Positions 1-64,000 of a DNA stretch of 64,000 nt are shown here, piece after piece. The number at the start of each line of letters is the position of its first letter. Position 1 is the stretch's first letter. The stretch comes from Macrostomum hystrix (taxonomy: Eukaryota > Animalia > Platyhelminthes). Position numbers and translations under genes: made by a program. The stretch is from positions 16,802,001 through 16,866,000 of the forward strand of contig CATNEN010000039.1 of the NCBI GenBank assembly GCA_950097015.1. The letters run 5' to 3'. The notes beneath the pieces are model-generated. The model saw only the letters and a program-made list of their open reading frames with translations. It did no database searches and was not told where the DNA came from.

Positions 1-1323
1 AACTGGCTCTGATGCAATCATAAAAATTGGCACTGGAGCCTCACTGTGCACAAGCTGAAAACAAGAATGCATTAGAAAAGCCTATTTAAAACTGTTTTTC
101 GAATATTTAATCCCCTTGCCAATGGAATTAAGCTTAATAAAATTACGTGTACCGATTCCGGCCCATTTGTGATCTTTTGGCGAAGGAATTTTGAAAATCG
201 GTTGAGCCGTTCGGGAGCTAGTCGATTGCAAACAAACATACAAGCAAGATTTTCATTTTTAGTATATACAAGCAAGATTTCATTTTTAGTATATAAGAAG
301 ACTAGCTGCCTTCGCTACCCTCTGGGTAGCCTCACTGGAGTTCTTATCAGTTCGTTATCAAAACTGGCTCTGATGCAATCATAAAAATTGGCACTGGAGC
401 CTCACTGTGCACAAGCTGAAAACAAGAATGCATTAGAAAAGCCTATTTAAAACTGTTTTTCGAATATTTAATCCCCTTGGCAATGAAATTAAGCTTAATA
501 AAAATACGTGTACCGATTCCGGCCCATTTGTGATCTTTTGGCGAAGGAATTGCGAAAATCGGTTGAGCCGTTTGGGAGCTAGTCGATTGCAAACATACAA
601 ACATACAAACATACAAACAAGATTTTCATTTTTAGTATAATAGATAGACTAGCTGCCCTTCGCTACCCTCTGGGTAGCCTCACTGGAGTTGTTATCAGTG
701 CGTTATCAAAACTGGCTCTGATGCAATCATTAAAATTGGCACTGGAGCCTCACTGTGCACAAGCTGAAAACAAGAATGCATTAGAAAAGCCTATTTAAAA
801 CTGTTTTTCGAATATTTAATCCCCTTGGCAATGGAATTAAGCTTAATAAAAATACGTGTACCGATTCGGGACCAATTGTGATCTTTTAGCGAAGGAATTG
901 CGAAAATCGGTTGAGCCGTTCGGGAGCTAGTCGATTGCAAACATACAAACAAGCAAGATTTTCATTTTTAGTATATAAGACTAGCTGCCTTCGCTACCCT
1001 CTGGGTAGCCTCACTGGAGTTCTTATCAGTGCGTTATCAAAATTGGCTCCGATGCAATCATTAAAATTGGCACTGGAGCCTCACTGCGCACAAGCTGAAA
1101 ACAAGAATGCATTAGAAAAGCCTATTTAAAACTGTTTTTCGAATATTTAATCCCCTTGGCAATGGAATTAAGCTTAATAAAAATACGTGTACCGATTCGG
1201 GCCCATTTGTGATCTTTTGGCGAAGGAATTGCGAAAATCGGTTGAGCCGTTCGGGAGCTAGTCGATTGCAAACATACATACAAACATACAAACATACAAG
1301 ATTTTCATTTTTAGTATATTAGA
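1..1323 (-). mobile_element. Head-to-tail array of ~330-350 bp non-autonomous Helitrons (units 1-301 partial, 302-648, 649-980, 981-1323)
   Basis: On the minus strand each unit starts TC (last unit A|TCTAATATAC at 1324/1323) and ends with the hairpin GCTACCC-aga-GGGTAGC about 8 nt before CTAG. There is an internal (ACAT/ACAA)n microsatellite. Junctions are CTAG|TC with no TSD. Confidence 0.8.
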
Positions 1324-1534
1324 TGTTACTCCAACTTGCCCACATTAAATCCCTCTAGGGGGTTACAAGCAGACAAACAAAGTTAGCAGACTATATATTT
1401 GCTCCTAAGTAGGCTACCTATGCCTCCTATAGGACAGTTTGTCCACTTTGAGCAGATAAACAATGCCTACATTTGTTGGAGTTTCTCCCCTTTTTGCAGA
1501 GAAATAATGTTCCCCTTTAGCACAGAAACCATAT

Positions 1535-1842
1535 AATAATAATATCTGCAGGAAAGCTGCGGGCAATGGCACATCATTTGGTGACACTAGACCCACTGCC
1601 AGCGAGGAGGCATTTCGCTGACTTCTGAGCACACATGCACACAGATACTGTACGCAGGCACACACTCACCAGTTTCTTATCGTCAGGCAGTTTACACTCT
1701 TACTGTGCCTGTAAGTGCGTAAATTGCACGTCAAGCCCCAAAGCCTTCTCTCCGCAGCTGCAACTCAAATAAATTTGGCCTCGCCGCGGAATCGAGCTCA
1801 TAGGGACCTTGGTGCGAGACGCAAACGTGTTAGCCGCCACTC
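1535..1842 (-). mobile_element. tRNA-derived SINE, family A (degenerate copy)
   Basis: Homologous to the copies at 56080, 59734 and 61935; (ATT)n tail near 1535-1545; degenerate B-box at the 5' end. Confidence 0.75.
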
Positions 1843-1968
1843 ATACTTTTTACTGTTGGTTTAGTTCATGGACTGGAAATGCCAACGACTTGAGTACTTA
1901 ACTTGAAATAAAGCATATAATAATTAATGAGTTATCTCTTCGTTAATTACTTTCAGTCTCCAGTCACC

Positions 1969-3995
1969 ATGTCAACAGAGGACAATTACTACGCGATCCT
2001 GGAGCTGGATCCCAACGCGCAAGACGCGGAGGTGCGCAAGGCCTACAGGCGAATGGCGTTACGTTGGCATCCGGATAAGAATCAGGCCAATCCGCAGGAG
2101 GCCGAGCGAAAGTTTAAACTCATCAGCGAGGCCTATGAGGTTCGTTCTGATGGAGTTACATAAATGATCGTCGCTAGTATAAATTGCATCAAGAAAATAG
2201 TCAGAATGCTAAGTCTGAGCCCGCATTTACACCATTAATTGCTGATTAAATGTCTTTTAAAGTGTCTTTTTTGTTAGGACACTAGTTGTTCTAATGGAAT
2301 CAGGAATCGAACCCACGACCTTTCGAACTTAAGTCGAAAGCCCGATGCTCTAACCACTAGGCCAGAACCCCTGGTAACACTCGTATATTTTGATGCCCGA
2401 AATTGTGCAGATAATTAGTCCGGTCACGTGATTATAATGCGCGCGATGGACTTGGGGACTCACCCGGCCGGTGTCATTGGTTGCGCAAGCAGGTGGATCG
2501 CTATTGGCTCACAGTTGCTGTCACGTCTTGGCCCTCGAAACTATTTGCGCAAATAACTCGGGCAGCTTGATGTGACAGAAATTATGAAAGAAGCTGAGCG
2601 CCCCAAAAACGATATTTTTTAAATTTTTGTATCGCCATGACACAGTTAAAAACCGGCGCACTGCCAGTTCAAATCATTATATTATAGTTATTTTGTAAAA
2701 CGTCGCTTACTGTAAGTAGTGAGTAAGAAAATGTTCCTTAAATAATATTGAATTCATAGATCCTAAGAAAAATGTCGATTGATTTTTTGCGACGCAGGTG
2801 CTTTCTGACCCCGAGAAACGGCGAATCTACGATTTCTACGGCAAGGAGGGCCTAGCCGAGGCTGCAGCGGCTGGCGATGAAGACTTTCAACAGCATCAGC
2901 GCCGGCAGCAGCAGCAGCAGCAGCGTCAGCGGCATCAGCAGTCCAGTCGGGAGCGCGACTGGCGTCATGAGCATCAGCATTATCACTTTCGCGATCCGCG
3001 TGACGTATTCCGCGACTTCTTCGGTCCAGATGATCCGTTCACAAGGATTCTGAATCCGGACCCACTAAGGGTTAGTGGTGTTTAATTCAGCGATATAAAT
3101 TTCACTGCTTTGTGACAAATTGCTCGACGTTCAATCAAGCGCTTCTTAGCTTAAAGAGGCCCATAAATTGGACCGCCTAAAGCGCAACTGTGAAGCCTCA
3201 ATCAACCTCCACAAGTCAGGTTTTAGTCTGAGTAAGCCTTCGGCGCCTCCAGAAAGGGGTCATTTTTAGCTTGTCAGTGCCCTCCAGAGAGTAAGGCCCG
3301 TGGGTAGAGCTCTTCGACGCCCCTAGAAAGGGCCGTTTTAGACTATGAATTTAAGCCTTCGACACTGCTAAAAAGGCCGTTTAGAATTTTAATCTACACC
3401 TTTTGGGTCCCTATAATGTGCGGTTTTCGACTAGTAATTTATGCCTTCGACGCCCCCAGAAAGAGCCGTTTAAGTTTTAACATTTCAGTAGATCCATAAA
3501 AGGGCCGTTTTAAGCCCGTCAGCAGCGCCGCTGACGTCCCTAGAAAGGGCCGTTTTAAACACGTTTTTAAGCCTCCGAAATCTCTGCCACGCGCAGGCAT
3601 TCGAAGAGTCGATGCGCAACATTGGCGAGCGGCACCGAGCCAACAACAACATCAATCCGGGCAGCTTCGCAAACTTCGGCGCCGGCCTATTCGACTTCGG
3701 CTTCGGCCCCGGCTTCTCGTCTTCCAACAACACCGCGGGCAGCAGTCGGTCCCAGATTTCCAGCAGCGCTTCAGGCGGCGCCAGAAGCAGATTAACCGCG
3801 CTGCACCCGACCAGGGTTACCTCGACCTTTACCAACTTGGTCAATGGTCGTCGGGTCGTTGTGCACAAAGTTGTCGAGAACGGGATTGAAACTATCACGA
3901 AGTCTGTCGACGGTCAGGTGACGGAGAAGACAGTCAACGGACGGTCAGTCAGCGGCCTCGGCGGCGATAGCAAGCCCACAATTCAGGCTAAATGA
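1969..3995 (+). CDS. DNAJB6: DnaJ/Hsp40 class B, DNAJB6/B2/B8-like; exons 1969-2139, 2798-3070, 3597-3995 (~280 aa)
   Basis: J domain with HPD motif (LRWHPDKN...EAYE|[12 protein letters not shown]), [13 protein letters not shown] linker, G/F- and S/T-rich region, C-terminal [19 protein letters not shown] phase-0 junctions join in frame. Confidence 0.88.
2298..2372 (-). mobile_element. tRNA-like SINE head or tRNA pseudogene in DnaJ intron 1
   Basis: Minus strand has A-box TGGCCTAGTGG and B-box GGTTCGATTCC, but the acceptor stem does not pair. Confidence 0.55.
3215..3575. repeat. Degenerate ~50-bp tandem repeat in DnaJ intron 2
   Basis: Recurrent gccttcgacgccc..agaaagggccgtttta motif. Confidence 0.6.
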
Positions 3996-4187
3996 TCGAA
4001 GACACAGTCAGGGAAGTGCGATTCCGGTTTTTTTGTGAAATTCCACACATTTATTGTCCTAACAGTCCTGTCTTAACCTACTTAACCCTGAATGTGTCCT
4101 TCTTTTCTAGGATCTAACATTAAGTAAATATTTACATATCTTCACTAGATCCTAAATTTGAATTTCTATGATTTTCAAATGTATTCT

Positions 4188-4672
4188 AGGATCTGGGATT
4201 TTTGAGTACAGTCCATCCAAAAACTGTGGATCTTAGATAGTTTAGGTAAAGTCCATTAATAAACTGGATCTGGGAGTGTTGAGTACAGTCCATTAATAAA
4301 CTGGATCTGGGAGTGTTGAGTACAGTCCATTCATAAACTGTGGATCTGGGAGTGTTGAGTACAGTCCATTCATAAACTGGATCTGGGAGTGTTGAGTACA
4401 GTCCATTCATAAACTGGATCTGGGAGTGTTGAGTACAGTCCATTCATAAACTGTTGATCTGGGAGTGTTGAGTACAGTCCATTCATAAACTGGATCTGGG
4501 AGTGTTGAGTACAGTCTATTCATAAACTGTGGATCTGGGAGTGTTGAGTACATTCCATTAATAAACTGGATCTGGGAGTGTTGAGTACATTCCATTCATA
4601 AACTGTGGATCTGGGAATATCGAGTACATTCCATTCATAAACTGTTGATCTGGGAGTGTTGAGTACAGTCCA
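4188..4672. repeat. Minisatellite, 37/40-bp unit ggatctgggagtgttgagtacagtccattcataaact
   Basis: Direct tandem copies. Confidence 0.95.
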
Positions 4673-5184
4673 CCCATTTTTCATCCATCCCTGTCCGTTA
4701 CCTTTCAAATCCCAATTGGCATCCAAGAGTTATCCTAACATTTTGCTAGCACCATTTTTTATACAGATCTATCTATCCCAAGAGGTGAGATCGCTTTCAC
4801 ATACATAATCAAGACTGATTATCGAATTTAGCTTGTTGTAGACAGAAAACTGTCTTCCGCTGAAGACAAAAGCCAAGACTCTAAAATATGCCTAATAAAC
4901 GGGACAAGTTGACTATTTTCTTAGATTTTCATCCATTATTTTATCCGCAGTAAAACGTACGGTACGTAAAAATTGTAAAGTTTCCTCTTTTGAATTCCGG
5001 ATTATTGGTACCTAGTATCCAGGATATTGCTAATGATTGACATTTACTTCTATTCCGTTCCAATTTAGTGTGATTTGTCAAATAAACTGTCGTCACAAAA
5101 TACGCCATTCACTTTCGTATTTAAGATTCGTTTTATAAAATTAAAATAAGTAATTCTTACTCTCAGACAAACTTTTTTAATAAA

Positions 5185-6372
5185 ATGAAGAAACAGTTTA
5201 GAGACTAGCAAGATAAACTGAAGAAAAGTTTAGAGAATAGAAGATAAACTGATGAACAGTTAAGAGAATAGAAGATAAACTGAAGAACAGTTTAGAGAGT
5301 AGAAGATAAACTGAAGAACAGTTAAGAGAGTAGTATATAAACTGAAGAAAAGTTTAGAGAATAGAAGATAAACTGATGAACAGTTAAGAGAATAGAAGAT
5401 AAACTGAAGAACAGTTTAGAGAATAGAAGATAAACTGAAGAACAGTTAAGAGAGTAGTAAATAAACTGAAGAACAGTTTAGAGAATAGAAGATAAACTGA
5501 AGAACAGTTTAGAGAATAGAAGATAAACTGAAGAACAGTTAAGAGAATAGAAGATAAACTGAAGAACAGTTAAGAGAGTAGTAAATAAACTGAAGAACAG
5601 TTTAGAGAATAGAAGATAAACTGAAGAACAGTTTAGAGAATAGAAGATAAACTGAAGAGCAGTTTAGAGAATAGAAGATAAACTGAAGAACAGTTTAGAG
5701 AATAGAAGATAAACTGAAGAACAGTTAAGAGAATAGAAGATAAACTGAAGAACAGTTTAGAGAATAGAAGATAAACTGATGAACAGTTAAGAGAGTAGTA
5801 AATAAACTGAAGAACAGTTTAGAGAATAGAAGATAAACTGAAGAACAGTTTAGAGAATAGAAGATAAACTGAAGAACAGTTAAGAGAATAGAAGATAAAC
5901 TGAAGAAAAGTTTAGAGAGTAGAAGATAAACTGAAGAACAGTTAAGAGAATAGAAGATAAACTGATGAACAGTTAAGAGAGTAGTATATAAACTGAAGAA
6001 AAGTTTAGAGAATAGAAGATAAACTGAAGAAAAGTTTAGAGAGTAGAAGATAAACTGAAGAACAGTTAAGAGAATAGAAGATAAACTGATGAACAGTTAA
6101 GAGAATAGAAGATAAACTGATGAACAGTTAAGAGAGTAGTATATAAACTGAAGAAAAGTTTAGAGAATAGAAGATAAACTGAAGAACAGTTAAGAGAGTA
6201 GTATATAAACTGAAGAACAGTTTAGAGAATAGAAGATAAACTGATGAACAGTTAAGAGAGTAGAAGATAAACTGAAGAACAGTTAAGAGAGTAGAAGATA
6301 AACTGAAGAACAGTTTAGAGAATAGAAGATAAACTGATGAACAGTTAAGAGAGTAGTAAATAAACTGAAGAG
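5185..6372. repeat. Minisatellite, 31-bp unit gaagataaactgaagaacagtttagagaata
   Basis: Direct tandem copies. Confidence 0.95.
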
Positions 6373-7162
6373 CAAAAGTAGCAAAACTATTGAGTTAAAT
6401 GTGACTATTTCATCCCATCAGCAAAAATTTTGCGGTTCACTGGGTAGCAATGATCGTTATATTTACTATGAACTCTCACAGAATCAGTTGTTAAGCCTGG
6501 TATAAGTCTCAGATGGTGGAAGAAGCAATAAAGAGTCACCAGTTATTCAAGCTTGTGTCGAAAAAAAATTGACGCGTTAAAGATGACGATAATATCAGTT
6601 GCACTAAACAAAATGATAATGATATTAACAAAATTGATCTAAAAAATTGAATATTTAATAAATTATTGCATGATTATTTGTTACCTGTGCGACCGAAAAT
6701 GTTTCAGAGAGACAACAAATAAATTCAAGCAGTAAACTAACTAGCAGAAACTCAGTACTTATGCTAGACAATAGAAACAAGGAGCAAAACAAGATTAGCA
6801 AGCAAATAAAACAAAACGTGAATTCAACAAATCCTGCCTACTCTCGATTCGCATACGCTACTTCAAGTAGGCGGGAAGGAAAAAACAGGAAGTCGTTTTT
6901 TAAATAAGGAAAAAACAGGTCTCATATTGCCGCTCTTGACAACATGAACAAAAAACAAAAAAATGAATCCAATGCAGCATTGCCTCAGAAATTTCGCAGC
7001 TCCTTTCAAGTTACGATTCAGATTTGATTTACAATTCGACTTTTGTTTCATAAGCAAACAAGCGGCCTAATAAACAGATGCCAGAGTCAGAGCAATAAAA
7101 AGAAAAGATTGAAAATTGAATTCTTTAGATAACAAATTTTAATAAGCAAATAAACAAACTGC

Positions 7163-9113
7163 TTAGTAGGTGCCGTTACCGCTGGCTGTGTACCAGGCAG
7201 GCGGTGCTTGAACGAAGCCCCCACCGCCGCCACCGCGCTGCCTTGCATTCGGCCTATAGAACTGCTGCTGCTGCTGCTGCTGCTGATTCTGATTCTGGTA
7301 GTAGGGACGTCCGCCCCCACCAACTCCGGTGTAACCGCCGCCGCGTCCGCCCGCAAGAGGAGCGCGAACTTTTTTCTCGTTTTCGTCGGCAAATCGGATC
7401 TAAAAATAGATTCAGTATCTGTGAGATTCTCAGAGCGATGTTGCCAGGCAATGGATTAGGACGATTAAATCAGCTATAGAAATAATTGATTATTGCTCCA
7501 AAGAAACCAATTTTAAGGATAATAAATTTAAAGTTCATGGATCCCCAAGATCAAGGATCCAAAAGAACAAAGATCCATAAGATCAAGAATCGCTAAGATC
7601 AAGAATCCCTAAGATCAAGAATCCCTAAGATGAAGGATCCCTAAGATCAAGGATCCCTAAGATCATGAATCCCTAAGATCAAGGATCCCTAAGAATAAGG
7701 ATCCCTAAGATCAAGGATCCCTAAGATCAAGGATCCCTAAGATCAAGGATCCCTAAGATCAAGGATCCCTAAGATCAAGGATCCCTAAGATCAAGGATCC
7801 CTAAGAACAAAGATCCCAAAGAAAAAATATCCCTAAGATCAAGGATCCCTAAGATCAAGGATCCCTAAAATCAAGAATCCCTAAGATAAAGGATCCCTAA
7901 GATAAAGGATCCCTAAGATCAAGAATCCCTAAGATCAAGGATCCCTAAGAACAAGGATCCCTAAGAAAAAATATCCCTAAGATCAAGGATCCCTAAGATC
8001 AAGGATCCCTAAGAACAAGGATCCCTAAGAAAAAATATCCCTAAGATCAAGGATCCCTAAGATCAAGGATCCCTAAGAACAAAGATCCCTAAGAAAAAAT
8101 ATCCCTAAGATCAAGGATCCCTAAGATCAAGGATCCCTAAGAACAAGGATCCCTAAGAAAAAATATCCCTAAGATCAAGGATCCCTAAGAACAAGGATCC
8201 CTAAGAAAAAATATCCCTAAGATCAAGGATCCCTAAGATCAAGGATCCCTAAGAACAAAGATCCCTAAGATCAAGGATCCCTAAAGATCAAGGATCCCTA
8301 AGATCAAGAATCCCTAAGATCAAGGATCCCTAAGATCAAGGATCCCTAAAGATCAAGGATCCCTAAGATCAAGGATCCCTAAGAACAAAGATCCCAAAGA
8401 AAAAATATCCCTAAGATCAAGGATCCCTAAGATCAATGATCCCTAATATCAGAGTTTCAAAAAAAGTTATCATCTAAACAAAAATCAAGATACAAGGTTT
8501 CTATATACACAGAATGCGTAGAATGGGCCGATTTCCAGCAACCTACCTGCACAGGCATTGGATGCGGATCATTGGCAGACAAATTGCTGCTTCCAGGCCA
8601 GGGCCTATTATGCAATGCGTCGAGAGCAGCCTGTGCCGAGCTGTGCGTCTCAAACAGACAGAAGCCAAGTAGGCCGCGCGGAGTCACACCAGCCAGCTGC
8701 TGCTGCTGCTGCTGCTGCTGTTGCTGCTGATGGTGCAACAGTCGGCAGTTGATAATCGGTCCGAATCGTCCAAGCACCTGCTGCATAGCGTCCTCCGTAA
8801 TGCCAACAGGCAGGCAGGAGATGTGCAGCTTACAGTTTCGAGTCTCCTCGCTGCGCATCCGAGCGAAGGCCACCTTGATCGTCTTGCGACCCAGCTGGTG
8901 CCCGTTCAAAATATCTATGGCCCTAGCCGCCGCCTCGTGACTATTGTAGTCGCAGAAGCCGTAGCCATAGCTGTACCCGGTGGCATTGTTTCTACAGATC
9001 TTAACAGATTTCACGCCGGGAGCCTGAGAGTCAAATAATCTAAATAGATCTTCGTCTCTGAGCTCCTGCGGCAGGTAATTAACAATTAGATTGGTGTCCG
9101 AGTACTGCGCCAT
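7163..9113 (-). CDS. Two-RRM RNA-binding protein, Sex-lethal/ELAV family (Sxl-like); exons 9113-8547 and 7399-7163 (~267 aa)
   Basis: RRM1 TNLIVNYLPQ...TGYSYGYGFCDY...LNG..TIKVAFAR; RRM2 carries a polyQ insertion. The splice PVQ|IRFADENEKK (gtaggt...tttttag, phase 0) leads to a Gly/Arg/Tyr/Gln-rich tail ending ...NGTY*. Exon 2 is not shown in this frame in the ORF track. Confidence 0.85.
7540..8450. repeat. Minisatellite, 16-bp unit gatcaaggatccctaa, filling the Sxl-like intron
   Basis: Direct tandem copies. Confidence 0.95.
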
Positions 9114-9254
9114 GTTGCGATTCGAGAAACTGACGGACACTGCGAGTCCGGCCGCTGAAAATAGAACACGTGCGAAATAGGTTCTGATTTTAGCATTACA
9201 AAGCTGAGCAATAACTCGAAACTGTTTAATCCTATATATTGTCGGATAGTCCCA

Positions 9255-9575
9255 TCAATCCTCGGATAATCCTATTAATCCTCTGATAATCCCATCTATC
9301 CTCTGAGAATCCCATCTATCCTCTGATAATCTCAACTATCATCTGATAATCCCATCCATCCTCTGATAATCCCATCTATCCTCTGAGAATCCCATCTATC
9401 TTCTAATAATCTCAACTATCATCTGATAATCCCATCTATCCTCTGATAATCCTATCCATCCTCTGATAATCCCATCTATCCTCTGATAACCCCATCCATC
9501 CTCTGATAATATCATCTATCCTCTGATAATCTCATCTATCCTCTGATAATCCCATGTGTCCTCTGATAATCCAAT
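9255..9575. repeat. Minisatellite, 20-bp unit cccatctatcctctgataat
   Basis: Direct tandem copies. Confidence 0.9.
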
Positions 9576-10044
9576 GCATTCTGTTTTTACTTTTGGTAAA
9601 TTGGTAAATTTTTTACAATGAGAAGGGAAATAATATGAACTGCTTTACTTGTATTAATGTAAATTTTTGCGAAAAAAATGCAATGAGTGACTTTATAAAT
9701 GCTTGACCAGTTGGAAAATATTCGCTTATAAAAATTCGGTTTTATTATAAAAGTACAAATTAATTTAAATGCTGATAAATCTTTGAGCTGTTAAATTATT
9801 CAAGCCGTACATAAAACAGTTAACAGGGGTTAAAAATCTTTTTTTAATCCAATTTAAACGCATAAATAAGTTTATATCAAATCGAAAATAATTAAAATGC
9901 CATTGATTACGCATGAAACAAACTTTCTTTCATTGCAAATTAATTTATACGCATACTAAATAGAACCAGGCTTAAAAAAAATTAAAAGAAATTTTTTTTT
10001 ATATAATGAATTCTAATGCTTGAAGTCATGCAAAAAAATTAAGT

Positions 10045-11380
10045 TGCAGACACCTCAGATCCCAAATCTCAGACACCTCAGATCCCAAATCTTAGACACC
10101 TCAGATCCCAAATCTCAGACACCTCAGATCCCAAATCTCAGACACCTCAGATCCTTGGTCTTAGACACCTCAGATCCCCAAGTCTCAGACATCTCAGATC
10201 CCTAGTTAAGAGATCTCAGATCCTAAGCCTCAGACACCTCAGATCCCTAGTCTCAGACACCTCAGATACAATGTCTCCAGACAACTCAGATCCCAAGTCT
10301 CAGACATCTCAAATCCCTAGTTAAGAGATCTCAGATCCTAAGCCTCAGACACCTCAGATCCCTAGTCTCAGACACCTCAGATACAATGTCTCCAGACAAC
10401 TCAGATCCCAAGTCTCAGACACCTCTGATCCCTAGTCTCAGACACCTCAGATACAATGTCTCCAGACAACTCAGATCCCAAGTCTCAGACATCTCAAATC
10501 CCTAGTCTCAGACACCTCAGATACAATGTCTCCAGACAACTCAGATCCCAAGTCTCAGACATCTCAAATCCCTAGTTAAGAGATCTCAGATCCTAAGCCT
10601 CAGACACCTCAGATCCCTAGTCTCAGACACCTCAGATACAATGTCTCCAGACAACTCAGATCCCAAGTCTCAGACACCTCTGATCCCTAGTCTCAGACAC
10701 CTCAGATACAATGTCTCCAGACACCTTAGATCCCAATTCTCAGACACCTTAGATCCCTAGTCTCAGAACCTCATTTCCAAATCTCAGACACCTCAAATCC
10801 TTGGTCTTAGACACCTCAGATCACAAGTCTCAGACACCTCAGATCCCTAGTTAAGAGATATCAGATCCTAAGCCCCAGACACCTCAGATCCCTAGTCTCA
10901 GACACCTCAGATCCCAATTCTTAGACACCTCAAATCCTTAGTCTTAGACACCTCAAATCCTTGGTCTTAGACACCTCAAATCCTTGGTCTTAGACATCTC
11001 AGATCCCAAGTCTCAGACACCTCAAATCCTTGGTCTTAGACACCTCAGAAGATCCTAAAGCCTCAGGCACCTCAAATCCTTGGTCTTAGACACCTCAAAG
11101 CCTTGGTCTCAGACACCTTAGATCCCAATTCTCAGACACCTCAAATCCTTGGTCTTAGACACCTCAGAAGATCCTAAAGCCTCAGGCACCTCAAATCCTT
11201 GGTCTTAGACACCTCAAAGCCTTGGTCTCAGACACCTTAGATCCCAATTCTTAGACACCTCAAATCCTTGGTCTTAGACACCTCAGATCCTAAAGCCTCA
11301 GACACCTCAGATACCAAGTCTCAGACACCTCAGACCCCCAGTCTCAGACACCTCAGATCCTTGGTCTCAGACACCTGAGA
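10045..11380. repeat. Minisatellite, ~23-bp unit tctcagacacctcagatccctag, directly 3' of the ORC2 stop
   Basis: Tandem copies with higher-order blocks. Confidence 0.92.
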
Positions 11381-11389
11381 TTCTATCAA

Positions 11390-12914
11390 TCAGAGGTCGC
11401 AATCGTCACCGAACGCGGCAAGAAACTGTGTGAGAGTTTCGGCAGCCAGTGGCACCACGGCAGAGTCGCCAGCCTGTCCGGCAGCATCGAAGCGCAGCCG
11501 GACAAGGCCGTGATCTCGAAACTCTCTCAGGTGAGCGTGCAGGGTCAGTTCCGAAGTGACCAGCATACCATCTCGGCAGGCCGTATAGATCTCGTCTAAT
11601 GGCCAGGGCTCGCCGGGTCGCTCCAATTGCCGCCTGGCTAGCATAACAAACAGTTCCCGGGCATTGTGGGTTAATGAGGCCATGAGGTGACGCAAGCCAG
11701 ACAGTTGCAAAGCTGCCGAGCCTGACTCGCCGGAGCAACCTCCTACGGCGCTGTCAACATATTCAACGGCGCGTCCCGTATGCGCCGAACTAGTTGGCAG
11801 CTCTTCAACGTATGGTCTCATCGGCATAGGCAGCGGGCACCAGAGGCTGGCCATGCGGGTTAGTCGGCCCCTGTCCCACAGCAGCTGGCAGAGTCGATGA
11901 TCTAGGCTGGCTATCATGCGAACAGCCGGCGATGCCACCAGAGACACCAGGGCTTCAATGGCTTTGTCTGTGCGCAACTGTGGCCCGTCGAGACTGTGGA
12001 ACTGAATTGGGAAAATCAACACGGAAATCCAGAACACGGGCTTCAACTTTCCGCTCTATCCTATGAAACAGCTTCCAGAATCACAAGGCATCAGCATCAT
12101 CGGGATATTTAACGATTATCGTCAAGGTGTCTGGTGGCAAAACCACCAATGTATGCATGATTTTTGTGCTCATAAAATTTCATGTTGAACATGAGTTATT
12201 CGGTTTGTGAGCTATCGTGAATTTGGCACTGCTGTGATGTTTTGATGACTGATTTATTGAATCATGAAACAAACAATACCAGAATATTTAACTCACCACA
12301 ATATACAGAGTCAAATCAGCATTAATTAAAGTGTCGCCAATGAGCTTAGCCATGTCAACTAATGATTTGACACCGCCTGTTGCTGACGTCACAGCAGCAT
12401 CGCCAATGAATTCATCGATTAGCGCAGTCAGGATAGCCTTGGGCGCAGCTTCCGGATGATAGCCGTCAATCTCAACGCACATCTGATCAGACAGGTGAGC
12501 CGATTTAAACTGACGCAACAGGTGGCGCTTGGAGCCCAGGCCATAGACTAGAAGACTAAAGCCGCCCAGATGCATTTGGTGCCACCAGTCAGCAAACAGA
12601 TTGTTGGCGCAGTTAAGTTCGGCAGTTGTTGGCAAATCATTGCTGGCCCCAATAGACTCAATATGCTCATTTGCTAACTGCTGCGAACTATCTTCGTCTG
12701 GTCTATTGGGCAGAGAGGCTAGAGTCTTTGTTCCCTGCTTGCGATTCGATCTACCCTTTTTACCACAGCGAGAGCTCATGGCAACGGCATTGAAATATTG
12801 ATCAGTATCTTCAGCGGCTAGACGAATGGCAGCTTCGTTTGCATCGTTTATTAGCTGAGACTGTACAAACTGTTTGTCCTCCTTCAAACAACTGACAACT
12901 GACTTAATAGGCAT
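11390..12914 (-). CDS. ORC2: Origin recognition complex subunit 2; exons 12914-12297 and 12001-11390 (~409 aa)
   Basis: FSLLVYGLGSKRHLL, LYIV|FHSLDGPQLR, IASLDH, SLTHNARELF and LVTSELTLHAHLREFRDH match ORC2 motifs; gtgagt...ttcag phase-0 intron. Confidence 0.9.
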
Positions 12915-14116
12915 TTTATATGTTTAAAACTGCAAATTGTTTGAAAGTGAGTAATAACTACATAACAAATGCTGATGCAGCTTTAATACTATTTTGTATG
13001 AAAGTAATAGAACAGTGAAGCGAAAGCTATATTCAATATACTGTCAGTAAAGTCAAGTCATATTGTCTGCTTATATGTTATCAGTAACATATTTGAATTA
13101 ATTATCTTTAGTTTGGGACTGAATCTTAATTGCTGCACAAAAACATATTCTTAGCAAAACAGAGAATCCAAAGGCAGAAAACATAAATAAGAATAAGAAC
13201 ACATTTAAATGTTTTGGCTTTTAACTAGGCTAGGCCAAGTTAGCAACTCAGCATTTTATTCATAAGCAATTGAAAACAATTTAGGAGTATATATTAAACC
13301 CTTGCTACTGAGATAGGGCTCTGTTTAAACATTTCTTAGAAACCATTTCCACAAAAAAATCATATTGTTTAACTACACATAAAAATTGTTTTACTTCACC
13401 AATTTGTTTATTTGCACTGAAATGTTTTAATAAAGTTGTGGAGATGAGGTGCTGAGGGAATTTTTAGTATAAATACATGAGTAAAAGGCAGATGAAATTC
13501 AAAGTTTTTGTTACACTATGTTACATTTTTGAGTCATGTGAATGTTCAGGATAAGAAAGCTTGAGATAGTGAAGTCCTTGCCTTAAGTTATTTCAAGAGA
13601 CATTTAGAAAGATAAGTGAATAAAGTAAAAGGAGAGCTGTAACCCTAGATCATCTGGTAAGCCCAAGATTAACAGAATAATAATTGAAGATTGATTGAAG
13701 AGTAACTGAAGAGTGATGAAACTAGAGAAATATTGATAAAGAGCAATAAAGAAGGATATAGACAGATAAATAGTGACTGAGACTGATAAATACAGAATTA
13801 ATACAGTAATAATGTGCAAGTAAATACAAAGGATAAAACTCAGCCATATTGAACATATAATGCTACCATAACAGATACATAATGCTACCAATTTGAATTA
13901 GAAATAAGAAATACATTAAAGTAAATAACTACAACACTAACTTGCATTCTAGCCAAGCTAATAATAATGGGACCTGACTACCATATGTAGATATATTATA
14001 TACACTATACACCTTTGTGCTTTCTTATTACTGAGTTTTATTTATAAAACTCAAACATAAAAATTTGTTTAATTATTTGATAGTTTGATATAGTTTGATT
14101 TCAAAAGTAAAGCATA

Positions 14117-14367
14117 CATACATGCGCAACCTCCCAAATCTTAGCCAGCCGTGCGACTTAGTTTTTGCTCTATTTACGACTTAGTTTGCTCTCATTTGCT
14201 CTCTTATTCTCTCCCCTTTTTCCTTTTCTTCACGCCTTCCTTTTTTGTCCCTTGGTCCCCCCTTTGATTTTTTTGCACTTGGTCGATTGGTTTTTGTGAC
14301 TTACCTTGCTTGGCACTCGTTTCACCCGGCCAGTTCGGCCGGGTCGGCCGGGTGTTGCGCATGTATA
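14117..14367. mobile_element. MITE (251 bp), TIR CATACATGCGCAAC, 8-bp TSD AAAGCATA (hAT- or P-like)
   Basis: TIRs and TSD (14109-14116 and 14368-14375) read directly. Confidence 0.8.
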
Positions 14368-14837
14368 AAAGCATATAAAGACTAAAATGTACGCTTGTTA
14401 CATTAAAATACCATATACAAAAAAACAATAAAAACTAAATCAATTGTAACTAAACTGGAAGTCAACAAAGACTTTTACTACTAACTATGACCTCTAGATA
14501 ATAGGCCTAGGCTAATACTGACAAGGCCTATGGTTAGGCCCCTATACAACTCCTAATTATAATTTTTGCAGAAAGTCTGTCTATTTCCCAGTTTAAGCTT
14601 GTCTATTTGAATTTTTGCATTAAGTTCATGTATTGTGCCAAGCAAATGTTTTTTATGTTTTAATAGGCTAGGGCTAACTGGCTAACCTGATATTAGGCCT
14701 ACTTTCTATGAATGCCAACCTACCTCAAATGCTCAGATCACTAGCTAAATCCAGGCAAAAATTTACAACTTAAAATCAATTTAAACATCTCACATCTGGT
14801 TTAAGTCTAAAGGCAGTTCAAAAATAACACTTTGCTA

Positions 14838-15575
14838 CATGCATGCGCAACACCCGGCCGAACCGGCCGGCTGAAAAACGGTACCTGGACACTTCGTCAT
14901 CTTACAACTTCAACATCCAGATGACGATCTGTCCAATATCTCAGAGGGTGGATGACGAAGAGCCTTAGACTTGTGGACACTTTGTCATCTATAAAACAAA
15001 AGTTTTCAAAGTTAAAACAGAACCACCCCTCCCCACCTCCTCACATCGTGTTGGCACCTATCTTTCAACTCTTATAATGAAATCAGTTTTGACACCTCTT
15101 TTTGACAATTTAGAGTTTGAAGTGTGTTCACACCTCTGCCCCACCACCCTCACTTTATTGATGACGAACTTGATTGCTTATTTGTTATTAGTAGATGACG
15201 AACAGACCAAACTTTAAAGCATCCCAATTGGCTGGATGACGAAATGTCCTACCTTCCAAATGAATGACGAAGTTGTAAGATGATGAAGTTGTAAGATGAC
15301 GAAGTGTCTAGGATCCGGGTGAAACAAGCGCCAAGCAAAGTAAGTCACAAAAACCAATCAACCAAGTGCAAAAAAATCAAAGGGGGATCAAGGTACAAAA
15401 AAGGAAGGCATGAAGAAAAGGAAAAAGGGGAGAGAAAAAGAGAGCAAATGAGCAAACTAAGTTGTAAGTAGAGCAATGAAATGAACTAAGTCGCAAATGA
15501 GAGCAAACTAAGTCATAAGTAGAGCAAAAACTAAGTCACACGGCCGGCTAAGATTTGGGAGGTTGCGCATGTATG
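14838..15575. mobile_element. Second, inverted copy of the same MITE, 8-bp TSD CTTTGCTA, interrupted by a nested element
   Basis: Body 15317-15575 is the reverse complement of ~14117-14330; TSD at 14830-14837 and 15576-15583. Confidence 0.82.
14880..15316. mobile_element. Nested non-autonomous DNA element with ~32-bp TIRs (ggtacctggacacttcgtcatcttacaacttc)
   Basis: TIR pair visible; internal gatgacgaa repeats; degenerate ~9-bp TSD (ggctgaaaaac / gggtgaaac). Confidence 0.7.
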
Positions 15576-16978
15576 CTTTGCTATTGTTTTTCCATAGGCC
15601 CTATTTCCAGACCTTATTTTAGTCTACACTACAGCTAACTAACAAACAGCTAGGCATATTAAGAATAGTCTGATTATTTTTATCTTAGGCCTATGTAGTT
15701 ATCATAAAACTAAATCAATATACAAATTTATTATAAGCTCTTTAACATTACAACAAACTGGGAAAAACAAAGCAAAGAGAAAGTCCTAGTTCCCTGCATG
15801 AAAAGAAATAATTTAAAAGTTCATTTTATCCTAACTAAGAACTTGTTAGCTAGGCTAGCTAGACGGTAAACAAAAAGCTTTAAGGCGTTAGCTATTACAA
15901 TCAAGGGAAGTCCGAAATGCAACCTAAAGAATGAGTTCACAGCCGAGTTATAATTACAACAGGCAGTTTAACACATTTACGCCGTCGTCGCACACAAAAG
16001 ACAAAACGCTCCGTCAGTTTTTTCTTTCCGGGAAAACACGAAAGGCTAGTAAAACTAAGTCGTATTTTTAAAAATACTCTTTTTGCAGCAGTTATAAAAA
16101 AATATTTTGTCTAGTTACTGTTGTGTTGAAAATATTTTGTGTTGTGTCTGGAGCCTTTAGGACAGTATAAGTCTTAGGTTGTTTACTGATAACAAATTTA
16201 AATTCGACCTTTCCTTGTACCCGTGCCTGCCGGTGCCGGCTAGCTAGGCTAACTTATCGCGATTTTGTTACTACGCATATGATACTTCACTTTAACGTTT
16301 AAAACTATCTTTGCGTAAGAAATCTCGTATATCTGTTATTTTGCATTTGCTGTTAACACAATCCATTTATCTTTCTTGTGCATGGCTCGAGGTCGACGGA
16401 TTTGTCTGGTGGGTGGTGTTGGAAATCGGATGCATAAACATTTTGTCTAACAGACCAGATATACCTATTCTTACATACTTAAGCAGCAGTTCTTTTCTAA
16501 ACTTCGTCTCATTATATTTTGAATTTTACTATTACAAGCTGTAGAGTGTTGCATAGTGTTTGCAACTAATTTACTCAATTTCGCTACTGTACTGTACTGC
16601 CTTAGGCCTAACTGAAATTTGTTTTGTAATTCGTCATCACTTATAAGAAAGTGCAGTAAGCACTATCTATTAATATATTACTGTAAAAAGCCTAAGTATA
16701 CAAATTTTTAAGTTTGAGCTTTCTAGATAACCCTCTTAGTATGACATTGACTACAGTATGATTGTCAGTTATAGTATTTTTTAATTTGAAACTAAAAAAT
16801 CTGTAGATTGTACATACCATGAGCTTACATTTAACCTCAGAAAGTTTCAATAGGCCTTATCTATATAACTTAATTAAGTGTAAACTAAGCAGAAGCTACA
16901 TTTCTATGAAATTTGTGATAAAAACTTTTTTGATAAGACAGAAAATGTATCTGCCTTCATTTACTTTGGAGGCTGATA

Positions 16979-17269
16979 GGCGATTTCTTAGTTTCCCGCG
17001 TTAAATTATTTTTTTTTGCTTTTTCCATCGGGAGCTGACTGTCCTCTTTGACACGTACCTGCAAGAGTACATGTGGCGCCGCCAGTTTCCGCACAAGCAG
17101 TTTGGCAACATCATGTTCTGGATTGTGTACTACTACCCCGCTGTCTGACATCCCTGACATCCTATCTATGGCCCCTGGACTTTTATATATGGACTTGGAC
17201 TTCTTATTGCTTAATTGCTTATTGCTTGGACTTACAAAATAATTTAACGCGGGAAACTAAGAAATCGCC
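16979..17269. mobile_element. Merlin-like MITE (291 bp), 34-bp TIR starting GGCGA, 8-bp TSD GGCTGATA
   Basis: Perfect TIR ggcgatttcttagtttcccgcgttaaattatttt; TSD at 16971-16978 and 17270-17277. Superfamily is inferred from the GG terminus plus 8-bp TSD. Confidence 0.8.
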
Positions 17270-17319
17270 GGCTGATACCCTACCCTACAGTATAGCTTAT
17301 ACTTCTACATGCAACTCAC

Positions 17320-17586
17320 TGTAGAACTACCAAGGGAGGAACACAAACACTAACTCTTAAGAACATAGACCAAGTTTTTGATGCTTATTTTCTAAAAGAC
17401 AAATCAAGTCACCAGCTCTTCAGACCATCAAGATATTTAATGGTTGTGGCCAAAGGTCAGATTTTTCACATAAGCGCTAGTGCATTTCCCTAATGCTGTT
17501 AACATTCTGGCACTGCCCAAAAATTCCAGGGGTGTCAGTACCCCCTTAGTCTAAAAACTGGTAGCAAAATGGCTTGGTAGTTGTAC
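17320..17586. mobile_element. Degenerate relative of the TTAA element at 45866
   Basis: Ends gtagaactacca... and ...gcaaaatggcttggtagt match the termini of 45866-46726. Confidence 0.5.
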
Positions 17587-18209
17587 TTTTAAAGCATTTA
17601 AAAGGCTAGCTTTTTAGGATTTACATATACTTAAGTTTATACCTTGTCTAGGACTTTTTGTAAAAAACAGTTGATGTATCCATATTCCTCAAGTAACTAA
17701 ATATTAACCAAATAAGCTAAATTGTTCTCATCAAATACCTAAAATCTAAATGCAATTGCTTAGTTTATATTTCGCTATTGATGTCTAAGATTTGCAAAAA
17801 GTAGCATATAGCAGCATGTGGGGCTACTAAATCAAGTTTTGATTTTGAAAAACATTTAAGCTGTAAAAATTGTACATAATTTATAATTTAGTATAGGTGG
17901 TGTTATTTGTAGTGTTATTAGTACTTGTAAGTGCTTATATCAAGTATTTTTAATCCGGGAAAGCTTAAAGCTGTGTAACTCAAATCTTCACTTCACTAAG
18001 CTGTAGATTAGTTAATTTGTACGGTAGTACACAAACTATTGTAACTTGTGTGGGTGTAGTTGCCTCCTCAGTCCATGGACTGAAAGGCTGTACACAGAGT
18101 CTTACAGAAGTACATTTAAAATAGCTGCTGCAGTAAATCTGTCTGTAATTTCGTCAAACTTACATTCAAATTATTTTTTGTTTCCAGCTTGAATTTTTGC
18201 AATTAAATC

Positions 18210-20634
18210 ATGGGTGGCCAATCGTCAAAGCCGCAGCAGAAGGTGCTCATTGCTGTGGACGGCTCCAGCCATAGTCAGCACGCCTTTGACTGGTACCGCG
18301 CCAACTTGGCCACACCTGGCGAGGATGTGGTTCTATTCCACACTGGCAGCCTGCCAAGCCATCTGGTGGCTCCGACTGGCATTCCGGCCTCTGAAAGCGA
18401 CGTTCGTCACGCTGAGGAGAGCCTTCGGAAACGTGTCGCCCGCCTAGAAGAGAGTATGATGGAGCAGTGCCGCCGACACAATATGCAGTGCCGGTGAGTG
18501 CACTTTGAGATGCACTGTCTTCTCTGCTGGGAGATATGGGGATTTCTAGATTGGGAAGAAGGAAGATTTTGGGATTATTTAAGTTAGGTTAGAGCCACGG
18601 CGAATTCTGTGGTTTTGAACTTAGGATTAAAAGTGCTATTAAGAAAATTAGATAGGGATTTAGGGATTGCGAAGGTGGGAGTCGTGATTGGGACTTATGG
18701 AATTCTTCGGTGGGAGTCGAGATTGGGATTTATAGAATCCTACGATAAGATTCGAGATTGGGACTTATGAAATCCTACGATGGGAGTAGAGACTGGGATT
18801 TAAGGAATCCTTATGTGGGAGTAGAGACTGGGATTTAAGGAATCCTTAATTTATGCCGAAGTTAGAAATGGGAAATGCATTAATAGACTGTCGATTGCAA
18901 TGTGAGTACTAGTGTGTATTAATTTTCTAATAATTTATTGGGAGAGTAATATTTCGTAAAGCTAAATACTACAGATAATCTCAACTAACAAACAAGTCAT
19001 CATTTGCAAGAAAAATTCATTTTGTAAGTTTACATTGCACTGACTATATGGCATGACATCATGATGACGTGATGACACTGTCAACGCAATGTTTATGCAA
19101 ATTAGGCGCATCGTGTTTAGTGCATCGTGATAGTATCTTGCGGTGAAAAAATGCACACTCTGATAAGTTAATTTCATTTTGTCTTTTATTAATAGATTCT
19201 AGAAGTTTAACAGAATTAGCTATCAATACTTCTGTAAGTCTAGTCCTAGTTAAACAAATATCTACACTTGTTATGAGATATGCATATTCATGGATTTTTA
19301 CTTAAAGTAGCAAGTTAAATAACTATTTTTTCGCATTTACGATTTCTATAAATATATCTTTTACGCATCCTTTCACTCTTCTCTTTCCCTTCCCTCCACT
19401 CCTAATCCTTCCACTCTTCCCCTTCCCCTCACTTGCTAATCCTTCCACTCTTCCCCCTCCCCTCACTTGCTAATCCTTCCACTCTTCCCCTTCCCCTCAC
19501 TTGCTAATCCTTCCACTCTTCCCCCTCCCCTCACTTGCTAATCCTTCCACTCTTCCCCTTCCCCTCACTTGATAATCCTTCCACTCTTCCCCTTCCCCTC
19601 ACTTGCTAATCCTTCCACTCTTCCCCTTCCCCTCACTTGCTAATCCTTCCACTCTTCCCCTTCCCCTCACTTGATAATCCTTCCACTCTTCCCCTTCCCC
19701 TCACTTGCTAATCCTTCCACTCTTCCCCTTCCCCTCACTTGCTAATCCTTCCACTCTTCCCCTTCTCCCCACTTGCTAATCCTTCCACTCTTCCCCTTCC
19801 CCTCACTTGATAATCCTTCCACTCTTCCCCCTCCCTTCACTTGCTAATCCTTCCACTCTTCCCCTTCCCCTCACTTGATAATCCTTCCACTCTTCCCCCT
19901 CCCCTCACTTGATAATCCTTCCACTCTTCCCCTTCCCCTCACTTGCTAATCCTTCCACTCTTCCCCTTCCCCTCACTTGCTAATCCTTCCACTCTTCCCC
20001 TTCCCCTCACTTGCTAATCCTTCCACTCTTCCCCCTCCCCTCACTTGCTAATCCTTCCACTCTTCCCCCTCCCTTCACTTGATAATCCTTCCACTCTTCC
20101 CCTTCCCCTCACTTGATAATCCTTCCACTCTTCCCCCTCCCCTCACTTACTAATCCTTCCACTCTTCCCCTTCCCCTCACTTGATAATCCTTCCACTCTT
20201 CCCCTTCCCCTCACTTGATAATCCTTCCACTCTTCCCCCTCCCCTCACTTGCTAATCCTTCCACTCTTCCCCTTCCCCTCACTTGCTAATCCTTCCACTC
20301 TCCCCATCCCCTCGCTTTCTTATTTACCTTCACTACCTTCATTTTCTAGTCATTCTACCCTTCTTATTCCTTAGTATCGCTTCCTAATTATTTTTACTCT
20401 ACCTGCCATTCCTCATCCTCTCTCCCTACTAAATCCCTCAGCTGGAAGTACGCCGACTCGCTGAGTCCCGGCCCCGCGGTTGTCGACGCCTCTGCCGAGG
20501 AGAAGGCCGACCTGGTTGTCATGGGAACGCGTGGCCTTGGCACCATCAGGCGCACTATTCTCGGCTCAGTGAGCGAGTTCGTGATCTCGCACAGCCACCG
20601 GCCGGTCGTTGTTGTTCCGCCGCCGGCTAATTAA
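18210..20634 (+). CDS. Universal stress protein (UspA domain); exons 18210-18493 and 20442-20634 (~158 aa)
   Basis: KVLIAVDGSSHSQHAFDWY. Exon 2 (absent from the ORF track) gives ADLVVMGTRGLGTIRRTILGSVSEFVISHSHRPVVVVP, with the G-2x-G-9x-GS ATP-binding motif. Phase-2 gtgagt...ctcag intron. Confidence 0.92.
19385..20315. repeat. Pyrimidine-rich minisatellite, 34-bp unit ctaatccttccactcttccccttcccctcacttg, in the USP intron
   Basis: Direct tandem copies. Confidence 0.95.
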
Positions 20635-21094
20635 CTGTTCTCATTATTTGTTAATCTGCTTCTGCAAGCAAATAATTGAACATTTAAGATTTCGGTGGCC
20701 ATTTAAAATCATGAATTGTTTTAGCTAGAATAAAATAATAGTTGAGGTTAGATAATCACTACTAAGGGACCCTATTAGTGTGTTACATGTTTGTATTCAT
20801 TGGTATTTTGTTCCATTATAAGAAATCGATTGACTCTTTTTGAAAGTTTTAATAATTTTTCTATTCCGCTTGTCGAAAATATTTCTATGCAAAAAATCGT
20901 GCATCCTGGTGAAATTATTTGATAATAAACTATATACACTTGCTATTTAGCTTAGCGTCATCATTCAATAAAATAAGATTATTCTGACCTCTATTTAAAA
21001 CAATTTGTGTTTTTTGTTTATAACGACATTCAGTACATTCAGTTTTCTTTAAAATGTCGATAATTAAGGATAATTAGTTTTTTTAAATCCCCAC

Positions 21095-21360
21095 TGGTCT
21101 TAGGACAGTTTGTAGCTACGCACTTCGGACTGAGAGGTTGGGACTCGATTCTAGTGTCCTGAAGGTCGGGGGTTCGATTGCCGACTTCACTGGAACCATT
21201 TGTGTCCTTTAGCACGACACACTTAACTCTGCATTGCTTCAGTTCACCCAGCTGTCAAATGGCCACCAGCATCAGCTGGGGTAGTTGAAGGTGGGTGTGG
21301 CGTCCCTCCGGTCCATGGACTGAACAGCCGTACGCAGCCTTGGCCCGATTGGGTCAGGTG
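21095..21360 (+). mobile_element. tRNA-derived SINE, family B, with CORE-like central domain
   Basis: B-box ggttcgattgc followed by tgtgtccttt..gacacacttaactctgcattgcttcagttcacccagctgt; related pieces at ~17990-18105 and at 59680-59733 plus 60116-60230. Confidence 0.65.
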
Positions 21361-21424
21361 TAATCAATTATAAGATTGTTTATTCTTGTTTTCAGCTCCA
21401 CCGATCAATCGAAGCCCGGTCCGC

Positions 21425-24400
21425 ATGTCTTATCCGGCCACACAGCCTCAGCCGCAGGATATTTGGCCGTCGGATTGTTCAGCCTACTGGCAATTGACCA
21501 ATCAGACTGAGAGATGTCAGTTTGTTCTCAATTCCGAGGCATGCTTCTCAGAATCAGGCCTGATCGCCTACCTGTCTACTTTAGTCTGTCATGTGCCAGA
21601 CTGGGCTAAGCCTTTGTACTTGGTCGCCTGCGGTATCTGGCTACTATTCTTATTTGGCGCTCTGGCAACTACGGCTGATAATTTCTTCTGTCCATCGCTG
21701 ACCGTGATGTCGGCGAATCTCAGGATGAGCCACAATCTGGCCGGCGTCACCCTGCTAGCATTCGGCAACGGCGCGCCGGATATTTTCTCTTCACTAGCGG
21801 CCATCACTCAGTCTGGCCAGAATGGCGATGAATCTTTAGCATTCGGAGCACTACTTGGAGCTGGCGTGTTTGTCACCACTGTGGTGGCCGGCTCCGTGGC
21901 TGCAGCTCATCCTTTCAAGGTGAGAGTCGTTTAGAATCGGAGATTGATTTCTTGGAAACATAGAAACTACAATCTACTATATCAAGATAGCTTTGTGGGA
22001 AGCATTTCTTAGAAGGAATTATTTTTTGGATTTAATTTACCCTAAAAGATTAGGTAATTAGTTTTGTTATAACCAATCGATGTCGTTTATCGATTTTGCT
22101 CTAGAAGTGAAGTAATAATTAGTCTTTTAATTCGTGTAAACGACACTCGAATTCCCTCAGGCAATGGAAAGGCCGCTACTAAAAGACATGACATTTTACC
22201 TAGCCGCTCTCTGGCTAACATTTTTTTCTATCTATCGCGGCTTTATCAACCTCGCCGTAGCTATCGCCTTTCTCGGCCTCTACATTTTCTACGTCCTGGT
22301 GACACTGATTGCTAGATATATTCGCAAATATCATCGCCCACCTCGAAGCGATGTTGCGGCGGTTAATTCACCAGATGTTGGCGTGAACTACGGTTCCGCT
22401 CTTCTCTATGGTGAAACTTCGCCACTGCTTAATAATTCTTACGTTGCCGACGAGTTAATAAGCGCCAGGCTGGCTCCCGGCGAAAATATTAATGGCAGTG
22501 GCGTTTTCAGCAACGGCTTGTTGTACACTGTGCGATACGCCATTCACCACAAGGCCGATCGAAGGTGAGGGCCGCTCATTCCTCTGATCCTTCAGGGCCG
22601 CTCATTCCTCTGATCCTTCAGGGCCGCTCATTCCTCTGATCCTTCAGGGCCGCTCATTCCTCTGATCCTTCAGGGCCGCTCATTCCTCAGATCCTTCAGG
22701 GCCAGGGCCGCTCATTCCTCTGATCCTTCAGGGCCGCTCATTCCTCTGATCCTTCAGGGCCGCTCATTCCTCTGAATCTTCAGGGCCGCTCATTCCTCTG
22801 ATCCTTCAGGGCCGCTCATTCCTCTGATCCTTCAGGGCCGCTCATTCCTCTGATCCTTCAGGGCCGCTCATTCCTCTGATCCTTCAGGGCCGCTCATTCC
22901 TCTGAATCTTCAGGGCCGCTCATTCCTCTGATCCTATAGGGCCGCTCATTCCTCTGATCCTTCAGGGCCGCTCATTCCTCTGATCCTTCAGGGCCGCTCA
23001 TTCCTCTGATCCTTCAGGGCCGCTCATTCCTCTGATCCTTCAGGGCCGCTCATTCCTCTGATCCTTCAGGGCCGCTCATTCCTCTGATCCTTCAGGGCCG
23101 CTCTTTCCTCTGATCCTATAGGGCCGCTCTTTCCTCTGATCCTATAGGGCCGCTCTTTCCTCTGATCCTATAGGGCCGCTCATTCCTCTGATCCTTCAGG
23201 GCCGCTCATTCCTCTGATCCTTCAGGGCCGCTCATTCCTCTGATCCTTCAGGGCCGCTCTTTCCTCTGATCCTATAGGGCCGCTCATTCCTCTGATCCTT
23301 CAGGGCCGCTCATTCCTCTGATCCTTCAGGGCCGCTCTTTTCTTCTGATCCTATAGGGCCGCTCTTTCCTCTGATCCTATAGGGCCGCTCTTTCCTCTGA
23401 TCCTATAGGGCCGCTCATTCCTCTGATCCTTCAGGGCCGCTCATTCCTCTGATCCTATAGGGCCGCTCTTTCCTCTGATCCTATAGGGCCGCTCATTCCT
23501 CTGATCCTTCAGGGCCGCTCTTTCCTCTGATCCTATAGGGCCGCTCTTTCCTCTGATCCTATAGGGCCGCTCATTCCTCTGATCCTTCAGGGCCGCTCTT
23601 TCCTCTGATCCTATAGGGCCGCTCATTCCTCTGATCCTATAGGGCCGCTCATTCCTCTGATCCTTCAGGGCCGCTTCTTCCTCTGATCCTATAGGGCCGC
23701 TCATTCCTCTGATCCTTCAGGGCCGCTTCTTCCTCTGATCCTATAGGGCCGCTCATTCCTCTGATCCTTCAGGGCCGCTCATTCCTCTGATCCTTCAGGG
23801 CCGCTTCTTCCTCTGATCCTATAGGGCCGCTCATTCCTCAGATCCTTCAGGGCCGCTCATTCCTCTGATCCTTCAGGGCCGCTCTTTCCTCTGATCCTAT
23901 AGGGCCGCTCTTTCCTCTGATCCTATAGGGCCGCTCTTTCCTCTGATCCTATAGGGCCGCTCTTTCCTCTGATCCTTCAGGGCCGCTTCTTCCTCTGATC
24001 CTATAGGGCCGCTCATTCCTCTGATCCTTCAGGGCCGCTCATTCCTCTGATCCTTCAGGGCCGCTCTTTCCTCTGATCCTATAGGGCCGCTCATTCCTCT
24101 GATCCTTCAGGGCCGCTCATTCCTCTGATCCTATAGGGCCGCTCATTCCTCTGATCCTATAGGGCCGCTCATTCCTCTGATCCTTCAGGGCCGCTTCTTC
24201 CTCTGATCCTATAGGGCCGCTCATTCCTCTGATCCTTCAGGGCCGCTCATTCCTCTGATCCTTCAGGGCCGCTCTTTCCTCTGATCCTATAGGGCCGCTC
24301 ATTCCTCTGATCCTTCAGGGCCGCTCATTCCTCTGATCCTATAGGGCCGCTCATTCCTCTGATCCTATAGGGCCGCTCATTCCTCTGATCCTTCAGGGCC

Positions 24401-27400
24401 GCTTCTTCCTCTGATCCTATAGGGCCGCTCATTCCTCTGATCCTTCAGGGCCGCTTCTTCCTCTGATCCTATAGGGCCGCTCTTTCCTCTGATCCTATAG
24501 GGCCGCTCTTTCCTCTGATCCTATAGGGCCGCTCTTTCCTCTGATCCTTCAGGGCCGCTCATTTCTCTGATCCTTCAGGGCCAGGGCCGCTCATTCCTCT
24601 GATCCTTCAGGGCCACTCTTTTTATCAGAATCTTCAGGTCAGCTCTTTCCTCTGATCCTTCAGGGCCACTCTTTCATCAGAATCTTCAGGGCAGCTCATT
24701 CCTCTGATCCTTCAGGGCCGCTCATTCCTCTGATCCTTCAGGGCCACTCTTTCATCTGAACTTTCAGGGCAGCTCTTTCCTCTGATCCTTCAGGGCCGCT
24801 CATTCCTCTGATCCTTCAGGGCCCGTCTTTCCCCTGACCTCACTTTTTAAAATACTGAAGTGTTGCTTTTTTTCTCCAGTACACAATATTTATTTGAATG
24901 CCATTTAATTCCAGATACGACCTGGACGACGACTCTGACGATGAGGTCGCAGTTGACCACAGCGAAGTCCGCCGCGCACAGTCGGGTCCTGGCGCCCTCT
25001 CTGCAGATGTAGCAGTGTCCAGATCATTGCAATCTGTCGACTTAAACACACCGCAGTCTATTTCGCCTTCAACAATCGTATCACCAGCATCCGGCAGTTC
25101 AATGCTGCTTCAACTATTGCACCGTCTGGCACCAATCGATGCGACAGTCTGGCGCGAGAGCAGTCTAGCTATTCGCCTACTGGAACTATTCAAAGCTCCA
25201 TTCCTACTGCCGCTAACAATTGCCATTCCCATTGTTGACGATGAATTACCGATGCGCGGCTGGTGCAGATTATTGAACTGTCTGCAACTAATGATTGGAC
25301 CGATTGTATGCCTGCTAGCTAGCAATCAGTATAGTGTGGCTGTGCCATATGGCTCCAGTGTGTTGCTGCTGTATATATGCGCTCCCGTTCTGGCTTTTGT
25401 GGCTCTGTTGGCTTTGTACTTTACACGCAGCGACCGACCGCCTGTGTGGCACGACTTTCTAGCCTGGTTGGCATTCGTTACAGCGGTTTGTGTTATCTAT
25501 TTGATTGCTAATGAAGTGGTTGCTCTTCTGCAGGTGAGAATCTATTGTTTAATTATTTATTTGTTATTATTCAAGGTTAGTTATACCTGTACAGGCTTTA
25601 CCCTTAATTGATCATGCGCTACATCAGATTGGTCATACTAATTACAGATAGCTCATAGCAGGCATAAATTGGTCAAGCCTGAAACATACTCTAGATCGGT
25701 CATAACTACTCTAGATCGGTCATTACTACTCTATATCGGTCATAACTACTCTAGATCGGTCATAGCTACTCTATATCGGTCATAGCTACTATAGATCGGT
25801 CATAACTACTATAGATCGGTCATAGCTACTCTATATCGGTCATAGCTACTATAGATCGGTCATATCTACTATAGATCGGTCATAACTACTATAGATCGGT
25901 CATAGCTACTATAGATCGGTCATAACTACTATAGATCGGTCATAACTACTATAGATCGGTCATAACTACTATAGATCGGTCATAACTACTCTAGATCGGT
26001 CATAGCTACTCTATATCGGTCATAGCTACTATAGATCGGTCATAACTACTATAGATCGGTCATAACTACTATAGATCGGTCATAACTACTCTAGATCGGT
26101 CATAGCTACTCTATATCGGTCATAGCTACTATAGATCGGTCATAACTACTATAGATCGGTCATAACTACTATAGATCGGTCATAACTACTCTAGATCGGT
26201 CATAGCTACTCTATATCGGTCATAGCTACTATAGATCGGTCATAACTACTATAGATCGGTCATAACTACTTTAGATCGGTCATAACTACTTTAGATCGGT
26301 CATACCTACTCTAGATCGGTCATAGCTACTTTAGATCGGTCATAGCTACTCTAGATCGGTCATAACTACTCTAGATCGGTCATAACTACTCTAGATCGGT
26401 CATAATTACTCAAGATCAGTCATAACTACTTTAGATCGGTCATATCTACTATAGATCGGTCATAACTACTATAGATCGGTCATATCTACTATAGATCGGT
26501 CATAGCTACTTTAGATCGGTCATAACTACTTTAGATCGGTCATATCTACTATATATCGGTCATATCTACTATAGATCGGTCATACCTACTCTAGATCGGT
26601 CATAACTACTTTAGATCGGTCATAGCTACTATAGATCGGTCATATCTACTATTGATCGGTCACAACTACTTTAGATCGGTCATAGCTACTATAGATCGGT
26701 CATAGCTACTCTAGATTGGTCATAACTACTATAGATCGGTCATAGCTACTTTAGATCGGTCATAGCTACTTTAGATCGGTCATAACTACTTTAGATCGGT
26801 CATAGCTACTATAGATCGGTCATAGCTACTCTAGATTGGTCATAGCTACTCTAGATTGGTCATGGCTACTATAGATCGGTCATACATACTCTAGATCGGT
26901 CAAAACTACTCTAGATTGGTCATAACTACTATAGATTGGTCATAGCTACTTTAGGTCGGTCATACATACTCTAGATCGGTCAAAACTCACTCTATATCTG
27001 TCATAGCTATTCTATAATACTCATATCTACTCTAGATTTCTTATACCAATCATTTTTGTGATTCCCATTCCTAAGTCTGTCAAAATAATCCCAAAATTCC
27101 CCACCCATCCCAGGCCTTCGGTGTACTCTTAAACGTATCCAAAGCCATCCTGGGCCTCACCCTACTGGCCTGGGGCAACAGTATCGGCGATATGATTAGC
27201 AATGTAGCCTTAGCTCGCCGTGGCTACCCGCGCATGGCCATCTCAGCCTGTTTCGGAGGCCCAATGTTCAACCTCTTGTGCGGCGTGGGCCTGTCATTCA
27301 CTTGGCTCATTGTTAAACAAAACAGTCGTCCTATAAAACTGCTTGAAGGTCAGCACGATTATGTCCTATTGGGCAGTCTAGCAGTGAGCCTTTTATTCTC

Positions 27401-27530
27401 TCTGGTGTATTGTGTAGCTAGACGATTTCAACTGGGCCGACTGTACGCTAGCGCGGTCTTCGCAGTATACGCGGCTTTCCTGACGATGGCTCTGCTAGTA
27501 GAACTGCGGGTTGTTCGACTGGACAGATAA
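21425..27530 (+). CDS. SLC8B1: Cation/Ca2+ exchanger, NCLX-like; exons 21425-21919, 22161-22564, 24915-25533, 27114-27530
   Basis: TADNFFCPSL, alpha-1 repeat GVTLLAFGNGAPDIFSS, alpha-2 repeat GLTLLAWGNSIGD, GYPRMAISACFGGPMFNLLCGVG. All junctions are GT-AG and in phase. The true start may lie upstream of the acceptor at 21395. Confidence 0.9.
22567..24825. repeat. Minisatellite, 26-bp unit agggccgctcattcctctgatccttc, filling NCLX intron 2
   Basis: Tandem copies starting within the splice donor. Confidence 0.95.
25690..27020. repeat. Minisatellite, 20-bp unit cataactactatagatcggt, in NCLX intron 3
   Basis: Direct tandem copies. Confidence 0.95.
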
Positions 27531-27769
27531 AATTTCTGTGAAATTATTTATTATCTTTCATTTCATTCCTTGTCAAGGAATTTTGCGTATTATTTGCTAC
27601 TTACTACTCGCTCTACTATTTTGTTAGTAGTAGACCGGAGCTGCTGATGCCATTATACGTTCGCATAATCAACACTATTGATTTTATAAGTAGACTATAA
27701 AACTGCATACAGACCTTTCTTGTTCGAGTCGGGCTTGTAAAATATTAGTTAGATCAGACTTGTACAGGT

Positions 27770-28320
27770 GTGAATGGGTCAGACTTGTACAGGTGTGAAT
27801 GGGTCAGACTTGCACAGGTGTGAATGGGTCAGACTTGTACAGGTGTGAATGGGTCAGACTTGTACAGGTGTGAATGGGTCAGACTTGCACAGGTGTGAAT
27901 GGGTCAGACTTGCACAGGTGTGAATGGGTCAGACTTGTACAGGTGTGAATGGGTCAGACTTGTACAGGTGTGAATGGGTCAGACTTGCACAGGTGTGAAT
28001 GGGTCAGACTTGTACAGGTGTGAATGGGTCAGACTTGTACAGGTGTGAATGGGTCAGACTTGTACAGGTGTGAATGGGTCAGACTTGCACAGGTGTGAAT
28101 GGGTCAGACTTGTACAGGTGTGAATGGGTTAGACTTGTACAGGTGTGAATGGGTCAGACTTGTGCAGGTGTGAATGGGTCAGACTTGTACAGGTGTGAAT
28201 GGGTCAGACTTGTGCAGGTGTAAATGGGTCAGACTTGTACAGGTGTGAATGGGTCAGACTTGTGCAGGTGTGAATGGGTCAGACTTGTACAGGTGTGAAT
28301 GGGTCAGACTTGTACAAGTG
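27770..28320. repeat. Minisatellite, 25-bp unit tgtacaggtgtgaatgggtcagact
   Basis: Direct tandem copies. Confidence 0.95.
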
Positions 28321-28803
28321 TGTGTTTGATAGTACAAGTAGTATTAGTTCAATGAAAGTAGAAATTTTTGGCATAAGTATTTTTTGCTTTCAATGGTAAG
28401 AAATAATTTTCTTCTAATATTAATTTTTGCGTTAAATAAATCTGGCTTAGGTCGATTCATCAATGTAGGAACTGAGAAATGCGACTGTTTGTAGTCGATA
28501 GCCGAAAAGTCACAAGAGCGATTTCAATGCGATTCAGTATATTTTATAACAGCCGAGTTGTGCTGGGGTGGCGGCTAAAGCCGCACCCCGTACATCAGTT
28601 AACGTGCGTGCCAAGGGGGGTAGAAAGGTGGCAGAGAGAAAGACGCAGAACGCCGCCAACCCCACGCACGCGTGACGGCTGGCGCCGCCTACACTTCTCC
28701 CCCCCAAAGGAATAAAACGAAATTGAAAAAACTAAACTTTGAACATGAGATTAACAGTTCAGATGATAGAAACTTAATGGATCTTTAGAGCGCAATTCCT
28801 TAG

Positions 28804-31800
28804 TTACTTGTACCGCTTAGGCTTGTCACGGGCAGCTCTAGGATGGCGTCTCAGTGCCACGGCATCATTTTCCTGACCAGTATCCTGGCCGACAGGCGGA
28901 GGCGGGCCGGCAGGCGAAGGCGGGCCGGCAGGCGGGCTGGCAGGCGGGCCGGCAGGCGGGCCGGCAGGCGGGCCGGCAGGCGGGCCGGCAGGCGGGCCGG
29001 CAGGCGGGCCGGCAGGCGGGCCGGCAGGCGGGCCGGCAGGCGGGCCGGCAGGCGGGCCGGCAGGCGGGCCGGCAGGCGGGCCGGCAGGCGGGCCGGCAGG
29101 CGGGCCGGCAGGCGGGCCGGCAGGCGGGCCGGCAGGCGGGCCGGCAGGTGGAAACATTGGTCGGAGCTGAGTCACGTGTCGCATGCAGGACTGTTGGCCT
29201 CGTCGTAGGATGCAGGTGTCGCCTCGAACCTCTTCTACCGTCCACGGCTGGGTCTCGAATGGCAGCTGAGTTTTGATGCGTGCCTGCTGCTTTCGGAGAA
29301 CCATTGTGCCGGGAACTACTCTGTGCTCCTTGGCGGTGTTGCGCTTGTCAAAGGCTCGCTTCATTTCGCGCGTGTACTGCCGACTCCAGTCCCTCACGGC
29401 TTGATGGTCGAATCCAGTCACAGTTGGCTGCCGACTAGCCGGGATTCCGTCGTTGATCGCCCTGCCCATGAGTAGCTCGGCCGGGGTGCGTCCTGTGGCT
29501 CTGTGTGGCGTGGTGCGGAATGCCAGTAGCCAGTCGTCTAGAGCCTCTCTCCAGTTCCGGCCCTCAGCAATCGCCGTCTTGATCACCTTGCCGATGCTGC
29601 GGTTGACACGTTCGGTGGCTCCGTTGGACTCCGGGTGCAGTGGACAGATAAGCCGGTGATGAACTCCATATTCGATGAGGAAGTTACGAAATTCAGCGGA
29701 GTTGAAGGGCGGTCCGTTGTCGGTAATGACCTCCGCGGGAATTCCGTGGCGACTGAAGAGCCGTCTCAGGTGCGGTGTCACGCTGCCGGCCGTGGTTGAA
29801 TGCATTACGTCGACTTCTGGGTACTTGGAGTACAAGTCGGTGGTGACGAGCAGCATGTGACCTTGCACCGGACCGTAGAAGTCCATGCCGAGCAGCTGCC
29901 AAGGCCCGTCGGGCATTTCCGTCGGCTTTAGAGGCGTCTGGTGCACGTGCGTTGCCGCTGCCTGACAGTAGATGCAGCACTTGACAAAGACTTCGCAGTC
30001 GCTGTACATTTTTGGCCACCAGACCTTGGTTTGCAGGCGCTTTAGAGTCCTGTCCGCCCCGAGGTGTCCGGTGTGAGCCAGCTGCAGGATCGGCCTCCGC
30101 AGTGCCTCGGGGATGACGATGAGATCTCCACGAAGCAGGACGCCGTCGTTTTCGGTTAGTTCGCTGCTGATGGACTTGAATGAGCGTTGCACCGGGCTGA
30201 GAGTGTTCCAGTTGCCGGTTCTGATCGCGCCGAGTGCGGCCTGCATTTCCGCATCAGTTCTTGCAGCCTCTCTGATCTGTCGGATTGTGAAGCCCTTTGG
30301 CACGGCACCAGTTGACACAGCGTTGACGTGGGCTTCATCGAGGACCTCGCCGATGTTTGGCCTCGACTCTGGCAGCGGCTGGCGGCTGAGCAGATCGGCT
30401 GGATTTGCTGGTCCCGGCCTGTACAACAGAGTAAAGCGGAGGTGCTGGATGCGGAGGGCCATTCGCTCGATCCGCGGCGGCGGGCGGGACCCCGGCTTGA
30501 ACAGTGGAACTAGGGGCCGGTGGTCCGTCACAACGGTGAAGTTCGGGTCGCCTGCCAGGTAATGTTCGAATTTCAGGCAGGCGAACTTGATGGCCAGCGC
30601 CTCCCGCTCGATCTGCGCATACCGCTGCTCCACCGGCGACAGAGCTCTGCTGGCATAGGCCACGGGACGGCTGCTGCCGTCTGGCTGCTTCTGGGTGAGA
30701 ATGGCGCCGAGTCCGATCGGAGATGCGTCCACCAGGAGCTCCGTGTGCCGCTTGCGATCGAAGAATGCTAGCGTGTCGGCGTTGGCAATTGCACTTTTGA
30801 TGCTGTTGAATGCCTTGGTGTGGCTGGCGGTCCAATCCCACGGCTGGCCCTTTTTAGTCAGTTGGCGCAGCGGGGCCGACACGTCAGCGTATCCAGAAAT
30901 AAACTTCGCCAGAAAGTTTGCTGTGCCAAGGAATGACCGTATTTCTGAGACATTGGCGGGCTGCCGGAAGTCCTGCATTGCTCGGATCTTCTCGGCAGCT
31001 GGTTGGATGCCCTTGGCTGACAGATGCATTCCGAGGAAGTCGACTGCTGGCTTGGCGAACTTGCACTTGTCTTTGTTCAACGTGATGCCAAACTCGCCGA
31101 GGCGTTGAAGACATACACTCAGTCTTTCATGATGTTGTTTGATATCTGCGGCGTACACGATGACATCGTCGTGGACCCACCTGACGCCGTCGATGCCGCT
31201 GAGGATGCCTAGCATAACCCGTTGAAGGATTTCTGAGGCGTTGGTAAATCCCATGCTCAGCCGCTTCAGTCGCATCAGTCCGAGCGGCGTGCTGAATGTG
31301 AACAGATGTCGGCTGTCTTCGTGCACGGGGATCTGATAGAAAGCTTTCCGGATGTCCAGCTCGCTGAAAAGCTTGGCTCCAGACATCTCCTCGGTGACTT
31401 CGTCCAGTGTCGGGATCTGCTGCTTTTCCGGAACAACGAAGGCGTTCAGGTCGCGAAGGTCTTGGCAGATCCTGACGCCGCCGTCCGCCTTGGGCACTAC
31501 GACCATGCGTGCCACCCAGGCGCTGGGTCCCTTGACTGCTTCGATGATGTCCTGTCGCTCCAATTCCTTCAGCTCGTCCATCACGGTTGCTCTTAGATGC
31601 GCCGCTACCCGGGAAGGCGCGTGGCAGACTGGAACGGCGTCGCCTGACAGCTGCACTTTCACCTGGACGCCCTTGATGCATCCGATGCCTTCGAAGACTT
31701 CTCTGTGACGGTGCAGGATGTCTTGCAGTTGCGGTGACAGGCTCGCTGTGCTGTTTGAGTGCACGGCTTCCGTCCCGCTCGAATCGGGGCGCTGGATTTT

Positions 31801-32988
31801 GAGCACTCCGAGTCTGAATGCGGGCTCGCGACCGAGAATCGTCAGGCCGTCACCATCCATGATGTAGAACGGAATGACAGTGCTGGCTGATCCAACGTGG
31901 ACTTGTAAGTCGGAGACACCAAGGATCTTCAGCGGTGAAGCGCAACCGTAGGCTCGCACCTCGGATTTTGGAGCTCGCAGATGCGGCCGGCTGAGCGTCT
32001 TGAAGGTGCATTTGCTCATAATGCTGCAGCTAGCTCCGCTGTCAATCATCATCGAGAGCTGCTGATCTCCCACTTGGACTTTCAGCGAGACGTCGGGCGG
32101 ATAGATGCCTTCCCTGTGTAGTGTGAACACGTCTTGGCTGGAGGTGTCTCCAGGAGCTGTACTGTATGCGTTGGCGTGAATCTGCTGTTGGACTCTGTTG
32201 CTGCTTAACCGCGGCTGGCGGCAGGCCTTTGCTAGGTGGTTTGGCTTGCCACAGTTGTGGCAGATTTTGTCCTTGGCTGCGTCACAGGAAGCGTGGCCGC
32301 GCTCGCCGCAGCGGTAGCAGGTCTGTGACTGGCTCTGCCTGGCCTCGCTGTGTGGTCTGCGTTTGTCTGACGCTGTTTGGCTTCTATTGGCCACGCTGGC
32401 CACCTGCGACTCGGTGGTCTTCTCCATCTCAGCAGCCTGTTCTTCCGCAGCTTCGAATGCTCTGGCCTTCCGCAGCGCGTCTTCCAGTGAGATGTTTGCT
32501 TCCTGGAGCAGCCGTCTGCGCAGCTTGTCGGAGGTGCATGTAGCAACAAGTTGGTCTCGGATGAGGGAGTCGCGTAAGTCGCCGAATTCACATGGTTCAG
32601 CAGCCGTCCGCAGTCTGCTGTACCAAGCTTCGATTTTCTCACCAGATTGTTGAACACACAGACGGAACTGGTATCGAGCGTAAACGATGTTCTTTCTATC
32701 GTCGAAGTGTTGCTTCAGCCCCTTGAGGATTGTCTGCAGTGTGTGCTCCTGCTCCTGGCCGTCGGCGTCAGACCTGGGCTTTGGTAGTTCCCGAATGATG
32801 TCCGAGACTTCCTTTCCGGCCGTGTAGCAGAGCAGCTTGCATTTTTGGTTTTCATTGGCAATTCCGGATGCCTCAATAAAGTCTGCGAATCGCGCTGACC
32901 ATTCGTTCCAACGTTTGCCTGCGTTGTGCGGGTCGTGAGTAATGAGAAATGGCTCGGGTGGAGGTAGAGAAACGTAGCTTGTGGCCAT
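28804..32988 (-). CDS. Single-ORF Gag-Pol polyprotein (~1394 aa from MATSY)
   Basis: Two Zn knuckles (CYRCGERGHASC, CHNCGKPNHLAKAC), protease IDSGA, RT WVHDDVIV, RNase H VDASPIGLGA, integrase HHCC plus D-D-E. PR-RT-RH-IN order; no stops. Confidence 0.95.
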   Translation of the reverse strand: MATSYVSLPPPEPFLITHDPHNAGKRWNEWSARFADFIEASGIANENQKCKLLCYTAGKEVSDIIRELPKPRSDADGQEQEHTLQTILKGLKQHFDDRKNIVYARYQFRLCVQQSGEKIEAWYSRLRTAAEPCEFGDLRDSLIRDQLVATCTSDKLRRRLLQEANISLEDALRKARAFEAAEEQAAEMEKTTESQVASVANRSQTASDKRRPHSEARQSQSQTCYRCGERGHASCDAAKDKICHNCGKPNHLAKACRQPRLSSNRVQQQIHANAYSTAPGDTSSQDVFTLHREGIYPPDVSLKVQVGDQQLSMMIDSGASCSIMSKCTFKTLSRPHLRAPKSEVRAYGCASPLKILGVSDLQVHVGSASTVIPFYIMDGDGLTILGREPAFRLGVLKIQRPDSSGTEAVHSNSTASLSPQLQDILHRHREVFEGIGCIKGVQVKVQLSGDAVPVCHAPSRVAAHLRATVMDELKELERQDIIEAVKGPSAWVARMVVVPKADGGVRICQDLRDLNAFVVPEKQQIPTLDEVTEEMSGAKLFSELDIRKAFYQIPVHEDSRHLFTFSTPLGLMRLKRLSMGFTNASEILQRVMLGILSGIDGVRWVHDDVIVYAADIKQHHERLSVCLQRLGEFGITLNKDKCKFAKPAVDFLGMHLSAKGIQPAAEKIRAMQDFRQPANVSEIRSFLGTANFLAKFISGYADVSAPLRQLTKKGQPWDWTASHTKAFNSIKSAIANADTLAFFDRKRHTELLVDASPIGLGAILTQKQPDGSSRPVAYASRALSPVEQRYAQIEREALAIKFACLKFEHYLAGDPNFTVVTDHRPLVPLFKPGSRPPPRIERMALRIQHLRFTLLYRPGPANPADLLSRQPLPESRPNIGEVLDEAHVNAVSTGAVPKGFTIRQIREAARTDAEMQAALGAIRTGNWNTLSPVQRSFKSISSELTENDGVLLRGDLIVIPEALRRPILQLAHTGHLGADRTLKRLQTKVWWPKMYSDCEVFVKCCIYCQAAATHVHQTPLKPTEMPDGPWQLLGMDFYGPVQGHMLLVTTDLYSKYPEVDVMHSTTAGSVTPHLRRLFSRHGIPAEVITDNGPPFNSAEFRNFLIEYGVHHRLICPLHPESNGATERVNRSIGKVIKTAIAEGRNWREALDDWLLAFRTTPHRATGRTPAELLMGRAINDGIPASRQPTVTGFDHQAVRDWSRQYTREMKRAFDKRNTAKEHRVVPGTMVLRKQQARIKTQLPFETQPWTVEEVRGDTCILRRGQQSCMRHVTQLRPMFPPAGPPAGPPAGPPAGPPAGPPAGPPAGPPAGPPAGPPAGPPAGPPAGPPAGPPAGPPAGPPAGPPAGPPASPPAGPPSPAGPPPPVGQDTGQENDAVALRRHPRAARDKPKRYK
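28900..29148 (-). repeat. In-frame 12-bp repeat encoding roughly 20 PPAG units at the Pol C-terminus
   Basis: ggcaggcgggcc tandem copies. Confidence 0.95.
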
Positions 32989-33196
32989 GCCCCGCGTTGG
33001 CTGCGATGGCTTGCGATGCCACTGTAGGAACTGAGAAATGCGACTGTTTGTAGTCGATAGCCGAAAAGTCACAAGAGCGATTTCAATGCGATTCAGTATA
33101 TTTTACTAGCAAGTTTTGCCCCCCTTCGGGGAGCAGAAATACTTTTAATTCGTCTAGTATATACTTTTTAGCAGCTGAATTTACAGCTTTTTAAAG

Positions 33197-34240
33197 CTAC
33201 AATGAACCCCCAGTTGACAATGATCCCCCAGTTAATGATGATCCCCTAGTTGACGATGATCCCCCAGTTGACAATGATCCCCCAGTTGACAATGATCCCC
33301 CAGTTGACAATGAACCCCCAGTTGACAATGAACCCCCAGTTGACAATGATCCCCCAGTTGACAATGATCCCCCAGTTGAAAATGATCCCACAGTTGACAA
33401 TGATCCCCCAGTTGACAAAGATCCCCCAGTTCACAATGAACCCCCAGTTCACAATGTACCCCCAGTTGACAATGAACCCCCAGTTGACAATGAACCCCAG
33501 TTGACAATGATCCCCCAGTTGACAATGATCCCCCAGTTGACAATGATCCCACAGTTGACAATGATCCCCCAGTTGACAAAAATCCCCCAGTTCACAATGA
33601 ACCCCCAGTTGACAATGATCCCCCAGTTGACAATGATCCCCCAGTTGACAATGATCCCCCAGTTGACAATGATCCCCCAGTTGACAATGAACCCCCAGTT
33701 GACAACGATCCCCCAGTTGACAATGATCCCCCAGTTGACAATGATCCCACAGTTGACAAAGATCCCCCAGTTCACAATGATCCCCCAGTTGATGATGATC
33801 CCCCAGTTGATGATGATCCCCAGTTGATGATGATCACCCAGTTGACAATGATCCCCCAGTTGACAATGATCCCCCAGTTGACAATGATCCCCCAGTTGAC
33901 AATGAACCCCCAGTTGACAACGATCCCCCAGTTGACAATGATCCCCCAGTTGACAATGATCCCACAGTTGACAAAGATCCCCCAGTTCACAATGATCCCC
34001 CAGTTGATGATGATCCCCCAGTTGATGATGATCCCCAGTTGATGATGATCACCCAGTTGACAATGATCCCCAAGTTGACCATGATCCCCCATTTGATGAT
34101 GATTCCCCAGTTGACAATTATCCCCCAGTTGACAATGATCCCCCAGTTGACAATTATCCCCCCAGTTTACCAAGATCCTCCAGTTGATGATTATCCCCCA
34201 GTTTACCTTGATCCCCATTTTGAGGATGACTCCACAGTTG
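33197..34240. repeat. Minisatellite, 18-bp unit cagttgacaatgatcccc (Helitron cargo)
   Basis: Tandem copies, degenerate at the right edge. Confidence 0.95.
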
Positions 34241-34289
34241 ACGTTGTTTTTCAAACACTGGGTTAGCCAAGATTCAAACTCAGGTTTCG

Positions 34290-37200
34290 CCATGTTTTAA
34301 ACCCTGCTGGGCTATGATTCAAACTCTCGTTTTACCATGATTCAGACTCTGGTTGACTATGATTCAAACCGTGGTTTGGCCATGATTCAAACTCTGGTTT
34401 AGCCATGATTCAAACGCTGTTTTTGCAATGATTCAAACTCTGGTTTAGCCATGATTCAGACTCTAGTTTAGCCATGATTCAAACTCTGGTTTAGCCATGA
34501 TTCAAACTCTGGTTAGCTATGATTCAAACTCTGGATTCACCTTGATTTAAATTTAGCCATGATTCAAACGTTGGTTTAGCCATGATTCAAACCTTGGTTT
34601 AGCCATGATTCAAACTCTGGTTTAGCCATGATTTTAACTTTAGTTTAGCCATGATTCAGACGCTGTGATGATTCAAAGTCTGCTTTAGCCATGATTCAAA
34701 CTCTGTTTTAGCCATGATTTAAACTCTGGTGTAGCCATGATTCAGACGCTGGTTTAGCCATGATTTAAACTCTGGTGTAGCCATGATTCAGACGCTGGTT
34801 TAGCCATGATTCAAACTCTGGTTAGCTATGATTCAAACTCTGGTTTCGCCTTGATTCAAACTCTGGTTTTGCCATGATTCAAACTCTGGTTTAGCCATGA
34901 TTCAAACTCTGGTTTAGCCATGATTCAAACTCTGGTTAGCTATGATTTAAACTCTGGATTCGCCTTGATTTAAATTTAGCCATGATTCAGACTCTGGGTT
35001 AGCCATGATTCAAACGTTGGTTTAGCCATGATTCAAACCTTGGTTTAGCAATGATTTTGAATCATCCTTCAAACTCTGGGTTAGCCATGATTCAAACGCT
35101 GGTTTAGCCATGATTCCAACTCTGGTTTAGCCATGATTTAAGCTCTGGTTTAGCCATGATTCAAGCTCTGGTTTAGCCATGATTCTAACGCTGGTTTAGC
35201 CATGATTCTAACGCTGGTTTAGCCATGATTCAAACTCTGGTTTAGCCATGATTTAAGCTCTGGTTTAGCCATGATTCAAGCTCTGGTTTAGCCATGATTC
35301 AAACTCTGGTTTAGCCATGATTCAAACTCTGGTTTAGCCATGATTCTAACGCTGGTTTAGCCATGATTGAAACTCTGGTTAGCCATGATTCAAACTCTGG
35401 TTTAGCCATGATTCAGACTCCGGTTGACTATGATTTAGACTCCGGTTGACTATGATTCAAACTCTGGTTTAGCCATGATTCAAGCTCTGGTTTAGCCATG
35501 ATTCAAACTCTGGTTTAGCCATGATTTAAACTCTGGTTTAGCCATGATTCATACTCTGGTTTAGCCATGATTTAAGCTCTGGTTTAGCCATGATTCAAGC
35601 TCTGGTTTAGCCATGATTCAAGCTCTGGTTTAGCCATGATTCAAACTCTAGTTTAGCCATGATTCAAACTCTGGTTTAGCCATGATTCAAACTCTGGTTT
35701 AGCCATGATTCAAACTCTGGTTTAGCCATGATTCTAACGCTGGTTTAGCCATGATTCTAACGCTGGTTTAGCCATGATTCAAACTCTGGTTTAGCCATGA
35801 TTCAAGCTCTGGTTTAGCCATGATTCAAGCTCTGGTTTAGCCATGATTCAAACTCTGGTTTAGCCATGATTCAAACTCTGGTTAGCTATGATTCAAACTC
35901 TGGTTTAGCAATGATTCAAACTCTGGTTTAGCCATGATTCAGATTCTGGTTTAACCATGATTCAAACTCTGGTTTGCCATGATTCAAGCTCTGGTTTAGC
36001 CATGATTCAAACTCTAGTTTAGCCATGATTTAAACTCTGGTTTAGCCATGATTCAAACGCTGGTTTTGCCATGATTCAAACTCTGGTTTTGCCATGATTC
36101 AAACTCTGGTTTAGCCATGATTCAAACTCTGGTTTAGCCATGATCCAAACTCTGGTTTAGCCATGATTCAGACTGTGGTTTAGCCATGATTCAAACTCTG
36201 GTTTAGCCATGATTCAAACTCTGGTTTAGCCATGATTCAAACTCTGGTTTAGCCATGATTCAAACTCTGGTTTAGCCACGATTCAAACTCTGGTTTAGCC
36301 ATGATTCAAACTCTTGTTTAGCCATGATTCAAACTCTGCATTAGCCATGATTCAAACTCTGGTTTAGCCATGATTCAAACTCCGGTTTAGCCATGATTCA
36401 AGCTCTGGTTTAGCTTGAACTCTGGCTGGCTATGATTCAAGCCATAGTTTAGCCATGATTCAAACTCTGGTTTAGCCATGATTCAAACTCCGGTTTAGCC
36501 ATGATTCAAGCTCTGGTTTAGCTTGAACTCTGGCTGGCTATGATTCAAGCCATAGTTTAGCCATGATTCAAACGCTGGTTTAGCCATGATTCAAACTCTT
36601 GTTTAGCCATGATTCAAACTCTGCATTAGCCATGATTCAAACTCTGGTTTTGCCATGATTCAAACTCTGGTTTAGCCATGATTCAAACTCTGGTTTAGCC
36701 ATGATCCAAACTCTGGTTTAGCCATGATTCAGACTGTGGTTTAGCCATGATTCAAACTCTGGTTTAGCCATGATTCAAACTCTGGTTTAGCCATGATCCA
36801 AACTCTGGTTTAGCCATGATTCAGACTGTGGTTTAGCCATGATTCAAACTCTGGTTTAGCCATGATTCAAACTCTGGTTTAGCCATGATCCAAACTCTGG
36901 TTTAGCCATGATTCAGACTGTGGTTTAGCCATGATTCAAACTCTGGTTTAGCCATGATTCAAACTCTGGTTTAGCCATGATTCAAACTCTGGTTTAGCCA
37001 TGATTCAAACTCTGGTTTAGCCATGATTCAAACTCTGATTTAGCCATGATTCAAACTCTGGTTTAGCCACGATTCAAACTCTGGTTTAGCCATGATTCAA
37101 ACTCTTGTTTAGCCATGATTCAAACTCTGCATTAGCCATGATTCAAACTCTGGTTTAGCCATGATTCAAACTCCGGTTTAGCCATGATTCAAGCTCTGGT

Positions 37201-37580
37201 TTAGCTTGAACTCTGGCTGGCTATGATTCAAGCCATAGTTTAGCCATGATTCAAACTCTGGTTTAGCCATGATTCAAACTCCGGTTTAGCCATGATTCAA
37301 GCTCTGGTTTAGCTTGAACTCTGGCTGGCTATGATTCAAGCCATAGTTTAGCCATGATTCAAACGCTGGTTTAGCCATGATTCAAACTCTTGTTTAGCCA
37401 TGATTCAAACTCTGCATTAGCCATGATTCAAACTCTGGTTTAGCCATGATTCAAGCTCTGGTTTAGCCATGATTCAAACGCTGGGTTAGCCATGATTCAA
37501 ACTCTGGTTTAGCCATGATTCAAACTCTGGTTTAGCCATGATTCAAACTCTGCTTTTGCCATGATTTAAACTCTGGTTTG
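34290..37580. repeat. Minisatellite, 23-bp unit gccatgattcaaactctggttta (Helitron cargo)
   Basis: Tandem copies with many variants and block duplications. Confidence 0.95.
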
Positions 37581-38689
37581 CTTTGAAAGATGATATTTTA
37601 TTTACGAAATGAAAAAAATAAATTTAAATAATCTTCAGTCACTACTGGCTGAAAATTAGTCTAAATTATTTGACGCAGTGCAGAATCGAACCCTAGCCTA
37701 GCCTAAACTATTCCTAGTGCCTACACATCGGCTATCGGCTATTCCGACTGTTGGTTAGTGGGTGCAAAAATCAGCCTTATAAAATGAATTCTTAAAGTTC
37801 TGGCTTTGTACAATGAAGTAAGAAAATAGAGTACACTCAGTCTCGCGGTTTGTTGTGTACATTTATTTCCAATTTGTCTCCAGAGTGCAGGCTTTTAACT
37901 CAGTCAGCTAGTGGGTGTTGTGCAAGTTGATGATGCAATTCTAACTCAGTGGCAGTCAGTGAATGAAATTCTCAATAGGCCAAGATAGTTTGACCTTTGA
38001 AATGGTCAAAAAACATGTTTTTCGAATATTTAATCCCCTTAGCAATAAAGTTAAGCTTAATAAAAATACGTGTATAATTGTCCCCATATTTAGCATCTTT
38101 TGGTGAAGAAATAGTGAAAATCGGTTGAGCCGTTCGGGAGAAAATCAATTACAACCAACCAAGCAAGCATTTCATTTTTAGTATAGTAGATATAACAGCC
38201 GAGTTGTGCTGGGGTGGCGGCTAAAGCCGCACCCCGTACATCAGTTAACGTGCGTGCCAAGGGGGGTAGAAAGGTGGCAGAGAGAAAGACGCAGAACGCC
38301 GCCAACCCCACGCACGCGTGACGGCTGGCGCCGCCTACAATCAATAATCCTGATTAAAGTGCATGTTGTCCTTGCTGAAATGAGTTTCTTAATTTCAGTC
38401 TTGGTAATATGCTGAAGATATTTTTTAGTAACTATGTACTAATAGAATTGATTTCAGAACGTTATCCGAGTATAGTGCTATAAACTACAGATTCGGATAT
38501 TTCATGCCATTGCAATTCATATGTATCTGTCTTTCTTATTTAAATTTTTACATTAAATAAATTTCGCTTCGTGTTGAAACTTTATATTTTCAGAACACTT
38601 TTTCAAATCTCATCCGCTATCTCTTGTCTTAATTCCTTGTCGAAAAGTGATTCGATTATTAGAAATAGTGAGACTGAGTGATAGTGGAG

Positions 38690-39550
38690 GGTGAGGGCGA
38701 AATTCAGTGTTGGGCTAGGGCGAAACGGGCTGTTAAGTGAGGGCGACACAGAGTGTTAGGCGAGGGCGAAACAGAGTGTTGTGTGAGGGCGAAATACGAG
38801 CGTAGAGCGTTGGCGAGGGCGAAACACGGTGGAGGGCGAAGGCAAAACTCCAGTGTAGGGCGAGGGCGAAACACAGTGGATGGCGATGGCGAAAAACAGT
38901 GGATGGCGAGGGCGAAACACAGTGGAGGGCGAGGGCGAAAAACAGTGGATGGCGAGGGCGAAACACAGTGGAGGGCGAGGGCGAAAAACATTGGATGGCG
39001 AGGGCGAAACATAGTGGCGGGCGAGGGCGAAATTGAGTGTTGGGCAAGGGCGAAATTGAGTGTTGGGCAAGGGCGAAATTGAGTGTTGGGCAAGGGCGAA
39101 ATTGAGTGTTGGGCAAGGGCGAAATTGAGTGTTGGGCAAGGGCGAAACAGAGTGTTTGACGAGGGCGAAACAGAGTGTTAGACGAGGGCGAAACAGAGTG
39201 TTTGCGAACCACAGTGAAGGGCGAGGGCGAAACATAGTGGCGGGCGAGGGCGAAATTGAGTGTTGGGCAAGGGCGAAATTGAGTGTTGGGCAAGGGCGAA
39301 ATTGAGTGTTGGGCAAGGGCGAAACAGAGTGTTTGACGAGGGCGAAACAGAGTGTTAGACGAGGGCGAAACAGAGTGTTTGCGAACCACAGTGAAGGGCG
39401 AGGGCGAAACATAGTGGCGGGCGAGGGCGAAACACAGTAGAGGGCGAGGGCGAAACACAGTGAAGGGCGAGGGCGAAACACAGTGGAGGGCGAGGGCGAA
39501 ACACAGTGGAGGGCGAGGGCGAAACACAGTGGAGGGCGTGGGCGAAACAA
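38690..39550. repeat. Minisatellite, 23-bp unit with constant agggcgaaa core
   Basis: Tandem copies with a variable middle segment. Confidence 0.9.
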
Positions 39551-39669
39551 AAAATTCGAGAGAGAAAATAAATGAGATTGTTTTCAACTAGAAGTACATA
39601 ATCATTTCCCTGTCGATTGATATCAATTCAAGCTTGACGGATTGATAATCAGCAGCCAGTATTGTCGGC

Positions 39670-41536
39670 ATGCTGTTTTCTAGGCCGGACTTCAACGCCG
39701 CTTTGACACGTCTGCGTGACCGTCTAGCCGGCCGGCTGTCTTGGCCGATGCTTCGTCTGGCAAATGTCGGTACGGAGGCCGGCACGCCGGTGATGGAGCT
39801 GCAGGCCAGCCTACTGGTTGCCGGAGCTGCGGCTACTGCTAATGGCCTGGATGACATTGTGCAGGTTATAACTGTCTGTAGGACTGTCTGGTAGACTAAT
39901 GCAGTAGATAGTTGACTGTGCCTGGTAGACTGTGTGAGTAAATAGTTGACTGTGCCTGGTAGACTGTGTGAGTAAATAGTTGACTGGGCCTGGTAGACTT
40001 TGTGAGTAAATAGTTGACTGTGCCTGGTAGACTGTGTGAGTAAATAGTTGACTGTGCCTGGTAGACTGTGTGAGTAAATAGTTGACTGTGCCTGGTAGAC
40101 TGTGAGTAAATAGTTGACTGTGCCTGGTAGACTGTGTGAGTAAATAGTTGACTGGGCCTGGTAGACTGTGAGTAAATAGTTGACTGTGCCTGGTAGACTG
40201 TGTGAGTAAATAGTTGACTGTGCCTGGTAGACTGTGTGAGTAAATAGTTGACTGTGCCTGGTAGACTGTGTGAGTAGAGCCCAGTGTCATGTAGGCTAGG
40301 CGAGTAGATAGTTGACTGTGCCTGGTAGACTGAATGAGTATATAGTTTTGACTGTGTCTGGTAGACTGAATGAGTATATAGTTTTGACTGTGTCTGGTAG
40401 ACTGAATGAGTATATAGTTTTGACTGTGTCTGGTGGACTGAATGAGTAGATAGTTTTGACTGTGTCTGGTAGACTGAATGAGTAGATAGTTGACTGTCTG
40501 ATGGACTGAATGAGTAGATAGTTGACTGTCTGATGGACTGAATGAGTAGATAGTTGACTGTCTGATGGACTGAATGAGTAGATAGTTGACTGTCTGATGG
40601 ACTGAATGAGTAGATAGTTGACTGTCTGATGGACTGAATGAGTAGATAGTTTTGACTGTGTCTGGTAGACTGAATGAGTAGATAGTTGACTGTCTGATGG
40701 ACTGAATGAGTAGATAGTTGACTGTCTGATGGACTGAATGAGTAGATAGTTGACTGTCTGATGGACTGAATGAGTAGATAGTTGACTGTCTGATGGACTG
40801 AATGAGTAGATAGTTGACTGTCTGATGGACTGAATGAGTAGATAGTTGACTGTCTGATGGACTGAATGAGTAGATAGTTGACTGTCTGATGGACTGAATG
40901 AGTAGATAGTTGACTGTCTGATGGACTGAATGAGTAGATAGTTGACTGTCTGATGGACTGAATGGGGTAGAATTGGGTAGAGGAGAATTGAGTAGATAGT
41001 TGACTGTCTGATGGACTGAATGAGTAGATAGTTGACTGTCTGATGGACTGAATGGGGTAGAATTGGGTAGAGGAGAATTGAGTAGATAGTTGACTGTTTG
41101 ATGGACTGAATGAGTAGATAGTTGTCGCACTGTTTCCAATGGAGCGCATGTTCGTATTACTCAGGTGTACCTACACATCGGCTACAACTGCGCCCACGCC
41201 TGTCCCGTGCTGTACTTCAGCCTCAGCCTGTCGGACGGCGTTCCACTGACCTCGTCGGCTGCCGCATCCTTCGTCCGCAGCCGCATTGAGAATTCCTCAG
41301 CTGGAGACGATACAGCGGCGGCTAGTCTGGACCTGTCCAACGTCCTGTCCCAGGTGCCTCATCCCCAGCTGGGTCATCCAGTGTACACCCTGCACCCGTG
41401 CCGCACCGCCGAGTTGATTGACAACCTCACCTCCGCCGCTGCTGATGCCATGCCAGACGATCTGGCTGTGCTTAGCTGGCTGACTGTCTATGGCCGTGCG
41501 GTTGGCATCGACATTCCACCAGAGTGCTTCTTGTAG
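39670..41536 (+). CDS. ATG10: E2-like ATG12-conjugating enzyme; exons 39670-39864 and 41165-41536 (~188 aa)
   Basis: VYLHIGYN..CPVLYF, LSQVPHPQLGHPVYTLHPCRTAEL (catalytic HPC), SWLTVYGRAVGIDIP; phase-0 GT-AG intron. Confidence 0.87.
39885..41125. repeat. Minisatellite, 32-36-bp units, filling the ATG10 intron
   Basis: Tandem copies in three sub-blocks. Confidence 0.95.
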
Positions 41537-41537
41537 G

Positions 41538-43545
41538 CTTGAGAATTGGGTAGCTATGAGATTGAGAATCGGGTAGCTATGAGATTGAGAATTGGGTAGC
41601 TATGAGATTGAGAATCGGGTAGCTATGAGATTGAGAATTGGGTAGCTATGAGATTGAGAATCGGGTAGCTATGAGATTGAGAATTGGGTAGCTATGAGAT
41701 TGAGAATTGGGTAGCTATGAGATTGAGAATTGGGTAGCTATGAGATTGAGAATTGGGTAGCTATGAGATTGAGAATCGGGTAGCTATGAGATTGGGAATT
41801 GGGTAACTATGAGATGGAGAATCGGGTAGCTATGAGATTGGGAATTGGGTAACTATGAGATTGAGAATTGGGTAGCTATGAGATTGAGAATCGGTAGCTA
41901 TGAGATTGAGAATCGGGTAGCTATGAGATTGGGAATTGGGTAGCTATGAGATTGGGAATTGGGTACCTATGAGATGGAGAATCGGGTAGCTATGAGATTG
42001 AGAATTGGGTAGCTATGAGATTGGGAATTGGGTAGCTATGAGATGGAGAATCGGGTAGCTATGAGATTGAGAATTGGGTAGCTATGAGATTGGGAATTGG
42101 GTAACTATGAGATGGAGAATCGGGTAGCTATGAGATTGAGAATTGGGTAGCTATGAGATTGAGAATTGGGTAACTATGAGATGGAGAATCGGGTAGCTAT
42201 GAGATTGAGAATCGGGTAGCTATGAGATTGGGAATTGGGTAACTATGAGATGGAGAATCGGGTAGCTATGAGATTGAGAATTGGGTAGCTATGAGATTGG
42301 GAATTGGGTAACTATGAGATGGAGAATCGGGTAGCTATGAGATTGAGAATTGGGTAGCTATGAGATTGAGAATTGGGTAGCTATGAGATTGAGAATTGGG
42401 TAGCTATGAGATTGAGAATTGGGTAGCTATGAGATTGGGAATTGGGTAACTATGAGATGGAGAATCGGGTAGCTATGAGATTGAGAATTGGGTAGCTATG
42501 AGATTGAGAATCGGGTAACTATGAGATTGAGAATTGGGTAGCTATGAGATTGAGAATCGGGTAACTATGAGATTGAGAATTGGGTAGCTATGAGATTGAG
42601 AATCGGGTAGCTATGAGATTGAGAATTGGGTAGCTATGAGATTGAGAATCGGGTAGCTATGAGATTGGGAATTGGGTAACTATGAGATGGAGAATCGTGT
42701 AGCTATGAGATTGGGAATTGGGTAACTATGAGATTGAGAATTGGGTAGCTATGAGATTGAGAATCGGTAGCTATGAGATTGAGAATCGGGTAGCTATGAG
42801 ATTGGGAATTGGGTAGCTATGAGATTGGGAATTGGGTACCTATGAGATGGAGAATCGGGTAGCTATGAGATTGAGAATTGGGTAGCTATGAGATTGGGAA
42901 TTGGGTAACTATGAGATGGAGAATCGGGTAGCTATGAGATTGAGAATTGGGTAGCTATGAGATTGAGAATTGGGTAACTATGAGATGGAGAATCGGGTAG
43001 CTATGAGATTGAGAATCGGGTAGCTATGAGATTGGGAATTGGGTAACTATGAGATGGAGAATCGGGTAGCTATGAGATTGAGAATTGGGTAGCTATGAGA
43101 TTGGGAATTGGGTAACTATGAGATGGAGAATCGGGTAGCTATGAGATTGAGAATTGGGTAGCTATGAGATTGAGAATTGGGTAGCTATGAGATTGAGAAT
43201 TGGGTAGCTATGAGATTGAGAATTGGGTAGCTATGAGATTGGGAATTGGGTAACTATGAGATGGAGAATCGGGTAGCTATGAGATTGAGAATTGGGTAGC
43301 TATGAGATTGAGAATCGGGTAACTATGAGATTGAGAATTGGGTAGCTATGAGATTGAGAATCGGGTAACTATGAGATTGAGAATTGGGTAGCTATGAGAT
43401 TGAGAATCGGGTAGCTATGAGATTGAGAATTGGGTAGCTATGAGATTGAGAATCGGGTAACTATGAGATTGAGAATCGGGTAGCTATGAGATTGAGAATT
43501 GGGTAGCTATGAGATTCAGAATTGGGTAGCTATGAGATTGGCAAT
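41538..43545. repeat. Minisatellite, 23-bp unit gagaattgggtagctatgagatt, starting at the ATG10 stop
   Basis: Direct tandem copies. Confidence 0.95.
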
Positions 43546-43877
43546 CGGGATGGTGTGAGATTGAGCATAGGGTAGAATGAGATGTTGAAAGAGCTTTACG
43601 AATATTTGTGCTTTAAATATTTATATCCTAAATGCCTGTCTTTCGAGTATTCCAAGTTAGCTTTAGAATATATTATAAAATTCTCGCATCATGCTACTAA
43701 ATATACTACTAATTGTCAGCTTGTAAATAAAACGTGCACTAAATTTGAGTTTTTGCTGTACACCGGGACATGTATCTGGTATGTATCTGGTTTGCTATAT
43801 CTGGACACCGGTAGTTGTAAAAAGAATTTTTTTCATATTTTATAATTTAGTTTTTTTCGTAGTAGTTTTTGTTTGCA

Positions 43878-44590
43878 ATGATTTCCAATCATTTCCGATC
43901 GATTCCAATCATTTCCCATCGATTCCAATCATTTCCCATCGATAAAAGTCATTTCTCATCGATAAAAATCATTTCCCATTGATTCCAATCAGTTCCCATC
44001 GATTCCAATCATTTCCCATCGATTCTAATCATTTCCCATTGATTCCAATCATTTCCCATTGATTCCAATCAGTTCCCATCGATTCCAATCATTTCCCATC
44101 GATTCTAATCATTTCCCATCGATTCCAATCATTTCCCATTGATTCCAATTATTTCCCATCGATTCCAATCAGTTCCCATCGATTCCAATCATTTCCCATC
44201 GATTCCAATCATTTCCCATTGATTCCAATCATTTCCCATCGATTCCAATCATTTCCCATCGATTCCAATCATTTCCCATTGATTCCAATCATTTCCCATT
44301 GATTCCAATCATTTCCCATCGATTCCAATTATTTCCCATCGATTCCAATCATTTCCCATCGATTCCAATTATTTCCCATCGATTCCAATCATTTCCCATC
44401 GATTCCAATCATTTCCCACTGATTCCAATCATTTCCCATCGATTCCAATCATTTCCTACCGATTCCAATCATATCCTACAGATTCCAATCATTTCCTACA
44501 GATTTCAATCATTTCCTACCGATTCCAATCATTTCCTACCGATTCCAATCATTTCCTACCGATTCCAATCATTTCCTACCGATTCCAAGT
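43878..44590. repeat. Minisatellite, 20-bp unit gattccaatcatttcccatc
   Basis: Direct tandem copies. Confidence 0.95.
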
Positions 44591-44633
44591 TGAATAAGTT
44601 CCATCGGTCCCTTCGAATGCCATCTTCCAGCTG

Positions 44634-45290
44634 ATGTTCACTCCGCCACGTCAGCTGATTCGCCGGTCGGGTCCCTTCGCCATCGGTCGCCTGACCTACC
44701 TGCGCGAGCTAGCGGCCGAGTTCCGACTAGCCGGCCAATCAGCCGACAGCCGCCGCCAGGTGCTGGCCAATCTGGCCAATTTCGCCTACGATCCGGTGAA
44801 TTTCGACTTCCTCCGCCACCTGGACATTGTGCCCGGCCTGTTTATGGAATGCGCGAATTATAGCCAGGACACTGACGAACTGCGCAGGCTGGCTCTCGCA
44901 GGAATCGCCAATTGCTGTCCCGATCCGCGCAATGCTCAACTGTTGCTGGCATCCGGCCTGATTCCCTGCCTGAGTCGGCTAATCCGGTTGAGTCCTGACA
45001 GTCATTGTCTTCTAACTGACGACAATCAGAGCGACACTGTGCGCCTCTGCCTGACAATACTGGCCCAGTTGGCTGTGTCCGTCCCGGCAGCTGATGTCGA
45101 AATGAACGACTGGCGAACTGGCGTTACTGGCGACCTAGAGCTGTGCCAGCGATTGCGACAGTTGCGGCAGCAGCAGCAGCAGCAGCAGGATGGGACTGCA
45201 ACCGTCAACAATGAAGACGAGACCATTGCCCAAAGAAGGCGAGTGTTATCAAATCTTGCTAGGGTGCTGTGCATGGAACTCGCCATCTGA
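44634..45290 (+). CDS. ARMC7: Armadillo repeat-containing protein 7 (218 aa, single coding exon)
   Basis: GRLTYLRELAAEF...QVLANLANFAYDPVNFDFLRHL is the ARMC7 signature; ttccag acceptor 3 nt before the ATG. Confidence 0.88.
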   Translation: MFTPPRQLIRRSGPFAIGRLTYLRELAAEFRLAGQSADSRRQVLANLANFAYDPVNFDFLRHLDIVPGLFMECANYSQDTDELRRLALAGIANCCPDPRNAQLLLASGLIPCLSRLIRLSPDSHCLLTDDNQSDTVRLCLTILAQLAVSVPAADVEMNDWRTGVTGDLELCQRLRQLRQQQQQQQDGTATVNNEDETIAQRRRVLSNLARVLCMELAI

Positions 45291-45294
45291 TGAC

Positions 45295-45852
45295 TCACGG
45301 TGGTCACTCCCACTGTCACTCCCACTGTCACTCCCACTGTCACTCCCTACAGTCACTCCCACTGTCACACCCACTCCCACTGTCGCTCCCTACTGTCACT
45401 CCCACTGTCACTCCCCACTGTCACTCCCGACTGTCTCTCCCCACTGTCACTCCCCACTGTCACTCCCTACCGACATTCCCCCACTGTCACTCCCTACTGT
45501 CACTCCACACTGTCACTCCCTACAGTCACTCCCTTCTGTCACTCTGTACTGTCACTCCGACCGTCACTCCCTACTGTCACTCCCACTGTCGCTCCCTACT
45601 GTCACTCCCACTGTCACTCCTACTGTCTCTCCCCACGGTCACTCCCCACTGTCACTCCCTACCGACATTCCCCCACTGTCACTCCCTACTGTCACTCCAC
45701 ACTGTCACTCCCTACTGTCACTCCCTTCTGTCACTCCGTACTGTCACTCCGACCGTCACTCCCACTGTCACTCCCACTGTCACTCCCCACTGTCACTTCT
45801 GACTGTCACTCCCCACTGTCACTCCCTTCTGTCACTCCGACCGTCACTCCTA
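45295..45852. repeat. Minisatellite, 12-13-bp unit ctgtcactccc(c)a, directly after the ARMC7 stop
   Basis: Tandem copies. Confidence 0.92.
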
Positions 45853-45865
45853 AGTGTCACATTAA

Positions 45866-46726
45866 CAGTAGAACTACCAGGGGGGGGAATTTCACCCCCC
45901 TGACAGAAATGTTTCTGGCCGATGGTCCGATTTTTCCCATAAGAGCTAGTGTATTTCTATATACACGAATTTGCACTGCGCCTCAGTGCGGCCTTGCCAG
46001 GCCTTCAAAATTGATCAGCATGTCACCCGAATGTGCCTGCATCATCTCCGTCTTCGGTGGTCACCTACCTTTATCTAGACGGAGCAGCTGGACCTTAAAC
46101 AAGTAATAGTTGAGTTTAGGCCAATATCGAGGCTTTATTAGAGAACGTAGAAAAATTCGCTTTAGGGACTCCATTGCCAGCTGGAGGCACCCTGCTGACG
46201 GTGCTGACGGCGTCGGGGTGGTGACTGATTGGTTGACAGACTAGAGGAGCATGTAAAGTAGTTGAGTGTTGCCCAATGTCGAGGCTTGATCAGCGAAAGT
46301 AGAGAAATTCGCTTTAGGGACTCCATAGTCGGCTGGTGCCACTTGTTGAAGGTCCAGCAGCTCCGTCTAGATAAAGGTCGGTGACCGCCGAAGTCGGAGA
46401 TGATGCAAGCACATTCGGGTGACATGCTGATAAAGTTTGAAGGTCTGGAATGGCCGCACTGAGGCGCAGTGCTAATTCGTGTATAGGGGTGTATGAACTA
46501 CACTAGCTCTTATGGGAAAAATCAGACCTTCGGCCAGAAACATTGAATATCTCGACGTTCTGAATAGCTGGCGACTTGTTTCTTGTTTCAGAAGATGCGC
46601 AACAAAAAGTTGGCCCGTGTTCTTGAGTTTCGTGTGCTTGCATTGTTCAGTTCGGGTGCAGCAAAAAAAATTGTCCCCCCCCCTTGGTATAAAAACGGGC
46701 GGCAAAATGGCTTGGTAGTCCTACTG
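45866..46726. mobile_element. TTAA-flanked (piggyBac-like) non-autonomous element with long internal inverted repeats
   Basis: TTAA|CAGTAGAACTACCA ... TGGTAGTCCTACTG|TTAA; inverted repeat ~45908-46104 vs ~46341-46543; direct repeat ~46105-46175 vs ~46258-46326. Confidence 0.8.
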
Positions 46727-47214
46727 TTAAGCAAGCAATCTAAAGTCCTATAATGTGTTTCACAAGCATTTACGTGTGCCTTAATAGTGCAAAACGGCAC
46801 GACAAGACTATTAGCAAGTACATTTCAGGGCTAGTAAAAATTCTGCCTAAATTGTGTTTTGCATAAGCGAGTAATAAATTAATAAAATTATTTCTGTCTG
46901 TTATATGCTGTTATTTTGTCCTGTACAATATACACAGATTTTGTCGTTTCGCTTGTCTAATTATTTCCAATTATTAATATTAACATATTAATTATTAATT
47001 ATTTATCGTATTCGTAATTTTTTACACATAAACATATGGTTTAGTTTGGTGCATTAAATTTGATAACACATGTTCTCTATGAGAGAATGAAAGCAAATAA
47101 ATTACACGACATACTGTGGTACAGTTCTCAAAATACTATAGTTCAAAATTTATATTTTAGCAAATGTCTAGAACTGAGAATTTCAATTCATATCTAATAA
47201 AGAGGTTTTATCAC

Positions 47215-50200
47215 TTTGCAATCAGCTATGAGATTTTGAGACTTTGCTGTCAGTTATGAGACTTTGAGACTTTGCTGTCAGCAATGAGACTTTGAGACTT
47301 TGTTGTCAGCTATGAGACTTTGAGACTTTGCTGTCAGCAATGAGACTTTGAGACTTTGCTGTCAGCAATGAGATTTTGAGACTTTGCTGTCAGTTATGAG
47401 ACTTTGAGACTTTGCTGTCAGCAATGAGACTTTGAGACTTTGTTGTCAGCTATGAGACTTTGAGACTTTGCTGTCAGCTATGAGACTTTGAGACTTTGCT
47501 GTCAGTTATGAGACTTTGAGACTTTGCTGTCAGCTATGAGACTTTGAGACTTTGCTGTCAGTTATGAGATTTTGAGACTTTGCTGTCAGCAATGAGACTT
47601 TGAGACTTTGCTGTCAGCTATGAGACTTTGAGACTTTGCTGTCAGCAATGAGACTTTGAGACTTTGCTGTCAGCAATGAGACTTTGAGACTTTGCTGTCA
47701 GCTATGAGACTTTGAGACTTTGCTGTCAGCAATGAGACTTTGAGACTTTGCTGTCAGCAATGAGACTTTGAGACTTTGCTGTCAGCTATGAGACTTTGAG
47801 ACTTTGCTGTCAGCAATGAGACTTTGAGACTTTGAGACTTTGCTGTCAGCAATGAGACTTTGAGACTTTGCTGTCAGTTATGAGACTTTGAGACTTTGCT
47901 GTCAGCTATGAGACTTTGAGACTTTGCTGTCAGTTATGAGACTTTGAGACTTTGCTGTCAGCTATGAGACTTTGAGACTTTGCTGTCAGTTATGAGACTT
48001 TGAGACTTTGCTGTCAGCTATGAGACTTTGAGACTTTGCTGTCAGCAATGAGACTTTGAGACTTTGCTGTCAGCTATGAGACTTTGAGACTTTGCTGTCA
48101 GCAATGAGACTTTGAGACTTTGAGACTTTGCTGTCAGCAATGAGACTTTGAGACTTTGCTGTCAGTTATGAGACTTTGAGACTTTGCTGTCAGCTATGAG
48201 ACTTTGAGACTTTGCTGTCAGTTATGAGACTTTGAGACTTTGCTGTCAGCTATGAGACTTTGAGACTTTGCTGTCAGTTATGAGACTTTGAGACTTTGCT
48301 GTCAGCTATGAGACTTTGAGACTTTGCTGTCAGTTATGAGACTTTGAGACTTTGCTGTCAGCTATGAGACTTTGAGACTTTGCTGTCAGTTATGAGACTT
48401 TGAGACTTTGCTGTCAGCTATGAGACTTTGAGACTTTGCTGTCAGTTATGAGACTTTGAGACTTTGCTGTCAGCTATGCGACTTTGAGACTTTGCTGTCA
48501 GCTATGAGACTTTGAGACTTTGAGACTTTGCTGTCAGTTATGAGACTTTGAGACTTTGCTGTCAGTTATGAGATTTTGAGACTTTGCTGTCAGTTATGAG
48601 ATTTTGAGACTTTGCTGTCAGCAATGAGACTTTGAGACTTTGCTGTCAGCTATGAGACTTTGAGACTTTGCTGTCAGCAATGAGACTTTGAGACTTTGCT
48701 GTCAGCTATGAGACTTTGAGACTTTGCTGTCAGCAATGAGACTTTGAGACTTTGCTGTCAGCAATGAGACTTTGAGACTTTGCTGTCAGCTATGAGACTT
48801 TGAGACTTTGCTGTCAGCAATGAGACTTTGAGACTTTGAGACTTTGCTGTCAGCAATGAGACTTTGAGACTTTGCTGTCAGTTATGAGACTTTGAGACTT
48901 TGCTGTCAGCTATGAGACTTTGAGACTTTGCTGTCAGTTATGAGACTTTGAGACTTTGCTGTCAGCTATGAGACTTTGAGACTTTGCTGTCAGTTATGAG
49001 ACTTTGAGACTTTGCTGTCAGCTATGAGACTTTGAGACTTTGCTGTCAGCAATGAGACTTTGAGACTTTGCTGTCAGCTATGAGACTTTGAGACTTTGCT
49101 GTCAGCAATGAGACTTTGAGACTTTGAGACTTTGCTGTCAGCAATGAGACTTTGAGACTTTGCTGTCAGCTATGAGACTTTGAGACTTTGCTGTCAGTTA
49201 TGAGACTTTGAGACTTTGCTGTCAGCTATGAGACTTTGAGACTTTGCTGTCAGTTATGAGACTTTGAGACTTTGCTGTCAGCTATGAGACTTTGAGACTT
49301 TGCTGTCAGTTATGAGACTTTGAGACTTTGCTGTCAGCTATGAGACTTTGAGACTTTGCTGTCAGTTATGAGACTTTGAGACTTTGCTGTCAGCTATGAG
49401 ACTTTGAGACTTTGCTGTCAGCAATGAGACTTTGAGACTTTGCTGTCAGCTATGAGACTTTGAGACTTTGCTGTCAGCAATGAGACTTTGAGACTTTGAG
49501 ACTTTGCTGTCAGCAATGAGACTTTGAGACTTTGCTGTCAGCTATGAGACTTTGAGACTTTGCTGTCAGTTATGAGACTTTGAGACTTTACTGTCAGCAA
49601 TGAGACTTTGAGACTTTGCTGTCAGTTATGAGACTTTGAGACTTTGCTGTCAGCTATGAGACTTTGAGACTTTGCTGTCAGTTATGAGACTTTGAGACTT
49701 TGCTGTCAGCTATGAGACTTTGAGACTTTGCTGTCAGTTATGAGACTTTGAGACTTTGCTGTCAGTTATGAGACTTTGAGACTTTGCTGTCAGTTATGAG
49801 ATTTTGAGACTTTGCTGTCAGTTATGAGATTTTGAGACTTTGCTGTCAGCAATGAGACTTTGAGACTTTGCTGTCAGCTATGAGACTTTGAGACTTTGCT
49901 GTCAGCAATGAGGCTTTGAGACTTTGCTGTCAGCTATGAGACTTTGAGACTTTGCTGTCAGCAATGAGACTTTGAGACTTTGCTGTCAGCAATGAGACTT
50001 TGAGACTTTGCTGTCAGCTATGAGACTTTGAGACTTTGCTGTCAGTTATGAGACTTTGAGACTTTGAGACTTTGCTGTCAGCAATGAGACTTTGAGACTT
50101 TGCTGTCAGCAATGAGACTTTGAGACTTTGCTGTCAGCTATGAGACTTTGAGACTTTGCTGTCAGTTATGAGACTTTGAGACTTTGTTGTCAGCAATGAG

Positions 50201-50570
50201 ACTTTGAGACTTTGCTGTCAGCAATGAGACTTTGAGACTTTGCTGTCAGCAATGAGACTTTGAGACTTTGCTGTCAGCAATGAGATTTTGAGACTTTGCT
50301 GTCAGCTATGAGATTTTGAGACTTTGCTGTCAGCAATGAGATTTTGAGACTTTGCTGTCAGTTATGAGACTTTGAGACTTTGCTGTCAGCAATGAGACTT
50401 TGAGACTTTGTTGTCAGCTATGAGACTTTGAGACTTTGCTGTCAGCTATGAGACTTTGAGACTTTGCTGTCAGTTATGAGACTTTGAGACTTTGCTGTCA
50501 GCTATGAGACTTCGAGACTTTACTGTCAGCAATGAGACTTTGAGACTTTGCTGTCAGCTATGTGATTTTG
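47215..50570. repeat. Minisatellite, 28-bp unit gagactttgagactttgctgtcag(cta/tta/caa)t
   Basis: Tandem copies built on an internal 8-bp subrepeat. Confidence 0.96.
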
Positions 50571-50989
50571 AGAATTCACAATCAGGTATGAGATTTTGAG
50601 ACCAATTGTTAGCTCTGAGATTTTGAAAGTACATAGTCAGTGAAGGGAATTTTTGGTATCTTTGGTCAGACCTAGAGTTGCCTTTTAGATAGAGGCTGTG
50701 CTCATTATCTCATATTCAGAGCTTTTAGCTAACCATTGTTTAAAACCGCCCTGTTTTAAAAAACTTTTTTTAAAGTTTTCTAGAAATAAAATGCTAAAAT
50801 TCCTGTTCGATCTAATTGTTCTCTGTTTTCCACCGGTGTTTTAACTTTTTAGCTAGTTCAGATACTTTCTAGAAACATGTCACTTTTTTCAAATTCAGAT
50901 ATAACTTATAATCATGATAACTTTTGTCGGTTAAAGCTACAGAATCACAGCTGGAATCGTAGCAAAAAAATCTCAGCTACTCGTAGAAT

Positions 50990-51420
50990 CGTATAATCAT
51001 AGCAAGGAATCGCAGCTAGAATGATAGCAAGGAATCGCAGCTAGAATCGTAGCAAAGAATCGAAGTTGGAATCGCAGCTAGAATCATAGCAAGGAATCGC
51101 AGCTAGAATCGTAGCAAGGAATCGCAGCTAGAATCGTAGCAAGGAATCGAAGTTGGATTCGCAGCTAGAATCGTCGCAAGGAATCGAAGTTGGAATCGCA
51201 GCTAGAATCATAGCAAGGAATCGCAGCTAGAATCGTAGCAATGAATCGAAGTTGGATTCGCAGCTAGAATCGTCGCAAGGAATCGAAGTTGGAATCGCAG
51301 CTAGAATCATAGCAAGGAATCGCAGCTAGAATCGTAGCAAGGAATCGCAGCTAGAATCGTAGCAATGAATCGAAGTTGGATTCGCAGCTAGAATCGTAGC
51401 AAGGAATCGCAGCCAAAATC
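50990..51420. repeat. Minisatellite, ~25-bp unit gaatcgcagctagaatcgtagcaag
   Basis: Tandem copies. Confidence 0.9.
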
Positions 51421-51914
51421 GGCAGTTCCTTCAAAAACTGTTTTACCGCAGGTAAGACCATCTTAAACTAACAAACTTTTTTGTTGCAAATAATAAAGCC
51501 GATCTATTGTGAAGAAAGAGAAACATATCACTTTACCTAGCGATATTTTTGCATAGCAACTGCAGCAGTAACTGGTATATCGTCACTGGCCAAATATGAT
51601 CTAGAACGAGGTTTAACTTCTAGCCACTTAGCTTTACGTCCAAAAAAATTAGCGCAGCAGGCTTGACAATAAAAAACAGCTGTTCTTCGAAGACCGTTTT
51701 GTCTTCGCCATCATCAAATATCCTGGACTTAAAACTTTTCAATCTATCTATCTATCTATGCTGGGTCAGCGAGCAAAGTACTTTTTTATTATTGTTACTG
51801 TTTAACTTTAAAAAAAGCCAAATAGGTTATTGTTAAAATAATTTTATCTAGTTCAATTTTTTCTAAAGAACATCGATTTATTAATCAATCCATTATTATC
51901 GAATGTTCCTTGAC

Positions 51915-52760
51915 ACTAGATTAGCAATCCAATCTTATCCCATCATTGACTAGATTAGCAATCTAATCTTATCCCATCATTGACTAGATTAGCAATCTAA
52001 TCTTATCCCATCATTGACTAGATTAGCAATCTAATCTTATCTCATTATTGACTAGATTAGCAATCCAATCTTATCCCATCATTGACTAGATTAGCAATCT
52101 AATCTTATCCCACCATTGACTAGATTAGCAATCTAATCTTATCTCATTATTGACTAGATTAGCAATCCAATCTTATCCCATCATTGACTAGATTAGCAAT
52201 CTAATCTTATCCCATCATTGACTAGATTAGCAATCTAATCTTATCTCATTATTGACTAGATTAGCAATCCAATCTTATCCCATCATTGACTAGATTAGCA
52301 ATCTAATCTTATCTCATTATTGACTAGATTAGCAATCCAATCTTATCCCATCATTGACTAGATTAGCAATCTAATCTTATCCCATCATTGACTAGATTAG
52401 CAATCTAATCTTATCCCATCATTGACTAGATTAGCAATCTAATCTTATCTCATTATTGACTAGATTAGCAATCCAATCTTATCCCATCATTGACTAGATT
52501 AGCAATCTAATCTTATCCCATCATTGACTAGATTTGCAATGCATTCTTATCCCATCATTGACTAGATTTGCAATGCATTCTTATCCCATCATTGACTAGA
52601 TTTGCAATGCATTCTGATGCCATCATTGACTAGATTTGCAATCCATTCTTATCCCATCATTGACTAGATTTGCCATCCATTCTTATCCCATCATTGACTA
52701 GATTAGCAATGCAATATTATCTCATCATTGACTATATTAGCAATCCATTCTGATGCCATC
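51915..52760. repeat. Minisatellite, 34-bp unit gactagattagcaatctaatcttatcccatcatt
   Basis: Tandem copies; the unit contains the hairpin tagatt-agc-aatcta. Confidence 0.95.
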
Positions 52761-53428
52761 ACAGGTAAGATAGAGAATTGAGAGTTAAACAACGTTTTGG
52801 TTTTAGATGAATAGATTTTGTGTGTACTTTGAGACCTCTCATTTACTTTCATTTCAATTTCGCATTCATCAGTGACACAATGGCTTTTTGGAAGCGATCT
52901 TTTCTGATTTGAATTGTGAAAAATATCAGGTCCTCTGCAAGTCCTCGGCAGCCGTGTAGAGGAGAAGCTGGCGCAGTGGCTTCTTGTCTTCGATGTTCGC
53001 CGCAACGGCAAACTGGGCGAGCTTCGTGTGGGCTGAGCTTGGGTCTGAGTCCAATTGTTACGGTGTGGGTGTGCTGAGCTGCGACGCCATTGTAGTGCAC
53101 TTCTTTACTAGTGAGACGTGTGTATTTGACTACATACGAGCTGGATGGACGCCGGCAACGTGCGGCCAAAGCGTTACATTATCGCATGCATAGGGCGTAC
53201 ACACACTTAGGCGGAGAGGGGTGGAGAGAGTGCACGGAGCCCTACAAATAATATAATATACTTTTGATTCAAAACGATAGGTTAGGATACTGGCAGTAAA
53301 CAGATTGGATACGGACTGTAAACAGAGGCTGCAGCAGTAGGCTAAACATGTTATTAGTGCCGAAAACGATTGTAAGAAATTAAAAAACGGAATATAAAAA
53401 TCGCTAGGTGCTGCTTTAGTTTGTATTG

Positions 53429-56400
53429 TCAATTTAGGGGCCTCCGAACGGCACTGTACATAACGCAGATATTGTACAGCATGTCAACAATTTCAACAAG
53501 GCAAACAAATGTCAAGCCAATCCAAATAGACAGTAGGCCGCCAATTTGACTAAGCAGCGACGTCAATGTGATGACCGCTTTCTCCTCGATGAGCTCGATG
53601 TCAAAGTTGGATTTTCCGCGGTTGATAAGGATCTCAACAAAGTTGCGCTCGATGTAATTGCGCAATTGGCGCTCAGCTTCGCCAGGATTCGCGGCTCGCC
53701 TCAATGGTCCGTAGATCCGCTCTAGCCGCTGGTAGACCGGCTCCAAGTAGGATGAGTTGCGAGACATCCTGCCAGCTCTATACAGGTTGTTGATGCGATC
53801 GCGGAGTGCTCGGAAATCGTCGACAATCTCGTAAAGATACTCTCTGGTTGGCCAGTCCGTTGTGCTGATGGTGGTGGAGTACGTGTAGAATACGCAGGGC
53901 GTGAAGCAGCGGTGCCTGTTGGAGTATCCGGCCGCCTTGAAGATGGCCGTGTTGCACGCCAGCCGACGGAGAAAGTCGTCAAACTCGGCGTCGTCAACAA
54001 AGCTGGGCAGTTTTCGATGACTGGCCAGATTGTCTGACGCGTTCGACGAATGATTGCAGCGCTGCTCGATGTCCGACTGGCTCAGCGAGAACTGGCTTCG
54101 GGGTATGCGGCCACAGAAGTCCAAGCCGGTGTTCAACATGGTGTCCGGCAGGGGTATGGTACTGTCGAGGCAGCCGCAGCTCTTCATGATCTCCTGGTGC
54201 AACAGCTGCGGCGATGCGGACCGACGGACGGGCAGAGAAAAGGGAGCGATAAGCGAAATCGAAATCTGCCAAAATCCCAATCAACCAAAATCCCAATCTA
54301 CCAAAATACCCATCTACCAAAATTCCAATCTACCAAAATCCCAATCTACCAAAATCCCAATCTACCAAAATCCCAATCTACCAAAATCCCAATCTACCAA
54401 AATTCCAATCTACCAAAATCCCAATCTACCAAAATCCCAATCTACCAAAATCCCAATCTACCAAAATCCCAATCTACCAAAATACCCATCTACCAAAATC
54501 CCAATCTACCAAAATCCCAATCTACCAAAATCCCAATCTACCAAAATACCCATCTACTAAAATTCCAATCTGCCAAAATCCCATTCTACAAAAATTCCAA
54601 TCTGCCAAAATCCCAATCTGCCAAAATCCCAATCTACCAAAATCCCAATCTACCAAAATACCCATCTACCAAAATCCCAATCTACCAAAATTCCAATCTA
54701 CCAAAATCCCAATCTACCAAAATCCCAATCTACCAAAATACCCATCTACCAAAATCCCAATCTACCAAAATCCCAATCTACCAAAATCCCAATCTACCAA
54801 AATACCCATCTACTAAAATTCCAATCTGCCAAAATCCCATTCTACAAAAATTCCAATCTGCCAAAATCCCAATCTGCCAAAATCCCAATCTACCAAAATC
54901 CCAATCTACCAAAATACCCATCTACCAAAATCCCAATCTACCAAAATTCCAATCTACCAAAATCCCAATCTACCAAAATCCCAATCTACCAAAATCCCAA
55001 TCTACCAAAATCCCAATCTACCAAAATACCCATCTACCAAAATCCCAATCTACCAAAATCCCATTCTACCAAAATCCCAATCTACCAAAATACCCATCTA
55101 CCAAAATCCCAATCTACCAAAATCCCAATCTACCAAAATCCCAATCTACCAAAATACCCATCTACTAAAATTCCAATCTGCCAAAATCCCATTCTACAAA
55201 AATTCCAATCTGCCAAAATCCCAATCTGCCAAAATCCCAATCTACTAAAATTCCAATCTACCAAAATCCCATTCTACCAAAATACCAATCAACCAAAATT
55301 GCATTCTCACCTTATCTAATCCCGAATCGTTAATTCCATAAGCCCCTCTCCTACCAAATGCCATTATCCAGAGAATTTTCACCAATCTCAAGACAGATGT
55401 GATGCCTCAAAGACAAACATACCCAAAATTTCATTGTTCAGACACTAAGAACTTTTTTTATTGAGAAAATAAACTTAATTTGAATTGTCAAAAGTGACAG
55501 CCGCATGAAGGAGTTTGATTGTCAAGTGGGACTTTAGTTTAGTTGCTGACACCAAACTTGTCTTTAGGTGCCAATCAATCAATGCCATGAGACACTGTCG
55601 AGAAGCGGCACTATTTTATATTGCTGCAGCTGTCAAAGGGCCACACGAACTGTTTATGGCTTACAAGTTCGTCAATGTCACAAGTTACGCTGGACTATAC
55701 TTTCCACTGAAAACTAATGGCACTGACTTAGCCAGGTGCCGACATTCCCTATGTGATAATCTCCCAAACTAAACAGATAGGAATAGAATAGAAGCGAATG
55801 TAAGGAGTTGTAAAGACGGGACACACAAAGCACTTAAGTGTGTGTAAACTTGTTGCTAGGCAAATGGAACGAGCTATAATAGCTAAAATATGGAATTTGA
55901 TAAAATGGAGAATTTTATCGTTGCTCTTTTGTACTGGAAGACATTCAAGTATTCCGAGAATTACTGTCAATTGTCAATTTTGAGTCCCTAACACAACTCA
56001 ATAGACTAAAACAACTGATTGAATCTCAAATTCGCTAAAAGGAATCTAAAGTCAATTTGAAGGCTGAAGTTCTCGAACAAAGGGGTCGGTCATGGCAGGG
56101 TTGGTTCCGTGGCTCTCGCACCAAGGTCCCTGAGCTCGATTCCGTTGCGAGTCCACATTCATTTGGGGTGCAGCCGCGGAGAGGTGGCTTGTTGTGCAAT
56201 TTTCGACCAGTGAAAGTGTACACTGCCTGACGATGAAAAAGTCAGAGGCAGATGTACATGTATTAACTTCTCCCTGGTTTCTCATTTCACGCGCCCTCTT
56301 AATGTACTCTCTCCTCTCTCCCCTGCCTGTTCAATTTATTTATTAGCCTTATCTTCTCTCTCGGCTCTGATTGGCTCTCACCTCGTCTCTCTTTCCTTCC

Positions 56401-59315
56401 CCTGCGTTTCATCTCTTACCTCTGGCCAGTCCGCGCACATGTTACCCTTCTAACCAACCCCCCTTCCATATCGCTCTGTTAAACTTAAATACTCGTATAT
56501 TTTGACTCTCGGCCTGAATTGGCTCACTGCCGTATGAACGGGCTCTTACTGCGTGGACTCAATTTGTTGCTTAAGAAATCGTTACAGTACACACTTGTGT
56601 TAGTGTGAGCCTGCGTACAGTATCTGTGAGCGTGTGTGCTCAGGAGTCAGCGAAATGGGCAGAATTTGCCTCCTCGCTAGCTAGTGTCACCGAATGGTGT
56701 GCCATTGCCCGCAGCCCGCGGGAAATTATTATTAAAATTACCTTCTTCTTGCAGGCCTGGTAGCTGTAGGTGAAGTTGTTACCGTTGAACATCACGGACG
56801 TCGGCACCGTCCTCGAACAGCGTCCATGCGGCTCCTCCTTCATGAGCCACTTCTTCGTGTCGAAGCGAATCTCCGTCAGGCTGCCGGGCCGGATGTTCAG
56901 GCCCTCCTCCTGAACCTCTGGATAATTGCCAGCGTTATGCAGCTGAACTCTCAGGCCTGACACCTGGGTAGCTGGGAAGCTGCTACAGTCCGGACAATGA
57001 CTGAGATTCCTCTCGTTCGTGTAAGCCATGATTCGAATGGTTAAAATCTTCTTCGTGTTATTCGAATCAGCGGTGAATGTGTAACAATTTAGAAACTTGT
57101 CGTCGTAGGTTCGAGTCCATGTACCGATTAACTCACAGAATTTCGACCTTTTGAAGTCTTTATCGAGGACTGTGGCCTCGCACAGTAGTACAGTCTCGTC
57201 CAGAGTGTGACCAAGGCGGGCAACATCAAAACCAATCGGGACATTCTCAAAGAAGCCCTTCGCCTCCAAGATTGTACTGATGGCCTCTTTAATAGTGTCG
57301 TTGAATCCAATTTTCTTAGCCGTATTTCGCATCGCCATCGTGACAAACAGGCTGTAGTTCTTCGGTAGAACGAGGCCGGCATCCCGGATGTACTGAATCC
57401 CAGCCTGGGAAAATGGCCGAGTGTTGCAAACTGTAAACGACGGAAACTGTACCGGACGATTTCTCACCGTCTTCGGCTGATGAATGACGTCGTAGGCCAG
57501 GTACTGTTTGATGATGAGGCCCAGACAGGTGACGCAGCCAAGAAAGAAGGCGAATGTGAAAATGGCCCAAATTTGCCGCAGAAGACGGTCTGGGGTCTTC
57601 ACAATCTTTGGCACTCCGCGCAGCGACGTTGTCTGGCAATAGTTCACAAAATTGTGGCGCACAATGCTTAGCAGGCTGTTGAAGTTCTCCGATTGCAATG
57701 TTTCTCCAGAGAGTAGCTGCTGCTCCTGCTGCTGCTGCTGCTGACAATGCACTACTGATTTCTGTGACAACGTAGTTTGATGAACCCATGGATTCGTATG
57801 CTGAAAAGTCTGATCAGTGGCATCGTCCGTCTGCTGCTGCTGCTGTTCCTGCTGAGGAAAATTGGCGTTCACTTGGACATCTCCGACTAGAGGTATCTGC
57901 TTCTTGTTCGGCTTTTGAAGTAGACTGTCTATAAAATTGGAAGATTATAAAGAAATATCTGAAGTCTACGTCTTATCTATTTACAGTAATATACTTCTTA
58001 TCTTTTTGCAGTCTATTTCTAATCTATCTGCAGTTTTCGTTTCATATATCTGCAGTCTTCTTCTAATCTATCGGCAGTCTATTTCTAATCTATCGGCAGT
58101 CTACTTCTAATCTATCGGTAGTCTATTTCTAATCTATCGGCAGTCTACTTCTAATCTATCGGCAGTCTATTTCTAATCTATCGGCAGTCTACTTCTAATC
58201 TATCGGCAGTCTATTTCTAATCTAACTGCAGTCTATTTCTAATCTACCTGCAGTCTACTTCTAATCTACCTGCAGTCTATTTCTAGTCTATCTGCAGTCT
58301 ATTTCTAATCTACCTGCAGTCTATTTCTAATCTACCTGCAGTCTACTTCTAATCTATCGGCAGTCTACTTCTAATCTATCTGCAGTCTATTTCTAATCTA
58401 CCTGCAGTCTACTTCTAATCTACCTGCAGTCTATTTCTAATCTACCGGCAGTCTACTTCTAATCTATCTGCGGTTTATTTCTAATCTACCTGCAGTCTAT
58501 TTCTCATCTATCGGCAGTCTATTTCTAATCTACCTGCAGTCTATTTCTAATCTATCGGCAGTCTATTTCTAATCTATCTGCAGTCTATTTCTAATCTACC
58601 TGCAGTCTATTTCTAATCTATCTGCAGTCTACTTCTAATCTACATGCAGTCTATTTCTAATCTATCGGCAGTCTATTTCTAATATACCTGCAGTCTATTT
58701 CTAATCTACCTGCAGTCTATTTCTAATCTACCTGCAGTCTACTTCTAATCTACCTGCAGTCTATTTCTAATCTACCGGCAGTCTACTTCTAATCTATCTG
58801 CGGTTTATTTCTAATCTACCTGCAGTCTATTTCTCATCTATCGGCAGTCTATTTCTAATCTACCTGCAGTCTATTTCTAATCTATCGGCAGTCTATTTCT
58901 AATCTATCTGCAGTCTATTTCTAATCTACCTGCAGTCTATTTCTAATCTATCTGCAGTCTACTTCTAATCTACATGCAGTCTATTTCTAATCTATCGGCA
59001 GTCTATTTCTAATATACCTGCAGTCTATTTCTAATCTACCTGCAGTCTATTTCTAATCTACCTGCAGTCTATTTCTAATCTATCGGCAGTCTATTTCTAA
59101 TCTATCGGCAGTCTACTTCTCAGATCTGGAAGTTTATTTACAGCAGCGCTTTTCGAGACACTCAGATAAGCTCAAATTTATCAAAAAACATTTGCGAGAA
59201 ATTAGGGAAAATATCCCAGGCAAATGTGCCGGCACTTACTAGCTGTCGTATCAATCATATCGTATTTCAGCAGAACGTTGGAAATTTTTCCTAATGACTC
59301 TGGATTTGAATTCAT
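53429..59315 (-). CDS. DEG/ENaC (ASIC/FaNaC-like) channel; exons 59315-59240 (tentative), 57928-56742, 54205-53429 (~680 aa)
   Basis: TTSLRGVPKI, TM1, FPSFTVCN, NCYTF, GLRVQLH, ACKKK|LLHQEIMKSCGC, TM2 LLSQIGGLLSIWIGLTFVCLVEIVD. Exon phases are consistent (1, then 0). Confidence 0.88.
54265..55300. repeat. Minisatellite, 16-bp unit ctaccaaaatcccaat, in the DEG/ENaC intron
   Basis: Direct tandem copies. Confidence 0.95.
56080..56735 (+). mobile_element. SINE family A copy, interrupted by a solo LTR
   Basis: Collinear with 61935-62295 apart from the 56259-56586 insert. Confidence 0.8.
56259..56586. mobile_element. Solo LTR (328 bp, TGTA...TACA), 5-bp TSD GTACA
   Basis: TSD at 56254-56258 and 56587-56591; the empty site gatgtacacacc is seen in the other SINE copies. 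Confidence 0.8.
58005..59120. repeat. Minisatellite, 22-bp unit gcagtctatttctaatctacct
   Basis: Tandem copies, in the putative first intron of the channel gene. Confidence 0.95.
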
Positions 59316-59733
59316 GGACTCCTCCGAGTTTGACGAAAGGTTTCTATCGAGAACGATTAATGGCTCCGCAACTATAACCAACGAAGCAAGCAACACAGAC
59401 TATTTGTACTCGCATATTCCAAGACCCGCTAAACACCCCATGTGGGCTGGCATTGGCCAACATACCTTCGCCCTATCCTGGCTCATAATAGCCACCACTC
59501 ATAAGGTACCCGTCTGTTAGTGACGCTGTTACAGGTCCTGAACCCCGGTGTCCATAGTGTCCCAACAGACACCTCAGCATAGTGTCCCTAAAGACACCTC
59601 AGCATCCTTGCTCAGCATCCGTGCTCAGTGTCCTTGCTCAGCATCCGTGCTCAGTGTCCTTGTTCTGAGGGCCTCGGACACATGATTTGGAGCTTCGATT
59701 CCCTACTCCACCGGAACAATTTGTGTCCCTTAG

Positions 59734-60115
59734 TAATAATAATTATATTGATAATAATGATAATAATAATGGTATTAATAATTGCATGAGCTGTGGGCAA
59801 AGTCACATCATTTAGTAACAACGAGGAGGCAATTCTGCCCATTTCGCTGACTCCTGAGCACATACGCACACTAATACAGTTCGTAGGCACACACTCACAC
59901 AGGTGTGTACATCTGCCCTGACTTTCTCATCGTCAGCTAGTGTACACTTTCACTGTGCCTTGGAGGTTGGCCCTCAAGGGCGTAAATTGCACGACAAGCC
60001 CCCAAGCCTTCTCTCCGCGGCTGCGCCCCAAATGAATGTGGTCTCGCCGCGGAATCGAACTTAGGGACCTTGGCGCAAGAGGCAAACGCGTTAACCGCTC
60101 TGCCACCAACCCCCC
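59734..60115 (-). mobile_element. SINE family A copy inserted into a family B SINE
   Basis: TSD tttgt(g/t)tcccttag at 59720-59733 and 60116-60129; A/B boxes at the 5' end; (ATT)n tail. Confidence 0.82.
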
Positions 60116-60807
60116 TTTGTTTCCCTTAGCTAGACACTTGACTCTGCATTGCTTCAGTTCACCCAGCTGTTAAATAAGTACCAGCATTTGCTGGGTTAAT
60201 TTGGTGTTGGGTGTGACTTCACCCACAGATGTGCCTTCAGATAGTTAAGGCTGTGCTTTCGGCCACACATCTGGCAGATAGTGTCGATAAAGAAACTCTT
60301 AATATAGGTGTCCAGCGCTTTAAAATAAAATACACCTAAACACTGTTCAGTGACAATAAAGCCTTAAATACTGTGCCCAAAAGTCACACAAGCCGTGCCA
60401 ATACTATAGACGTCAACAAAGTGTTCCTATAAGAAGATTAAGACAACCTTTCATTGTTCATTGTGCAATAATCTTTCTGGTCCAATCTCTCTCTTTGCAG
60501 AGAGACAGCCGTGCCAGATGGCACCAACTGCTTTTAAGCGAACATAGAGATCTGAGTTCTCCCAATGAGGATAGACTCAAATGTTTTTGCAGCGCGTGAC
60601 TGTGAGTCCAGTGCTCACAACTTAAATATTTTTTTGAATTCGGATTGACAATAGTAAAAAATGACGCGATTCTTTCGCAATTACTTTCTGGTACTGAAAC
60701 CTTGTCCTAATTTAAGCAGGAAACCACTGAAAATATTGACCTAAGTTCAGTTCATCCAATCTCTCAGCAATCTCTATCCAATCTCACTCAAATCTCTCCC
60801 CAATCTC

Positions 60808-62430
60808 AACAACAACAACAACAAAGGACACAAGCCCCAAAAGTCAGGGAGGCAGCGTCAGATGGCGCGCCGCAGAGCCATTGTGCGAACAAAGTCCGCC
60901 CAGTTGGCAGTGACTGGCGCCCCGGCGTCGCTCAGCAAGCAGTCGACGTAGCGGAGGGTCCGAACCTGGCCGCGCCTGTACGGGCAAGGTGAGCAGCAGG
61001 ACGTCCTGGACAGGCTTGCGGCAGTAATTTTCAGCCCGAATCACACGGCCCGCTAGTCGAAGTCTCCGCTGACGCAGGATGATGGACGGGCGTTGCAGCT
61101 GGGCTCTCTCGTACAGAGCCTGGGACCCGATAATCTCGTGAGCTTGGAAGGCCCGCGCAGCAGCTACGAGTGCGCCGAGTCCAGCTGTCGCTCCAGCGTA
61201 GCCGTCAGCGTCCACGACTCGGCGTTGTACAGCAGGACGGTCTCGACCACCCGCAGCCAAAGCGAGCCCTCAAATAGTCAGGCAGCGCTTTGGATTGGAG
61301 GACGGCACGAATCGACCGGCAGACCGCCCCATGCGAGTCCTCTGCGCCGCCGGATGTCCTCCTCAACGTGGGGCACCAGGCCGCCGAGCTAAGTAAACTG
61401 CCGACAGCGTGCGAGCGAGATGATCTGCCCGACTGCGCTGCGGCATGTCAGGACCGCTTGAATGTCTGCCGGTAAGGTCAGCACCTCGGTCATTAGCGGG
61501 TTGATCAGTAGGCCGATAGTTGATGCCATGCACCTGGGCCAGCCTGTCAATCTGGCGCTGGGTGCCTTCAACAGACGAGGACAAAAGGGCGAGGTCGTCG
61601 GCGTAGCCCAGCACGCTGAGACGCTTCTCATCATGGCGGCGACCAATGCGTCGACGCAGCAGGAAGCCGTCTTCGGCTGAGGGCAGCGCTGTCCGAAGCA
61701 CCCAGTCCAGGAGAAGCACGAAGAGGAACGGGGCCAGCGTGTCGCCCTGCAGCACTCCTGACGAGGTAGTAAACAGGTCGGACAGGCTGTCCGCCGTTAC
61801 AGCAGCATCGCGCGTGTCGCAATACAGCGGCATGACCGCTGCACCTAGCTGCTCTGGCACCCTGTAGCCTCGAAGGATGAATGGGAGCGCGGCTCTCGAC
61901 ACCGAGTCAAACGCCATGCGAAAGACGACAAAGAGGGGGTGGGTGGCAGAGCGGTTATCGCGTTTGCCTCTCGCACCAAGGTCCCTAAGTTCGATTCCAC
62001 GGCGAGGCCACATTTATTTGGGGCGCAGCCGCGGAGAGAAGGCTTGGGGGCTTGTCGTGCAATTTTTGCCCTTGAGGGCCAACCTCCAAGGCACAGTGAA
62101 ATGTACACTGCCTGACGATGAGAAAGTCAGGGCAGATGTACACACCTGTGTGAGCGTGTGCCTGCGTACAGTATCTGAGTGCGTGTGCTCAGGAGTCAGC
62201 GAAATGGGCAGAATTGCCTCCTCGCTGGCTGCGGGTCTAGTGTCACTAAATGATGTGCCACTGCCCGCAGCCCTCCTGCAATTATTATTATTATTAAGAC
62301 GACAAAGACGATGATCAGTATTGACTAGCGGATGCGCGTCTTCTCGATGACGATCCAGTGCGAGGATATGGGTCACCGTACCACGTTGCGGCCGGAACCC
62401 GTTCTGCTCATAACGGGGTACGGGTTCAGC
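60808..62430 (-). mobile_element. Decayed, 5'-truncated non-LTR retrotransposon (RT fragment, possibly RTE-like)
   Basis: QNGFRPQRG, AFDSVSR, GVLQGDTLAPFLF, LGYADDLALL; frameshifts; (GTT)n tail at ~60808-60823. Confidence 0.85.
61935..62295 (+). mobile_element. Complete SINE family A copy (361 bp) inside the LINE RT; 13-bp TSD AAGACGACAAAGA
   Basis: A-box GTGGCAGAGCGG, B-box GTTCGATTCC, (ATT)5 tail; TSD at 61922-61934 and 62296-62308. Confidence 0.9.
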
Positions 62431-63394
62431 ACCGACTGCAAGACACAAAAACCTGTTCCTTCGACACACTACTTCATAGTAGTACTTCATAGTAGTAATG
62501 TTTGAAAAATAATAAATTGCTAGTAGATGTTTATAATTACGAGTATATGCAATAACACAGTTTTAAATTAATTGCTCAGCAAGCGCTAACAAAAGTGCAA
62601 ACGCAAATTTGCTACCAAAACCAGCCCCCTCACACACACACACACTTAAAAACAGTCACACACTATACTCAAATGACACTGACAAATGACTGCACGCATG
62701 ACTGTGAATAATGGAATGAACCACTTGCTAAGGAAAAGCGGCGCGTCTTTACTGAAATCTACAAATATAATTGTCAAGCAAGAAGTTATAAAATTTGTTC
62801 TACTGCATTCGTTAGGACCCTGGAATTCGGCTTCTTGCAAGCTTTCTTGCTTGTCGATTGAAACTGAGAGAGAAGCAGACATAAGGTCCAATTCACACAC
62901 AGGCAGGCAAGGGCAAACCATTTGATTTCATTCCACGCCTTCTCTCTCAACCTTACCTAGCCCGAAACGACCACCCACCCCATGCCGCTTAGCCGCTACA
63001 CTAAAACTCCTGTCCAAGCATGGGCCAATAGGAATTCGTTCGCTATCACGTGTCCTATCTAACCCTCACGCACAGTCTGACCGACCACCTCCCTGTCAGT
63101 CCTCCCAGCCCCAAGGTCCTTAGACTAAAGCTTTATAGTCGGAATAGAGAAGCTTTGGAGGAAAGAGAAGTTAACAAATTTTTCATCTGTGAAATAATAA
63201 CCGGGATTGTTTTATTTTGTCAATCGGTTTCATTCGACTAAACTACTCACGTAAGACTTGTATTTTTCTGCTGGCTGTTTTGCTAGCTTTCTTTTTTATG
63301 TGTAAATTATTGCCGACTAAGTAACCTGCTTTGAGCAATCCGCTTTGCTTTTTTGCAACTGTAAATATATTTATATTTGGCTAAAAGGAAGGAA

Positions 63395-64000
63395 GACAGG
63401 ACAGGGGTGAGGAAGAGGGAGAGGACAGGGGTGAGGAAGAGGGAGAGGACAGGGGTGAGGAAGAGGGAGAGGACAGGGGTGAGGAAGAGGGAGAGGACAG
63501 GGGTGAGGAAGAGGGAGAGGACAGGGGTGAGGAAGAGGGAGAGGACAGGGGTGAGGAAGAGGGAGAGGACAGGGGTGAGGAAGAGGGAGAGGACAGGGGA
63601 GAGGAAGAGGGAGAGGACAGGGGTGAGGAAGAGGGAGAGGACAGGGGCGAACAAGAGGGAGAGGACAGGGGCGAACAAGAGGGAGAGGACAGGACAGGGA
63701 GGAGGAAGAGGGAGAGGACAGGACAGGGAGGAGGAAGAGGGAGAGGACAGGACAGGGAGATGGAAGAGGGAGAGGACAGGACAGGGAGGAGGAAGAGGGA
63801 GAGGACAGGACAGGGAGGAGGAAGAGGGAGAGGACAGGACAGGGAGATGGAAGAGGGAGAGGACAGGACAGGGAGGAGGAAGAGGGAGAGGACAGGACAG
63901 GGAGGTGGAAGAGGGAGAGGACAGGACAGGGAGGAGGAAGAGGGAGAGGACAGGACAGGGAGCAAGAGGGAGAGGACAGGACAGGGAGGAGGAAGAGGGA
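63395..64000. repeat. Purine-rich minisatellite, 24-bp unit switching to 29-bp unit; runs off the window end
   Basis: gaggaagagggagaggacagg(acagg)ggt tandem copies. Confidence 0.93.

Follow-up and report, generated by a model that had tools for sequence, protein, structure and literature searches.

A Ty3/gypsy-like retrotransposon with an interrupted 5' LTR

The window, a 64,000-nucleotide stretch of a Macrostomum hystrix contig, contains a Ty3/gypsy-like LTR retrotransposon (28464..38339) that is the host of a second element inserted in its 5' LTR. Apart from the target-site duplications (TSDs), all features located below lie on the minus strand. The host measures 4789 bp without the insert and displays the Ty3/gypsy characters, namely, direct LTRs, TG...CA ends, a short TSD, and the order protease-RT-RNase H-integrase, which here follows a zinc knuckle in a single open frame. 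This gag-pol frame runs uninterrupted over 28804..33072, with its first ATG at codon 29 (~32988), and includes in frame a 12-bp array, (PPAG)x19, at 28918-29148. A polypurine tract (28694..28705; minus-strand GGGGGGGAGAAG) adjoins the intact 3' LTR of 230 bp (28464..28693), which we used as the empty-site reference.

The 5' LTR is present in two pieces, the distal 83 bp (LTR positions 148-230) at 33023..33105 and the proximal 147 bp (LTR positions 1-147) at 38193..38339, and the split point falls within the sole TATA-like word of the LTR, TATAAAATA. According to the first-pass annotation of this DNA, excising 33106-38192 restores a 230-bp 5' LTR equal to the 3' LTR, and the ATCAA TSD is intact. 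Indeed, the rejoined pieces gave 230 bp identical to 28464-28693 at 230/230 positions, and ATCAA was found on both the left (28459..28463) and the right (38340..38344). The absence of differences over 230 bp corresponds to a divergence below ~1.3% (95% confidence); in BLAST, the match between the LTRs stretched to 233 bp with 1 mismatch, located outside the TG...CA boundary.

Genome-wide, the LTR word of the empty insertion site occurred 17 times without TA and 0 times with TA, and both LTR-Helitron junction words had a single occurrence each. Since the insert is confined to one of the two host LTRs, its junction words are unique, and 17 empty LTR words exist elsewhere, the insertion took place later than the integration of the host.

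The insert has the ends of a canonical Helitron

Canonical Helitrons are defined by a 5' TC, a 3' CTRR, and a palindrome of 16 to 20 nt located ~11 nt from the 3' end, and they insert between A and T with no target-site duplication (PMC4067079). We delimited a non-autonomous element of this class, TC...CTAG, of 5085 bp at 33106..38190. Read on the minus strand, it begins with TC (38190-38189), ends with CTAG (33109-33106), and carries 11 nt from its 3' end a 19-nt subterminal hairpin (33117..33135) with a 3-nt loop and an 8-bp stem that includes one G-T pair. The bases next to it are A (5') and T (3'), the locus reading ...TTATA|TC...CTAG|TAAAA. Of 60 family 5' ends sampled, most likewise started with TC, head-to-tail joints read CTAG|TC, and the 3' flank began with T in 19/20 solo copies; the last base of the 5' flank was A in ~10/15 solo copies and mostly T in the remainder. 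The Helentron trait of TT insertion with boundary T runs was not seen, the ends being TC/CTAG and the window target A|T. Furthermore, comparison of the first 60 with the last 130 nt revealed no subterminal inverted repeat of at least 7 nt, those of Helentron-associated elements (HINE/DINE-1-like) measuring 12 to 15 bp. The family does display a trait of Helentron-associated elements, central tandem repeats between conserved ends.

The Helitron ends had been described in the first-pass annotation as (TA)TC, a subterminal hairpin, CTAG, and an A|T target on the minus strand, and all of this stands except for the TA, which is not part of the Helitron. This dinucleotide (38191..38192) separates the LTR from the TC of the Helitron and belongs to neither the family terminus nor the LTR; we count it as extra because the CTAG|TC joints and the solo copies give TC as the family terminus. 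The filled site is thus longer by 2 bases, TA, than the site in the sister LTR and in 17 other LTR copies; these bases could represent a 2-bp duplication, bases brought from the flank of the source, or repair filler. These two bases run counter to the rule of no target duplication and precise A|T insertion of canonical Helitrons.

Two diverged minisatellites make up most of the insert

From 5' to 3', the insert comprises a unique 5' region of ~610 bp (37580..38190), a 23-bp minisatellite of ~145 units (34250..37579; minus-strand unit TCATGGCTAAACCAGAGTTTGAA), a short spacer separating the arrays (34217..34249), an 18-bp minisatellite of ~56 units (33199..34216; minus-strand unit CAACTGGGGGATCATTGT), and a 3' terminal region of 93 bp (33106..33198) that at least 40 other copies share with 100% identity. 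TRF returned 85 to 88% matches for the 23-bp array, with a decrease to 79% over the inner edge (34250-35056), and 56.7 copies with 89% matches for the 18-bp array. Summed, the two arrays account for 4.35 of the 5.09 kb, in agreement with the earlier description of ~4.3 of 5.1 kb as 18-bp and 23-bp arrays with diverged units and degenerate edges. The entire 5' region is common with coding-type relatives, and its nt 3-183 are 77 to 92% shared with 331-bp mini-Helitrons. One word of the 5' region resembles a tRNA, yet it is not a tRNA gene, and none was found.

The block duplications that had also been reported were recovered as exact repeats, with run lengths of 403, 238, and 235 bp at offsets of 791, 92, and 215, respectively. 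In the 23-bp array, an exact duplication private to the window copy covers 36248..37441, with 37441-37039 repeated at 36650-36248, and an additional (4-unit)x2 block occupies 36981-36652; in the 18-bp array, the private exact duplication covers 33622..34071 (the 235-bp run). About 1 kb of exact duplication was missing from every sampled relative; the 23-bp array contributes 92 plus ~700 bp of it and the 18-bp array 216 bp. This private ~1 kb may have arisen in place, after the insertion; the blocks might otherwise originate in the source lineage or during copying.

The arrays are shared by the whole family and were largely inherited by the window copy

An initial genome search with the family termini yielded 679 5'-end and 610 3'-end candidates, and the exact 28-nt 3' terminus was present 326 times in the genome. 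The 23-bp array followed the 600-bp head at 29/29 other 5' loci, and the 18-bp array preceded the 93-bp tail at 30/30 3' loci. Wherever both array edges were visible in the sampled loci, the order was 23-bp then 18-bp, in old and young subfamilies alike. Every sampled copy had the same layout of a ~600-bp head, the 23-bp array, a short spacer, the 18-bp array, and the 93-bp tail. The search for loci with the same termini and both arrays in the same order, proposed in the first-pass annotation, was thus positive for every sampled copy, and copies without the arrays, which it had regarded as a sign of in-place expansion, were absent from this sample.

A simple global alignment yielded identities of 92 to 97% for the arrays, which looked uninformative, and the comparison was resolved by bar-coding of the units and block-gap alignment. 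The order of unit variants was common to the window copy and to copies on contigs C3, C7, C2, C38, and C33 (at least 6 other loci). The C3 copy, reconstructed over its full length from loci L003 and L055, which overlap, agreed with the window copy, including the arrays, at 3437/3447 bases (99.7%), and the only length differences were block indels of unit multiples. For the remaining copies, the comparison covered the head or the tail; the window copy was 99.48% identical to the C38 head and 99.71% identical to the C33 head, and relative to both it contained extra blocks of 92 bp and ~700 bp, C33 additionally lacking two smaller blocks of 131 and 23 bp. The total array length ranged from ~1.7 to 5.1 kb among copies, the window copy being the longest measured. 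As the C3 copy matches at 99.7% with only whole-unit block differences, the unit-to-unit substitutions were inherited, and these comparisons show that ~3.3 kb of arrays, including the old substitutions between units, came from the source copy.

The arrays also occur in two coding-type relatives, L020 and L025, which share the 600-bp 5' region and contain the arrays in their 5' leader (7 units in L020, 35 plus ~13 units in L025), followed by a common leader and then an open frame. In both, PF14214 (Rep domain) matches lie 2.3 to 2.4 kb downstream of the start of the open frame. On contig C1, an exact 3' terminus was found 14.2 kb from the start of the element, which gives a candidate coding element at C1:10163711-10177944; the other candidate runs on C7 from 6741448. 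We presume that L020 and L025 are Rep/helicase-coding partners sharing the family ends, the Rep matches being tied to them by coordinates.

Origin of the insert and of its arrays

We consider it very probable that 33106-38190 is a recent insertion of an array-carrying, non-coding Helitron that inherited the bulk of its arrays, and we hold with the same high confidence that the insert belongs to a canonical, non-coding Helitron family of high copy number. The wide variation in array length among copies, together with the record length and the ~1 kb of exact private duplications of the window copy, would also suit an array-poor Helitron in which the 18-bp and 23-bp arrays grew in place within the LTR. 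However, the arrays match those of a copy on another contig at 99.7%, variant units included, and independent growth cannot recreate the order of diverged units that is shared with at least 6 other loci. This scenario, to which we give almost no credence, is refuted for most of the array length and can be invoked for at most the private ~1 kb. The earlier claim that the arrays predate the insertion consequently holds for ~3.3 kb, given the C3 match and the shared unit order, whereas ~1 kb may have formed in place. The same annotation had viewed the arrays as cargo acquired by capture of flanking DNA. Helitrons can acquire pieces of host DNA, tandem repeats included (review PMC12628747), and the window abounds in unrelated minisatellites, from which the window element might have captured neighbouring arrays in a one-off event and then carried them here. 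Yet both arrays, with the same order and junctions, are found in every sampled family member, of old and young subfamilies, as well as in the 5' leader of the two coding-type relatives L020 and L025, which makes a one-off capture very unlikely. Since the arrays are family-wide, a capture, if any, would have to be an ancient event of the entire family and not a feature of the window copy, so this part of the claim had to be given up.

The structure of the locus and the array lengths come from the genome assembly, which the read runs neither supported nor contradicted. Among the contigs listed for four read runs (short contigs; region 37590-38690 compared), none bridged 38192/38193, and the contigs of an independent study showed only the uninterrupted LTR form at this position, as would be the case if a Helitron copy had been falsely joined into the LTR during assembly. 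The latter result is expected given the 17 other LTR copies, and one 196-bp contig from the independent study spanned the LTR/flank junction 38339/38340. An assembly artefact appears most improbable, as the junctions are base-exact, removal of the insert restores the LTR, and neither junction word occurs anywhere else in the genome. Furthermore, the break lies where Helitrons typically insert (A|T, a T after CTAG, and a 5'-end-like flank), which a false join would not yield.

In the mechanism that we propose for the insertion of the array-carrying Helitron, Rep/helicase from coding relatives with the same ends would copy the element from TC to CTAG as a single strand, the arrays travelling as part of the element. 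The Helitron landed after the integration of the host, whose LTRs are still identical, at the A|T step in the TATA-like word of the LTR, directly before a sequence that resembles the Helitron 5' end.

Relation to known repeat-carrying elements

Non-autonomous Helentrons with central satellite-like repeats, Cg_HINE, have been described in the Pacific oyster, where they are spread genome-wide and have been proposed as propagators of tandem repeats (PMC7492417). The window family differs from these Helentrons in its canonical TC/CTAG and A|T ends, its lack of subterminal inverted repeats, and its invariable possession of two arrays; in addition, the inheritance of the arrays is shown here unit by unit. 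DINE-1/HINE elements of Drosophila and other arthropods (PMC4067079) and DINE-TR1 (Dias et al. 2015, as cited in PMC12628747) are high-copy and non-autonomous. They resemble the present family as partners of coding rolling-circle elements with central micro- or minisatellites that can amount to about half of the element. The DINE-1/HINE features of subTIRs, TT insertion, and boundary T runs were not seen in the window family. Repeat-carrying rolling-circle elements being already published (oyster Cg_HINE, DINE-1), the locus is a clean example and not a new mechanism, and it leaves existing knowledge of Helitrons unchanged.

The first-pass annotation had proposed a rolling-circle route for the dispersal of minisatellites in this genome. 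A strict hairpin scan missed the known Helitron end; with a relaxed scan, Helitron-type ends were found only at the insert and at the mini-elements, and no hairpin with a CTAG|T end was detected beside the ~20 other arrays of the window. Thus, we do not claim that those other arrays are Helitron-borne, and the proposal is borne out only for the Helitron family of the window. At 326 or more copies, each a few kilobases long, this family would place on the order of a megabase of the two minisatellites. The locus provides a rare clean control for the published idea of tandem-repeat spread by rolling-circle elements: from the sister LTR we know precisely what the empty site was and how old the insertion can be at most, and sister Helitron copies separate, base by base, the inherited ~3.3 kb from the new ~1 kb of the 4.3-kb minisatellite load. 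The age of a minisatellite, in terms of unit divergence, and the age of its locus are uncoupled in this genome.

A possible preference for targets that resemble the Helitron 5' end

The target sequence just 3' of the insertion (33082..33105) matches the 5' end of the Helitron itself at 10/16 positions, in register. In the 3' flanks of 19 solo copies, the match to the family 5' end averaged 8.8/16, compared to 7.4 in composition-preserving shuffles, 0/5000 of which reached the observed value. Moreover, 13 of the 30 sampled 3' ends were joined CTAG|TC to a family 5' end, and one more adjoined the start of a related mini-Helitron. We tentatively suggest, at somewhat less than even odds, that the transposase picks targets that mimic its own 5' end, joining the 3' CTAG where a 5' end "would start". 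If true, target mimicry would account for the many CTAG|TC trains of the genome. The window insertion is a solo copy whose empty site is known, and on this reading, which as a whole we likewise hold only tentatively, the LTR site would be a clean case of mimicry outside any Helitron. The gain of the 2 nt TA, the counterpart of the TC of the element, could be a scar of such a target-mimic reaction.

Tandem arrays of truncated Helitrons, head-to-tail and with several 5' ends, have been reported in plant genomes (Xiong, Dooner & Du 2016, in the account given in PMC12628747) and are comparable to the CTAG|TC joints observed here. In that account, the model for the plant arrays is rolling-circle amplification, whereas the flanks analyzed here point to a preference for 5'-end-like targets. 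The 331-bp mini-elements also form trains.

A canonical Helitron in the 5' LTR of a young retrotransposon

Read on the minus strand, the insert at window 33106-38192 starts with TA-TC and finishes with a hairpin, seven bases and CTAG, the subterminal hairpin measuring 19 nt and ending 11 nt from the 3' end; the non-coding Helitron itself, from TC to CTAG, takes up 5085 bp (33106-38190). In 60 fetched genome loci, family copies ran from TC to CTAG, the base preceding TC was mostly A, and a T followed CTAG in 19 of 20 solo copies. We sought a subterminal inverted repeat in the Helitron and found none. The ends of the family match the features of the canonical Helitron definition quoted in PMC4067079; the family has these defining features and not those of Helentrons or DINE-1. 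The first-pass annotation had already described Helitron ends on the minus strand, which we confirmed, and all of its coordinates were correct.

The insert lies in a Ty3/gypsy-like retrotransposon (window 28464-38339). When 33106-38192 was excised as that annotation had proposed, 33023-33105 and 38193-38339 joined into a 230-bp LTR equal to the 3' LTR (28464-28693) at all 230 positions, and ATCAA was present at both outer ends of the element. The alignment of the LTR pair that had been called for thus revealed no appreciable divergence; by BLAST the match extended to 233 bp with 1 mismatch, located outside the TG...CA boundary. The retrotransposon has minus-strand orientation, which makes the LTR split by the Helitron its 5' LTR. 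A polypurine tract is directly beside the 3' LTR, and a word beginning TGG comes after the 5' LTR. The interior is a single unbroken frame of ∼1,400 codons encoding a zinc knuckle, aspartic protease, reverse transcriptase, RNase H and integrase, in the order of Ty3/gypsy. An in-frame 12-bp array (window 28918-29148) codes for (PPAG)x19 close to the C-terminal end of the polyprotein and may underlie the LTR-to-LTR spacing, which varies from 4.2 to 4.7 kb among copies of this retrotransposon family.

Timing and target site of the insertion

Only one LTR carries the insert, neither junction word recurs elsewhere in the genome, and 17 occurrences of the LTR word without interruption were counted, showing that the Helitron arrived later than the integration of the retrotransposon. 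With 0 differences in 230 bp, LTR divergence is below ∼1.3% (95% Poisson bound), consistent with the 0.3% divergence between the window Helitron and the copy on contig C3. Among the sequencing-run contigs listed, none bridged the Helitron/LTR junction. The precision of the junctions to the base speaks against a false join; the lengths of the arrays depend on the assembly.

The insertion broke the sole TATA-like word (TATAAAATA; window 38188-38200, LTR positions 146-154) of an otherwise GC-rich LTR, whose upstream 147 bp are now separated by 5.1 kb from the remainder of the element. Because the break is inside this word, the promoter of this retrotransposon copy was probably split. The filled site has an extra TA (window 38191-38192) that is in neither the sister LTR nor the 17 other LTR copies; this is odd for a Helitron, canonical Helitrons making no target duplication (definition quoted in PMC4067079). 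The target just 3' of the insertion (33082-33105, minus strand) matched the Helitron 5' end in register at 10/16 positions. The 3' flanks of 19 solo copies (including L023 and loci in the L033-L060 range) matched the family 5' end at a mean of 8.8/16 positions, well above the 7.4 ± 0.27 of composition-preserving shuffles, 8.8 being reached in 0/5000.

Most of the array sequence is older than the insertion

TRF resolved two arrays in the Helitron, one of 18-bp units at 33199-34216 (56.7 copies, 89% matches), the other of 23-bp units at 34250-37579 (∼145 copies, 85-88% matches, 79% at the inner edge). Mean edits from consensus per unit are 1.15 and 1.73. A genome search recovered sampled copies having the same termini and both arrays in the same order. 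The 23-bp array began ∼600 bp from TC in 29/29 other loci with the 5' head, the 18-bp array was immediately 5' of the 93-bp tail in 30/30 tail loci, and the 23-bp array came before the 18-bp array at each locus showing the inner edge of the latter.

We then bar-coded the units, assigning one letter to each variant, and compared letter strings between loci. The 18-bp string of the window copy equaled those on contigs C7, C3 and C2, apart from the doubling of one block and the absence of three units, and its 23-bp string kept the order found on C38, C33, C3, C7 and C2. A whole C3 copy of 3501 bp, reassembled from loci L003 and L055, was aligned to the window copy: 3437 of 3447 bases were identical, and the remaining differences were block indels of 18, 23, 54, 138, 216, 223, 430 and 590 bp. 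Across 2.1 kb, the heads on C38 and C33 showed 99.48% and 99.71% identity to the window copy. Relative to both, the window copy has extra blocks of 92 bp and ∼700 bp, and C33 additionally lacks blocks of 131 bp and 23 bp. Since array substitutions are common to copies at unlinked loci, they are older than the window insertion. The proposal that the arrays predate the insertion and came with the Helitron therefore stands, with stronger backing than divergence by itself had given it.

The block duplications noted earlier in the window copy were borne out as exact runs of 403 bp (offset 791) and 238 bp (offset 92) in the 23-bp array and 235 bp (offset 215) in the 18-bp array. None of the three was present in the sampled relatives. 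Being exact, they are young; they may date from the source copy, from the copying step or from growth at the present site. Together they contribute ∼1 kb to the window copy, the longest measured; other family copies span ∼1.7 to 4.4 kb by coordinates.

Coding-type relatives and known systems

Loci L020 (C1) and L025 (C7) begin with the same 600-bp head. In L020 (1503-3608), the head is followed by 7 units of the 23-bp array, and in L025 (1501-3607) by 35 such units, a spacer and ∼13 units of the 18-bp array. After the arrays, both share a unique leader, which in L020 leads into an open frame; the L025 sequence stops short of the frame. Rep-domain (PF14214) matches lie 2.3-2.4 kb past the frame start, whose position was taken directly from L020 and by projection in L025; on C1, 14.2 kb separate the start from an exact 3' terminus. 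Based partly on coordinates, both arrays seem to reside in the 5' leader of coding-type relatives, so the short family looks like a deletion derivative retaining head, arrays and tail. The arrays traveled with the Helitron, but not through a private capture by the window copy, as coding-type relatives seem to carry them too. The open frame of L020 also contains a 69-bp coding repeat.

Minisatellite spread by rolling-circle elements is already published. Oyster Cg_HINE (PMC7492417) and DINE-1/HINE (PMC4067079) combine conserved ends with tandem arrays in the center, in some cases two in succession, and have been described as vehicles for satellite-like repeats, which a recent review calls "a common example" (PMC12628747). 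The window Helitron shares this array-bearing plan and, unlike those Helentron-type cases, is canonical. The locus adds a further example: a canonical element with a known empty site and an age bound, in which inherited and new array sequence can be told apart unit by unit.

Rolling-circle dispersal, suggested by the first-pass annotation for minisatellites of this genome, was supported for the 18/23-bp family. The window also holds ∼20 unrelated minisatellites with units of 13-37 bp (4189-64000; e.g., 22568-24837, 41539-43583 and 47213-50602), and no hairpin with a CTAG|T end was found within 300 bp of them. The route is accordingly shown for the 18/23-bp Helitron family only.

Family size and tandem trains

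In a first look at the 220-Mb genome, the 613-bp head gave 679 candidates and the 93-bp tail 610; the last 28 nt of the Helitron occur exactly 326 times. Of 30 sampled 3' ends, 13 were joined directly (CTAG|TC) to a family 5' end, and 1 further end abutted the start of a related mini-Helitron. This 331-bp mini-Helitron has nt 3-183 of the head in common with the family and forms trains, one of which occupies window 1-1323 (minus strand, CTAG|TC joints); its units have a hairpin different from that of the studied family. Past this train, ∼8 kb beyond the window start, there is a Rep-domain match (C39:16793760-16794296).

Adjacent copies at L043-L045 (C5:5156556-5163491), L048, L049, L051 and L052 (C5 and C3) had identical unit bar-codes and were spaced by 3.4 or 5.4 kb. 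These copies resemble local or segmental duplications of entire Helitron units rather than separate transpositions. Short TCT or TCTTCT stacks were seen immediately 5' of some 5' ends (L008, L011, L012, L028, L029 and L030), as in the junction ...CTAGTCTTCT|TCTTATATAC.
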